64,000 nt of DNA from Candidatus Eisenbacteria bacterium RBG_16_71_46 (GCA_001780165.1 MFFQ01000066.1:39082-103081); one strand, 5' to 3'; shown: positions 1 to 64,000, counted from the first letter of the stretch. Notes: generated by a model not told the origin, from the letters alone. Translations and numbers: made by a program.

Positions 1-748
1 CGTGGTCGCCGTGTTCGGCTCGGTCAAGCTCGGCCCGCGGGCCTCCGTGCGGGGCGACGCCGTCGCGGTCGGCGGCCTGCTGCAGCAAGCCGACAGCGCG
101 AAGGTCGGCGGGCAGACCGTCTCGGTGGGGTTCCTGCCCATCAGCTTCGGGCTGCCCGGCGTCTCCCTGATGCTCCTCATGCTGCTCTCGGGCCTGGTGC
201 TCACCCTGCTGCTGGGCTGGCTGCTGCAGCTCATCATGCCCGAGCGCATGCTGCGCGTCGCCGTCACCTGCTCGCGGCGCACCGGCGCATCGTTGGGGCT
301 CGGGCTGATCCTGCCCGCGCTCGTCACGTTCTCCGGCCTGCTGCTGATGGTCACCGTGATCGGGCTGCCGCTCGGCCTGCTGCTGCCCGTCCTCTACGGG
401 CTGGTGCTGTGGGGCGGCCACATCGCCGCGTCCTACGTGCTCGGCAGCAAGGTGCTGCGGCGACCGCTCGGGGAGGGCGGATTCATGCTCCCGTTGCTCG
501 TCGGTCAGCTCTTCGTGACGGCGTTCTTCGTGGCGGGAGTGCTGATCGGGGGCCCTCCCGGGCTCGTCCGGTCGCTGGCGCTGTTCTTCTCGCTACTCGG
601 CGTGCTGCTCTGCGTCGGACTGGCCACGATCGGCAGCGGGGCGTTCGTCATCTCGCGCTTCGGCGGCAGGCCCACGGACGTGGGCCTCAACCCGCCGCAG
701 CCGGCCCCGGTCGGACCACCGCCCGCGCCCGGCGCCGTGACGCCCTAG
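1..748 (+). CDS. Membrane protein, 5'-partial at window edge. N-terminal region is bactofilin-like (GSVKLGPRASVRGDAVAVGG), followed by several hydrophobic TM segments and a Pro-rich tail.
   Basis: ORF 2..748 runs in from the window edge. Strongly hydrophobic stretches of LLLGWLLQL/LPLGLLLPVLYGLVLWG type. No start visible. Confidence 0.4.
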   Translation, partial: VVAVFGSVKLGPRASVRGDAVAVGGLLQQADSAKVGGQTVSVGFLPISFGLPGVSLMLLMLLSGLVLTLLLGWLLQLIMPERMLRVAVTCSRRTGASLGLGLILPALVTFSGLLLMVTVIGLPLGLLLPVLYGLVLWGGHIAASYVLGSKVLRRPLGEGGFMLPLLVGQLFVTAFFVAGVLIGGPPGLVRSLALFFSLLGVLLCVGLATIGSGAFVISRFGGRPTDVGLNPPQPAPVGPPPAPGAVTP

Positions 749-1124
749 GGGGGGTGAGAGCGCCGATCCCGGCGTCTGCCGGCCGCGTCGCGCTGGCCCG
801 CGGGCCGGGCCCCCCGCGCGCCGCCGCGAAGGCCACACCCGTGCCGCGGGCGCCGCCGAGGCGCTGAACGCGCCCGGAGGCGGCGGCCGCGCGCCGTTAT
901 ACTCGGGCCATGACCCGACACCCGGCAGCCGCCCGCGCCTGGGTGCGTCCGCCCAGACCGGACGCGATCTTTGGGAGCTTTACCCCGGCCGCCGGCAAAT
1001 GCGTTCGATCGCGCTTCGGCGCCCGAGCGCGCGCGGTCACCCAGTCGGAAGCTGAACGCCCTGCGATTCAACGCGTTGCACCCCGCGCCCGGCGCCCGGC
1101 CGCGGCCTCGTCGCTGCACCGCGC

Positions 1125-2171
1125 ATGGCACGGATGTGGCGTTTGCGCATGGTGATGGGATCCCGCTCTCGCATCCGCCCGCTGCTGGCCGCGCTCCTCG
1201 CCACCGCGATCGTACTCGCCGGCGCCCCCGCCGGCGCGCGCGCGGACGAGCTCTCCGCCACCGGACGCGCCGGCGGCATCGTGCTCCACTCGGCCGCTGA
1301 GACCCTGCGCGACTACTGCCGGCGGGATGCCGCCAACCGGCTGTGGCTGGTGCTTCCCGGCGGGGCGCGCTTCGAGCTCGTGACCTCGACCGCGGACCCC
1401 GCGATCGCGAATCCCGGCGACGGGGCCTTCCATCCCTTCGACCCCGGCGAGGTGCGCGCGGCGCTCGCCGGCCTGCGCTATCCCCTCGACGGGCTGCGGG
1501 CGGACATCTATGTCCTGCCCTACCCGCGCCGGAACGGCCTGACGTCCGCGACCGGCCCGCGGCTGATCCTGCTCTCGCCCGGCGTTCGGCCGCTGATCCC
1601 CGGGCACCAGCACGCCGAGGTGGCGCACGAGATCGGCCACATCGTCCACTTCGAGCACCTGCCGGACGGCGACCGCACGGGCTGGAGCGCCTACCGGCGC
1701 TTGCGCGGCATCGAGGACGAGCAGGTCTATTCGGCGGCCAGCGCCCACGCCTTTCGCCCCCACGAGATCTTCGCCGAGGACTTCCGCGCGCTGTTCGGCG
1801 ACGCGCTCGCGAACTACTCCGGTTCGATCGAGAACTCGGCGCTCACGCCGCCGAGCCACGTCCCGGAGCTGGCTGCGTTCATGGTGAAGCTCTCGCAGCT
1901 CGCCGCGGGGCCGTCCGATCTCGCGGCCTTTCCCAATCCCAGTCGGGGCAGCCTCACCCTGGCGCGGGCGGGCGGTGCGACGACCCCGGTGGACCTCTTC
2001 GATCTCGCCGGCCGGCGCATCGCCACGCTCGAGCCGCAGGCGGGAGGCGGGAGCGTGAGCTGGAGCTGGGACCGCCGCGACCGCTTCGGCCGACCGGTCG
2101 GGCCGGGCGTGCTGCTCGCGCGGGCGCGCGACGGCGGCGGTCGGGTCGCGCGGATCACGCTGCTGCCCTGA
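1125..2171 (+). CDS. Secreted protein with an HExxH-like motif (HEIGHIVHFEH) and a C-terminal T9SS-type sorting / FlgD-Ig-like beta-sandwich domain.
   Basis: Signal peptide (LLAALLATAIVLAGAPAGARA). HEIGH motif. C-terminus FPNPSRGSLTL...VDLFDLAGRRIATLE...GPGVLLARARDGGGRVARITLLP resembles the Por_Secre_tail (TIGR04183) pattern. Start could also be the ATG at 1152. Confidence 0.5.
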   Translation: MARMWRLRMVMGSRSRIRPLLAALLATAIVLAGAPAGARADELSATGRAGGIVLHSAAETLRDYCRRDAANRLWLVLPGGARFELVTSTADPAIANPGDGAFHPFDPGEVRAALAGLRYPLDGLRADIYVLPYPRRNGLTSATGPRLILLSPGVRPLIPGHQHAEVAHEIGHIVHFEHLPDGDRTGWSAYRRLRGIEDEQVYSAASAHAFRPHEIFAEDFRALFGDALANYSGSIENSALTPPSHVPELAAFMVKLSQLAAGPSDLAAFPNPSRGSLTLARAGGATTPVDLFDLAGRRIATLEPQAGGGSVSWSWDRRDRFGRPVGPGVLLARARDGGGRVARITLLP

Positions 2172-2211
2172 CGCGGATCGCGTCGCCGGTCGCACCCCGC
2201 CCCCGCCGCGG

Positions 2212-2916
2212 TCAGGGCTGGCGGCCGCCCGGGAACAGGTCCTCGAGTCTGAAATCCGCCGTGCCGGCACGCGCGCGCTGGTCGCCGAAGCCGGCGAGAT
2301 TGCGCGCGGCGTCGAAGATGGCGTGGGGCAGTTGCGTGATGATGCCCAGACCCGAGCGACGCTTGCTCTCCACTTCGCCCGAGAGCCATCCCTCGGCCTC
2401 CTCGACGTCCTCCACGGTCAACGGCCGGAGCACCGCCGAGGCCACCACGTAGTAGCGCGAGGCCGGCTGCAGATCCCCCACCCGACCGACCGGGATCGCG
2501 AAGGCGCGTGACAGCGCGAGGCGCACCGAGTCGAGGGTGCCGTAGGTCACCGGCGGCGCGCCGGAGCGCTCCACGCGAAAGGTGTCCTTCCACACGTCGA
2601 AGCGGACGCGCACCGAGCCGTGGAAGGTGTTTTCGAGGCGGTCGAACCAGGCGGTTCGCCGGCGCCACAGCTCGGCATGGATCTCGAGCGTCGCCGGCAT
2701 GCCGCGCGACAGGCTCTCCGCGACCCGCGTGGAGAAGACGTCGTCGAGCGTGACGTCCACCCAGACGTAGCCGCCGCGCTCGGACGGGGGATCGAGCGAG
2801 ATCTCGATCGCCCGCGCGCTCCCGGCGGCGCCGAGCAGTGCGACGACCAGCAACGCGGCCACGCCCCAGCGCGGGGGCCGGATCCGGAGGCGAGGAGCGG
2901 GGAGCGGAAGGCGCAC
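2212..2916 (-). CDS. DUF4390-like periplasmic protein.
   Basis: C-terminal ~220 aa of ORF 2212..4047 gives a coherent protein (signal peptide LLVVALLGAAGSARA, then IEISLDP...). The upstream part of that ORF is the wrong-frame overlap with the OMP gene. Proposed GTG start at 2916, 14 nt after the OMP stop. Confidence 0.5.
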   Translation of the reverse strand: MRLPLPAPRLRIRPPRWGVAALLVVALLGAAGSARAIEISLDPPSERGGYVWVDVTLDDVFSTRVAESLSRGMPATLEIHAELWRRRTAWFDRLENTFHGSVRVRFDVWKDTFRVERSGAPPVTYGTLDSVRLALSRAFAIPVGRVGDLQPASRYYVVASAVLRPLTVEDVEEAEGWLSGEVESKRRSGLGIITQLPHAIFDAARNLAGFGDQRARAGTADFRLEDLFPGGRQP

Positions 2917-2930
2917 GCGGGTTCCGGGCC

Positions 2931-4346
2931 CTAGAAGGGGCGCTGCAGCCTCACGCTGACCAGGAAGTGCGCATCGGACTCCTGCAGGTCCCGCGCGAAG
3001 TAGACGCGCAGCCGGTTGTCGGAGAGCCCGATCCCCACGCCGCCATCCGCCGCCAGCCGCTGGCGGCCCAGGTCGTAGCGCCCGGCGCGATCGAACCAGG
3101 CACGTCCGGCGTCGATGAACGCGATCGCGCACAGTCCACCGTGCACCGCGCTGCCGCGTAACGGCCAGACGTCGAGCTGATACTCCGCCTGCGCCAGGAG
3201 CACCTGGTCGCCACGGAACTCGCCGAACGCGTGGGCGCGCAGGCCGTCCACCCCGCCGACCACGAACTGCTTCTGAAACGGCAGCGCGCCGTCGAAGGTG
3301 TGTCCGCCCAGCGCGCGCAGCGCGAGCGTCGTGGCCGGTGACAGGCGGACCACGCTGCGCACGTCGGCCAGGATCCGCGCGTAGGTGAAATCCCCGCCCA
3401 GGCGATCGCCGGCGCGCTCCAGCTCGATCCAGTGGTACACCCCGGCGCGGGTCCGGTCGCTGCGGTGGGCGGCACGTTCCAGCCGCAGGGCGGCGGCGTG
3501 GACCTCGCCCTCGTCGATCGCCGGGTTGTCCCGCAGCGCGCGGTCGCGCGCGAACCAGGAGCGCGTCCGGGAATTGAGCGGCAACGAGCGGTAGGTGTCG
3601 CGGCGCAGATACAGCCCGACGGTGGAGAAGTCGGGCACCCTCCAGGCGACGTAGGCGCCCATGCCTTCGCGCTCGAAGTAATCGCGATAGTCCTGACGCC
3701 CGAACAGCAGAGCGATGGAACTCTCGAGGTCGTCGACCTGCTGGAGCTCGCTGTGATCGGTGCCGCGCACCAGCGAGGCTCCGACCGCCAGCCGCCCGGA
3801 GCGGGCCAGCGGCTGCTCGATCTGGAGTCCGTAGAGCACGCGCTTGCGGTCGAACGCGAATTCGAGACGCGCGCCCACGCGCGGGACCATCGGCTGGGCG
3901 GGCTGGATCTGGTAGCCCAGGCCGAGCCGCAGGCGATCGACGCGGTTGTAGTCGAGGCGCGGCGAGGACGCCCCGAAACCCTGGGCGCTCGCCCGCCATT
4001 CCTCGGGATCGGTGAGCAGCGGGTCGCCGAAGCGGGCGCGCAGCCACTCGTCGCGGCCGGTTCCCTCGAAGTCCGATCCGGCGCCGGGATCGTCGCGGTC
4101 ATCTTCGCCCGGATGCGGCGCGAACTGGAGCGGGCCGCGCGCGGAGTCCGCCGCCACGGCGGCGGCCAGGACCGGCGCCGTCGCGGCGGCGGGGTGCGCG
4201 CCCGCGGCCGCCGCCACGAGCGCGAGGGCGAGGGCCAGCGCCCGGGTGACGCGCGGCGCCGGCGAGTGCGTGCGGGATCTCACGGTGCCTCCTCTCGCAG
4301 GGGATTGACGGGGTGCGCTCCCGGCGGGTCGCAAGCCGCGTACCAT
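2931..4346 (-). CDS. Outer-membrane beta-barrel protein (surface-antigen/BamA-like fold; C-terminal Phe).
   Basis: 471-aa ORF ending ...VSVRLQRPF, with an Ala-rich signal peptide and alternating amphipathic beta-strand pattern. Start may be internal to the annotated M. Confidence 0.55.
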   Translation of the reverse strand: MVRGLRPAGSAPRQSPARGGTVRSRTHSPAPRVTRALALALALVAAAAGAHPAAATAPVLAAAVAADSARGPLQFAPHPGEDDRDDPGAGSDFEGTGRDEWLRARFGDPLLTDPEEWRASAQGFGASSPRLDYNRVDRLRLGLGYQIQPAQPMVPRVGARLEFAFDRKRVLYGLQIEQPLARSGRLAVGASLVRGTDHSELQQVDDLESSIALLFGRQDYRDYFEREGMGAYVAWRVPDFSTVGLYLRRDTYRSLPLNSRTRSWFARDRALRDNPAIDEGEVHAAALRLERAAHRSDRTRAGVYHWIELERAGDRLGGDFTYARILADVRSVVRLSPATTLALRALGGHTFDGALPFQKQFVVGGVDGLRAHAFGEFRGDQVLLAQAEYQLDVWPLRGSAVHGGLCAIAFIDAGRAWFDRAGRYDLGRQRLAADGGVGIGLSDNRLRVYFARDLQESDAHFLVSVRLQRPF

Positions 4347-4485
4347 GCCTCAGACCTCCCCCGGCCGCCTTCCCGGTCGCGCGGCGTTGCGGGTCGCCGG
4401 CGACGGCGGGTGTGGCGCCCGCCCCACGGCGGCGGCCGCGCCGCTGCGGTCCTCCGGAGCGCGCCGACCTCGCGCGCGGGCGCGC

Positions 4486-5832
4486 TCAATGCCGTTCGAT
4501 GCCGTACTTGCGCATCTTGCGATGCAGGTTGGTGCGGTCGATGCCCAGGTTCGCCGCCGCCTGCGTGACGTTGTGCTTGGCCTGCTCGAGCGCGCGGCGA
4601 ATCGCCTCCGCCTCGCGCCGCTCGATCTCGCCGCGGAGCCCCGCGCCGCCGTCGCGCGCCGTCGCGCTCTCGAGCCAGGTGGCGAGATCCTCGGCCCGCA
4701 CCGCGTCGCCCTCGACCAGGATCGCGGCGCGTTCCATGAGGTTGCGCAGCTCGCGCACGTTTCCCGGCCAGGGGTAGTCCTCGAGCAGTACCAGCGCCTC
4801 GTCCGAGAGCTGCTTGGGCGGTTTGCCCTCGGCCGCGCAGAACTGCGCGAGGAAGTGCCTGGCCAGCAGCGCGACGTCGCCCCGGCGCTCGCGCAGCGCC
4901 GGCACCCGCAACGGCACGACGTTCAGCCGGTAGAACAGGTCCTCACGGAAGTCTCCGCCCTCGATCGCCGCCGCGAGGTCCTTGTTGGTGGCCGAGACGA
5001 TGCGCACGTCGAAGCTGAGCGTGCGCGTGGCCCCGACCCGCTCGAGCTCGCCGGACTCGATCGCCCGCAGCAGCTTGGCTTGCGCCTCGAGCGACAGGTC
5101 GCCGATCTCGTCGAGGAAGAGCGTGCCGCCGTCCGCCGCCTCGAGGCGTCCCTTCTTGCCCTGCACCGCTCCGGTGAAGGCCCCGCGCTCGTAGCCGAAC
5201 AACTCGCTCTCGACCAGGTCGCGGGGGATCGCCGCGCAGTTGATCTTGGCGAACGGCCCGAGGGCGCGCTTCGACAGGCGGTGGATCGCCGCCGCGACCA
5301 GCTCCTTGCCGGAGCCGTTCTCGCCGCTGATCAGCACCCGTCCCTGCGACGGGGCCACGCGTCGGATCTCGGCGATCAGCGCCTCGACCGCGGGGCTGCG
5401 GCCGACGATGCCGAGATCCGCGTCCCCCGGTTGCGGCACGCTGCGCCGCAGCCGGGTCACCCGCACCGCCTCGATCACGACCTCGAGCAGGTGCACGACG
5501 TCGCCGACCGGCTTCTCGATGAAATCGAACGCGCCCCGCTGGGCGGCCTTGAACGCGTTCTCCGTCGTCTTCTCGCCGGTGACGACGATCACCGCGGTGT
5601 CCGGCGCCATCTCGCGGATGCGGGTCAGCGCGTCCAGCCCGTGCATGCCGCGCATGTTGAGATCGAGCAGCACGGCGTCCGCCTGCTTCTCCGCCAGCAG
5701 CTCGACGGCGCGGTCGCCGCTCTCGGCCTCCGAGACCCGGTGGCCCTCGTCCTCCAGCACCCCGCGCAGCTGGCGCCGGATGGTCTCGTCGTCGTCGACC
5801 ACCAGGATCTCGAGCGCACCCGTCCGGTTCAC
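4486..5832 (-). CDS. Sigma54-dependent two-component response regulator (NtrC family): receiver, AAA+ sigma54-interaction domain and Fis-type HTH.
   Basis: ILVVDDDETIRRQL...DLNMRGMHGLD receiver. GENGSGKELVAAAIH Walker A. GAFTGA motif. ESELFGYERGAFTGA. C-terminal HTH NLGIDRTNLHRKMRKYGI. GTG start overlaps the kinase stop (GTGA). Confidence 0.9.
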   Translation of the reverse strand: MNRTGALEILVVDDDETIRRQLRGVLEDEGHRVSEAESGDRAVELLAEKQADAVLLDLNMRGMHGLDALTRIREMAPDTAVIVVTGEKTTENAFKAAQRGAFDFIEKPVGDVVHLLEVVIEAVRVTRLRRSVPQPGDADLGIVGRSPAVEALIAEIRRVAPSQGRVLISGENGSGKELVAAAIHRLSKRALGPFAKINCAAIPRDLVESELFGYERGAFTGAVQGKKGRLEAADGGTLFLDEIGDLSLEAQAKLLRAIESGELERVGATRTLSFDVRIVSATNKDLAAAIEGGDFREDLFYRLNVVPLRVPALRERRGDVALLARHFLAQFCAAEGKPPKQLSDEALVLLEDYPWPGNVRELRNLMERAAILVEGDAVRAEDLATWLESATARDGGAGLRGEIERREAEAIRRALEQAKHNVTQAAANLGIDRTNLHRKMRKYGIERH

Positions 5833-7361
5833 GTCGTCACCTCCCCGCCGTCCGCGGCCACGAGCGGCAGGAGAAGGCGCGCGAGCGCCCCATCGACGCG
5901 GTTTTCGATCGTCACGGTGCCCTCGTGTTGGATGGCGATGTCGCGCACCAGGGAAAGCCCCAGCCCGCTGCCGCGCTTCTTGGTGCTGACGTAGGGCTCG
6001 AAGACGCGCCCGACGAGATCGGGGGGCACGCCCGGCCCCTGGTCCAGCACTTCGAGCACGGCGTTGCCGCCTTCGGCGCTGGTCCGCACCTCGACCTGTC
6101 CGCCCCGCGGACTGGCCTCGCAGGCGTTCAGCACCAAGTTGTGGATCGCACGGGAAAGTAGCAGAGAATCGCCCCGCACGGGCAGCCGCGACCCGGCGCG
6201 CAGGGTGACCTCGATCCCTTCGTGCTCGTGCAGTTCCACCGCCGCGCGGGCCACGTCCGTCAGGTCGAGGGTCTCGAAGCGGGGGTCGGGCAGGCGCGCG
6301 TACTCGGAGAACTGCTGGGCCAGCCGCGCGAGCTGCTCGACGCCCCCGTCGAGCGCCCCGATGCCGCTGCGCACCACGTCGCGCTGGTCCTCCGCCACCG
6401 CATCGGTACGCCGCCGCAGCCGGTGCAGCGAGAGCGACATCGGGGTGAGGATGTTCTTGAACTCGTGCGCGAGGCGGCGCGCGACCTCGCGCCATGCCGC
6501 GTCGCGCTCCGCTTCGCGCAGCGCGTCGCGCGCGTCGGCCAGGCGTCCCGTCATGGCGTTGAATGCCGTGCCCAGGGTGCGCATCTCGCGCGCGCCGCGC
6601 GGGTTCACCCGCACGGCGAGGTCGCCGGCGGCCACCTGCTCGAGCGCGCCTGCAAGATCGCGCAGCGGCCGCGCGATCGCGCGTGCGAGCACGTGGGCGA
6701 CCGCGAGCGCCAGCGCCGCCACGCCGAGCACCAGCAGCGCGACCAGCAGCCAGATCGACCGTCGCTGGACGTCCACGACGACGCCCAGGCGGCGGTAGTA
6801 GCCGAGGGCGACGCCGATGCTGTCCAGCTGCGCGAAGTACCCGGGCGGAGCCCACATCGCGGCGGCCACGGCCTCGTCCTCGCCCAGCGGACTCACCCCC
6901 GCCAGCGCTCCCCGGTCGTCGTGAATGACGCGGGTGCTGTGCAGCACGCTCGCGATCTCCGCCGAGAAGTCGGGCGGCTCGGGGAGGAGGATCCCGGGTG
7001 CGACGACCTGCTGGGTCAACGTCCAGCCGCCCGTCTTGCGGCGATAGAACTGCACCACGTCCGTCCCGGACGCGCGCAGCAGGCCCTCGGCGAGCGTGCG
7101 CCGCTCCGCGTCGCGCGCGGGGCCTCCCGTGCGCCCCACGCGGCTCGCGAGCTCGTCCGCCAGCGCCAGGACCGTGCTCTCCATGCGGATCAAGCCGTGC
7201 TTCGAGACCTCGACGGCCTCCTCCAGGGCGCGGTGGACGCCGGGGCGGAACCAGCGCTCCGCGGATCGCCCGAGCTGGTCGAGCGTGAAGAGGGTGAAGA
7301 CGAGGGTCGGGAGCAGCGCGAGGGCCAGCAGCGACAGCAGGAGTCGCGCGCGCAGGCTCAC
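5829..7361 (-). CDS. Sensor histidine kinase (TM, HAMP, HisKA, HATPase_c), NtrY-like.
   Basis: N-terminal TM segments. H-box HEFKNILTPMSLSL. C-terminal ATPase G-boxes (DQGPGVPPDLVGRVFEPYVSTKKRGSGLGLSLV). Translationally coupled to the downstream response regulator. Confidence 0.85.
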   Translation of the reverse strand: MSLRARLLLSLLALALLPTLVFTLFTLDQLGRSAERWFRPGVHRALEEAVEVSKHGLIRMESTVLALADELASRVGRTGGPARDAERRTLAEGLLRASGTDVVQFYRRKTGGWTLTQQVVAPGILLPEPPDFSAEIASVLHSTRVIHDDRGALAGVSPLGEDEAVAAAMWAPPGYFAQLDSIGVALGYYRRLGVVVDVQRRSIWLLVALLVLGVAALALAVAHVLARAIARPLRDLAGALEQVAAGDLAVRVNPRGAREMRTLGTAFNAMTGRLADARDALREAERDAAWREVARRLAHEFKNILTPMSLSLHRLRRRTDAVAEDQRDVVRSGIGALDGGVEQLARLAQQFSEYARLPDPRFETLDLTDVARAAVELHEHEGIEVTLRAGSRLPVRGDSLLLSRAIHNLVLNACEASPRGGQVEVRTSAEGGNAVLEVLDQGPGVPPDLVGRVFEPYVSTKKRGSGLGLSLVRDIAIQHEGTVTIENRVDGALARLLLPLVAADGGEVTT

Positions 7362-7386
7362 GGTGACGCCGAAACCCGGGTGGTGC

Positions 7387-8460
7387 TCATGCCCCCGCGC
7401 TCAGGCCCCCGAGCTGGCCACAGGCGGCCCAGATCTCGCCTCCGAGCGTCTGCCGCACCATGACCGCCGGGGCGCGCGGGTAGAGGCTCAACGCGAACGC
7501 CTCGACCGCCTCGGGGCTCGGGCGGAGGTAGGGGAGGCCGGGGACCGGGTTATACGGGATGAGGTTGACCTTGCTCGGCAGGTCGCGGGCGATCGCCCCC
7601 AGACGCTCGGCGTCCTCGGGGCGGTCGTTGACGCCCGCGAGCAGCGTGTACTCGAGCGTGACGCGCCGTCCGCTGCGGCGGCCGTAGTCGCGCGCCGCGG
7701 CCAGCACCACGTCCAGCGGCCAGCGGCGGTTGACCGGCACCAGCTCGTCGCGCAACGCGTCGGTGGTGGCGTGCAGCGACAGCGCGAGCCCGACCGCGAG
7801 GTCTTCCTCCGCCAGCTGTCGGATTTGGGGTGCCAGGCCGCTGGTGGAGACCGTGAGGCGGCGCGCCCCGAGGTTGAGACCCCGCGCGTCGTGCAGGATG
7901 CGGATGGCGTCCACCACCGCGCGGTAGTTCGCGAGCGGCTCGCCCATGCCCATGAAGACCAGGTTGAAGCGCTCGTCGGACCAGGCGGTGTGGTCGCCCA
8001 TGATCACGACCTGGGCCACGATCTCCTCCGGGCGCAGGTTGCGGCGCAACCCCATCAGGCCCGTGGCGCAGAACGAGCACTTGAGCGCGCATCCCACCTG
8101 GCTCGAGATGCAGAAGGTCAGGCGCCGCGGCGTGCGCATGGCCACGCACTCGACGCGCGCGCCGTCCGAGAGCTCGAGCACGAATTTGTGGGTCCGGCCG
8201 TCGGGGCTGGCGTGGAGGCTGGCGACCGGCGGCAGCGCGAGGTCGCAGTAGCGCGACAGATCACGGCGCAGGGCCCCGGGCAGGTCGGTCATCCCGTCGG
8301 CGCCGCGCTGGCGCTTGCGGTAGACCCACGAGAACAGCTGGCCGGCGCGATAGGCGGGCTCGCCGCGTTCGAGGAAGCGCTCGGCGAGCGCGGCGCGACC
8401 GAGTCCGAAAAAGCTCGGCGCCGCGGGATCGCCGCTGGCGTGGGCGGATAGGCTGGACAT
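7387..8460 (-). CDS. rlmN: 23S rRNA (adenine2503-C2)-methyltransferase RlmN (radical SAM).
   Basis: CISSQVGCALKCSFCATG radical-SAM cysteine motif. Typical RlmN length and conserved blocks (GMGEPLAN, TVSTSG, NLIPYNP). Confidence 0.9.
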   Translation of the reverse strand: MSSLSAHASGDPAAPSFFGLGRAALAERFLERGEPAYRAGQLFSWVYRKRQRGADGMTDLPGALRRDLSRYCDLALPPVASLHASPDGRTHKFVLELSDGARVECVAMRTPRRLTFCISSQVGCALKCSFCATGLMGLRRNLRPEEIVAQVVIMGDHTAWSDERFNLVFMGMGEPLANYRAVVDAIRILHDARGLNLGARRLTVSTSGLAPQIRQLAEEDLAVGLALSLHATTDALRDELVPVNRRWPLDVVLAAARDYGRRSGRRVTLEYTLLAGVNDRPEDAERLGAIARDLPSKVNLIPYNPVPGLPYLRPSPEAVEAFALSLYPRAPAVMVRQTLGGEIWAACGQLGGLSAGA

Positions 8461-8532
8461 GGGATGGTTCCGGGACGGGAAGACGCGCGAAGCACGCTAT
8501 CAGAGCCCGGGAGTTGCGGTCAACGCCCGCGA

Positions 8533-9195
8533 ATGATATGCATGGTCATGCACATGCGCGCCACGGACCGCACCCGCCACCTGCTCGCCTGTCTCGGGGA
8601 TGCCTCGCGCTTCCGCATCGTCGTGCGGCTTGCCGCCGGTCCGCGCTGCGTCACCGAGATCGCCGCGCAGGTCGGCCTGTCGCAGTCGTGCACCACGCGT
8701 CACCTCCAGGCGCTGCGCCGCGAGGGACTGGCGCGGAGCGCGCGCCTGGGCAAGCGGGTGGTCTACCGCCTGCGAGACGACGACCCCGAGGCGCGCCAGC
8801 TGCTCGCGTGGGCGATGAGCGAGCGCGGACGCGCGGCGCGCCGCCCCGCGAGGACCCCCGAGCGCCGGGCCGCGTCCGCCGGCCCGCGACCCGCGGGAGA
8901 CCGGCGCCCTCCCCGGTCGCGGGCGGTGGAGGCCCCGGGCCGCAGGGACCGCGGTGGGCCCCCCGCGATCGCTCCCCGGAGGTCCGCCTCCGAGGGCGGG
9001 CGCACCCCTAAGGCCTCCGAGGCGAGCCGCCCGGGGGGCCCCGGCGCTGCCCCCGTGGGGGACGCATCCCCGGGCGCGCGGGCCCCGCATGATCCGCCGG
9101 GGCCGCCCGCCGCGCCGGAGCCTGCCCCCGACGTCGCGGATCCGGCCTCGGCCCCGGCGCGGCAGTTCACCGAGCTCGAGGACTACCTCCTGTGA
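8533..9195 (+). CDS. ArsR/SmtB-family HTH transcriptional regulator with a long Pro/Ala/Arg-rich disordered C-terminal tail.
   Basis: RFRIVVRLAAGPRCVTEIAAQVGLSQSCTTRHLQALRREGL matches the ArsR winged helix. Start codon uncertain (cluster of ATGs at 8533-8554). Confidence 0.55.
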   Translation: MICMVMHMRATDRTRHLLACLGDASRFRIVVRLAAGPRCVTEIAAQVGLSQSCTTRHLQALRREGLARSARLGKRVVYRLRDDDPEARQLLAWAMSERGRAARRPARTPERRAASAGPRPAGDRRPPRSRAVEAPGRRDRGGPPAIAPRRSASEGGRTPKASEASRPGGPGAAPVGDASPGARAPHDPPGPPAAPEPAPDVADPASAPARQFTELEDYLL

Positions 9196-9209
9196 GGCCC
9201 GCGAATCAT

Positions 9210-10166
9210 ATGCGTGTCGGTGCAATTGATATCGGCTCGAATTCGGTTCGCCTGCTGGTGGCGGAGTTCCCCGACGGCCCCTGGAGCCGGGAGGTGATCA
9301 CGGTGGCGCGGGCCGGCGAAGCCTGCCGGCTGGGCCGGGGTCTCGGCCGCACGGGGAGGATCGAGCCCGGGACCGCCGAGCGCGCGGCGGTCCTGGCGGC
9401 CGAGTTCGCCAGGCGGGCGCGGGGGCTCGGAGCCGCGACGATCCTGATCGGCGCCACGGCCGCGCTGCGCGAGGCCGAGAACGGCGGCGAGGTGGCGGCC
9501 GCGATCGGCGGGCGTGCCGGGATCCCGGTGCGGGTGCTGAGCGGCGACGAGGAAGCCCGCATGGTCTATCGCGCCGTGGTGCTGGGGCTCGGTCCCACCG
9601 CCCGGGAGAGCTCGTGCGTGGTGTTCGACATCGGCGGCGGCAGCACCGAGGTGGTGAGCGGGGCGGGGGAGCGGACGGGACGCTGGACCAGCCTGCCGTT
9701 CGGTGCCGTGAGCCTCACCGAGCGCCACCTGACGTCGAACCCGATCACGGACGCCGAAGTCGCCGCACTCCGCGCCGAGGTCCGCTCTTCAATTATGCAT
9801 CAATGTGCATATATGCCAGAGCGTTCCCCGCTGTTCGCGGGGGTGGGAGGCACCATCACGGTGCTGGGCCTGCTCGACCGCGAGCTGTCGAGCTACGATC
9901 CGGGACTGCTGGAGGGCTGGTGCATCCGGCGCGGGCGGCTCGAGGCGCTGATCGGGCGCCTGCTCCGCTCGAGCCAGGACGAGCGCCGGGGCTGGCCGGC
10001 GATGAGCGAGGGGCGGGCCGACATCGTGGTGGCCGGGGCCCTGGTGGTCGGGTTGCTCGCGGAGCGGTTCCCCTCGGAGGGGCTGTTCTGCTCGACCCAG
10101 GGCCTTCGTTACGGGCTCGCGCGGCTGGCCGCGCAGGAGGCGCTGGACGGGGGGGCGTCGCCGTAA
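9210..10166 (+). CDS. ppx: Exopolyphosphatase / guanosine pentaphosphate phosphohydrolase (Ppx/GppA family).
   Basis: N-terminal AIDIGSNSVRLLV motif and DIGGGSTE second phosphate-binding motif, both typical of the Ppx/GppA ASKHA fold. Confidence 0.8.
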   Translation: MRVGAIDIGSNSVRLLVAEFPDGPWSREVITVARAGEACRLGRGLGRTGRIEPGTAERAAVLAAEFARRARGLGAATILIGATAALREAENGGEVAAAIGGRAGIPVRVLSGDEEARMVYRAVVLGLGPTARESSCVVFDIGGGSTEVVSGAGERTGRWTSLPFGAVSLTERHLTSNPITDAEVAALRAEVRSSIMHQCAYMPERSPLFAGVGGTITVLGLLDRELSSYDPGLLEGWCIRRGRLEALIGRLLRSSQDERRGWPAMSEGRADIVVAGALVVGLLAERFPSEGLFCSTQGLRYGLARLAAQEALDGGASP

Positions 10167-10345
10167 TCCGGAGCGAATGAGGCGTTGACGCCTTGCCGGG
10201 GCGGGCGGATACTTGACGCAGGCTCGACACAGGAAAAGACGAACCTGAGGTCCCCGCTTCAGAAGCAAGTCCCGCTGGTCTTCCTCCGGACCACGCCGCG
10301 GGACGTCGTTTTCTCTCACCGCTAACGCGGAGGAGCAGGTAGCGC

Positions 10346-10663
10346 ATGAACGTACTCAGGAAGCTCGTGGTCACCCTGGCCCTGGTAATCGCAGTGGCCG
10401 TCGCCGCGGGCGCGCCGAGCGCGCACGCCGCGAGGGTTCATCTGGGCGTGATCACGAACAGTTACGCGGATGCCCGCCAGCCCGGCATCGGTGGCAACAG
10501 CGGCGAACCCGACGTGGGTCAGACCGCGACGCCGATCAAGACCCCGGAGATCGGATCGCGGACGCACGCGGGCGAGCTGCGGCAGCCGGACCGAGCGCGA
10601 AGCGTGCTGTTCGCGTGGAGAGGGTGGCTGTGGGCGACGCGTTTCCCGGGAATCAGGTTGTAG
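10346..10663 (+). CDS. Small secreted protein of unknown function (105 aa).
   Basis: Strong RBS (GGAGGAGCAGGTAGCGC-ATG), clear signal peptide (LVVTLALVIAVAVAAGAPSAHA). Lower-GC segment. Confidence 0.4.
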   Translation: MNVLRKLVVTLALVIAVAVAAGAPSAHAARVHLGVITNSYADARQPGIGGNSGEPDVGQTATPIKTPEIGSRTHAGELRQPDRARSVLFAWRGWLWATRFPGIRL

Positions 10664-10773
10664 CTCTCCGTCACCACGCGGAGCCCGAAATCCCGGCAGT
10701 CTCGTGTCCTATGCGCCGGTCCGATTCGCCGGAGCATACTCGCGTGATGAGAATGTAAATCGAGGAATCAAAC

Positions 10774-13700
10774 GTGCAGCGAGCGATCCCCCCCGATCTG
10801 ACGCCTGCCCATCTTCCCTCGAAGGAAGGTGCCGAACAGCGCGAAGCGATCGGCGACCTGCATCTGGCAGCAGACAACTTTCCGGGCGCGGTGGAGGCCT
10901 ACACCGCGGCGCTCCGGGATGCCGGCCCCGGGCAGCCCACCGACCGCACCCGCGTGCTGCTCCGCCTGGCCGAGGCGCAAACCCGCCGCGGCGACTATGA
11001 GGCCGCCCTGCGCGCGCTGCGCGAGGCGCGCGGCCTCTCCCGACTGCTCCACGACCCGCGGCTCAATGCCCGCATCGCCGCGCGCATCGCCGACGCCCTG
11101 ATCGAGCAGGGCGAGTACCGGCACAGCCGGCGCTACGCGCTGTACGCCTACGCCGCCTTGCGCGACACCGACGAGCACCGCACGGTCGGCCAGGTGGCGG
11201 TGGCCCTCGGGTTGTGCGCGGTGCGTCTCGGGCGAGCGAACGAGGCGATCGAGTGGCTCCAGAACGCCGCCGCCACCTTCCGCCGCATCGACGACGTGGA
11301 CGGGCTGGTGACGGCGCTCAACAACCTCGGCCTGGTGTACAAGAACCTGCGGGAGTGGCGCGAGGCCACGCGCTTCCTCGAGCAGGCGCTGCGTCTCGAC
11401 GAGCGTGCGGGACTCTACGCGCGGATGCGCGGCCACAACCAAAACCTCGGCCTGATCCGCTTCCGCCTCGGCCAGTGGGATCTCGCGGAAGAGAACTTCC
11501 ACCAGTCGCTCAAGATCTCGCGTGAGACCGGCCACCTGCAGGGCGAGTCCGTCGCCCTGCTGGCGCTGGGCATGCTGTTCCGCCGCCGCCGGCAGCTCGA
11601 GCGCGCCGAGGAGAACTTCCGCCGCTCGCTCGCGCTCGCCGTGCAGGTGGGCGCCCAGCGCGAGTCGCTGCTCGCGCGCGAGTTCCTCGCCGAGATCGAG
11701 CTCGACCGCGGTCACGCGCAGGGTGCCAGGGAGCTGCTCGAGCCCGCGCTGCAGGAGGCGATCGAGCTGGCGCCGGAGGGCGACCTGGTGGCCGAGATCG
11801 AGATCCGCCTCGGGCTCGCCTTGCTGGCCGACTCCGCGCGCGACGCCGCCGAGATCCATCTGCTGCGGGGTGCGGCGGTGGCCGAGCAGATCGGCGACCG
11901 CATCGAGCAGGCGGTGGCCGAGCGCGGGCTGGCGCGCCTCGAGGCGATGCGCGGCAACGCCGTCGGCCTCGAGGCCCGCATCCGGGCGGCGGCCCACAGC
12001 TTCGAGCTGCTGAGCGAGACCTACGAGCTCGCCACCACGCTCGCCGCCTGGGGCGAATACCTGCTGCTGCTGCCCTCCAGCACGCGGATGCGGCTCCCGC
12101 TCGACGCGGTGATCGACTCCAACCGCCGCGGTTCCGCACTGTTCCGCCGGCTGGGCCTGACCGCGCACGCCGCCGAGGCGCTGCTGACGCTGGCGCGGCT
12201 CGAAGCCGAACGCGAGCACTACGACCAGGCGCTGTCGCTGCTGGAGCGGGCCGAGGAATGGCTCGCCGACGCGGCGCCCGCCGACGGCGGCTCGCCCGAG
12301 GCGGCGGAGCGCGCGATCGAGCTGCGGCGCCAGATCGAGCAGCAGTACGTGGCGGTGTCGCTCTCGACCTGCAACGAATTCCGCGCGCTGGAGGACGCCA
12401 ACCGACTGTTCCGCGAAACCGCCGACATGAACGGACTGCTCGCCCAGACCGTGAAGCTCGCGGTCGAGCAGAGCGGCGGCGACCGCGGGTTCGTGGCCTT
12501 CAGCTCGAACGGCAACCGGCTCGACGTGGTGGCCCAGCACGGGCTCGGGCGTGATCGCGCCCGCCGCATGATGCGCGCGATCGAAAGCGTCGGCGGCAGC
12601 CGCCTGGTCGAGAACGGCCCGCTGTTCTCGAGCCGCGTGACGGCCGATTCGCGCTTCGCCTCGGCGCTCACCGACGCGCTCGAGGGGGTGGGGTCGCTGG
12701 TGTGCGTCCCGCTCAACTTCCCGTCCCAGGCCATCGGACTGGTGTACGTGGACCGGCTCAACGACAACCTTCTCGGCGCGTTCAAGCAGCGCGAGCTCAA
12801 CCTGCTCGCGGTGCTCGCCAACAGCGCCGCGGTCGCGATCGTCGAGGCGCAGCGCTCGCTGTTGCTGATGGAGAACCGTGAGCTGCGCGACCGGCTGCGG
12901 CCGAGCCCCGCCGTCCAGCGCGTGGTCGGGCAGTCGCGCGAGATGGCCAACATCATGAACCTGCTGGCGAAGGTCGGCGACAGCAACGCCACCGTGCTCT
13001 TCATGGGCGAGACCGGCACCGGCAAGGGACTGCTCGCGCAGGTCGTGCACGAGATCTCCAACCGCCGCGACCGGGCCCTGGTGCAGGTGAACTGTGCGGC
13101 GATCCCCGAGCAACTGCTCGAGAGCGAGCTGTTCGGTCACGTGCAGGGCGCCTTCACCGGCGCCACGCGCGACAAGACCGGCCTCTTCGAGGAGGCCGAA
13201 GGCGGGACGATCTTCCTCGACGAGATCGAGAAGGTGCCCGAGTCGGTCCAGGCCAAGCTGCTCCACGTGCTCGATCGCAGCGAGATCCGCCCGGTGGGCT
13301 CGACCCGCAGCCGCAAGGTCAACACGCGGGTCATCTGCGCCACCGGCTGCGACCTTCGCGACCGCATCAAGGAGGGGCGGTTCCTCGAGGACCTCTACTA
13401 TCGCCTCAACGACATCACCGTGCGGGTGCCGACCTTGCGCGAGCGGCGCGAGGACATCCCGGTGCTGGCCCAGCACTTCCTCGCGGTGTACTCGCGACAG
13501 ATGGAGAAGGAGCTGCGGGGCTTCTCGCCCGAGGTCATGCGCGTATTCCTCGAGCACGAGTGGCGCGGCAACGTGCGCGAGCTCGAGAAGACCGTCAAGC
13601 GTATGATCGTCCTCGCCGACGACGGCGGGCTGCTCGACGTCGAGCTGCTGCCGGCCGAGACCCGCGAGGCCACGACGGCCGCGGAGCCGGCGCCCGCCGC

Positions 13701-13875
13701 GGGCGGCAGGACCCTGCGCTCCAACGTCACGCAGCTCGAGCGCCGCATGATCGCCGAGGCGCTCGATCGCAATCGCTGGAACAAGGCGCGCACCGCGCGC
13801 GAGCTCGGCCTCAGCTATCCCACGCTGCTCTCGAGAATCCGCAGCTTCAAGATCGAGCGGCGCCGTCCGGCGTAG
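10774..13875 (+). CDS. Sigma54-dependent transcriptional activator (bacterial enhancer-binding protein) with N-terminal TPR repeats, a GAF domain, an AAA+ sigma54-interaction domain and a C-terminal Fis-type HTH.
   Basis: TPR-like repeats in residues 1-480. GAF-like block (~res 540-700). GETGTGKGLLAQVVH Walker A. ESELFGHVQGAFTGA (GAFTGA). C-terminal ELGLSYPTLLSRIRSF HTH. GTG start with GAGGA RBS. Confidence 0.85.
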   Translation: MQRAIPPDLTPAHLPSKEGAEQREAIGDLHLAADNFPGAVEAYTAALRDAGPGQPTDRTRVLLRLAEAQTRRGDYEAALRALREARGLSRLLHDPRLNARIAARIADALIEQGEYRHSRRYALYAYAALRDTDEHRTVGQVAVALGLCAVRLGRANEAIEWLQNAAATFRRIDDVDGLVTALNNLGLVYKNLREWREATRFLEQALRLDERAGLYARMRGHNQNLGLIRFRLGQWDLAEENFHQSLKISRETGHLQGESVALLALGMLFRRRRQLERAEENFRRSLALAVQVGAQRESLLAREFLAEIELDRGHAQGARELLEPALQEAIELAPEGDLVAEIEIRLGLALLADSARDAAEIHLLRGAAVAEQIGDRIEQAVAERGLARLEAMRGNAVGLEARIRAAAHSFELLSETYELATTLAAWGEYLLLLPSSTRMRLPLDAVIDSNRRGSALFRRLGLTAHAAEALLTLARLEAEREHYDQALSLLERAEEWLADAAPADGGSPEAAERAIELRRQIEQQYVAVSLSTCNEFRALEDANRLFRETADMNGLLAQTVKLAVEQSGGDRGFVAFSSNGNRLDVVAQHGLGRDRARRMMRAIESVGGSRLVENGPLFSSRVTADSRFASALTDALEGVGSLVCVPLNFPSQAIGLVYVDRLNDNLLGAFKQRELNLLAVLANSAAVAIVEAQRSLLLMENRELRDRLRPSPAVQRVVGQSREMANIMNLLAKVGDSNATVLFMGETGTGKGLLAQVVHEISNRRDRALVQVNCAAIPEQLLESELFGHVQGAFTGATRDKTGLFEEAEGGTIFLDEIEKVPESVQAKLLHVLDRSEIRPVGSTRSRKVNTRVICATGCDLRDRIKEGRFLEDLYYRLNDITVRVPTLRERREDIPVLAQHFLAVYSRQMEKELRGFSPEVMRVFLEHEWRGNVRELEKTVKRMIVLADDGGLLDVELLPAETREATTAAEPAPAAGGRTLRSNVTQLERRMIAEALDRNRWNKARTARELGLSYPTLLSRIRSFKIERRRPA

Positions 13876-14091
13876 GACACGCTGGATCCTTTCCAATCCT
13901 CCTGTAAAACTCCTTAACAACCAATCCCTTCCCGGGGGCCGACTTAGCCCGAAGGCGTCGGGATTCGTAATTCGGTTACGAGAATGTGTCCCCGCGGACC
14001 CCCGCCGCGGTCTCCCACCGGACCACGATTCGCTCCCTCAAGAACGTGCAGAGCAATCTGTTGCGCGATTCATCGCGGTCTCGCGTGTCTC

Positions 14092-14107
14092 TGGCACGCC
14101 GGGTGCT
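14092..14107 (+). promoter_or_regulatory. Sigma54 (-24/-12) promoter P1: TGGCACGccggGTGCT.
   Basis: GG at 14093-14094 and GC at 14105-14106 with canonical 10-nt spacing. TGGCACG matches the consensus exactly. Predicted TSS ~14118. A 14-bp palindrome CGCGATTCATCGCG (14064-14077) lies just upstream. Confidence 0.5.
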
Positions 14108-14117
14108 CATGATCACC

Positions 14118-14544
14118 CAGCGGAGGGGGGGGACCTCCAAACCGTTCAGCCGCTTCGGCGGTTGGACCACCATCTGGGCTAGCCGGTTCCGCGGAGGATC
14201 CGGTCGAGGGTACGAGCCCCGGTCTTGAGACAACGCACCGTCCTCTCGGTCCGGCTAGCTTGGAGTGAATCCGATTCCCGGGGAGCGGCCCGTTCGAGTG
14301 GTTGGGACCGCGTAAGCAATCCCGGTCCAGTAGGTTACAGACCCGGAACACAGCGCACTTGGGTGTAGGACACCGGCTCGAAACGCGACGTGGGCCAACA
14401 CTGGGGGATGTCGAGGCTCTTGTCTCGTGATGCTTCGGCCGGTGTCCTCGTTTTGAGGGTGTAGCGCGTACCGCACAACCGCGACGCCGCTGCACACCCT
14501 CCAGCCGCTCCCGGAGAGTTCCCCGGGGGCGGCTTTATTCGTTT
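14118..14544 (+). ncRNA. Candidate sigma54-dependent structured ncRNA (~420 nt), or a long untranslated transcript, between P1 and an intrinsic terminator. Family not identified.
   Basis: No credible ORF on either strand. GC drops to roughly 58-60%. Two C(U)UCGG tetraloop hairpins (CCGCUUCGGCGG 14150-14161; GCUUCGGC ~14432). A 10-bp long-range helix GGACACCGGC (14368-14377) / GCCGGUGUCC (14438-14447). Bounded by promoter P1 and the terminator at 14503-14544. Confidence 0.3.
14503..14544 (+). terminator. Rho-independent terminator-like hairpin: 12-bp stem AGCCGCUCCCGG/CCGGGGGCGGCU (one G-U pair), 8-nt loop, then UUAUUCGUUU.
   Basis: Inverted repeat read directly from the sequence, followed by a T-rich tract. 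Sits ~60 nt upstream of promoter P2. Confidence 0.45.
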
Positions 14545-14605
14545 AGTCCATGCGGGCGAGGGGGATAGACTGGGTCGAGGCGGATCGGCTGGGGGCCGAT
14601 CGTGC

Positions 14606-14620
14606 GTGGCACGGGGGTTG
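14606..14620 (+). promoter_or_regulatory. Sigma54 (-24/-12) promoter P2: TGGCACGggggTTGCC, driving the lipoprotein/secreted-protein operon.
   Basis: Near-perfect match to TGGCACG-N4-TTGCW. Predicted TSS ~14632, 45 nt upstream of the ATG at 14677 (RBS GGAGG at 14663). The -12 element is embedded in a perfect 9-bp inverted repeat GCACGGGGG-TTG-CCCCCGTGC. A 7-bp inverted repeat GATCGGC-N5-GCCGATC (14582-14600) abuts the -24 element. Confidence 0.6.
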
Positions 14621-14676
14621 CCCCCGTGCGCGGACAGGGTTTTCAAGACGCCGTCCCCCGATGGAGGTCTCCTCGG

Positions 14677-15510
14677 ATGCTCAAGCTCTGGCTACCCCTT
14701 GCTTGCGGCCTGCTGCTGCTGGCGGGCTGCGAAGATCACAACACCTCACCGCGCGACCTGACCCCGCCCGCCGCACCCCGCGGGCTCTACAGCGTGACCG
14801 GGGACCGGGGGGTCCGCCTCTACTGGCTCGACAACACCGAAGCGGACGTCGAGGGCTACCGGATCTACGCGTCCCCCTGCGCGAGCGGCGACCAGTGCCC
14901 CTACACCCGGGTCGGCGTCACCACCGGCACCTCGTTCGCCGTGACCAGTCTCGTCAACGGCACGACCCGCTACTTCGCGGTGGCGGCCTACGACCGCTAC
15001 GGCAACGAGAGCGATCTCTCCTACGAGGATGTGTTCGACACGCCGCGTCCGGCGGGCACCGGGCTGCTGCTCACGAACTACAACGACGATCCGTCGCGCA
15101 GCGGGTACGACTTCTCGGACTTCACCGTCCGTCCCTGGGACGACGAGCTCACCGACATCTTCTTCGACGACGACGGACGCGTGTCGCAGATCCGCACCCC
15201 CTTCACCGACACCGACATCCAGGACGCCGGCTACGCCTCGAGCCTGGACGCGGTCGACTTCGCGCCCGGCTCGGGCTGGTCGCCCACCGGCGCGGTCGAG
15301 GCGATCGCCGGCCACTGCTACGTGGTCTGGACGTACGACGACCACTACGCCAAGTTCCGGGTCACGAGCGTCACCCCCGGTCGCGTGATCGTGGACTGGG
15401 CCTATCAGGTGGACCCCGGCAATCGCGAGCTGCGCGCGCGGCCGGCGCCGGGCGCCGAGGGCCGGGTGCGGCGGCCCCTGGCCGGGGCGCCGGGAGGAGT
15501 GCCCCGGTGA
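14677..15510 (+). CDS. Lipoprotein with a fibronectin type III-like domain.
   Basis: Lipobox LLLLAGC. YRIYASP...YFAVAAYDRYGNES FN3-like pattern. Good RBS. Confidence 0.6.
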   Translation: MLKLWLPLACGLLLLAGCEDHNTSPRDLTPPAAPRGLYSVTGDRGVRLYWLDNTEADVEGYRIYASPCASGDQCPYTRVGVTTGTSFAVTSLVNGTTRYFAVAAYDRYGNESDLSYEDVFDTPRPAGTGLLLTNYNDDPSRSGYDFSDFTVRPWDDELTDIFFDDDGRVSQIRTPFTDTDIQDAGYASSLDAVDFAPGSGWSPTGAVEAIAGHCYVVWTYDDHYAKFRVTSVTPGRVIVDWAYQVDPGNRELRARPAPGAEGRVRRPLAGAPGGVPR

Positions 15511-15530
15511 GCTGGACGCGCTGGAGCGGC

Positions 15531-16055
15531 ATGGGCGCGGGCCTGCTGGCGGTGTCGGGCTGCGCCTACGGCTACGGGATGACCCGGGCGGAGGTCGCCT
15601 ACAGCGCGTCGTCGCGGCCCGATGCCAGCTATTACTGCTATGATTGTCACGGCTACCGGTACTTCGATCCCTACTACGACTGGTGCGCCGGGCTGGGCTT
15701 CCGCTACGGCTGGTCGAGTCACCCGCGCGTGATCGCGATCTACCGCCAGCGCTACGTCGGCATCCGCGAGAAGCACCCCGAGTACGGCCGCTACCGCTAC
15801 CCGCGGAATTACCGACGGTGGGATACTTATCGGAAGCCGCAGGACTACGACGGCTGGCGGAGCCGGCAACATCAGGGCACGGTCAGGGAGAGGGAGAAAG
15901 TCAGGGACGGCGGCAAGGCCCCGCGCATCGAATCGCGAAGAGAGAAGGAGCGGGACCGCAAGGAGCCGACTGGGAAAGAGGACAAGCGCCGCGAGCGCAG
16001 GAAACCCCGCGACGACGGGTCGCGCGGTTTCCTGCAGCAAGGAGTTCAATCATGA
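15531..16055 (+). CDS. Cys/Tyr/Arg-rich lipoprotein with a CYDCH...DPYY..C motif and a basic Lys/Arg/Glu-rich tail.
   Basis: Lipobox LLAVSGC. Motif YYCYDCHGYRYFDPYYDWC is shared with the next gene. Confidence 0.5.
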   Translation: MGAGLLAVSGCAYGYGMTRAEVAYSASSRPDASYYCYDCHGYRYFDPYYDWCAGLGFRYGWSSHPRVIAIYRQRYVGIREKHPEYGRYRYPRNYRRWDTYRKPQDYDGWRSRQHQGTVREREKVRDGGKAPRIESRREKERDRKEPTGKEDKRRERRKPRDDGSRGFLQQGVQS

Positions 16056-17461
16056 GCGCACGAAGGTTGTGGGTGGTGGCGCTGGCGGCCGGGCTCGCCC
16101 TCACGGCGCCGGTTCCGGCGCACGCGGGCGATCTCTCGGTCGAGGTCTGGACCGATCGCGGCAACGATGCGGTCTACCAGCCGGGGGACGCGATGCAGAT
16201 CAAGGCGCGCGCCTCGCACGACGCCTACCTGCTGGTGTACGAGATCGACGCCGAGGGGGCGGTGCACGTGCTGTTCCCCTACGAGAGCCGGCCGGCGCTG
16301 GTGGAGGGGCGGCACACCTACCGCATCCCGAGCGATGACGCCGGCGTCGACCTGGTGGTGCAGGGCCCGGTGGGCGAGGGCTACATCGTGGCCATCGCCT
16401 CGGCGGAACCGTTCAGGTCGCTGCCGTGGTACCTGCGGCCCTACGATCCCAAGGGCGAGGCGCTGGGCTACGTCGGGCAGCCCGAGGAGGAGGATGGCAT
16501 CACCGCCGAGGGCCGCATCGTCGGCGATCCCTTCGTCGCCATGGAGCGCATCCGCCGGCGCGCGGTCGAGCGCTCGGACGACACCGAAGCGTTCGCCACG
16601 GCCTACACGTCCTACTACGTCCATCACGAGGTGCGCTATCCCCGCTACGTCTGCTACGACTGCCACCGCCCGAGCCATTGGGCGTGGTGGGACGGCTTCG
16701 ATCCCTACTACGCCACCTGCTCGGTCGTGGACCTGCGGGTGAACTGGGCCTGGTCCTGGGGCCGGCCCTACTGGGTCGGCTTCGTGCCGTACTACTGCTA
16801 CTCGCCCCGAGCGGGTCTTGGGCCGAGGTACCGCCACTGGGCCTGGAACAGGGGCTGGTACTCGTCGTGGGACGGTTGGGGCCGCTGGAACAAGCTTTGG
16901 GGAGGTCCGCTGGTGCGCTACAAGTCGCCGCCCCCGCCCGGCTACCGGCCGCCCGCGGATCGAGGCCCCGGCGGCAAGGTGCGCGAAGGCGGCGGCCGGC
17001 CGCCCGGCTTCCTCGACCGCACCGTGACCCGGACGCGCTACGGGATGCAGACGTCAGTGCCGATCGGTGCCAACCGCCGTGTCCGTGACGAAGGCTCCGA
17101 TCCTCCGCGCCGCGAGCGCGCGAGCCCGGTGCTGCGCCGTGACGCGCCCGAGCGCATGCCGGTGCGCGAAGTGCGCCGCGACGACGGTGCCGGCCACCGG
17201 GTCGGCGATGCCGGCCGCCAGCGCGATGAGGTCCGGCGCCAGCCGGCCTCGCCGGCACCCCGCGTCGAGCGCGCGCCGCCGCCGAGGGTGCAACGCGCGC
17301 CCGAGGGGCGTCCGGCGCCGCGCCAGGAGTCTCCGCGCGTCGAGCGATCCCCGGAGCACAGGGCGCCCGACCCGCAGCCCGCGCGGGAGCAAATCGACCG
17401 CGCACCGCGCGAGCGGCCTCAGCGGGAACCGGCGCGGGAGAAGAGGGGTAAGAATCGCTGA
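16052..17461 (+). CDS. Secreted protein: N-terminal beta-rich domain (possibly DUF4384-like), central Cys/Trp/Tyr-rich module (YVCYDCH...DPYYATC), and a C-terminal Arg/Pro/Glu-rich low-complexity tail.
   Basis: AAGGAG RBS. Signal peptide WVVALAAGLALTAPVPAHA. Start overlaps the previous gene's stop. Confidence 0.55.
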   Translation: MSARRLWVVALAAGLALTAPVPAHAGDLSVEVWTDRGNDAVYQPGDAMQIKARASHDAYLLVYEIDAEGAVHVLFPYESRPALVEGRHTYRIPSDDAGVDLVVQGPVGEGYIVAIASAEPFRSLPWYLRPYDPKGEALGYVGQPEEEDGITAEGRIVGDPFVAMERIRRRAVERSDDTEAFATAYTSYYVHHEVRYPRYVCYDCHRPSHWAWWDGFDPYYATCSVVDLRVNWAWSWGRPYWVGFVPYYCYSPRAGLGPRYRHWAWNRGWYSSWDGWGRWNKLWGGPLVRYKSPPPPGYRPPADRGPGGKVREGGGRPPGFLDRTVTRTRYGMQTSVPIGANRRVRDEGSDPPRRERASPVLRRDAPERMPVREVRRDDGAGHRVGDAGRQRDEVRRQPASPAPRVERAPPPRVQRAPEGRPAPRQESPRVERSPEHRAPDPQPAREQIDRAPRERPQREPAREKRGKNR

Positions 17462-17488
17462 CCCTCGAACGTCGTGACGTTGCTGCGA

Positions 17489-17514
17489 AGGCGGGGCCCA
17501 CGTGGGCCCCGCCT
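17489..17514. terminator. Perfect 26-bp palindrome AGGCGGGGCCCACGTGGGCCCCGCCT (RNA hairpin with 11-bp GC stem and ACGU loop) in the intercistronic gap. Possible attenuator, RNA-stability element or protein-binding site (CACGTG core).
   Basis: Read directly. No strong U-tract follows, so a classic terminator is uncertain. Confidence 0.4.
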
Positions 17515-17532
17515 CGTGTATGCTGGAGCCCC

Positions 17533-18456
17533 ATGACTCGCGCCACGCCCATCCTCCCGCTGGTCCTTCTGGCCGTCCTCGGCCTCGGCGTTTCGCCGGC
17601 GGTGGCCGGACCGCCCGGCTTCGCCTTCCTCGAGGTTCCCGCCGGAGCCCGTGCCTCGGCGCTCGGCGGGGCCTACGCGTCCCTCGCGCGGGGCGTGGAA
17701 GCGGCGTTCTGGAATCCGGCCGGCCTCGACGAGGTGTCGGGACTTCAGGTCGCGGGGTCGCACTACGAGTTCTTCGAAAAGCTGAGGCACGACCAGTTCG
17801 CCGCTGCGGGCCGGCTGTGGGGGGGAGGCGTGAGCGCCTCGCTGCGCGCGCTCTACACCGAGCCGATCGACGAGCGCGACGAGCTGGGGAACCTGATCGG
17901 CACGTTCGGCTCGAACGATCTCGAACTCGCGATCGGCTACGGCCGGGGGGTCGCTCCGGGGGTCGCGCTCGGCGGGCTGGCGCAGATCGTGCGCGAGCGC
18001 ATCGCCAACAGCGCGGCCACGACCTACGCCTTCGGGTTCGGGGGCTCCTGGGAGCCGGCGCCGCTGCCGGGCGTGCGCCTGAGCCTGAGCGCCCACAACC
18101 TGGGACCGGCGGCCGCGTTCACCATCGATGGGGCGCAGGGTGCTGCGGTGCCGCTGCCGTCGGCCGTCCAGACGGGCGTGTCCTTCGGAGTCGCCGCGGC
18201 CCACGGACTCCAGATGCGCGGTGCGCTGGAAAGCCGCTTCACCCGCGGGCGCGGCGGTGTGGCGATGATCGGCGGCGAACTGGCCAATGCCGGCGGAGCC
18301 GCGGTGCGACTGGGCGTGCGCGTGAACGACGACGCCTCGACCCTGAGCCTGGGCGCGGGCTACGCGCTCGAGGCCATGCGCCTCGACTACGCGTTCGTCC
18401 CGATGCGGCTCGACGTCGGCGACACGCACCGGTTCTCGTTCTCCGCGCAGTTCTGA
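17533..18456 (+). CDS. Outer-membrane beta-barrel protein (C-terminal Phe), PorV/PorQ- or FadL-like small OMP.
   Basis: Signal peptide. Gly/Ala-rich alternating strands. Terminal ...FSFSAQF. Confidence 0.55.
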   Translation: MTRATPILPLVLLAVLGLGVSPAVAGPPGFAFLEVPAGARASALGGAYASLARGVEAAFWNPAGLDEVSGLQVAGSHYEFFEKLRHDQFAAAGRLWGGGVSASLRALYTEPIDERDELGNLIGTFGSNDLELAIGYGRGVAPGVALGGLAQIVRERIANSAATTYAFGFGGSWEPAPLPGVRLSLSAHNLGPAAAFTIDGAQGAAVPLPSAVQTGVSFGVAAAHGLQMRGALESRFTRGRGGVAMIGGELANAGGAAVRLGVRVNDDASTLSLGAGYALEAMRLDYAFVPMRLDVGDTHRFSFSAQF

Positions 18457-18535
18457 CACCGGCGGTGGCTGGCGCCCTCGCGGGAGTCGCGCCCGCGGCC
18501 CGGCGGGGCGCCGCGCGAGGCCGGCCCGACCGGCG

Positions 18536-19270
18536 TCAGCCTTCCGGCCAGGATTCCAGCCGGAAGCGTCCCTCCTCCAGCACGACGTAGGTGAACTGAT
18601 CGATCCAGTCGCCGAGCACGAAGAAGTCGCGGCCGTCTTCGTGCCGCTCGTAGGCGTGATGGAAGTGGCCGATCATCACCGCGTCGAAGCCCTCGGCGAA
18701 CCGCGGCAGCGCGACCTCTCGCCACATCCGCTCGCCCTCGAGCTGGCTCTCGGCTCGCGAATGGCGGGAGAGGTTGGAAAACCAGTGCGCCAGGGGAAGC
18801 CCCAGGTCCGGGTGGAGCAGGCCGTAGAGCCCGATCGCGAGCCGGCTGCGCACGACGCGCTTGAGCAGCTTGTAACCGACGTCTCCGCCCAGCAGCCCGT
18901 CGCCATGATGGAGCCAGATGCGTCGGCCCTGAAGCTCGACCGGGAGCGGCCCCTCGAGCGTGCGCAGCCCGATCTCCTCGGCGAGGAACCGACCGAGCCA
19001 GAAATCGTGGTTCCCGGTCATGCAGGTGATGTCGACGCCCGCCTCCCGAACGCGCCGGAGTGCCGCGAGCGTATGGAAATAGCGGCGTGGAATCGCGGTA
19101 CGGTACTCGTACCAGAAGTCGAACAGGTCGCCGACGACGTAGAGCGAGGCGGCGCGCCCGGGGAGCGAGGCCAGGAAGCGGTGGAGCCGCCGCACGCGGG
19201 CCGCCTCCTTCCCCGCGGGCTCCGCGCCCAGGTGGGCATCGGAGATGAAGAAGGCGACCGGCGTGAGCAT
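18536..19270 (-). CDS. lpxH: UDP-2,3-diacylglucosamine pyrophosphohydrolase LpxH (calcineurin-like phosphoesterase).
   Basis: Motifs FISDAHLG, VVGDLFDFW, GNHDFW and GHFHH are typical of LpxH. Internal ATG start (MLTPVAFFISD) chosen at 19270. Confidence 0.8.
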   Translation of the reverse strand: MLTPVAFFISDAHLGAEPAGKEAARVRRLHRFLASLPGRAASLYVVGDLFDFWYEYRTAIPRRYFHTLAALRRVREAGVDITCMTGNHDFWLGRFLAEEIGLRTLEGPLPVELQGRRIWLHHGDGLLGGDVGYKLLKRVVRSRLAIGLYGLLHPDLGLPLAHWFSNLSRHSRAESQLEGERMWREVALPRFAEGFDAVMIGHFHHAYERHEDGRDFFVLGDWIDQFTYVVLEEGRFRLESWPEG

Positions 19271-19477
19271 GGCGGCGCAGTCTAGCAACGCGTCCGCGGC
19301 CGCGCCACACAGCCGGCGGCGGAGCACGCCGGCAGGCCCGATCCCGCTTGACCGCGCGCCTCCCGCAGCCGACAGTCATCGTGGCATGTTCGAGCGCCGG
19401 TTCCGCGCGCCGTCCGGATTGCCGGCCACGATGATCGGTCGCGGAGCTTGCTGGCTTCCAATGAAGGGAGCAGGACG

Positions 19478-19672
19478 ATGGTCAGTCTCACGTGCAAACA
19501 GATGGGGATGAGCGGCTGTAACTTCAGCGCGACGGGCAAGGACGCCGAAGAGGTCAAGCAGAAGCTGCTGGCTCACGCCCGCAGCGCCCACGCGGATGTC
19601 CTCAAGGGAATGAAACCGGAGGACCTGAGCGGCCTGCAGGCGAGGCTGGATGCTCTGCTCGCCAGGCGCTAG
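19478..19672 (+). CDS. DUF1059 family small protein.
   Basis: MVSLTCKQMGMSGCNFSATGKD... matches DUF1059 small proteins. RBS GAAGGGAG. Confidence 0.6.
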   Translation: MVSLTCKQMGMSGCNFSATGKDAEEVKQKLLAHARSAHADVLKGMKPEDLSGLQARLDALLARR

Positions 19673-19826
19673 GTTCCGCCCGAGACGCCCGATTCTCGAG
19701 GGGCTCGGTCGGTTTCGGCTGCGAATTCTCCCGCGGTCACCGCTCGGCTGTCGCCGCCACTCGCCCGGCGCCCGGGCTTCTCGGACGGCACCCAGCCCGG
19801 GGCCGAGCCACCGAAATCGCGCCGGC

Positions 19827-21176
19827 GTGGCGCTGGCGCTGGCGCTCACGATACTGGCCCCGCCGCTCGCGCGCGGGGCCGCTCCACCCGCGGGGCCGCG
19901 CCCGGAAAACGTGGTGATCATGATTCCGGACGGCTGCGGGCCCGCCACCCTGGTCCTCGCCCGGCTCGCGCGAGGACGGCCGCTCTCGCTCGACAGCATC
20001 CTCGTGGGCGCCGTCGAGACCGGATCGTCCAGCTCGCGCATCACCGACTCCGCGGCGGGTGCCACCGCCTACGCTTCAGGCGTGAAGACCGCCAATCGCG
20101 TGGTGGGGATGGATCCGGCCGGGAACCCGGTCGAGACCCTGATGGAGGCCGCGGCGTCGCGCGGCATGGCGACGGGTTTCATCGTCAAGAGCAGGGTAAC
20201 GGACGCGACGCCCGCCGCGTTCGTCGCGCACGTGCGCCGACGCTCGCAGGAAGACGAGATCGCGGTGCAGGAACTCGCCCATCGCGTGAACCTCATCATG
20301 GGCGGCGGGCTGGACCGGTTCCTGCCCGAGCCCGCGGGAGGCAGGCGCGCCGACGGGCGGGATCTCGTGGCCGAGGCCCGCGGCCGCGGTGACCAGGTCG
20401 TGCTCGACCGCGCGGAGTTCGACGGCGACCTGCGCCTTCCCCTGCTCGCGCTGTTCGCGCCGGCCGAGCTGCCCTACGAGATCGACCGCGATCCGAAGCA
20501 GGCGCCGGGCCTGGTCGAGATGGTCCGCCGGGGGCTGCCCCTGCTCGCCCGCGAGCCGGGCGGGTTCCTGCTCGTGATCGAGGGCAGCCGTATCGACCAC
20601 GCCGCCCACGCCAACGATCCGGCGAGCCACGTCCGCGAAGCGCTCGAGTTCGACGACACCGTGCGCGAGGTCCTCGCCTTCGCCCGCCGCGACGGCCGCA
20701 CCCTGGTCGTGGGGGCGGCCGATCACGAGACCGGCGGCCTGTCGCTGGGGAGGCGCGTGGGCGACACCCCGCTCGAGGGCGTGTACCCCGAATCCCTGAT
20801 GGCGGTGCGCTGTTCGGCCGAGCGCATGGCCGATTCGATCCGCGCCGGTCACCCGGCGCGGGAGCTGGTGGAGCGTGAGACCGGCCTGCACCTCACCTTG
20901 GAGGAGGCGGGGATGCTCGACCGCGCGCTCCCGGGTCGCCGACTCGCGGAGGCCATTGGGGAGATCGAGAGCCGGCACGCGGCGCTCGGGTGGAGCACCT
21001 GGGGCCACACCGCCATCGACGTCGGGCTCTACGCCTTCGGTCCCGGCAGCGACCGTTTCCGCGGCGTGCTCGACAACACCGAGGTCGGGCGCCGCATCGC
21101 CGAATCGCTGGACCTGCAGGTCGGCGGGTCGCGGAGCCCGCGCGCCCCGGGGAGCGGCGGCCCCGCGACACCATGA
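19827..21176 (+). CDS. phoA: Alkaline phosphatase (PhoA family), secreted.
   Basis: VVIMIPDGCGPAT (catalytic-region metal site) and TDSAAGATAYASGVKT (active-site Ser block). DHAAHAND and DHETGG metal-ligand motifs. Start codon uncertain (GTG 19827 suggested). Confidence 0.75.
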   Translation: MALALALTILAPPLARGAAPPAGPRPENVVIMIPDGCGPATLVLARLARGRPLSLDSILVGAVETGSSSSRITDSAAGATAYASGVKTANRVVGMDPAGNPVETLMEAAASRGMATGFIVKSRVTDATPAAFVAHVRRRSQEDEIAVQELAHRVNLIMGGGLDRFLPEPAGGRRADGRDLVAEARGRGDQVVLDRAEFDGDLRLPLLALFAPAELPYEIDRDPKQAPGLVEMVRRGLPLLAREPGGFLLVIEGSRIDHAAHANDPASHVREALEFDDTVREVLAFARRDGRTLVVGAADHETGGLSLGRRVGDTPLEGVYPESLMAVRCSAERMADSIRAGHPARELVERETGLHLTLEEAGMLDRALPGRRLAEAIGEIESRHAALGWSTWGHTAIDVGLYAFGPGSDRFRGVLDNTEVGRRIAESLDLQVGGSRSPRAPGSGGPATP

Positions 21177-22654
21177 CCCGCGAACCCGCCGATCCCGGCG
21201 CCGGCGAGCCGCGCGCGGCTCCGCCGCTACCCGCTGCGCCCGACACCCATCAGAAGGCGGCGCAGGTCAATCTCGATGGGCAGAAGTACGGGACCTTCGC
21301 CGAGATCGGGGCCGGGCAGGAAGTCGCCCGCTGGTTCTTCCGCGTGGGCGGCGCCGCCGGCACGGTGGCCAAGACCATCTCGGCCTACGACATGCGCGTG
21401 AGCGACGCGATCTACGGTTCGTCCAAGCGCTACGTCAGCCGCGAGCGGCTGACGACGATGCTCAAGTACGAGTACGAGCTGCTGCTCGAGCGGCTCGACG
21501 CCGAGCGGGGCGCAGGCACCACCTTCTTTGTCTTCGCCGACACCGTCGCGGCGCGCAGCTACAGCCACCCGCTGGACTCCAACGGCTGGCTGGGCATTCG
21601 CTTCCAGGCCGCGCCCCGCGCGGCTCCGTCCGAGATCATCGCCCACGTGCTGATGCTCGACCGCGAGAACCTCCAGCAGCAGGAGGCGCTCGGGATCCTG
21701 GGCGTCAATCTGGTCCACGCCGCGCTCTTCCATCACGGGGATCCCCACAGCGTGATCGGGTCCCTGCTCGATGGGCTGAGCAGCAAGCGCGTCGCGGTCG
21801 ACATGATCAAGTTCTCGGGCCCGGCGTTCGAGGGGGTGGACAACCGGCTGATGAGCCTGCTGCTGGTGCAGCACGGCATGGCCGAAGCGGCGATGTTCAG
21901 CGCCGGCGGCGAGGTGGTTCAGGCCTCCGAGGTGCTCTACAAGCAGGCGGTGCTGGTGGAGCGCGGCCGCTTCCGCCCGGTGACGAGAGTGACGCACGAC
22001 ATGCTCTCGTACGCCCTCGCCCAGTTCCGCGACGGAGCGTCGGCCGGGGACCCGGCGCCGGTCGTGCTCATGGAGATGACCCTGCAGGATCTCGCTCACG
22101 GGGAGGACATCGACCATCAGGACTTTCTGGCGCGCGTGGACCTGCTCGGCGCGCTCGGCTGGATGGTGTTGATCAGCGGCTATTTCGAGTACTACAAGCT
22201 CGCCTCCTACCTCTCGCGCCACACGCGCGGACGCATCGGCATCGTGATGGGCGTGCCGAGCCTGCTCGACCTGCTGGACGAGCAGTACTACGCCGACCTC
22301 GACGGCGGGCTGCTCGAGTCGATCGGGCGCCTGTTCAAGAGCGACCTCAAGCTCTTCGTGTATCCCATGCGCAAGCCCGAGGACGGCTCGGTGATCACCG
22401 CCGAGACCGTGGAGGTGCCGATGAAGCTGCGCCACCTCTACGCGCACCTGCGGGAGCACGGCTACGTGGTGCCGATCCGCGACTCCAAGGAAGAGGACCT
22501 GCGGATCACGACCGACGAGGTGCTGGAGCTGATCCAGCTCGGGCGACCGGGCTGGGAGGACATGGTGCCGGCCGAGGTCGCCGGGGTGATCCGCGAGCGG
22601 AAGCTGTTCGGCTATCCCGGCGCGATCGAGGGTGGGCCCGCTCGCGGCGGTTGA
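21173..22654 (+). CDS. Conserved hypothetical cytoplasmic protein (493 aa), family not recognised.
   Basis: Long clean ORF with normal codon usage. ATGA overlap with the phoA stop. Confidence 0.5.
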   Translation: MTREPADPGAGEPRAAPPLPAAPDTHQKAAQVNLDGQKYGTFAEIGAGQEVARWFFRVGGAAGTVAKTISAYDMRVSDAIYGSSKRYVSRERLTTMLKYEYELLLERLDAERGAGTTFFVFADTVAARSYSHPLDSNGWLGIRFQAAPRAAPSEIIAHVLMLDRENLQQQEALGILGVNLVHAALFHHGDPHSVIGSLLDGLSSKRVAVDMIKFSGPAFEGVDNRLMSLLLVQHGMAEAAMFSAGGEVVQASEVLYKQAVLVERGRFRPVTRVTHDMLSYALAQFRDGASAGDPAPVVLMEMTLQDLAHGEDIDHQDFLARVDLLGALGWMVLISGYFEYYKLASYLSRHTRGRIGIVMGVPSLLDLLDEQYYADLDGGLLESIGRLFKSDLKLFVYPMRKPEDGSVITAETVEVPMKLRHLYAHLREHGYVVPIRDSKEEDLRITTDEVLELIQLGRPGWEDMVPAEVAGVIRERKLFGYPGAIEGGPARGG

Positions 22655-22796
22655 CAGCGCGGGGCGCGACTTCCTACAGTCGTCCGGCTGCTGGTTGGCG
22701 ATGCGGATTTGCGCGCGCCGACCCGCGCCGAACCCGACCGAGCCTCCAGCGGACACCTGCGGGGCGACTCCATCCACAGCGCGGGTAGCTCGACCC

Positions 22797-23795
22797 ATGA
22801 GCCAAGCTCTGAAGACCATTCGCATCGATCGATTTCACGTCAGGGTCGGGGCGGCGAGCGATCCGGGGCTGAAGCGCGCGCAGAACGAGGACAGCTTCGG
22901 CTGCTGGCTGCCCGAGGATCCCGAGGACGGCCGGCGCCGCGGACTCCTCCTGGCCGTGGCGGACGGCATGGGCGGCGCGCGCGGGGGCCAGGTCGCCAGC
23001 CGGCTGGCGATCGAGACCATCGGCTCGGCGTGGCGCCAGTCCGACGGCGCCAACCTCGCGGGCGAGCTGCGCGCGGCTCTGGCGGCGGCCAACCTCAGGA
23101 TCCACGGCGAGAGCGAGTCCCGTCCCGAGCTGGCGGGCATGGGCACCACCTGCACCGCCGCCGTCCTGAGGGACGGCGAGCTGGCCGTCGCCCATGTCGG
23201 TGACAGCCGCGCCTACCTCGTGCGCGGCGGCCGCATTCGCCAGCTCACCCACGACCACTCGCTGGTCGGGCAGCTCGTGCGGGAGCGCCAGATCACCGCC
23301 GCGCAGGCGCGCACCGACCCGCGCCGCAACGTGGTCACGCGCAGCGTCGGGGTCGGGCCCCAGGTCGAGATCGACGTCGAGGGCGCGGGCGAGAAGCTGG
23401 CGCCGGGGGACACCCTCATCCTCTGTACCGACGGCCTCCACGGTCTGGTGAGCGACGAAGAGCTGCGCGTCGGGGCGTCGGAGCCGGATCCGGATTCGGG
23501 GTGCCGCACGCTGATCTCGCTCGCGCGCGAGCGGGGCGGCCCCGACAACATCACGGTCGTCCTCGCGCGGGTCGAGTCCGCGGACGGCGCGGTGCGCGCG
23601 CGCCCGGCGCCTGCGACGGCGCGCCCCCGGCGCTCGCGGTCGAGCAAGGCGACGATGTTGCTCATCGTCGGCGCCTCGATCGTGCTGCTCCTCGCGCTGA
23701 CGGCGATCGGCCTGCTGGCCAGTCGATTGCTCCACCCCAAGCGAATGCTCGGGGCGGCTCCGGACGTCCATCACACAGGCGGAACATCGACATGA
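22797..23795 (+). CDS. PP2C-family Ser/Thr protein phosphatase with a C-terminal TM anchor (PppA/Stp1-like).
   Basis: Motifs FGCW...LLAVADGMGG, MGTT, GDSRAYLV and DGLHGLVSDEEL are canonical PP2C motifs. C-terminal hydrophobic helix LLIVGASIVLLLALTAIGLLA. Confidence 0.85.
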   Translation: MSQALKTIRIDRFHVRVGAASDPGLKRAQNEDSFGCWLPEDPEDGRRRGLLLAVADGMGGARGGQVASRLAIETIGSAWRQSDGANLAGELRAALAAANLRIHGESESRPELAGMGTTCTAAVLRDGELAVAHVGDSRAYLVRGGRIRQLTHDHSLVGQLVRERQITAAQARTDPRRNVVTRSVGVGPQVEIDVEGAGEKLAPGDTLILCTDGLHGLVSDEELRVGASEPDPDSGCRTLISLARERGGPDNITVVLARVESADGAVRARPAPATARPRRSRSSKATMLLIVGASIVLLLALTAIGLLASRLLHPKRMLGAAPDVHHTGGTST

Positions 23796-26041
23796 GCGAG
23801 CCCAAGGACTTCGGCAACTTCGAGATCCTCGAGCGCATCGGCCGCGGCGGAATGGCCTCGGTCTACCTGGCGGTCCAGAAGGCCCTGGATCGCAAGGTCG
23901 TGCTCAAGATCCTGTTCCCGCACTTGGCCGAGGACGCGAACCTGGTGGCGCGATTCGAGCGCGAGGCGCGCGCCGCGGCGCGGCTGCACCACGAGAACAT
24001 CATCCAGATCATCGATTGCGGGCGCCACGAGGACGTCTCGTACATCGCGATGGAGTTCGTGGACGGCAAGGACCTCAAGCAGTGGCTGGAGGCCACGGGC
24101 GCGCTGCCCCTGGAGATGGCGGTGCTGATCCTGCGCGAGATGTTCCGCGGGCTCGAGCACGCGCACCAGAACGGCATCGTGCATCGCGACATCAAGCCCG
24201 CGAACGTGATGCTCGCCACCGAGGGCACGGTCAAGCTGATGGACTTCGGGCTCGCGCGCCGCGACTCCGATTCCAAGGGCCTCACGGTGATGGGCTCGCT
24301 GCTCGGGACCCCGGCCTACATGTCGCCGGAGCAGGCGAAGAGCGAGCGGGTGGACGAGCGCAGCGACATCTTCTCCGCGGGCGTGGTGGCGTACGAGCTG
24401 CTCGGCGGCGGCCGCCCGTTCGACGGCAGCTCCTACGCCGGGGTGCTCAACGCGATCCTCTCGGTGCAGCCGCCGCGGCTGCGCGAGGTCAATCCCCTCG
24501 CGCCTCCGGAGCTCGAAGCCCTGGTCCAGAAGATGCTGCAGAAGGAGCCCGAGGCGCGCTACCAGAAGCTGTCGCAGGCCCGCGCCGATCTCGAGACCGT
24601 GATCGAGCGCATGGGTCTGCTGCGGGCCAAGGATCTGTTGCGCGAGTACGCCCAGCATCCGCGGGAGGTGACCGAGTCGCTGCGCGAGAAGCAGCTCCGC
24701 CTGGCGCTCGATCGCGGCCGCGTCCTGGCGGCGGCGGGACCGGACAAGATCGACGAGGCGCTGCAGGAATTCGTGAAGGCGCTCTACCTCGAGCCGCACA
24801 ACGCCGAGGCGATCGAGCAGCGGAAGAAGCTCGATCGTGCCCGCGCGGACGCCGAGGCGCGGGCCACTGCACAGGCCGAGGCCGCCGCGAAGGCGGAGGC
24901 CATGCGGGCGGCGGCCCCGCGCGCGCCCGCGCCGCCGGCACCCGCCCCGCCGGCCCCGGCGAGCGCCGCGGGCCGGGCGGTGGGCGCCCCGGAGCCCCGG
25001 GCCCAGGGACCCTCGGTGCGCCGTCCCGGGCCGTCCCGTCCCGCCGGCAAGCCGGACTCCGGCAGGTCGAAGGCCGATACGCTTCGCAAGCTCCTGTTCG
25101 CCTCGGTCGGCGCCCTGGCGCTGCTGGTGGTGGTCGCAGTGACCATTACCGTCGGTCTCCAATGCCAGAGCAAGAAGGCCGGGGAATCGGGCCGCGCCGC
25201 CGTGGAGACGCCGAGCCAGCCCGTGATCCCTCCGGTGGCGACCGAGCCCGTTCCGGAGCAGCAGGAGCCGATACCCGACATCTCCGCGATGCCGCTACCC
25301 AACGAGACCGCCGCCGGCCAGGTGGCGACGCCGACCCCCGCCGCCGGCCAGACGGGCGCCCCGGACACGCTGGCGTGGCTGGCGCTCGCCACCGACCCGC
25401 CCGGTGCGACGGTGCTGATCAACGGCCGGGCGCAGGGCAAGCTCACCAACTCGAGCTACGCCGTTCCTCCCGGGGCCCGGGTCGAAGTGCGAAAGACCGG
25501 CTACTCGCCGCGAACCCTCGAGGAGGCCGGCAAGCTCCGGCGGGGCGAGAAGCGATCGCTGCTCGTCAACCTCACGCCGGTGGACGAATTCATCGGGGCC
25601 CCGGGCCCGGGCGAGGGCGGCGTCGACATCCGCGTGCAGCCCGCGGCCCGCTTCTACATCGGCAGCACCCTGCTGCCGGGCAGCTACCAGACGCTCCAGC
25701 TGCACCTCAAGCCCGGCACCCACGTCATTCGCGCCGGGATCAGCCAGTCCGACTTCCACGACTGGACCGTCGAGGTGAGGGCGGGCGCGTCGGTGACCCT
25801 CGAGCACGTCTTCACGCCCACGGTTCCGGGTGCGATCAAGATCGACACCGGCCGGACCAAGGCTGCGGTCTACCTCAACGGGCAGGAGCAGCCGGCGAGG
25901 GCCCCGTGCACCATCGAGAACCTCAAGCCCGCCAGCTACACCCTCAAGGTCGTGGCCCAGGGCTTCCGCCCGGACTCGCAGGTCGTGACGGTGAAGGCGA
26001 AGGAAACCTCGGAAATCCGGTTCAGGCTCAAGAAGGAGTAA
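23792..26041 (+). CDS. Hanks-type Ser/Thr protein kinase with a TM segment and periplasmic PEGA domains (PpkA-like position).
   Basis: GRGGMASVY, VLK (Lys), HRDIKPANVML, DFG and APE motifs. ATGA overlap with the PP2C gene. TM segment LLFASVGALALLVVVAV. C-terminal repeats with PEGA-like signatures. Confidence 0.85.
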   Translation: MSEPKDFGNFEILERIGRGGMASVYLAVQKALDRKVVLKILFPHLAEDANLVARFEREARAAARLHHENIIQIIDCGRHEDVSYIAMEFVDGKDLKQWLEATGALPLEMAVLILREMFRGLEHAHQNGIVHRDIKPANVMLATEGTVKLMDFGLARRDSDSKGLTVMGSLLGTPAYMSPEQAKSERVDERSDIFSAGVVAYELLGGGRPFDGSSYAGVLNAILSVQPPRLREVNPLAPPELEALVQKMLQKEPEARYQKLSQARADLETVIERMGLLRAKDLLREYAQHPREVTESLREKQLRLALDRGRVLAAAGPDKIDEALQEFVKALYLEPHNAEAIEQRKKLDRARADAEARATAQAEAAAKAEAMRAAAPRAPAPPAPAPPAPASAAGRAVGAPEPRAQGPSVRRPGPSRPAGKPDSGRSKADTLRKLLFASVGALALLVVVAVTITVGLQCQSKKAGESGRAAVETPSQPVIPPVATEPVPEQQEPIPDISAMPLPNETAAGQVATPTPAAGQTGAPDTLAWLALATDPPGATVLINGRAQGKLTNSSYAVPPGARVEVRKTGYSPRTLEEAGKLRRGEKRSLLVNLTPVDEFIGAPGPGEGGVDIRVQPAARFYIGSTLLPGSYQTLQLHLKPGTHVIRAGISQSDFHDWTVEVRAGASVTLEHVFTPTVPGAIKIDTGRTKAAVYLNGQEQPARAPCTIENLKPASYTLKVVAQGFRPDSQVVTVKAKETSEIRFRLKKE

Positions 26042-26212
26042 GGGAGCAAGCTGCGCTCGGCGGCGCGGCGCTCCCGGGCGCCACGTGAGGCGCGCCGGGC
26101 GACCGCACGCCGTCCCAAGGCGCCACCGGGCGGCCCTCAGGGGCGGTGCGAGCCGGGTCCGCGGCGCGATCGCCTTGACGTCCGCACGTAAACCTCGCTA
26201 CTGTGATTGGTC

Positions 26213-26728
26213 ATGCTCCCTAACCAAGTGTGCCGAAGAACGTTCGCCCATCCCAAGGGCGCCGCGTGCGCGGCGCTGCTCCTGCTGCTCGGCGGATGCA
26301 GCTCGATGCCGTTTCTCTCGAACGAACCTCCGAGCCTCGAGTTCACGCTCGTCGCCGATCCGATGCTCAATTCGTGCGGCCAGGACCGGGGGCTCCCGCT
26401 GTTCTTCCACGTCGTGCAAGTGACGGACGCCTCGCTCCTCACCGGGACCACGCCGGAGCAGGTGTGGACTCGCGAGGACCAGATATTCGGTGACGCGCTG
26501 CTCAAGGACGCGCAGCAGAAGTCCTTCTATGAGGATTTTGTCGATCCGGGCAAGTCCAAGGTGATCGCGGTCGAGCGGAACCCGAAGGCGAAGTACGTGA
26601 TCTTTCTGGGCAACTACTGCCAGTCCCAGAACGCCTGCTGGTACTACACGTCGCCGCTGAAGAAGACGGGCGGCCAGAAGGTCAGCCTGGCTCTCGGGTC
26701 CTCCTGCGTCACCTCGATAAAGCGCTGA
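26213..26728 (+). CDS. tssJ: T6SS outer-membrane lipoprotein TssJ.
   Basis: Lipobox LLLLGGCSS. TssJ/SciN-like size and beta-sandwich pattern. Start ambiguous (TTG 26207, ATG 26213 or GTG 26228). Confidence 0.7.
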   Translation: MLPNQVCRRTFAHPKGAACAALLLLLGGCSSMPFLSNEPPSLEFTLVADPMLNSCGQDRGLPLFFHVVQVTDASLLTGTTPEQVWTREDQIFGDALLKDAQQKSFYEDFVDPGKSKVIAVERNPKAKYVIFLGNYCQSQNACWYYTSPLKKTGGQKVSLALGSSCVTSIKR

Positions 26729-26747
26729 TCTTCCACAGGACTCTCTC

Positions 26748-28103
26748 ATGTCGCGGCATCAGCCGGTGGTCTGGCACGAGGGGATGCTGCTGGCCCCGCA
26801 GCACCTCCAGCAGTGGGATCGCTACCTCCATCATCTCGTCGACGATCGCTTCCGGGCCCTGCGCGCCTTCGAGTGGGGCTTCACCGAGCTGAAGCTCGAT
26901 CGCGAATCGCTGCGCAACGGCCGTATCGCCCTGCTCGCGGCAAGCGGCGTTCTGCCCGATGGGACCCCCTTCGCCATTCCGGATGGGGATGCGCCGCCGT
27001 CCGCCCGCGCGATCGAGGGCCATTTCGACGCGAAGCAGGACGTGCTTGCGGTGCATCTCGGACTGCCCGCCGCGCGGCCGGGACGACCCCAGCTCGGCGA
27101 CGGGGCCGCATCGGGACTGCCGCGGCCTCGCTTCTCTCCGCACGACGAGGACCTCGAGGACGCGAACTCCGGCGGGGATCCTCGCCGCGTGACCGTGGCG
27201 CGGCGCAACTTCGCGATCCTGTTCCCGGACGATGCGCTGGGCGATCACGACACGCTCCAGGTGGCGGAGGTCGTTCGGGACCCCGGCTCCGGCTACGTCC
27301 TGCGCGAGACCTTCGTGCCTCCCTGTCTGTCGGTCGCGGCCTCCGAGTGGCTGATGCAGATCCTGCGCGGACTGCACAACAAGCTCAACTCGAAGAGCAC
27401 GCGGCTCACGAACGAGCGCCCCAGTCCCGGCGGGGTCGTCAACCTGGCCGGCATGGAGACCGCCGACCTGCTGGGCCTGCAGCTCGTCAACGCCGCGATC
27501 CCGGCCCTGGCGCACGTCATCGAGCACGGCCGCGCCCATCCCGAGGACGTCTACCTGCAGCTCGTGTCGCTCGCCGCAGCGCTGTGCGCGTTCGCCCCGC
27601 GCCCCCGCGCCACCGAGCTGCCGCGCTACGACCACGGCGCGCCCTTCTCGACCTTCGGGCCGCTCAACGAGACTTTGACGCAGCTGATCGAGCTGGTCGG
27701 CGGCCAGGTGAAGGTGACCGTGATCCCCCTCGAGAAGGACGAGCGTGGCCGCCACATCGGCCGGCTCCAGGATCCCCGTCTGCTCGAGCCGAGTGCCAGC
27801 TTCTTCCTCGGCGTGAGGGCCGAGGTCGAGGAGGGGACGCTCATCCGGGACTTCCCGGCCAAGAGCAAGCTCGCCTCGCTCAATCGACTCGATGCCCTGA
27901 TCGCGGCCCTGGCCCCGGGAATCGGGCTTCAGTACCTGCGGGTGACCCCCGCGGGGCTGCCGGTCAAGTCGAACATGGTCTACTTCCAGCTCGATCCCGC
28001 CAGCAGCGAGTGGGCAGACGTGCGCAAGGCCCAGAACCTCGCCCTCTTCATCGCCGCCGACTATCCCAGCCTGAGCATGGAACTCCTGGGGAAGCGAGCC
28101 TAG
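26748..28103 (+). CDS. tssK: T6SS baseplate protein TssK.
   Basis: N-terminus VVWHEGMLLAPQHLQQWDRY matches the TssK consensus (VWSEGMFLRPQHFQQ). Confidence 0.85.
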   Translation: MSRHQPVVWHEGMLLAPQHLQQWDRYLHHLVDDRFRALRAFEWGFTELKLDRESLRNGRIALLAASGVLPDGTPFAIPDGDAPPSARAIEGHFDAKQDVLAVHLGLPAARPGRPQLGDGAASGLPRPRFSPHDEDLEDANSGGDPRRVTVARRNFAILFPDDALGDHDTLQVAEVVRDPGSGYVLRETFVPPCLSVAASEWLMQILRGLHNKLNSKSTRLTNERPSPGGVVNLAGMETADLLGLQLVNAAIPALAHVIEHGRAHPEDVYLQLVSLAAALCAFAPRPRATELPRYDHGAPFSTFGPLNETLTQLIELVGGQVKVTVIPLEKDERGRHIGRLQDPRLLEPSASFFLGVRAEVEEGTLIRDFPAKSKLASLNRLDALIAALAPGIGLQYLRVTPAGLPVKSNMVYFQLDPASSEWADVRKAQNLALFIAADYPSLSMELLGKRA

Positions 28104-28104
28104 C

Positions 28105-28902
28105 GTGAGCGGCTCGCGCCCCCGTTCGCGTGCGGCGCCCCGCGCGGGAAAGTCGCCCGGCCCGCCGGGGGACCGACCGGGAGCCGACGAAGCCTGGAGC
28201 CGTGACGAGGAGGGCTCCGGCCGGGCCGCCGCGACCGGCCCCCGCCTGGTCGACCTCTGCGGCGACTGGCTCAGCCTGGTCGCGGCGCTCCGCGGCGCCT
28301 CCGGCTCCATCGACGCGGCGGCGCTGCGCACCCGGGCGCTCGAGCTGCGCGATCGGTTCGCCCTGGAGGCGCGCGCGGCGGGTTTCGCCGCGGCCGACAT
28401 CGAGGCCGCCACGTTCGCGATCGTCGCCTTCCTCGACGAGACGGTGCTCTCCTCCGGTGGCACGGCGCGCGACACGTGGATGGCGCGACCGCTGCAGCTC
28501 GAGCTGTTCGGCATCTACACCGCCGGCCAGGATTTCTTCGACCGACTCGACCGCATGCGGCGCGAACGCGAAGCGCGGATCGAGGCCCTCGAGGTGTGCT
28601 TCGCGTGCCTGGCGCTCGGCTTCGCCGGGAAGTACCGGCTCGAGTCGCTCGAGACGCTCGCGAATCTCACCGGTGAGGTCGAGCGCGACGTCGCCGCGGT
28701 GCGCGGCATCGCGCCGGGTAGCCTGTCCCCCCGCGCGGTGCGCCGCGAGGAACTGGCGATGGTGGTCGCCGAGAGCGTCCCCTCGTGGCTCGCGGTCGCG
28801 GCCTTCGTGGTCGTGGTCGGACTGACCTGGCTCGTCATCTTCCTGCTCTCCCGGCACGACGCGGCGAGCGCCGCCCGCGCGATCGAGCGGCTCGCCGGCT
28901 GA
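28105..28902 (+). CDS. tssL: T6SS membrane protein TssL (DotU/IcmH family) with a ~60-aa Arg/Pro/Gly-rich N-terminal extension.
   Basis: DotU core (LVDLCGDWLSLVAAL...FAIVAFLDETVL...EVCFACLALGFAGKY) and C-terminal TM helix. Confidence 0.8.
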   Translation: MSGSRPRSRAAPRAGKSPGPPGDRPGADEAWSRDEEGSGRAAATGPRLVDLCGDWLSLVAALRGASGSIDAAALRTRALELRDRFALEARAAGFAAADIEAATFAIVAFLDETVLSSGGTARDTWMARPLQLELFGIYTAGQDFFDRLDRMRREREARIEALEVCFACLALGFAGKYRLESLETLANLTGEVERDVAAVRGIAPGSLSPRAVRREELAMVVAESVPSWLAVAAFVVVVGLTWLVIFLLSRHDAASAARAIERLAG

Positions 28903-28905
28903 GCG

Positions 28906-31900
28906 ATGGATCTCCTGCGCCGCTTCTTCCGCCCCCGGGTCGCGATCGGCGCCGTCGTCGTCGCCGTGGCCGCGGGGACCGCCGCCCTGTGGAGCGTGAT
29001 CGGCTGGGTGGCCCTGCTCGTCTTCATGATCCTCCTCATGGTCGGGCTGGTCGTGGTCATCGTCATGCTGTGGCGGCGCTACCAGGCCGAGCGCGCGACG
29101 GAGGAGATCGAGCGCACCATCACCCGCCAGGCCGACCAGGACATCGAGCGCTCGGTCGCCGCCAAGGTGGACGAGGCCAAGGACATGAAGGCCCAGCTGC
29201 TCGAGGCCATCCAGGATCTCAGGCAGCGGGTGGGGCGTGGCGGGTTCTCGACCATTCCCTGGTACCTGGTGATGGGGCCGACGGATGCCGGCAAGAGCAC
29301 CCTCGTCCTCCGTTCCGAGCTGAGGTTTGCGGGCGACGACGAGACACGGGGCGGGCGCCCGGTGGCCGGAATCGGCGGAACCCGGCGATTCGACTGGTGG
29401 CTGAGCCAGGACGCCGTGGTGCTCGACATGGCGGGCCGGGCCCTCGGGACCTCCGCCCAGTTCGAGGACAACGAGGACTGGATCGCCTTCCTGCGCACGC
29501 TCGCCCGGCAGCGACGCGGCAAGCCGATCAACGGCGTGCTGCTGGTGGTGGGCGTCGAGCAGCTCGCCGGCCACCCCACGACCGAGCTCGACAAGCTCGC
29601 GGGCCGGGTCCGCGAGCGCCTGCAGGAGCTGGTGCACCACCTCGGCGTGGTGTTCCCGGTCTACGCCGTCGTCACGCAGATGGACCGCCTCGTCGGTTTC
29701 TCGGAGTTCTTCGCCGACCTCGGCGATCCCGAGCGCGGCCAGATCTGGGGCGCGACGCTCAAGTACCGGCAGCGCAGCGCCGAGGAGGTGGAGCAGGAAT
29801 TCGACCGGGAGTTCCAGGCGCTCGCCGGAGTGCTGGGCGAGCGGCGGCTCCGGCGGGTGGCGGCGCTCTCGGGGGACGCCGCCCGCGCCCGCGCGTTCGG
29901 ATTCCCCCTGCAGCTCGAGCGCCTGCGCGACCCGATGATCCGCTTCGTCGGCGGAGTCTTCCAGCCGGATCCGAGCGGTGACTCACCGGTGTTCCGTGGC
30001 GTCTACTTCACGAGCGCGGCCCAGGAAGGGGCACCGATCGATCTGGTCGCGGCGCCGGCGCTGGCGGCGGTCGGCGGCGCACCCGCGGGCGGCGCCAAGC
30101 CGGCGACGTCCGGCACCTTCTTCGTGCGCGACCTGTTCTCGCGCGTGCTCTCCGGCGAGGCGGGCTTGGCCGGGCTGGCGCGCGCCGAGAAGGCCCGCCA
30201 GCGGCTGCGCCGGGTCATCATCGCCGGCAGCCTGGCCGCCAGCTTCGTGCTGGTGGCGGTGCTGCTCTCGTCGTTCTCGTGCGCCAACCGGCGGGTGATC
30301 GACAGGACGCGGGACGCGGCACGCAGGGTCGCGCAGACGGTGAAGGTCCAAAGCCCGCTGGACGCCAACCTCGAGTCCCTCGACGGCCTCAGGGCCCGGC
30401 TGGTCGTGCTGGATTCGCTGGCCGAGGGAAGGCCGACGTGGCGGAAGATGGGGGCCTACTCGGGCGATGCGGTGATCGACCCGGCGCTCAAGCTCTACAC
30501 CCAGGCCGCGCTCGCCGCCGTCATCCGGCCGGCGGCGGACCGCATGGTCGACAGCCTCAGCGCGCAGACCGCCACGGGCGCCGGCGCGTTCATCGACTAC
30601 TTCGACCTCTTCCGGGCGGTGCGGCTCCTGCACAATGCGGACAAGCTGGTCGCGGACGACGCCCCCACCCTGGCGCGAGTCATGCGCCGGATGCTCGCCT
30701 CGCAGATCGCCACCGGCCCCGACGAGGATCGCCGGCGCAAGCGGAGCCTGCTCGACGCGCAGATCGAATTCCTCGCGACGCATCCCTATTGGCTCAGCAG
30801 CCTCGGGCCCAAGGCGCTGGGTCCCGAGAACCTGGAGCTGGTGGCCCGGGCCTCCACGCGGGTGCGGGACACCTGGGACCCTTCCCAGTTCTACCGCCGC
30901 ATGATCCGCGAGATCGAGCCCACGATCCCGGAGGCTTCGCTCCCCGGCCTGATGGGCAAGGCGACGCTGGTGACCGACGCGGTGGTGGTGGGCGGGCCCT
31001 TCACGCGCAGCGGGTGGAACGACCGCGTGCGGCCGGAGCTCGCGCGGCGGGGCGAGCGGATGCGCAACGACTGGATCGTGCGCGAGGTCTTCGCCGGGGA
31101 CGGCACGCCGGCCGGGCTCGAAGCGGAGATGGCGACGCGCTACGCTCGCGACTACACCGCGCACTGGGTGGCGCTGCTCGACGGGATCGAGATCGACATG
31201 CGGTCCGATCTCAACGGCGCCGTGGAGATGATGGCCAAGCTCAAGGAGCCCGACTCCCCGATCGTGCTCGGGCTCAAGGCGGTGGCCGAGCAGACCACGC
31301 TCGGGGTGGATCCCGCGCTCGCCCTCGGCCAGGTGGACAAGGACTTCGCGTTGCTCCACCAGTTCGTGAGCAGCGGGGGGGCCGGCTCCCAGGGCTCGCT
31401 GTTCCAGCGGGTCGCGCAACGCTTCGGCGCCGGGGGCTCGGCGGGCGGCGCATCCGGCGCGGGGCAGTCGGCGAGCGCCCTCTACCTCCAGGAGCTGGGC
31501 AAGGTCCAGGAGCAGGTCACCGCCGCGGCCCAGTCGGGCAGCCCGGTCCTCAAGCAGGCCATCCTCTGCGTCGGCGCCGGCACCGCGGAGAGCGCGGTGT
31601 GCAGGAGTCTCCAGTGGGTGGACTTCGTGGCCGGCGATTTCGGCGGTGCCAAGGGGACCGAGCCGGTCGCCCGGGTGTTGCGGCTGCCGATGAAGAAATG
31701 CCAGGAGTCGGTGCGCGGCAGCCCCACGAAGGTGGGGGGCTTCGGCCCGCCGATCCCGCCCACCCCGGAGATGGCCGCCGCGTGGTCGGGCCTCGTCGGC
31801 CAGTTCCAGAGCACGCTCGCCGGCAGGTACCCGCTCTCGCCGGGCCGGAGCGCGGAGGCGACGCTGCAGGACTTCGCCGGCTTCTTCAAGCCCGGTGGCG

Positions 31901-32469
31901 CCTTCTGGAGCTTCCACCAGCAGTATCTCAAGGACTACGTCAACGAGGACGGCACGCCCACTCCGGCGGCGCAGGCCGGGGTGCCGTTCACCGGAGGCCT
32001 TCCGGGCGTGGTGCGCCGGGCCTACGAGATCCGCGAGGCGCTCTTCTCGGTCAAACCCGACACCCCGTGGCTCGAGTTCACCATCAGCACCGGAACGCCG
32101 AGCGTCGAAGGTCCTCCGATCAATCCCCGCAAGGTGTTCCTCGATCTGGGGGGGCAGTCGGCGGTCTACTTCATGGGGCCCAAGCGGCCGATGCACCTGG
32201 AATGGCCGGGACCCGATCCCGCGGTGGGCGCTTCCCTGCGCGCGGAGACGGATCAGGCGCAGCCGCAGGCGCTCCGGGCCCCCGGGCCGTGGGGGCTCTT
32301 CCGGCTGCTCGACATGGGTGCGCTCAGCGGGGGAAGCGAGCCCCAGGTCACCTGGCAGCTCATCGCCGGCCAGAGCCGGATCCGCATCTCCTACGACATC
32401 CGCCCCGGATCGGCCCGGCACCCCTTCCGCCGGGGTTCGTTGAGCTTTAGCCTGCCCGGCAGCCTCTGA
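28906..32469 (+). CDS. tssM: T6SS membrane protein TssM (IcmF family).
   Basis: 1187 aa. N-terminal TM helices. Walker A GPTDAGKST. IcmF-related C-terminal domain. Confidence 0.9.
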   Translation: MDLLRRFFRPRVAIGAVVVAVAAGTAALWSVIGWVALLVFMILLMVGLVVVIVMLWRRYQAERATEEIERTITRQADQDIERSVAAKVDEAKDMKAQLLEAIQDLRQRVGRGGFSTIPWYLVMGPTDAGKSTLVLRSELRFAGDDETRGGRPVAGIGGTRRFDWWLSQDAVVLDMAGRALGTSAQFEDNEDWIAFLRTLARQRRGKPINGVLLVVGVEQLAGHPTTELDKLAGRVRERLQELVHHLGVVFPVYAVVTQMDRLVGFSEFFADLGDPERGQIWGATLKYRQRSAEEVEQEFDREFQALAGVLGERRLRRVAALSGDAARARAFGFPLQLERLRDPMIRFVGGVFQPDPSGDSPVFRGVYFTSAAQEGAPIDLVAAPALAAVGGAPAGGAKPATSGTFFVRDLFSRVLSGEAGLAGLARAEKARQRLRRVIIAGSLAASFVLVAVLLSSFSCANRRVIDRTRDAARRVAQTVKVQSPLDANLESLDGLRARLVVLDSLAEGRPTWRKMGAYSGDAVIDPALKLYTQAALAAVIRPAADRMVDSLSAQTATGAGAFIDYFDLFRAVRLLHNADKLVADDAPTLARVMRRMLASQIATGPDEDRRRKRSLLDAQIEFLATHPYWLSSLGPKALGPENLELVARASTRVRDTWDPSQFYRRMIREIEPTIPEASLPGLMGKATLVTDAVVVGGPFTRSGWNDRVRPELARRGERMRNDWIVREVFAGDGTPAGLEAEMATRYARDYTAHWVALLDGIEIDMRSDLNGAVEMMAKLKEPDSPIVLGLKAVAEQTTLGVDPALALGQVDKDFALLHQFVSSGGAGSQGSLFQRVAQRFGAGGSAGGASGAGQSASALYLQELGKVQEQVTAAAQSGSPVLKQAILCVGAGTAESAVCRSLQWVDFVAGDFGGAKGTEPVARVLRLPMKKCQESVRGSPTKVGGFGPPIPPTPEMAAAWSGLVGQFQSTLAGRYPLSPGRSAEATLQDFAGFFKPGGAFWSFHQQYLKDYVNEDGTPTPAAQAGVPFTGGLPGVVRRAYEIREALFSVKPDTPWLEFTISTGTPSVEGPPINPRKVFLDLGGQSAVYFMGPKRPMHLEWPGPDPAVGASLRAETDQAQPQALRAPGPWGLFRLLDMGALSGGSEPQVTWQLIAGQSRIRISYDIRPGSARHPFRRGSLSFSLPGSL

Positions 32470-32823
32470 ACCGGGGGGGCTTGCCCCGCGCGGAAGCCCG
32501 GAAGGGCGCGCGGGGGCTGCGCCCGGCGCCGTGCCGGAGGGCGGGACCTCCGTCGGCATTGGGGGGCGGATTCGGCTAGGTTGCCCGCGTGCTTCAGGGG
32601 CGGGAGCGGCCTGCTCCGATTCATCGCGGCAAACTTCGCTTGAAATTCATGCGCTTCCTGCCCTAAGCTGATGCGCGCGGAAGGCTGCGGAACGGGCCAA
32701 GACGGCCCAGAATATCGCGGTACGGAGCGCCAAGTTCCAACCCCACCCGCCGTTCGACGACCAAACATCACCTGTGTCGCCTCGTGAACTGGTCCCCAGC
32801 CGGGGAGTGCGAGTTTTTCCGCA

Positions 32824-33846
32824 ATGAGCCCAATCGACGTCGGCCAATTGCTGCAGGAGGTTTCCTCCGACGCCCCGTGCGGGCCCAACCTCCAATACGA
32901 CTCCGCGTTCCGTGAACTCGAGCTGGCCGCCGCCGGGAAACCCGAGCAGAGTATTGGCGAGAGCGTCATACCCGGCCAGGACCCGACCTGGCCGGACGTC
33001 AAGGACCGCGCGCTGGAGTTGCTCCGTCGTACCAAGGATCTCCGCGTCGCCGTCCAGCTGACGCACTCGCTGCTGCGAACCGACGGAATCGGCGGACTGA
33101 GCGACGGACTCTCCATCGTCAGCGGCCTGGTCGAGCGGTACTGGGACAGCGTCCACCCGCAGCTCGACCCCGAGGACGGGAACGACCCGACGCTGCGCCT
33201 CAATACGCTCGCCAACCTGGCCGACTGGGATGCCCAGGTCCGTGCGCTGCGCGAGCTGCCGCTGGTCAGCTCGAGGGTGCTGGGACGGGTGAGCCTGCGC
33301 GATGTCGAGCGGGCGAACGGCAGCGCCCCCGCGTCCGGCGAGGACGAGGACACGACGCCGCTCGACGTCGCGGCGATCGACATCGCCTTCGACGAACTGG
33401 ACGACGCCGCGCTCGAAGCCCTGGCCGTGAGCGCCCGCAGCTCGGTGGCGAGCCTGGCGAAGATCCAGTCCGTGGTTTCCGACAAGGCCGGGTCGGCGGG
33501 GTCGGTCGACCTGAGCCGCCTCTCGGACACTCTCAAGGCCATCGACCGCGTGCTGAGCGAGCAGATCGCGCGGCGCAGTCCTGCTGCCGCGGGCAATGGC
33601 GCGCCGGGTGGCGCGGGAAGGTCGGGCGGGCTGTCCGGAGAGGTCTCGAGCCGCGAGGACGTGATCCGGCTGCTCGACAAGGCCTGCGAATACTACCGGC
33701 GCCACGAGCCATCGAGCCCGATTCCGCTCCTGCTCCAGAGAGCCAAGCGCCTGGTCTCCAAGGATTTCCTCGAAATCGTGAAGGATATCGCCCCGGGCGG
33801 GCTTTCAGAGGTCCAGTCCATCGGAGGAGTTGAGAGGGAAGAATAG
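32824..33846 (+). CDS. tssA: T6SS protein TssA (ImpA N-terminal domain family).
   Basis: ImpA_N-like N-terminus (CGPNLQYDSAFRELE...WPDVKDRALELL). Typical position before tssBC. Confidence 0.75.
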   Translation: MSPIDVGQLLQEVSSDAPCGPNLQYDSAFRELELAAAGKPEQSIGESVIPGQDPTWPDVKDRALELLRRTKDLRVAVQLTHSLLRTDGIGGLSDGLSIVSGLVERYWDSVHPQLDPEDGNDPTLRLNTLANLADWDAQVRALRELPLVSSRVLGRVSLRDVERANGSAPASGEDEDTTPLDVAAIDIAFDELDDAALEALAVSARSSVASLAKIQSVVSDKAGSAGSVDLSRLSDTLKAIDRVLSEQIARRSPAAAGNGAPGGAGRSGGLSGEVSSREDVIRLLDKACEYYRRHEPSSPIPLLLQRAKRLVSKDFLEIVKDIAPGGLSEVQSIGGVEREE

Positions 33847-33948
33847 CGCCCGGGAAGGCGCATGGCTGATTCTCGCACGTGTTCCCGCGATCCACGCCGC
33901 TCCCCCCGAGCCGCCCGCCGATCGCATACCGCCGTCAGGAGGTGCCGC

Positions 33949-34485
33949 ATGGCTTCGAAGTCCAGCGCACAGAAGTTCATCGCCCGCAATCGGGCGCCGC
34001 GCGTTCAGATCGAGTACGACGTCGAGATCGGGAACGCGGAAAAGAAGGTCCAGCTGCCCTTCGTCATGGGAGTCCTGGCGGATCTCTCCGGCAATCCCGC
34101 CGAAGCGCTGCCGGCGGTCGCCGACCGGAAGGCCCTGCAGATCGATGTGGACAATTTCGACCAGCGACTCAAGGCCATGAAGCCGCGCGTCGCCTTTGCC
34201 GTTCCCAACAAGCTCACCGGCGAGGGGAATCTCAGCGTGGACATCACGTTCGAGAGCATGGACGACTTCTCGCCCGCCGCGGTGGCGCGCAAGGTGGGAG
34301 CGCTGAGCAAGCTGCTCGAGGCGCGCACCCAGCTCGCCAACCTGGCGACCTACCTGGACGGCAAGACTCGCGCCGAGGATCTGGTCGCGAAGGCCCTCAA
34401 CGATCCGACGCTGCTGCAGGCGCTGTCGTCGGCTCCCAATCCAGGCGACGAGAGCGCCGCCGGCGAGGAGAAGACCAATGGCTGA
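33949..34485 (+). CDS. tssB: T6SS contractile sheath small subunit TssB (VipA).
   Basis: RVQIEYDVEIGNAEKKVQLPFVMGVLADLSG is the canonical TssB N-terminus. RBS GGAGG. Confidence 0.85.
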   Translation: MASKSSAQKFIARNRAPRVQIEYDVEIGNAEKKVQLPFVMGVLADLSGNPAEALPAVADRKALQIDVDNFDQRLKAMKPRVAFAVPNKLTGEGNLSVDITFESMDDFSPAAVARKVGALSKLLEARTQLANLATYLDGKTRAEDLVAKALNDPTLLQALSSAPNPGDESAAGEEKTNG

Positions 34486-35971
34486 CGGGAAGGCGGCCGA
34501 ACAGGCCCAGGCGCAGGCCGGCGTCAAGACGCTCGAGCCCGGCGAGTTCGAATCCCTGCTCGGCAAGGAGTACAAGGCCGAGAAGACCAAGGAGGCCGTG
34601 CTCGACGGCGTCAAGACGCTGGCCGAGTGGGCGATGAAGTACAGCACGGTCATCTCGGACGACGCGATCAAGTCCATCGACGCCATCAAGGCCGAGATCG
34701 ACCGCCTGCTCACCGAGCAGGTGACCGTCATCCTCCACCAAGCCGAATTCCAGAAGCTCGAGGGGGCGTGGCGGGGCCTCTATCATCTGGTCAGCAACAC
34801 CGAAACCGACGAGATGCTCAAGATCCGGGTCTTCAACGTCTCGAAGAAGGACCTGCACAAGACCCTCGCGAAGTTCAAGGGCACGAACTGGGACCAGAGC
34901 CCGATCTTCAAGCAGATCTATGAAGACGGCTACGGCGTGCTGGGCGGCGAGCCCTTTGGCTGCCTGGTCGGTGACTTCCACTTCGACCACGGCCCGCAGG
35001 ACGTCGAGCTGCTGGGCGAGATGGCCAAGGTCGCGGCCGCATCGCACGCGCCGTTCATCACCGGCGCGGCTCCCGGCCTGATGGGCTTCGAGTCGTGGCA
35101 GGAGCTGAGCAATCCGCGCGACCTCGCCAAGATCCAGAGCACTCCCGAGTATGCCGCGTGGCGCTCGCTGCGCGACTCGGAAGACTCGCGCTACATCGGG
35201 CTCGCGATGCCGCGCTTCCTCGCCCGGCTCCCCTACGGGGCCAAGACCAGCCCGGTCGAGGAGTTCGATTTCGAGGAAGACACCGAGGGCGCCAAGCACG
35301 ACAACTACACGTGGGCGAATTCGGCCTACGCGATGGCCGTCAACATCAACAAGTCGTTCAAGGAGTTCGGCTGGTGCTCGCGGATTCGCGGCGTCGAATC
35401 GGGCGGAACGGTGGAGGGCCTGCCGGTCCACACCTTCCCCAGCGACGACGGCGGCGTGGACATGAAGTGCCCGACCGAGATCGCGATCACCGACCGCCGC
35501 AGCAAGGAGCTGGACGACCTCGGCATGATGCCGCTGACCCATCGCAAGGGCCAGGACGTCGCGACGTTCGTCGCGGCGCAGTCGCTCCAGAAGCCCGCCG
35601 AGTACGCGGACGCGGATGCGGCCGCGAACGCACGGCTGGCGGCCCGGCTGCCGTACCTGTTCGCGACCTGCCGGTTCGCGCACTATCTCAAGTGCATCGT
35701 CCGCGACAAGATCGGGTCCTTCAAGGAACGCGCGGACATGGAAACCTGGCTCAACAACTGGATCGTGCAATACGTGCTGGCGAATCCCTCGGTGGCCACC
35801 GAAGCGGAGAAGGCGAGAAAGCCCCTCGCCGGCGCGGAGGTCCAGGTCAAGGAAATCGAGGGGAACCCCGGCTACTACAGTTCGACGTTCTTCCTGAGGC
35901 CCCACTATCAGCTCGAGGGTCTCACCGTCTCGCTGCGCCTGGTTTCGCGGCTGCCGTCGGCCAAGAAGTAG
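34478..35971 (+). CDS. tssC: T6SS contractile sheath large subunit TssC (VipB).
   Basis: Highly conserved TssC blocks throughout (AMPRFLARLPYG, YTWANSAYAMAVNINKSF, LFATCRFAHYLK). Overlaps the tssB stop by 8 nt. Confidence 0.95.
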   Translation: MADGKAAEQAQAQAGVKTLEPGEFESLLGKEYKAEKTKEAVLDGVKTLAEWAMKYSTVISDDAIKSIDAIKAEIDRLLTEQVTVILHQAEFQKLEGAWRGLYHLVSNTETDEMLKIRVFNVSKKDLHKTLAKFKGTNWDQSPIFKQIYEDGYGVLGGEPFGCLVGDFHFDHGPQDVELLGEMAKVAAASHAPFITGAAPGLMGFESWQELSNPRDLAKIQSTPEYAAWRSLRDSEDSRYIGLAMPRFLARLPYGAKTSPVEEFDFEEDTEGAKHDNYTWANSAYAMAVNINKSFKEFGWCSRIRGVESGGTVEGLPVHTFPSDDGGVDMKCPTEIAITDRRSKELDDLGMMPLTHRKGQDVATFVAAQSLQKPAEYADADAAANARLAARLPYLFATCRFAHYLKCIVRDKIGSFKERADMETWLNNWIVQYVLANPSVATEAEKARKPLAGAEVQVKEIEGNPGYYSSTFFLRPHYQLEGLTVSLRLVSRLPSAKK

Positions 35972-36101
35972 TCCCAGGTACGGCGAATCTCACAGGCACG
36001 GAAGGGTAGGAGCCCCGTCGCGGGGCTTCCGCCCGTTCCGGCCTTCCACAGGCCAGTGCCCACCGCATGACCGCGGCCGGGGCAGAAGAAAGGAGCCGCC
36101 C

Positions 36102-36581
36102 GTGATTCTTCTGAAGTTCGACACCGAGATTAAGGGTGAGTCGCAGGTCCCGGGGCACGAGGGCTGGATCAGCGTCGACAGCTTCCAGCTCGGCGTGGGC
36201 CGGTCGATCACGTCGTCGGGCCGCGGCGGGGATCGCGACACCAGCAATCCGTCGTTCTCCGAGGCGACCTTCGCCCGCTCGACCGACAAGGCCTCCCCCG
36301 AGCTGTTCATGCAGTCCGTGTGCGGCAAGAGCCTCGGCAAGGCGACCATCCACTTCACCCAGACCGCGGGCTCCGACAAGCCGGAGCAGATCTACCTGAG
36401 CTACGAGCTGGGCGATCCGATCGTCAGCTCCTACTCGATCAGCAGCGGCGGAGACCGTCCCAGCGAGTCGTTCTCGCTCAACTTCGTCAAGATCAGCAAG
36501 AAGTACATCGCGTTCTCGGGCTCCAAGGTGGGTGCCGAGATCGAGAAGAAGTGGGATCTGGTCGCGAACAAGACCTACTGA
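36102..36581 (+). CDS. hcp: T6SS inner tube protein Hcp (TssD).
   Basis: ILLKFDTEIKGESQVPGHEGWISVDSFQLGV is a canonical Hcp N-terminus. GTG start with GAAAGGAG RBS. Confidence 0.9.
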   Translation: MILLKFDTEIKGESQVPGHEGWISVDSFQLGVGRSITSSGRGGDRDTSNPSFSEATFARSTDKASPELFMQSVCGKSLGKATIHFTQTAGSDKPEQIYLSYELGDPIVSSYSISSGGDRPSESFSLNFVKISKKYIAFSGSKVGAEIEKKWDLVANKTY

Positions 36582-36675
36582 TGACCGGGAGGGTCACGGC
36601 CGGGCGCTGACCCACCGTGGCCCATCGGTTCCAACGGGCGGCCGTGCAGCACTGCGCCCGCCGGCGGGTGACGCC

Positions 36676-46649: not shown

Positions 46650-48152
46650 TCAACTCCAGGGACCGGCCAGCGCGGCGGCGGGATCGGCGAGCGACTGGAA
46701 CCGGACCAGGCGCACCGCATTGCGATCGGGAAAGCTCATGAAGGGCATGATGCCTCGCCCCAGGATCGCCTCCAGCGCCCGCTCGGTGAGCACGACCTCG
46801 GCGCACGGCTGGAGCCGCGACTCCCCGTCGAGACGGTAGGTATGGGCCGGGAGGCTCCCGAGCTCGAGATGGTCGCCGGGGTCCATCGACCAACCGCTCT
46901 CCAGAAAGGAGTTCGCCAGCAGCGTCGCGCACGCGAAGGCGGGATTGCCCCACAGGTAAGCCTCGTGGTCGCGTTCCGGCGGCAGCTCCTCGAATGCGAA
47001 CCGCTCGGTGGCGTCGGTGCGTGGGCCGTAGGGCAGGCGCGAGAGCACGCGCGGCATCGCGAGGCCGATCCAGCGTGCCCATGCGCTGCTCCGCAGCGCC
47101 GCCCAGCGCTCCTCTTCCCCCGCCTCGAACGGGCGCCACGCCCGCGGATCCGGTGCCGCGGCCAGCGAGCCGCATCCGAGGATCGCCGGCGTCGCTGCGG
47201 CCAGGAACGGTCCTCCCGCGCGGGAGGCGATCGCCCCCAACGCACCGAGCAGTACCACGTCCTCGGGGTTACTCCCGAACGCGTAGCCGCCGACGATCAC
47301 CGACCAGGGACCGGCTCCGGGAGTGCCGGCGCCGCGCTCGACCAGTTGCCGGTAGGTGGCACTCCGCTCGAGTTCTCCGCCCGACGCGACCAGGTCCGCG
47401 GCCAGCTCCTGCCGCGTGACGTCGAGGAGCGAGACCTGGATCTCCTCACCGATCTCGATCTGCGAGAGCAGGCCCTCGATCGAGCGCCACGTGGATTCGA
47501 GCGCCTGGAAGGCGGGATGATGCAGCAGGGCGCGCGTCTGCCGGCTGATCGTGCGATCGACCGACGCGATCCACTCCGCCTGGCGCGGATCCGCCTGCGG
47601 CACGACGTCGGCGGCGATCATCCCCTTCACCATGCGCCGCACGTCCTCGCGCAGCCGGCCCTCGACGCGGACGCCCCCGAGGTCGCGGGGAGCGCTGCCG
47701 AGCAGACGGCCGATGGTCTCCGCGTCCTCCTCCGCCACGATGGTCGCGCGCGGCGTCGCGGCCTCCGCGCCGCCCAATTCCGCCGCGGTGGTCTCGAACG
47801 TGGCGGGATCCTGGAGCCGGCGCCGGGTCTCGCGCAGCGCCTCGAACAGACCGAGGCGCTGGAATAGCTCGTCGGGATGGAATTCGCCGATGCCGCCGAA
47901 TTCGATCGCCAGCTCGGGCCCCGAGGGGTCGAGCCGCAGCCGGAGCCCGGGTGCGAGGCGCGCGAAGGTCGTTTCGAGGGTCTCGTGGCTCAGGGCCATC
48001 TGCGGCCGCTCGGCCAACGGCTGTGCCGCGTCGGGCTGCCGCTGGCCGCGGCCACCGAGGTCCGCGAGGACGAGGACGCGCATCGGAGCCCCCGCGCGGG
48101 GCGCGGGGCGCGGGCTCCGATCGTCTCCGCCGAAACGGAATTCGAATCGCAT
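46650..48152 (-). CDS. Fused TssB-TssC-like contractile-sheath paralog (single ~500-aa polypeptide).
   Basis: N-terminal ~120 aa align to TssB: MRFEFRF / RVQIEYDV; VLVLADLGG / VMGVLADLSG; IEFGGIGEFHPDELFQRLGL / ITFESMDDFSPAAVARKVGA. The rest aligns to TssC: LLHHPAFQALESTWRSIEGLL / ILHQAEFQKLEGAWRGLYHLV; GLAMPRVLSRLPYGPRTDATERFAFEE / GLAMPRFLARLPYGAKTSPVEEFDFEE; YLWGNPAFACATLLANSFLESGW / YTWANSAYAMAVNINKSFKEFGW; LPAHTY / LPVHTF. Start chosen at the TssB-homologous Met (48152). Confidence 0.7.
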   Translation of the reverse strand: MRFEFRFGGDDRSPRPAPRAGAPMRVLVLADLGGRGQRQPDAAQPLAERPQMALSHETLETTFARLAPGLRLRLDPSGPELAIEFGGIGEFHPDELFQRLGLFEALRETRRRLQDPATFETTAAELGGAEAATPRATIVAEEDAETIGRLLGSAPRDLGGVRVEGRLREDVRRMVKGMIAADVVPQADPRQAEWIASVDRTISRQTRALLHHPAFQALESTWRSIEGLLSQIEIGEEIQVSLLDVTRQELAADLVASGGELERSATYRQLVERGAGTPGAGPWSVIVGGYAFGSNPEDVVLLGALGAIASRAGGPFLAAATPAILGCGSLAAAPDPRAWRPFEAGEEERWAALRSSAWARWIGLAMPRVLSRLPYGPRTDATERFAFEELPPERDHEAYLWGNPAFACATLLANSFLESGWSMDPGDHLELGSLPAHTYRLDGESRLQPCAEVVLTERALEAILGRGIMPFMSFPDRNAVRLVRFQSLADPAAALAGPWS

Positions 48153-48244
48153 CGGACCTGTCACCGACCGCCTCCCATGGTGTAATCTTCCCCGCGCACA
48201 CGATATCGTGGACCCCACCATGCCTCGAGCGCAAGGGGAGGGTG

Positions 48245-50410
48245 ATGATGAGCACCAGGCCGATCGCGGTGAAGAGCCCACTGGGTAAGGATGTCCTGCT
48301 GCTCCTCCACTTGAAGGCCAGCGAGGAGCTGGGACGCCTTTCGCTGTTCGAGCTGGAGCTCCTCAGCGAGAATCACGAGGTCAAGCTCGAGGACCTGCTC
48401 GGAAAGAGCGTGACGCTCGAGCTCGAGCGTCCCGCCGGCAAGCCGCGCTACTTCAACGGCCTGGTGACGCGCTTCTCGCAATCCGGACGGATCGGGCGCT
48501 ACTCGCGCTACCACGCCACCCTGCGCCCCTGGCTGTGGCTCCTCACTCGCACCGCCGACTGCCGCATCTTTCCCGATCCGAAGGAAGCCGAGTCGAAGAC
48601 CATTCCCGAGATCCTGAAGGACGTGTTCCGCAAGAACGGCTTCTCGGACTTCAAGGAACGGCTCCACGGGACCTACAAGCCGCGCGAGTACTGCGTCCAG
48701 TATCGGGAGACCGATTTCAACTTCGTGAGCCGGCTGATGGAGGAGGAGGGAATCTATTACTACCTCGAGCACGAGGACGGAAAGCACTTCGTCGTGCTGG
48801 CCGACTCGAGCACGTCGCACGATCCGATCCCGGGCTGCGAGAAGGTCCCCTTCATGGCGGCGACGGTCGAGAGCGCGGCGCGGGTCGATCACATCTCGGA
48901 CTGGCAGCTCGTCCACGAGCTACAGAGCGGCTCGGCCGTGCTCGACGACTACGATTTCGAGGTGTCGCGCGCGGACCTCAGCGTCCGGGCGTCGGTGCCG
49001 CGCGGCCACGCCCACGCCAAGCTGGAGATCTACGATTACCCGGGCTTCTACGTCGGCGCCTACAGCGCGCGCGGCGAGGGGACCCAGGGAGACAAGGACG
49101 CTCTCGATCGTGGCCAGCACTTCGCGCGCACGCGGATCGAGGAGGCCCAGACCGACTACGAGCAGATCCACGGCGGCGGCAACGTGCGCGGACTGGCGGT
49201 GGGAGGTGTGTTCAAGCTCACGGATTTCCATCGTGAGGATCAGAACCGCGACCACCTCGTGGTCGCGAGCGAGCTCGAGGTCCAGGTCGGCGGTTACGAG
49301 GGCTTCGACGCGGGCTCGAAAGAGACGCTCTACCGCTGCCGGTTCAGCGCCGTCCCGAGCAAGGTGCCGTTTCGGACGCGACGCATCACGCCCAAGCCGA
49401 GCATTCCCGGGCCGCAGACCGGGACCGTCGTCGGCAAGTCCGGCGAGGAGATCTGGACCGACGTGCACGGGCGGGTGAAGGTCCAGTTTCACTGGGACCG
49501 CAAGGGCGGCCACGACGAGAGCAGCTCGTGCTGGGTGAGGGTGGCGCACCCGTGGGCCGGCAAGAGCTGGGGCATCGTGCACATTCCGCGCATCGGCCAC
49601 GAGGTGGTGGTCGAATTCCTCGAGGGCGACCCCGACCGGCCGATCATCACCGGCAGCGTCTACAACGGGCAGAACAAGCCTCCCTACAAGCTGCCCGACC
49701 ACCAGACGCAGAGCGGGATCAAGTCCCGCAGCACCAAGGAAGGCGGCCCCGACAACTTCAACGAGATCCGCTTCGAGGACAAGAAGGGCGAGGAGCAGCT
49801 CTTCATCCACGCCGAGAAGAACCAGGACATCGAGGTCGAGAACGACGAGACCCACTCGGTGGGCCACGACCGCACCAAGACCATCGACCACGACGAGACG
49901 ACCCACGTCAAGAACAACCGCACCGAGACCGTGGACAAGGAGGAGAGCATCACGATCGGCGGGAGTCGGACGGAGAACGTCGCGAAGGACGAGACGATTG
50001 CTATCGGCGCGAACCGGACCGAGACCGTGGCCAAGGACGAATCGATCACGATCAGCGGTGGCCGGAAGGAGTCGGTGAGTAAGGACGAGAGCATTGCCAT
50101 CGGTGGCGGTCGTACCGAAACCGTGGCCAAGGACGAATCGATCACGATTTCCGGCAATCGCGAACTGATGGTGGCGAAGGACGAGGGTGTTTCGATCGGC
50201 GAGAAGTACAGCCAGAGCGTTGGCAAGGATGCCACGATCGATGTCGGCAAGAAGCTGACGATCCAGGCCGGAGATGAGATCACCCTGAAGACCGGATCGG
50301 CGAGCATCACGCTCAAGAAGAGTGGCGATGTCGTGATTTCCGGCGGCAAGGTAAGCGTCAAGGCGTCGGGAGACCTGACCCTCAAGGGATCGAAGATCGC
50401 GCAGAACTGA
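48245..50410 (+). CDS. vgrG: T6SS spike protein VgrG (TssI), with no C-terminal effector extension.
   Basis: gp27-like N-terminus (GLVTRFSQSGRIGRYSRYHATLRPWLWLL). gp5 OB-fold region. C-terminal beta-helix repeats. RBS AAGGGGAGG. Confidence 0.9.
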   Translation: MMSTRPIAVKSPLGKDVLLLLHLKASEELGRLSLFELELLSENHEVKLEDLLGKSVTLELERPAGKPRYFNGLVTRFSQSGRIGRYSRYHATLRPWLWLLTRTADCRIFPDPKEAESKTIPEILKDVFRKNGFSDFKERLHGTYKPREYCVQYRETDFNFVSRLMEEEGIYYYLEHEDGKHFVVLADSSTSHDPIPGCEKVPFMAATVESAARVDHISDWQLVHELQSGSAVLDDYDFEVSRADLSVRASVPRGHAHAKLEIYDYPGFYVGAYSARGEGTQGDKDALDRGQHFARTRIEEAQTDYEQIHGGGNVRGLAVGGVFKLTDFHREDQNRDHLVVASELEVQVGGYEGFDAGSKETLYRCRFSAVPSKVPFRTRRITPKPSIPGPQTGTVVGKSGEEIWTDVHGRVKVQFHWDRKGGHDESSSCWVRVAHPWAGKSWGIVHIPRIGHEVVVEFLEGDPDRPIITGSVYNGQNKPPYKLPDHQTQSGIKSRSTKEGGPDNFNEIRFEDKKGEEQLFIHAEKNQDIEVENDETHSVGHDRTKTIDHDETTHVKNNRTETVDKEESITIGGSRTENVAKDETIAIGANRTETVAKDESITISGGRKESVSKDESIAIGGGRTETVAKDESITISGNRELMVAKDEGVSIGEKYSQSVGKDATIDVGKKLTIQAGDEITLKTGSASITLKKSGDVVISGGKVSVKASGDLTLKGSKIAQN
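49921..50220 (+). repeat. Tandem ~57-nt coding repeats (19-aa units, xITIGGxRTExVAKDES) forming the VgrG C-terminal beta-helix.
   Basis: Visible DNA-level tandem repetition (GACGAATCGATCACGAT.. / ACCGTGGCCAAGGACGA.. recur). Confidence 0.5.
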
Positions 50411-50417
50411 GGCGGAC

Positions 50418-51608
50418 GTGCTTCTCGACATCCTCGAAGAACACCTGGAAGAAACCGAGATCCTGTGGTCGAGCCGACGGATCACCATGCGCTCTCCGAA
50501 CCTCGACCTGCGCGGGCTGGCAGCTCTCGAGGCGCGCCTGAGCGCGCATCTCGAGGGTCTGGCGCTGGGCGCGCGGGAATCGCGCGAGTCGCTCGAGGCC
50601 GCGCTCACGGGCTGCGATACGGATCGAGCCTTCGCAGCGGCCGCGGCCCTGCTCACGACCCGCGATCCAGGGGCGAGGCAGGGCGTCCGACAGGCGCTCG
50701 CCGTGTCGTTGCCGCCGGCGCGCCGCGGGATCACGGAAGCGCTCTGCCACATGCCCCTCAAGGACGACACACGCGCGGCGCTGGAGATCCAGCTCGAGCG
50801 GAGCGCGGGGCTCGATCCCGCCGCGATCGAGGTTCTGAGCTTCCACCGATGCCTTCCTGACGGGAATCTCGCGCTAGCCGTGCCTGGCGGGGATCGCGAA
50901 ACGCGGCGAGCCGCGGCGCGCGCGATCGGCCGCATGGGGGGCAGGGCCGACTGGGCGCAATGGCTCGTCGGGGACGACGACCAGGCGGTGAGGGACTTGG
51001 CGCTTCAGGCCGCGGCGCGATGCGGGCTGCCGTGGGCGCACCGGAAACTCCGCCTGGTCTGTGGGGATGGCGAGCGGGTCTCTCCCGAATCACTCCGACT
51101 GCTCGCGTGCCTCGGCGATCGCTCAGACATCGAGCTTCTCAGGACCTGCGCTCACCGACACGAACTTGGCGACGCGGCCGTTGCCGGTCTCGGGACGCTT
51201 GGTTACACCGGATGCGTCGACGCGCTGATGGAGGTCGTGGGAGACGCGCGTCTGGCCCGTGCCGCGGGACGGGCGTTCAAGAGGATTACCGGATTGGAGC
51301 CGCCGGTGATCGCGGAACAATCGAGCGGGCTCGAGATCGAGGACGCCACCTTCGAGGATCTGCGCCCGATTCCAGATGCCGGAGCCACGCGGGCGCTATG
51401 GCGCGAGCGGCGAGCGGGCTTCGACGCGCACATTCGCTGGCGCGACGGCGAGCCGCTCGAGACCGGGCGCTGGAAGCAGGCGCCCTATCTCGGCGATCTC
51501 TTGACGAGGCGCGAGGAGCTCACCCGTCTCTGGATGCAGGAGCCGGCCCTCTTCCCGAAACTCGAATTGGATGCACCCGTGGCCCGTCAGCGCGCGGTCA
51601 CCGCATAG
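50418..51608 (+). CDS. HEAT/ARM-like repeat protein of unknown function, immediately downstream of vgrG.
   Basis: PBS-lyase-type HEAT repeat signatures (AVRDLALQAAARCG, DRSDIELLRTCAHRHELGDAAVAGLGTLG, ARLARAAGRAFKRITG). GTG start 8 nt after the vgrG stop. Confidence 0.45.
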   Translation: MLLDILEEHLEETEILWSSRRITMRSPNLDLRGLAALEARLSAHLEGLALGARESRESLEAALTGCDTDRAFAAAAALLTTRDPGARQGVRQALAVSLPPARRGITEALCHMPLKDDTRAALEIQLERSAGLDPAAIEVLSFHRCLPDGNLALAVPGGDRETRRAAARAIGRMGGRADWAQWLVGDDDQAVRDLALQAAARCGLPWAHRKLRLVCGDGERVSPESLRLLACLGDRSDIELLRTCAHRHELGDAAVAGLGTLGYTGCVDALMEVVGDARLARAAGRAFKRITGLEPPVIAEQSSGLEIEDATFEDLRPIPDAGATRALWRERRAGFDAHIRWRDGEPLETGRWKQAPYLGDLLTRREELTRLWMQEPALFPKLELDAPVARQRAVTA

Positions 51609-51619
51609 GAGGAGCGATC

Positions 51620-52102
51620 ATGGCGATCACCGATGTGTTCAAGCGCGCCCTGGCGGGGGAACTGGGGCTTTCACGGGGGCGCGTTGTCGCGATCGAGTCC
51701 GACGGCAGGGTGCGGGTCCGCATCGGTGCCGGACGCGGACCGGATGTTCCCTGCGAGGTGCTGCAAACGGGCACGACGGCTGCGGCGCGGCTGACCGTCG
51801 GCAGCGATGTGTTGGTCGCATGCCCGGAGGAGCCGGGAAGACCGGGCGTGATCCTGGGCACCGTGGGGTCGGCGGAGGCGGTCGCGGACGCTCCAGGCGC
51901 TGCCGCCGCTCCCGCCAGCGAGCCCATGCGCCTCGTCCATCGCGACATCGTGATCGAAGCCGGTGAGGAGTTGACGCTCCGGTGTGGCGAGGCCTCGATC
52001 AAGATCCGCCGCGACGGCAAGATCGTGATCCGCGGCGAGCACATCCTGAGCCGCGCGAAGGGCACGCAGCGAATCAAGGGAGGGAGCGTGGCGATCAATT
52101 AG
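51620..52102 (+). CDS. Small gpV/gp5-OB-fold-like protein (phage baseplate assembly protein V-like).
   Basis: GRVVAIESDGRVRVRIGAGRGPDVPCEVLQ...VGSDVLVACPEEPGRPGVILGTV resembles the Phage_base_V OB-fold pattern. RBS GGAGG. Confidence 0.4.
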   Translation: MAITDVFKRALAGELGLSRGRVVAIESDGRVRVRIGAGRGPDVPCEVLQTGTTAAARLTVGSDVLVACPEEPGRPGVILGTVGSAEAVADAPGAAAAPASEPMRLVHRDIVIEAGEELTLRCGEASIKIRRDGKIVIRGEHILSRAKGTQRIKGGSVAIN

Positions 52103-52152
52103 CTGGGAGTTCGCCGCGGAAGCGCCGCCGCCGTCATACAAGCGAGGGGATC

Positions 52153-52641
52153 ATGCCAGCAACGCTGAACGTGAATTTTCTGACCGTCGTGCATGCCGGA
52201 AGCTCCGGAATGGTGGTGGGCTTCCCGGATGTGTGCCTGACGCCGTCCCCCGCGGGGCCAATCCCCATTCCGTACCCCAACATTGCCCAATCAGCCGATA
52301 CCTCGCAGGGCAGTCAGACTGTGACCGTCGACGGCAATCCCATCATGCTGAAGGACTCGGTATTCGCGACCAGTTCGGGGGACGAAGCCGGCTCGGCCGG
52401 GGGGGGCGTGGTTTCGGCCACCACCAAGGGGAAGGCTGAATTCGCGCTGTACTCGTTCGATGTCAAATTCGATGGCAAGAACGTCTGTCGCCTCAGCGAC
52501 ATCATGCTGCTGAACAAGCTATCAACCCCGAACACACCGCCATTCCCCGAGATTCAGCCGCCACTCGTCGTGCTGCCGAGCATCATGAGTGAGGATCCTG
52601 AAAAGAAGCCCGATGTCGGCATGTTCGACCGCAAACAGTAA
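52153..52641 (+). CDS. PAAR-like protein, DUF4150 family (T6SS spike-tip cap), with a short Pro-rich C-terminal extension.
   Basis: GFPDVCLTPSPAGPIPIPYPNIAQSAD...TVDGNPIMLKDSVFATSSGDEAGSAGGGVVS matches DUF4150 PAAR-like consensus blocks. Confidence 0.7.
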   Translation: MPATLNVNFLTVVHAGSSGMVVGFPDVCLTPSPAGPIPIPYPNIAQSADTSQGSQTVTVDGNPIMLKDSVFATSSGDEAGSAGGGVVSATTKGKAEFALYSFDVKFDGKNVCRLSDIMLLNKLSTPNTPPFPEIQPPLVVLPSIMSEDPEKKPDVGMFDRKQ

Positions 52642-52790
52642 CGTGCCCCGGCCGCTGTGGCACCCGGGCGATGCGCGTCCCGCGGATCGATCTGGCATGG
52701 GCCTCTCCGGTCCTCGTATGCGCGACGAGTGCCCGGAACTCCAGCCCAACCGGGCGTTGGACCGCCCTGCGGAGCTGCTCGAGGTGACGA

Positions 52791-53804
52791 GTGCTTGAGT
52801 TGCAGAACCAGACGCCCTTTGCCGCGATTCTGCTGCCGACCCTCGAACCGGATGGCAGCGATGCTTTGCTGACGATCGTCAAGGCGACCTATGAGATCCG
52901 GAGCGGCGGACCGCTCGAACTGGCGCCCCAGCAGCGGGCATTCGTCATGGCGGACGAGTTCTGGGGGGAGCCCGCGATGTCGAGCTTGCGCTATGCGAGC
53001 GATCTCGTGCCCGAGAAGCGTGGCACGGACGTCGTGCTGGTCGGCACCGCGCATGCCCCTCGAGGCCGAGCCACGCAGGTCGACGTCACCCTGGAAGTGG
53101 GCCCTCTACGCAAGACCGTTCGGGTCATCGGCGATCGTCGTTGGCGGAGATTCCTCTTCTTTTCATTCCCTTCCAGGCCGGAACCCTTCGCCACGATGCC
53201 GTTGGTCTATGAACGCGCCTTTGGCGGCGAGGACAAGAGTCGGAAGAAGCCCGGCAAGTGGGCGCACGAAGCGCGTAATCCGGTGGGTCGAGGCCTGGTC
53301 TCGAATCCCAGGCGGAAGGACCTTCGCCAGGTGTTGCTCCCCAATCTGGAGGATCCGCTGCATCGTCTGACGAAGCACTCCTCCCGCCCCCCACCGGCGT
53401 GCTTCGGATTCGTCGCGCCGAGCTGGGAGCCGAGGAGACGGTATGCCGGGACCTACGACGACGGCTGGAAGACCGGCCGTTGTCCGTTACTGCCGGCGGA
53501 CTTTGACCCGCGTTTCTACAATGCCGCTGCGCCGGATCTCGTGAGCGACGGGTTTCTTCAAGGTGGTGAGCTCGTGCGCCTGACGAACGCGTCCAAGGAC
53601 GGAACGCTGACCTTGCGGCTGCCCATCGTCAAGGTCGCCACCGAGTTCTTCATCGACGGGGCGGTGGTTTCGCAGAGGTGCGACCTCGACACGGTGCTCC
53701 TGGAGCCCGACGAAGGACAGGTCGTGTTGACGTGGCGTACGAAAGTCCGGTGTCATCGCAAGATCAAGCTCGTCGCCGGGGCCCGGACGAGGACCGTCTC
53801 CTGA
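52791..53804 (+). CDS. DUF2169 domain protein (T6SS effector-loading / adaptor-associated family).
   Basis: N-terminus LELQNQTPFAAILLPTLEPDGSDALLTIVKATYEI is the characteristic DUF2169 start. GTG start. Confidence 0.7.
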   Translation: MLELQNQTPFAAILLPTLEPDGSDALLTIVKATYEIRSGGPLELAPQQRAFVMADEFWGEPAMSSLRYASDLVPEKRGTDVVLVGTAHAPRGRATQVDVTLEVGPLRKTVRVIGDRRWRRFLFFSFPSRPEPFATMPLVYERAFGGEDKSRKKPGKWAHEARNPVGRGLVSNPRRKDLRQVLLPNLEDPLHRLTKHSSRPPPACFGFVAPSWEPRRRYAGTYDDGWKTGRCPLLPADFDPRFYNAAAPDLVSDGFLQGGELVRLTNASKDGTLTLRLPIVKVATEFFIDGAVVSQRCDLDTVLLEPDEGQVVLTWRTKVRCHRKIKLVAGARTRTVS

Positions 53805-54922
53805 GCCCGATCACTGCGAGCCAACAGCCCCTCGATCGGATCGTCATCACGGGAATCGGCCTGGTGACGTCGGTGGGGCACCGCGCCGAGGAAGCGTTCA
53901 CGTCGCTGCGCGCCGGGATCGTGCGCTTGCAGGAGTACCCGGCTTACGAGCCCCTGGTCCGCGATCCCGCCCTCTTCTTTCCGGAGAGCGTCGTGGCATC
54001 GCCGGTGACCGAACTCACGGATGGGCTCGAAGGCGTCGAGCGACTGCTCGCGCTGGCCACCCCCGCGCTGAAGGAGGCGATCTTCGATGCAAAGCTGTCC
54101 GAGACGGACATCGGCTCCACGAGTCTTCTCGTAGCGGGAAGCCAGATGCCTTCTCGCATCCCGGGCACGAGGATCGCCACGGTCCTGGTTCCCCGGCTGG
54201 CCCAGAGGGTGGCGAGGATTCCGTTTGCAGGGAAGCAGTACTACTGCGTCGGCTCGGCCGGCTGCTTCGAGGCGTTGCATCGCGCCCGGCGGTTGTTGAA
54301 CGCTGGGACCTGCAGGTACTGCATCGTGGGTGGCGTCGACTCGTGGCTCGACCCGGAGACGCTGGCCTGGCTGGACGAGGCGAGGCGCTTGAAGAGCGAC
54401 AGCACGATCGATGGATTCATTCCAGGAGAAGCGGCCGCGTTCGTCGTCGTGGAGCGCGAGGAGCAGTGCCGGGCGAGGAAGAAACTGCCATACGCGGTCT
54501 GCGGTGGCGTGGCGCTCGACGAAGAGAAGAACACGATCTGGACCGACCAGCCCTGCACCGGCGAAGGCTTGGCGCGTTGCTTGAAGACGGTGCTGGCCGA
54601 TCCGATCGGGCGGAGCCGGGGCCCAGACGTCGTCGTCTGCGATCTGAACGGCGAGAGCTATCGAGCGAGCGAGTGGGCCTACGCCGTTCCGAAGGCGTTT
54701 CAGGAGGTCAAAGTGCCCCCCTTGGTGCACCCTGCGGACTGCATCGGTGACGTCGGGGCGGCCAGCGGCGGCGTACTGCTGGGCCTGGCGGCCTGGTCGT
54801 CGAAGAAGGACCCGGCCGAATGGAGGACCGCCCTCGCATGGTGTTCATCCGACGACGGCCTGCGGGGAGCCTGCGTCATCGAGGCGTTGGGGACGAGCCA
54901 CGCGGATCCACATGGCCGTTGA
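53750..54922 (+). CDS. Beta-ketoacyl synthase-like (thiolase-fold condensing-enzyme) protein, possibly non-canonical or inactive.
   Basis: RIVITGIGLVTSVGH N-terminus. Cys-region CVGSAGCFEALHRA. GFIPGEAAAFVVVERE. C-terminal GDVGAASGG block. Start codon uncertain (GTG 53750 or 53732). Confidence 0.6.
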   Translation: MSSQDQARRRGPDEDRLLSPITASQQPLDRIVITGIGLVTSVGHRAEEAFTSLRAGIVRLQEYPAYEPLVRDPALFFPESVVASPVTELTDGLEGVERLLALATPALKEAIFDAKLSETDIGSTSLLVAGSQMPSRIPGTRIATVLVPRLAQRVARIPFAGKQYYCVGSAGCFEALHRARRLLNAGTCRYCIVGGVDSWLDPETLAWLDEARRLKSDSTIDGFIPGEAAAFVVVEREEQCRARKKLPYAVCGGVALDEEKNTIWTDQPCTGEGLARCLKTVLADPIGRSRGPDVVVCDLNGESYRASEWAYAVPKAFQEVKVPPLVHPADCIGDVGAASGGVLLGLAAWSSKKDPAEWRTALAWCSSDDGLRGACVIEALGTSHADPHGR

Positions 54923-55244
54923 GATCACCGCCAATCAAGCGACCGTGACGGTGGGCGAGGGGATCGACCTTGGCGTCAAGTTCACCCAGGAGTGCGGAAC
55001 CCCGAAGCCCGGCGCTGGCGCCGCGGGAGTGAGTGGAAACGGAGCCGGAGGAGGGCGCAGACCGGGCTCGAGTCACCGACGATTCAGGGCGGAGCGCGAG
55101 AACCCGCGCAGCCGGCCCTGCGCGGACTCCTCGGGGAGGGCTGCCGATTCTCCGTGGGCTCTCGGGAGCCCTGGGGTGCCGCGTTGCGCTTCGACTCGGT
55201 CGGGTCGGCCGAGCTTGCATGCGAATAGCGATGGACGGTCTTGA
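54912..55244 (+). pseudogene. N-terminal module-only paralog, or degenerate copy, of the 55830-56720 gene. The first ~28 aa are homologous; the remainder is low-complexity and Arg/Gly/Pro-rich.
   Basis: MAVEITANQATVTVGEGIDLGVKFTQECG vs MAVEITGATTQVSVGEKITLGVKFTKEWG, with DNA ~75% identical over ~90 nt. ATG overlaps the ketosynthase-like gene stop. Confidence 0.35.
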
Positions 55245-55792
55245 ACAGCGTGGTCTATTCTCGCCGAGTGCGCTCCTCGTTCATCAGTGCGTTGGTCGCC
55301 GTCTGCGTCGTCTGCGGCTGCACCCACCCAGTCGAAACGATCCAAGAGGAACCCAGGATGTCCGACCTAGAATGGGGCCCTGTCACGGAGTGGTGCCGCG
55401 TCTCCTTGTCAGCCGACCGCTCATCGTCCGTGGCGGGAGAGAAGATCACCGTAACGGTGGTACTCCGAAATGTTTCGGACAAGCCCGTCCAATACGAGCC
55501 TTATCCCTTCGCGCCCGGGATCGATTACAAGGTGTTCGCCGCAGAGGGCGAGTCGGCCGAGATGACGGCCTATGGCCGGCTACTTCGCGATTCTGCGGGA
55601 GTCTCCTCTTCGGCCGTCGAGACGCTGGCCCCCGGACAGGACGTCGTCTACGAGCTGCTGCTCAGCCGGGTCTACGACCTGACGGTCGCGAAGAGCTACC
55701 GGGCACAGGTCTCGCGCGTCATCGTCTCGCAAGGGCGTTCCGCGACTGCCAGCTCCAACGTGCTGAAGCTCGAGGTCTCGGAGCGCGAGTGA
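55241..55792 (+). CDS. Putative lipoprotein or secreted protein; candidate immunity protein.
   Basis: Signal/lipobox-like ISALVAVCVVCGCTHP. Lower GC. Start codon uncertain (TTG 55241, GTG 55250 or 55268). Confidence 0.45.
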   Translation: MNSVVYSRRVRSSFISALVAVCVVCGCTHPVETIQEEPRMSDLEWGPVTEWCRVSLSADRSSSVAGEKITVTVVLRNVSDKPVQYEPYPFAPGIDYKVFAAEGESAEMTAYGRLLRDSAGVSSSAVETLAPGQDVVYELLLSRVYDLTVAKSYRAQVSRVIVSQGRSATASSNVLKLEVSERE

Positions 55793-55829
55793 AGGAGGCC
55801 TCCGCTTTCGGTCTCTCCCAGAGGGTGTG

Positions 55830-56720
55830 ATGGCCGTCGAGATCACGGGCGCCACAACTCAGGTCAGCGTTGGCGAGAAGATCACGCTCGGGGTCAAGTT
55901 CACCAAGGAATGGGGCGTGCTCAAGAGCGTCGACTGGTCCATCCCCGGGAAGGTGATCAAGAATTACACGTGCAACTTCGCGCAGGGCAAGCTCGAGGTG
56001 TTTGCCCCCCCGGGCCCGGGCAAGTTCGCGGCCGAATTTCACTGGGTGGACGGGGCGGACGGCCGCGTGGTCGAGGCCAAGTGCGTGTTCACGGCCTCCG
56101 GGAAGGACGTGAACAAGACCGTTTCCGCGACTTTCGACGTCAAGCGCCCGAAGCTGGACTCGTATACGTCGGCGACCGGGAGTGTGAAGATCGACGGCGA
56201 CAAGATGGGCCTTCTCGGCCCCGGCATCACCTGGACCGCCAAGGTGTCGCCCAACGGGGCCCGCGCTGGGTTGATCGCATTCATTCAGCAAATCAAACCC
56301 CACCGGGTCTGGGTGCCGGGGAAGAAGTGGAGCTCGGGTGGCGTGTTCGTGCTCGACGGAGCCGCCGGTAAGTCGAAGATCTTCTACGCGCAACAGACCG
56401 AATCGCTGTCTGGTGGCACGGCAACGCTGACCTCCAACGACAGCCCATCGAATCCTCTGAGTGCCTTCCCGGCAGCGCTCACGAACACGGGGGAAGATGC
56501 ATTCAAGATCTTCGTGATGTACCAGTCGTCGGCCGCCGGCAGTCTCTGGGTTCCGCTGGGGGTGCTGGCGTGGAACTGGAAGGGTGAGGCGCGACGAGGG
56601 TCAACGGGTGATCCATGGGCGATGCACGGTACGCCTTCCTGGTCTGTAAACCCCTCCGGTGCAGACACACTGGATTTCCCTGAATGGAGCAAGTACTACC
56701 CGAACCTCGGCTACACGTAG
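55830..56720 (+). CDS. Novel 297-aa protein with no recognisable domain and no signal peptide; candidate T6SS cargo/effector.
   Basis: Clean ORF with RBS GAGGG. Shares its N-terminal 28-aa module with the fragment at 54912. Lower GC than the T6SS core. Confidence 0.5.
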   Translation: MAVEITGATTQVSVGEKITLGVKFTKEWGVLKSVDWSIPGKVIKNYTCNFAQGKLEVFAPPGPGKFAAEFHWVDGADGRVVEAKCVFTASGKDVNKTVSATFDVKRPKLDSYTSATGSVKIDGDKMGLLGPGITWTAKVSPNGARAGLIAFIQQIKPHRVWVPGKKWSSGGVFVLDGAAGKSKIFYAQQTESLSGGTATLTSNDSPSNPLSAFPAALTNTGEDAFKIFVMYQSSAAGSLWVPLGVLAWNWKGEARRGSTGDPWAMHGTPSWSVNPSGADTLDFPEWSKYYPNLGYT

Positions 56721-57147
56721 GGCTGTCGTTCGCCAGGGGATGGAGCCACGCCCCGCGATGGAGGCGCCGACGCCCTCCCTGCCTCCTGACGGTGTCGATC
56801 GAGGTAGGGAGGCCCGACTCCCGCAGACTTGCTGCCCGGATGATCTGCGTGCAACCGGATTGGAGCCTCGTCCGACCTGACCCCGGCGCGTGGGCCTGCG
56901 CGACGAGCGCGATGTCGGTCGCGGTCTTGGTGAGGCGCACCTCCGAGGCGTACTCGAGGCTCGACTCGCCCGGCCGCCAGACCGGCCCGCACATTCGAGG
57001 CGGGCAACCGACACGGTCGCGCGGCGGCCGCGCGCCGGAGCGCGGGCTTCCCGGACGGAGCGGCGGAGACCGCACGCCCGGGGCGGCCGGTCCACGCGGG
57101 CGGACCTTGTGACCGCCCCGCGCCGCTGATACGGTCCGCGCCGCGCC

Positions 57148-58848
57148 ATGGAATCCCAACAGGTCTCGCACTACCAGCTCGGGCGGATGCTCGGGCGCGG
57201 TGGGATGGGCGAGGTCTACGAGGCGGTGGACCTCAACCTCGATCGCCGCGTCGCCCTCAAGTTCATCGCCCCCGAGCTCGCGGCCGATCCCGAGAGCCTG
57301 CGCCGCTTCGAGCGCGAAGCGCGCTCGGCGGCCGCGCTCACGCATCCGCACATCGCGACGCTCTACGAGTTCGTGCGCGACGGCCCGCGCCCCTTCATCG
57401 CCATGGAGCTCATCACCGGGGCGAGCCTGCGCGCCAAGATCGGCGCCGGGCCACTCCCGATCGCCGAGGCGCTGGGGATCGCGCGCGACGTGGCCTCGGC
57501 GCTGGCCGCCGCCCACCGGCGCGGCATCGTGCACCGGGACATCAAGCCCGAGAACCTGATGCTCGACGAGCACGGCGCGATCAAGGTCATGGATTTCGGT
57601 CTCGCGCGCGCGACGCAGGCCTCGCGTTTGACCATGACCGGCACCACCCTCGGCACCGCCGGCTACATGGCGCCCGAGGCGATCCGCGGCGAGCCGGGGA
57701 TGCCGGCCGACGTCTTCGCGCTCGGCGCGGTGCTGCACGAGATGCTCGCCGGCGAGCTGCCGTTCAAGGGGGATAACCCGCTGGCGCTGATGTACTCGAT
57801 CTCGAACATGCCGGCCCGGCCGCTGCGCGAGGTGCGCCCCGAGACTCCCGAGGCGGTCGAGGCGCTGGTGCTGCGCGTCCTCGAGAAGGACCCGGAGCAG
57901 CGCCCCGACGCCGCGACCCTGGCGCACGAGCTGGGGGTGCTCACCGGGGTGCGCGCGGCCGGGCTCGAGGCCACGACGCTCGAGCTCGAAATCGAGCGGG
58001 TCCCGCCGTCGGTTCCGGCGAAGGTCGAAGGCGTGTTCCCCGCGCGCCGCCGGTCATGGCGCGCGCGCGCCCTGGTCGCCGCCGTCCTGGTCGTGGTGGC
58101 GGTGCTGGCCGGCTTCGGGTGGCGCGAGCGCGACCGGAGGAACGCCGTGGCGGCGCTGGACCTTCAGACCCGCGGCAAGACGGCGCACCAGGAGGGCCGC
58201 ATCGATGAGGCGCAGTCGCTCTACCAGCAGGCGCTGCGGAGAAACCCGAAGAACGCCGGAGCGCTGGGCAATCTGGCGCTGATCTACATGGACCGGGGAC
58301 GGCTCACGACCGCCGACTCGCTGCTGCGGGCGATGCTCCGCCACACGCCGCGCGACCCGGTGCTGCAGGCCGCCGCCCACGCCAGCCTGGCGGAGATCCG
58401 CATGCGCGAGCTCGCGTGGTCCGCGGCGGTCCAGGATCTCGAGCGGGCCTTCGCGCTGGATTCCTCGTCGGCGAACGCCTACAACAACCTGGGCTACGCG
58501 CTGATCCGGAACCAGCAGCTCGCCGCCGCGGTCGCGGTCCTGCGCCGGGGAGTGAAGCGCTTTCCGGGCGAGGCCTTTCTGTTCAAGAACGTCGCCGACG
58601 CGGAGCTGCAGATGGGAGAGGCGAAGGGCGCGCTCCCCGACCTCGATCGGGCGCTGGCGCTCGCCCCCGATCTCGCCTCGGCGCGCGGTCTGCGCGCCGA
58701 GGCCCGCGCGCAGGCCGGGGACCTGGCGGGTGCCAGGGCCGACTGGAGGATCTACGCCGCGGCGCGGACCGACTCGGCGGAGCGGGCGAGGATCGCCCGC
58801 GTCCTGGCCGAGCGGGGGGTCCCGCTCGAGCCCACGGAGGCGCCGTAG
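57148..58848 (+). CDS. Hanks-type Ser/Thr protein kinase with a TM segment and C-terminal TPR repeats.
   Basis: GRGGMGEVY, ALK, HRDIKPENLML, DFGLAR and APE motifs. TM segment ALVAAVLVVVAVLAGFGW. TPR-like repeats follow. Confidence 0.85.
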   Translation: MESQQVSHYQLGRMLGRGGMGEVYEAVDLNLDRRVALKFIAPELAADPESLRRFEREARSAAALTHPHIATLYEFVRDGPRPFIAMELITGASLRAKIGAGPLPIAEALGIARDVASALAAAHRRGIVHRDIKPENLMLDEHGAIKVMDFGLARATQASRLTMTGTTLGTAGYMAPEAIRGEPGMPADVFALGAVLHEMLAGELPFKGDNPLALMYSISNMPARPLREVRPETPEAVEALVLRVLEKDPEQRPDAATLAHELGVLTGVRAAGLEATTLELEIERVPPSVPAKVEGVFPARRRSWRARALVAAVLVVVAVLAGFGWRERDRRNAVAALDLQTRGKTAHQEGRIDEAQSLYQQALRRNPKNAGALGNLALIYMDRGRLTTADSLLRAMLRHTPRDPVLQAAAHASLAEIRMRELAWSAAVQDLERAFALDSSSANAYNNLGYALIRNQQLAAAVAVLRRGVKRFPGEAFLFKNVADAELQMGEAKGALPDLDRALALAPDLASARGLRAEARAQAGDLAGARADWRIYAAARTDSAERARIARVLAERGVPLEPTEAP

Positions 58849-59143
58849 GCGGCGCCGCGACCAGCCGCCCGCCAGGGGAGATTGACGAAGTCCTGACGGC
58901 TCGACCGGCCGGTGCCCGGCGACGAGGCGCCGCGAAGAGGCTACGGGGAACCCTCCGGGCGGTTCGATCGTCTAACGGCGTGTGATGCCGTCGGAGGGCG
59001 CCTCGCCGTTGACTTTTTGCCGGTCTATGACAGGCTCGCCGCCTCCGACGGTAACCTCATGGGAGCATTCAGCCGAGGGGCCCTGACGCCCGTCGCTGCG
59101 AGCGCGCTCACCGACGCGCCCACGGTCCAAACGGAGGAGATCC

Positions 59144-60631
59144 ATGACCCGCGTAACACGCGAATTCACCCGCCCGCGCAACTACTACTTGGCCGCCGCC
59201 GCCCTGATCCTGATCGGACTGTTGATCGGCCTGGGTCTGAGCGCCGGGTTCGACCTTCAGCGCGTCTCGACGGCGGCCCGAAACGGCCTCCAACTGTCGA
59301 CCAACCCCGCGGACCTGCCCGAGAGCCCGTTCGTCTCGGTGGTCGAGCGGGCGCTGCCCGCCGTGGTCTTCGTCGACGTCAAGAAGAAGGTCGCCGCCGC
59401 CGACGGCGACGATCCGCATTCCGATCTCTTCCGCCGCTTCTTCGGCGACAACCCGCAGCGTCGGATGGTGCGGCCCACCTCGGGGTCGGGCTTCATCATC
59501 GATCCGTCGGGCTACATCCTGACCAACAACCACGTGGTTTCGAATGCCGATGACATCAATGTCACGCTCAACGACGGCCGCAGCTTCAAGGCCACGGTGA
59601 TCGGCACCGATCCGGAGACCGACGTTGCGGTCATCAAGATCGAGGGCCGTAACCTGCCGGTGATCCCGCTGGGTGATTCGGACAAGCTGCGCGTGGGTGA
59701 CTACGCCATCGCGATCGGCAATCCGCTGGGCGAGCTCAAGGGCTCGGTGACCATGGGCATCATCAGCGCCCAGGGACGCTCCAACCTGAACATCTGGGGA
59801 GGGACCCCCGGGTTCCAGGACTTCATCCAGACCGACGCGTCGATCAACTTCGGCAACTCGGGCGGCCCGCTCTGCAACATCCGGGGCGAGGCGATCGGTA
59901 TCAACACCGCGATCAACCCCGGCGGGCAGGGCATCGGCTTCGCCATTCCCATCAACCTCGCCGGTCACGTGGCCGAGCAACTCGTGGCGACCGGCACCGT
60001 GAAGCGCGCCATGCTCGGGGTCTACCTCGCTCCGCTGACGCCCGAGCTGGCCGAGGGCTTCGGCATCGCCGCGACGCAGGAAGGCGTCCTGATCCAGAGC
60101 GTGAATCCCGGCTCGGCCGCTGAGAAGGCCGGCATCAAGCGCAACGACGTCATCGTCGAATTCGACGGGGTTCCGGTGGGCGATCTGCAGAAGTTCCGCC
60201 TCAAGGTGGCCGATACCCCGGTGGGCAAGCGCGTCCCGCTGGCCGTGCTTCGCGAGGGCAAGCGCGTCACCCTGAACGTCACTCTGGCCGAGCGCAGCAC
60301 CGAGGCGTTGGCCCAGGCGCGGCCCCAACCCCAGCCGACCGAGAGGCCGACGCTGGCCGGGCTGCAGGTCCGGGATCTCACCGGCAGCGAGAAGTCCGAG
60401 CTGTCGGTCAAGACCGGGGTGGTGATCACCGACGTCGAGGACGGCAGCGCCGCGAATGACGCCGGACTGCGGGCGGGCGACGTGATCGAGGAGGTCGGCG
60501 GCAAATCCGTGGCGAGCGTCGGCGACTTCACCAAGCTGGTGCGCGACGCCAGGACCCGCGGCAACTTCGCGGTCCTGCTGCGCAACCGGAACGGAGACGT
60601 GGCATTCGTTCCCCTGCGCGTCCGCGAGTAG
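59144..60631 (+). CDS. degP: Periplasmic serine endoprotease DegP/HtrA (trypsin-like domain plus two PDZ domains).
   Basis: GSGFIIDPSGYILTNNHVV (His), DVAVIKI (Asp) and GNSGGPL (Ser). Two PDZ segments. Confidence 0.9.
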   Translation: MTRVTREFTRPRNYYLAAAALILIGLLIGLGLSAGFDLQRVSTAARNGLQLSTNPADLPESPFVSVVERALPAVVFVDVKKKVAAADGDDPHSDLFRRFFGDNPQRRMVRPTSGSGFIIDPSGYILTNNHVVSNADDINVTLNDGRSFKATVIGTDPETDVAVIKIEGRNLPVIPLGDSDKLRVGDYAIAIGNPLGELKGSVTMGIISAQGRSNLNIWGGTPGFQDFIQTDASINFGNSGGPLCNIRGEAIGINTAINPGGQGIGFAIPINLAGHVAEQLVATGTVKRAMLGVYLAPLTPELAEGFGIAATQEGVLIQSVNPGSAAEKAGIKRNDVIVEFDGVPVGDLQKFRLKVADTPVGKRVPLAVLREGKRVTLNVTLAERSTEALAQARPQPQPTERPTLAGLQVRDLTGSEKSELSVKTGVVITDVEDGSAANDAGLRAGDVIEEVGGKSVASVGDFTKLVRDARTRGNFAVLLRNRNGDVAFVPLRVRE

Positions 60632-60646
60632 CAGATCCGACGAAGA

Positions 60647-60674
60647 GCCGGAGGCGGCGCCCGCCGCCTCCGGC
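60647..60674 (+). terminator. GC-rich hairpin (13-bp perfect inverted repeat GCCGGAGGCGGCG / CGCCGCCUCCGGC) downstream of degP.
   Basis: Read directly from the sequence. No strong U-tract follows. Confidence 0.4.
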
Positions 60675-60702
60675 CTCCGCCAGGGAGGGCGATCCCGCGC
60701 AG

Positions 60703-61920
60703 ATGATGAACACGGCTCTTCTTCCGCGCCGGGCTGCGACGCTGGCCACGGCGTTGCTGGTCCTGGTCGCCGTCTCAGGCGTGGCCGCGGCCGATACGGT
60801 CACGCTCACCGCGATGCGATCGTGGTCGGCTCCCGCGAACACCCGCGTGGTCCTCGACTTCACCGCTCCGGTGAACCCGGTCACCCCGGACTCGGGCGTC
60901 ACCCGCCAGCTCGTCCTCAGCATCCCCGGTGAAACGGTGGTGCGGGCCGCGGGGGTCCCCGCGGTGATGGCCGTGGGCGACAGCGTCGTCGATTCGGTGG
61001 TGGTCACCCGCGTCGACGGCGGTGCCCGGTTCCAGCTCTTCCTCGCCGACTCGATCTCCTTCCGCGTGTTCCGGCTCATGGCCGAGGACGACAAGCCGTT
61101 CCGACTCGTGATCGATGTCGCGCGCCCGGGCGCCGAGGCGGCCGAGGACCAGCGCCTCGAGGGCATCGCCGCCGTCAAGCGCCGGGAGCGAATGCGGATC
61201 GTGGTCGTCGATCCCGGCCATGGCGGCGAGGACAGCGGCGCGCGCGGGCCGGGCGGAGTGCTCGAGAAGAACGTGACCCTCGCCGTCGGCCGGATGCTGG
61301 TGGACGAGCTGAACGGTATTCCCGGCGTGAAGGCGGTGCTCACCCGCGACCGCGACTACTTCATCCCACTCCGCGACCGCTATCGGCTCGCCGAGAAGAT
61401 GCGCGCCGACGTGTTCATCAGCATCCACGCCAATTCGTCTCGCCGGCGGGGGTCGGGCAGCGGCAGCGAGGTCTACTTCCTGTCCCTGCGCGGGGCCAGC
61501 GACCAGGCCGACGCCGATCTCGCCGACCTCGAAAACGCGGCCGACCTGGTGGGCGGCGTCCCGGCCCAGTCCGAGGACGATCTGGTGAGCATCCTCTACG
61601 ACGTCAAGCGCAGCTCCGCACTGAAGCAGAGCGAGCTGCTGGCGGAATCCCTGCTCGATCAGGTGGCGAGGGACCGCCGCCTCGAATCGCGCGGGGTCAA
61701 GCAGGCCGGCTTCGTGGTGCTGAAGTCGGTCGAGTTCCCGTCGGTGCTGGTGGAGCTGGCCTTCATCAACAACCCGGTGGAGGCGCGCCTGCTCCGTAGC
61801 CCGGCGTTCCAGCGCCAGATGAGCGGGCAGCTCGCGACCGGGGTGAAGTACTACTTCCAGCGGGCCGGGATCGGTCTGCTCGATGGCGGCGGCCGCACCG
61901 GGCAGGCCCTCGGCCGCTGA
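60703..61920 (+). CDS. amiC: N-acetylmuramoyl-L-alanine amidase (Amidase_3, AmiC-like) with an N-terminal AMIN domain.
   Basis: VVVDPGHGGEDSGA, DVFISIHAN and FVVLKSVEFPSVLVELAFINN are Amidase_3 signatures. Signal peptide. Confidence 0.85.
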   Translation: MMNTALLPRRAATLATALLVLVAVSGVAAADTVTLTAMRSWSAPANTRVVLDFTAPVNPVTPDSGVTRQLVLSIPGETVVRAAGVPAVMAVGDSVVDSVVVTRVDGGARFQLFLADSISFRVFRLMAEDDKPFRLVIDVARPGAEAAEDQRLEGIAAVKRRERMRIVVVDPGHGGEDSGARGPGGVLEKNVTLAVGRMLVDELNGIPGVKAVLTRDRDYFIPLRDRYRLAEKMRADVFISIHANSSRRRGSGSGSEVYFLSLRGASDQADADLADLENAADLVGGVPAQSEDDLVSILYDVKRSSALKQSELLAESLLDQVARDRRLESRGVKQAGFVVLKSVEFPSVLVELAFINNPVEARLLRSPAFQRQMSGQLATGVKYYFQRAGIGLLDGGGRTGQALGR

Positions 61921-61953
61921 GCCGCGCCGCCCGCGGCGCCCGCGGCGCCGGGT

Positions 61954-64000
61954 TCACTCCCCGCCGACGGGCACGGCCGCGCGCTCGCGGCGGATGCGCC
62001 CGTCGAGGGACACCTCGAGCGCAGCACCTCCCCGGCAGCGGGCCGTGACGTAGGCCTCCATGGCCTCCCGCACCAGCATCCCGGTGTCCAGGCGGTTGCG
62101 GCCCCCACCCAGCGTCGCGTAGCTGTCGCCGCCGGTGGCCATGAAGTTGTTGGTGGCCACCCGGTAGACGCGCTCGAGCGGCAGCGGCGAGCCGTCGGCC
62201 AGCGTGAGGGAGGTCACCCGCTCGCCTGCCGGCGCGTCGGGATCGAACCCGTAGCGGAGGCCGCTGACCTGCGTCACCCGGTTGGTGGCGAGCCCGTCTT
62301 CCAGCGCCTGCTCGACCTCGCGCCCGCTCAATTCCAGCGTGTAGATGGTGTTGTCGAACGGCATCACCTCGTAGATGTCGCCGCGCGTGATCGGGCCCTC
62401 GCGGAGGTCGGCGCGCAGGCCCCCGGTGTTCTGCATCGCGACGTCGGCATGCACGCCCTCGCGCATGGCGTCGGCCACGAAGTCGCCGACCGCGGACTCG
62501 GGGCCGCCGCGCCCGAGCCGGCGCGCGTTGCGCCCGATGACCACCGCGGCCAGCGGGGCCACGGTCTGACTCCAGCGCTCCACCCGTGCCGCCATCGCCG
62601 AATCGGGCGTGACCGCGTCCGCGAACGTGAGCTGCAGGCGGGCGCCGTGCTCCACCACCCGATCGCGCACCGGGTCCACCACCAGGTCGCAGACCGCCAC
62701 CACCTGGCCGTGCGACCCCGCGATCATCACGGGCGCGCCGCCGATCTCGTCCTCGACCCGATTGTGGCTGTGGCCGCCGAACCATGCGTCCACGCCCCGC
62801 ACGCCCTGGGCCAGGCGCGCCAGGTCGCCGGAGACCGCGCGGCGCAGCGAGTCGGACTCGGCGGGCGTGTGTCCCACCACCAGCACGACCTCGGCCTTGT
62901 CGCGTCGCCGCAGCCGCGGCACGGCGCGCGCCACGGTCGCCGAGTCGTCCTCGAAGCGCAGGTGGGCGACGTTCGCGGCCAGCGTCACCGTGGGGGTCCG
63001 CCGGTAGCACAGGCCGAGGACGCCGACCCGCACCCCGCGGCGCACCACCAGGGTGTCGGCGCGCGCCCAGCGCGGGATCCGGCCGCCGCGGCGCTCGATC
63101 ATGTTCGCGCCGAGTGCCGCGAAACGCATTTCGTGGGCGCGTTCCACGAGGGTGTCCACCCCCCAGTCGAACTCGTGGTTGCCGACCGCGGCGGCCGCGT
63201 AGCGCAGCGCGTTCATCTGCTCCACCACCGGGCGGCCGAACTGGAGGTTCGAGATCATCGTTCCCTGGAAGCAGTCGCCGCCGTCGAGCAGCACCGTCCC
63301 CTCGGGATTCTCCGCGCGCAGCCGCTCGATCCAGGCGGCGAGCACCGCGGAGCCGCCGATCGAGCGCCGGCTGTCCCGATCGGTGGCACGCGACAGGATG
63401 GCGCCGTGAAAATCCGTGGTCTCGAGCACGCGCAGCGTCGGGAAGCGGGTGTTGGCGACGAGCCCCAAGAGCTGCGCGCGCGTGAGCCGCCCGCCGGGGT
63501 AGCCGAGGACGGCCGGCGCCAGGGAATCCGCGTTGTCGCTCACTCCGGTGAGCAGCCCGCGCCGGAACGCCGCGTCATCCGGACCCGGGGGAATCGCGTA
63601 TCCGGAGACCCGTGCGGCATTCTCGCACCAGTCGAGCGCCTCCCGCGCCGTCACGGGGCCGAAGGGGATCAGGAACTCGTTGCTCGCGGCGCGCCCCAGG
63701 ATGCCGTGTTGCAGGGCCCCGTCCACCCAGGGCTCGAGCGAGTCGGGCACGTCGGCGAAGGCACCCGAGAGCCGCTTGGCGCGCCAGCCGAACGCGCGGC
63801 CAAGCCAGTACGCGAGATCGCCGCGCAGGGCCGGGGCCTCCGGCTCCAGGCGCAACACCTCCCCGATCGGGGCCACGCCCTGGCGCACCAGCAGGTCGAT
63901 CAACGGACGTTCGGGGCTCGCGGCGTAGTCCGGGAGGATGCGCCAGCCCGGGTCGAAGGCGCCGTCCAGCTTGCCGGTTCGGCGCACGTGCTCGACCAGC
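61954..64000 (-). CDS. Bifunctional metallophosphatase / 5'-nucleotidase (UshA-like), 5'-partial (runs off the window).
   Basis: Metallophosphatase motifs (LETTDFHG, GDCFQG, GNHEFD, GHSH) followed by a 5'-nucleotidase C-terminal domain. No signal peptide visible, consistent with truncation at the window edge. Confidence 0.8.
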   Translation of the reverse strand, partial: LVEHVRRTGKLDGAFDPGWRILPDYAASPERPLIDLLVRQGVAPIGEVLRLEPEAPALRGDLAYWLGRAFGWRAKRLSGAFADVPDSLEPWVDGALQHGILGRAASNEFLIPFGPVTAREALDWCENAARVSGYAIPPGPDDAAFRRGLLTGVSDNADSLAPAVLGYPGGRLTRAQLLGLVANTRFPTLRVLETTDFHGAILSRATDRDSRRSIGGSAVLAAWIERLRAENPEGTVLLDGGDCFQGTMISNLQFGRPVVEQMNALRYAAAAVGNHEFDWGVDTLVERAHEMRFAALGANMIERRGGRIPRWARADTLVVRRGVRVGVLGLCYRRTPTVTLAANVAHLRFEDDSATVARAVPRLRRRDKAEVVLVVGHTPAESDSLRRAVSGDLARLAQGVRGVDAWFGGHSHNRVEDEIGGAPVMIAGSHGQVVAVCDLVVDPVRDRVVEHGARLQLTFADAVTPDSAMAARVERWSQTVAPLAAVVIGRNARRLGRGGPESAVGDFVADAMREGVHADVAMQNTGGLRADLREGPITRGDIYEVMPFDNTIYTLELSGREVEQALEDGLATNRVTQVSGLRYGFDPDAPAGERVTSLTLADGSPLPLERVYRVATNNFMATGGDSYATLGGGRNRLDTGMLVREAMEAYVTARCRGGAALEVSLDGRIRRERAAVPVGGE

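Follow-up and report, generated by a model that had tools for sequence, protein, structure and literature searches.

A putative vestigial gene start beside a conserved beta-sandwich protein and its lipoprotein partner in a Class II Tvp-type T6SS module of Candidatus Eisenbacteria

MIX, prePAAR, FIX and RIX mark the N-termini of proteins whose C-terminal toxins are polymorphic and unrelated to one another. Vestigial or orphaned parts of effectors, left behind when cassettes are displaced, are known from the T6SS auxiliary clusters of V. cholerae and from Rhs/CDI orphan toxin-immunity modules; as a rule, known orphans retain the 3′ end, which encodes the toxin, along with its immunity gene. Polymorphic toxins in general are said, after Zhang, Aravind and co-workers in 2012, to combine a C-terminal toxin domain with a downstream immunity gene, and Tse7 reportedly carries a nuclease, an observation credited to Pissaridou et al. 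in 2018. In P. aeruginosa, Tse7 belongs to the Class II Tvp module VgrG1b-PA0096-PA0097-PA0098-Tse7 (Monlezun, Earl & Coulthurst, EMBO J 2026, PMC13373197), and the definitions of TvpD and of the Class II Tvp module used here are taken from the same source (PMC13373197). PRK06147 has been described as an adaptor, and fusions of PRK06147 with TIGR02270 have been reported (PMC7714669).

The stretch of DNA analysed here (the window) comprises 64,000 nt of Candidatus Eisenbacteria bacterium RBG_16_71_46, a metagenome-assembled genome (MFFQ01000066.1:39082-103081; GCA_001780165.1). The T6SS link suggested by the original prediction is real: a complete T6SS cluster surrounds a plus-strand module that contains VgrG, a DUF4150 PAAR-like protein and a DUF2169 protein. 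The module is headed by the VgrG spike protein (48239..50410; Pfam Phage_GPD E 2.6e-97, Gp5_trimer_C, Phage_base_V), which is predicted at 721 aa in the annotation of a second assembly, L018 (GCA_001777975.1). There follow a HEAT-repeat protein of the TIGR02270 family (50418..51608; NCBIfam TIGR02270 E 2.8e-40, which lies below the cut-off of that model; Pfam HEAT_2), a conserved module member found in every long related locus; a small, putatively DUF6484-like VgrG mimic of TvpC type (51620..52102); a stand-alone DUF4150 / Tox-PAAR-like spike tip protein of 163 aa (52150..52641; Pfam PF13665 E 7.4e-40); a DUF2169 protein, that is, a TvpA-type adaptor (52791..53804; Pfam PF09937 E 3e-98); and a PRK06147 / ketoacyl-synthase-like protein, corresponding to the TvpD-type PAAR chaperone (53822..54922; NCBIfam PRK06147 E 9.5e-65; Pfam ketoacyl-synt). 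PRK06147 is the best NCBIfam match of the latter gene and covers 340/349 positions, at 219 bits against an equivalog cut-off of 342. The assignment of 51620..52102 comes from a custom HMM (E 3.3e-62) that was built from the window's own copy and the L001/L005 and L002 orthologues and is hence partly circular; the protein had no direct match in Pfam and also cross-matches the VgrG C-terminal profile, and its orthologues in L001 and L005 carry PF20093 (Pfam DUF6484).

Like Class II Tvp, the window encodes VgrG, DUF2169, a PRK06147-like protein of TvpD type and a DUF4150 tip together, along with the putative DUF6484-type mimic. It departs from Class II Tvp in its tip and in its additional genes. 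Unlike Tse7, the PAAR-like protein bears no fused toxin domain (its Pfam domain spans residues 20-127 of 163), and its orthologues in related loci measure 160-163 aa; modules of the window type moreover always add the TIGR02270 HEAT protein, a leaderless 296-aa protein, whose family we call F297, and a lipoprotein. Here and in the genomes most closely related to this one, F297 and the lipoprotein sit in a Class II Tvp-type module; modules of this kind are present in Eisenbacteria, Planctomycetota, Phycisphaerae and Brocadiia. The original prediction proposed to check whether the family clusters near DUF2169/DUF4150 genes, and this applies to the close leaderless subfamily, which is accompanied by VgrG/DUF6484/DUF2169/PRK06147-like/DUF4150/TIGR02270 sets in every distinct locus retaining neighbours; it does not apply to the distant members L012 and L014-L017, where a T6SS spike/adaptor association is lacking.

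Immediately downstream of the PRK06147-like gene, the start of F297 occurs a second time. An ORF of 110 aa (54912..55244) begins with MAVEITANQATVTVGEGIDLGVKFTQECG and the intact F297 gene at 55830 with MAVEITGATTQVSVGEKITLGVKFTKEWG, and 19 of these 29 residues are identical. Their proposed homology is borne out by tblastn of the full 296-aa protein against the 64-kb window, which returns the fragment at E 2.6e-6 (next best, E 0.13), and by the family HMM, which matches 54912-55001 over profile positions 1-30 at E 1.9e-8. The accompanying figure of ~75% DNA identity over ~90 nt was too high: the two stretches are 68% identical (ungapped) over 87 nt, with 59/90 matches over the first 90 nt, and only a 47-nt core repeat (54951-54997 vs 55869-55915) reaches 77%. 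Homology begins at the ATG, upstream of which the sequences do not align, and stops at about codon 30, the first 29-30 residues being common to both. The ORF overlaps the ketosynthase-like gene, to which the original prediction had taken it to be translationally coupled; its ATG lies 11 nt within the end of that gene (stop codon 54920-54922), in a ~10-aa C-terminal extension of the PRK06147-like protein revealed by alignment with four orthologues. GC by codon position in 54912..55001 is of the coding type (0.62/0.41/0.83), and the mismatches to gene 55830 fall 7/7/14 on the three positions, a distribution that does not tell neutral decay from selection.

The rest of the ORF (55002..55240, plus strand, with a mechanical end at 55244) is most likely non-coding, judging from its GC phasing of 0.66/0.80/0.68 in the fragment's frame and from the failure to find homologues. 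It translates into the Arg/Gly/Pro-rich tail already described for this fragment, and tblastn detected no F297-family match to it in any frame (nothing past codon ~32). The tblastx matches to six related loci (L001-L006) were weak, scattered and unconvincing, the best being one to L004 at E 4e-4, and within the window blastn turned up short low-score matches only. The tail has no Rfam match and an unremarkable RNA fold (z = -0.37), no promoter-like sites were found, and four terminator-like matches all lie on the minus strand and outside the tail. A frameshift introduced by sequencing or assembly into a second copy that is really complete, for which the original prediction advised a correction and which a metagenome-assembled source might suggest, can be dismissed with near certainty. 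Past codon ~30 no frame matches the family; the ~240 nt before the lipoprotein gene could not nearly accommodate the 265 codons that are missing; and the fragment with its tail is base-for-base identical in two further assemblies, L018 and L019 (ERZ4902948), which speaks against any assembly or sequencing artefact.

Could the ORF instead be a functional short gene, or a coupling ORF through which ribosomes leaving the PRK06147-like gene would reach the lipoprotein gene? Its ATG overlaps the end of the upstream gene, its TGA shares bases with the earliest of the possible lipoprotein starts (cTTGAa, 55241-55244), and it is open and identical in three assemblies. Since it thereby bridges the ketosynthase-like stop and the lipoprotein start, and since it has an intact ATG and family-consensus residues, some residual function, for example in translational coupling, is conceivable. 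We nevertheless regard a functional ORF as quite improbable: by an estimate from base composition, a ~80-codon frame stays open at 70% GC about one time in five by chance, the tail is phased as non-coding, and the lipoprotein start is itself uncertain, because GTG 55250 or GTG 55268 would suit the signal peptide as well as TTG 55241. No such ORF is present in other loci, and the gene callers of all three assemblies call no gene at the 54912 ORF or its tail.

How old might the fragment be? It matches the L004 orthologue at 66/90 nt, the L007 orthologue at 64/90 nt and its own neighbour at 59/90 nt (19/30 aa). By these counts it stands as far from its neighbour as it does from the orthologues of other phyla, and it represents an old or foreign allele and no fresh duplicate. 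A search for a near relative found no protein sharing three 5-mers with a 40-aa query (the minimum query length) in a set of 5.8 billion sequences, and no further 5′ fragment turned up in the 17 loci examined. The fragment is present in the window alone, in 1/13 distinct loci; in L007, the closest relative (73% identical), the contig ends before the region upstream of the lipoprotein gene. With a homologue that has been cut short, the rest of it missing or non-coding, lying beside an intact copy, 54912..55001 (codons 1-30) is best read as the vestigial 5′ end of a second, diverged F297 copy and as a pseudogene scar of cassette duplication or rearrangement. The situation is similar to that of the V. 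cholerae and Rhs/CDI orphans in that a truncated, diverged cargo piece lies beside an intact pair and extra partner copies occur in related loci. It differs from them in that only the 5′ end (~30 codons) is kept and that the fragment has no partner gene of its own, the window containing a single lipoprotein gene.

The intact F297 gene (55830..56720, plus strand) encodes 296 aa from the ATG, or 297 if translation starts at GTG 55827, and no signal peptide. The protein is as novel as had been supposed, its sequence having no match in Pfam, NCBIfam or the PDB, and searching PDB sequences with family profiles likewise gave nothing significant. Its AF2 model (pLDDT 87) is all-beta and consists of an Ig/PKD-like beta-sandwich (residues ~1-105) and a second beta-sandwich (residues ~106-296), whose structural matches in the PDB are generic Ig/PKD/C2/ApaG folds only. 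A toxin or enzyme fold or a catalytic motif was sought in both domains and none was found; across the wide family, no polar residue other than Q153, D176 and D204 is invariant.

This model bears directly on the proposal that the first ~28 aa make up a T6SS cargo or adaptor tag of a new kind, comparable to MIX or prePAAR and joined to variable C-termini, with the fragment as an orphan bearing that tag. Like MIX, prePAAR, FIX and RIX, the conserved stretch stands right at the beginning of proteins that are linked to T6SS and lack a Sec signal. In the T6SS-linked subfamily it is indeed the best conserved part (M1, I5 and G7 invariant, E4 and T6 nearly so), and all T6SS-linked members are leaderless, begin exactly at the motif and lie in VgrG/DUF2169/DUF4150 sets. 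Yet in the AF2 model the stretch provides strands E3-6, E11-13 and E17-24 of the Ig-like domain, and because the shared 29 residues are merely the first strands of this fold, they could not, on this model, act as an independent module. Nor does any homologue join the motif to an unrelated C-terminus. The whole ~300-aa unit is kept in 18/18 close homologues, all but a few of the top 150 distant homologues match profile positions ~5-315, and the only truncated case in the family is the window's fragment, whose tail is not coding-like. In the wider family (>3,800 clusters at 50% identity), the starting point of the unit varies between residue ~20 and residue ~1140 of exported multidomain proteins (residue ~382 in L016 and ~663 in L014, for example), so that the strand corresponding to the motif (..VEITD.., ..LEIVD..) lies inside the protein, in some cases >1000 residues after its N-terminus. 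PAAR, Rhs, VgrG and MIX domains were absent from 63 large members. Unlike the MIX, prePAAR, FIX and RIX stretches, the F297 stretch is therefore part of an Ig-like fold, its family is conserved along the entire protein, and in non-T6SS relatives the stretch lies internally. The tag reading is largely refuted and very improbable, and the claim of a new secretion signal does not hold.

What, then, is the relationship between F297 and the lipoprotein? The lipoprotein gene (55241..55792, plus strand) was identified by synteny and by its identity to orthologues. It lies between the two copies as had been described, encodes a lipoprotein-type signal (..ALVAVCVVCGC..) with the lipobox ..FISALVAVCVVCG preceding the Cys, and has a slightly lower GC content (0.61-0.63 vs 0.65-0.70). 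It matches neither Pfam nor NCBIfam, and it is not TssJ, which was considered and rejected given that TssJ (PF12790) is encoded at 26207-26728. An HMM places it beside F297 in 13/13 distinct loci, including non-T6SS loci. A hydrophobic leader and Cys can be read directly from the copies of the window, L001, L005, L002 and L015, giving the partner the compartment targeting to be expected of an immunity protein, and L011, L013 and L017 harbour double, diverged copies (36-37% identical). The lipoprotein is 48-58% identical to the F297-adjacent gene of L001, L005 and L008 and falls to ~30% in subfamily-2 loci; over the same comparison the C-terminal domain of F297 falls from 64-77% to 25-40%, and its N-terminal domain stays at 52-67% across both T6SS-linked subfamilies. 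On these identities, the lipoprotein diverges in step with the C-terminal domain. The genes are ordered lipoprotein-F297 in subfamily 1 and F297-lipoprotein in subfamily 2 as well as in the distant loci, and module gene order is shuffled between lineages; the window's order of fragment, lipoprotein and F297 looks intermediate between these two orders, as a duplication followed by a loss would leave it. The adjacent, co-conserved and co-diverging pair and the duplicated lipoproteins are compatible with the cassette dynamics of effectors and immunity proteins, and to this extent the original suggestion of an effector-immunity cassette fits, without amounting to proof; the toxin fold that it would call for did not come to light.

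The split in conservation suggests a finer scheme, whereby the whole ~105-aa N-terminal Ig-like domain docks on PAAR/VgrG/Tvp and the C-terminal sandwich is a diversifying toxic part matched by the lipoprotein. The steady N-terminal domain, the joint fall of the C-terminal domain and lipoprotein, and a toxin-less PAAR-like protein, with which a separate cargo is expected, would all agree with it. We hold this scheme only tentatively, because the N-terminal domain is conserved also in non-T6SS, Sec-exported members, so that conservation need not mean spike binding, and because neither domain has a toxin fold. Outside T6SS, the unit forms the extreme C-terminal domain of signal-peptide proteins and the partner gene lies just downstream, a layout that by analogy would be that of a polymorphic toxin plus immunity: as in polymorphic toxins, a large protein ends with the domain in question, here the ~300-aa unit, and a gene for a small exported partner comes next. 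Unlike polymorphic toxins, these proteins show no recognisable toxin fold or catalytic motif, and their N-terminal parts are proteases, Ig repeats and similar domains rather than classical trafficking domains.

Alternatively, the 296-aa protein and the lipoprotein may be a binding or anchoring pair, for example an accessory of this T6SS subtype that is fixed to the envelope, or a docking module which exported enzymes reuse. Such a role has to be considered because only generic sandwich folds are found, of the adhesion, CBM and C2 type, and because the unit is appended to trypsin-like, PLD, beta-lactamase-like, VanY and Ig-type domains in large fusion proteins devoid of T6SS trafficking domains; the pair is also as strictly conserved as accessory genes are. 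Against it, T6SS-linked F297 lacks a signal peptide and its partner is exported, so that the two would meet only after T6SS delivery, as the logic of immunity demands; the duplicated, diverged lipoproteins resemble immunity arrays; and the cluster already has a TssJ. We therefore judge a binding or anchoring role to be possible but rather unlikely.

We envision a scenario in which this portion of a T6SS spike-loading gene set underwent duplication or rearrangement, and an upstream F297 copy, already diverged, was largely deleted to leave the ~30-codon remnant at 54912. The leaderless 296-aa protein would travel as cargo on the VgrG/PAAR spike and might act in the periplasm or envelope of the target, and the lipoprotein would be the corresponding immunity protein. 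Taken together, it is probable that the fragment is the remnant start of a largely deleted second F297 copy, next to a leaderless F297/lipoprotein pair in a Tvp-type module, and that no new tag is involved. More speculative, and in our estimation rather doubtful, is the broader idea that F297 and the lipoprotein form a new, widespread envelope toxin/immunity system, deployed as the C-terminal domain of Sec-exported carriers or as leaderless Tvp cargo docked to the spike by its N-terminal Ig-like domain, with the fragment marking cassette turnover. For a group of Class II Tvp modules with a toxin-less PAAR tip, the likely missing cargo/immunity pair has been identified, and its cargo belongs to a large family without counterpart in Pfam, NCBIfam or the PDB that is used outside T6SS too. 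Should the two proteins turn out to be toxin and immunity protein, they would add a class of beta-sandwich effectors with a non-enzymatic appearance and would offer a test case for the loading of separate cargo on Tvp-assisted spikes.

The ORF at 54912-55244 (hereafter the fragment) and the gene at 55830-56720, which encodes the 296-aa two-beta-sandwich protein F297, start with clearly related sequences (MAVEITANQATVTVGEGIDLGVKFTQECG versus MAVEITGATTQVSVGEKITLGVKFTKEWG; 19/29 residues identical). The kinship proposed in the original prediction is real: when the full F297 protein was compared with the window by tblastn, the fragment was matched at E 2.6e-6 and the next match had E 0.13, and the family HMM matched 54912-55001 at profile positions 1-30 (E 1.9e-8). 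At the nucleotide level, the two starts are 68% identical over 87 nt without gaps, with a 47-nt core at 77%. The homology runs from the ATG, upstream of which the two sequences do not align, to about codon 30. Within the window, the 240 nt following the homologous part gave no family match in any frame, and GC by codon position shifts from 0.62/0.41/0.83, a coding pattern, at the fragment start to 0.66/0.80/0.68 thereafter. Two other assemblies, GCA_001777975.1 and ERZ4902948, carry the identical region, and their gene callers leave the ORF uncalled. This identity led us to reject an assembly artefact and, together with a tail that resembles the family in no frame, rules out the frameshift suspected earlier. 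Conceivably, the fragment still has some function as a coupling ORF, as it overlaps the gene on either side, its ATG lying 11 nt within the 3' end of the upstream gene. However, this is improbable: in 70% GC DNA chance alone is expected to leave an open frame this long, and the composition of the ORF is non-coding.

How might the fragment have arisen? It shares 59/90 nt and 19/30 aa with the adjacent F297 gene and up to 66/90 nt and 20/30 aa with orthologues from other phyla, and is thus equally distant from both. A 40-residue query from its start retrieved no database protein with three common 5-residue words. Because of this even distance and the lack of a protein sharing words, the fragment appears, on sequence comparison, to be the remnant of a distinct, diverged F297 copy rather than of a fresh duplication. 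We envision that a locus of the type ketoacyl-synthase-like gene, F297 gene, lipoprotein gene, as present in L011 and L013 (two of the related loci), was duplicated and that the upstream copy was then lost, which would yield the order fragment, lipoprotein, gene. We infer this path, as the scar is seen at the window locus only. The ordinary explanation of this real duplication is a pseudogene scar.

The 296-aa protein has no sequence match in Pfam, NCBIfam or PDB. A word-indexed search returned 18 relatives, all of them full length, with the exact match belonging to Candidatus Eisenbacteria bacterium RBG_19FT_COMBO_70_11, and an exhaustive profile search counting matches at E <= 1e-3 yielded 3,818 cluster representatives; almost all of the best 150 of these 3,818 cover profile positions ~5-315. 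Outside T6SS contexts (in Pyrinomonadaceae, Sedimentisphaerales and Brocadiia), large proteins carry the unit as their very last, C-terminal domain; several of them start with a signal or membrane-anchor-like leader, and the gene for the lipoprotein-family partner follows directly downstream. Additional domains in the large members (n=63) include trypsin-like peptidase, PLD, beta-lactamase-like, VanY and Ig-type repeats; PAAR, Rhs, VgrG and MIX were found in 0/63. Given this result and the full-length matches of all 18 close relatives, the notion of a 28-aa cargo tag akin to MIX or prePAAR is unsupported. In a weaker version, the whole N-terminal domain may dock on the spike.

A complete T6SS cluster (TssJ, K, L, M, A, B, C, Hcp, TagJ-like, TssE, F, ClpV) is encoded in the window and is followed by genes for VgrG, a TIGR02270 HEAT protein, a DUF6484-like protein, a 163-aa DUF4150 PAAR-like protein, DUF2169 and a PRK06147/ketoacyl-synthase-like protein, and then by the fragment, the lipoprotein gene (55241-55792) and the F297 gene. 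This module corresponds to the Class II Tvp accessory system of Monlezun, Earl and Coulthurst (PMC13373197); it differs from the P. aeruginosa prototype in that its PAAR-like protein carries no toxin. PRK06147 has been proposed earlier as an adaptor and is occasionally fused to TIGR02270 (PMC7714669). Members of this gene set recur in shuffled order in L001, L002, L004, L005, L007, L008, L009 and L011/L013. The close F297 family clusters with DUF2169/DUF4150 genes, and does so in every distinct related locus retaining neighbouring genes, the set over which conservation was counted. The order of the eight genes (VgrG, DUF6484, DUF2169, PAAR-like, lipoprotein, F297, PRK06147-like and HEAT) differs in almost every lineage (L001, L002, L004, L005, L008 and L011/L013 compared with window 47951-56720), and in L004 the set is split into inverted halves with an IS1595 transposase between them. 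Compared with the T6SS core genes and flanks (window GC up to 0.77, GC3 0.84-0.96), the whole VgrG-to-F297 module (47951-56720) is lower in GC (0.60-0.70) and GC3 (0.76-0.86), and it may have entered the genome independently of the core cluster.

Several neighbouring features deserve mention. In the C-terminal region of VgrG (49868-50251, plus strand), a 96-nt unit occurs seven times in overlapping copies spaced by 48 nt (16 codons); these are the gp5_C-type beta-helix repeats expected for VgrG. A 543-aa ORF fusing VipA-like and VipB-like (TssB/TssC sheath) parts (46650-48281, minus strand) adjoins VgrG divergently and is extra to the separate tssB/tssC at 33862-35971; the same paralogue lies, also on the minus strand, beside a Tvp-type module in two unrelated loci, L002 (19740-20951) and L005 (6462-8009). 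In the PRK06147-like protein (53822-54922) and its orthologues (alignment A4), G-S/T-A-G is present in 5/5 orthologues (VGSAGCFEAL in the window) at what is presumably the position of the active-site Cys of ketoacyl synthases. Because of this substitution, its sequence suggests a non-catalytic thiolase-fold protein, fitting a chaperone role. A Lipase_3 (class 3 lipase) protein encoded directly 3' of ClpV, inside the cluster (43861-45114, plus strand), may be a separate lipase-type effector. Ser/Thr kinases flank the T6SS region (23501-26041 and 57148-58848, both plus strand), one with a PEGA domain and the other with TPR repeats, and may represent PpkA-type regulation; in L001 the module is likewise followed by a Pkinase+PEGA gene (14438-15637). 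The DegP/HtrA-type protease (Trypsin_2 and two PDZ domains; 59144-60631) and the Amidase_3 N-acetylmuramoyl-L-alanine amidase (60703-61920), both on the plus strand downstream of the kinase, are probably housekeeping envelope genes.

What might F297 and the lipoprotein do together? The lipoprotein is a constant neighbour of the two-sandwich unit (13/13 distinct loci); its identification as TssJ was rejected, TssJ being another gene of the cluster. In subfamily 1, one of two T6SS-linked branches, the lipoprotein gene precedes the F297 gene and lipoprotein identity is 48-58%; subfamily 2 and more distant loci show the opposite gene order, with lipoprotein identity down to ~30%. Lipoprotein divergence parallels that of the C-terminal domain of F297, where identity falls from 64-77% to 25-40%, and identity in the N-terminal domain holds at 52-67%. 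In three loci, a single F297 gene is accompanied by two lipoprotein copies that have diverged to 36-37% identity, reminiscent of immunity arrays: L011 (8439-8879 and 11100-11519), L013 (8365-8802 and 11103-11519) and L017 (1361-1894 and 2193-2690). The T6SS-linked form of F297 lacks a signal peptide and the partner lipoprotein is predicted to be exported and lipidated, so that the two could come together only once F297 has been delivered into a periplasm. The layout of the exported relatives, a C-terminal domain with a downstream partner, also points toward effector and immunity. Owing to these compartments, the toxin-less PAAR, the co-divergence, the duplicated lipoproteins and this layout, a cargo effector with lipoprotein immunity is the best-supported model, to which we tentatively give close to an even chance. 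Alternatively, the two may form a non-toxic binding or anchoring pair, a less probable rival that stays serious because a toxin fold was not found in the F297 unit. In either case, the T6SS accessory module that harbours the pseudogene scar belongs to a known class, and the candidate cargo/partner pair that it carries here is uncharacterised but widespread.
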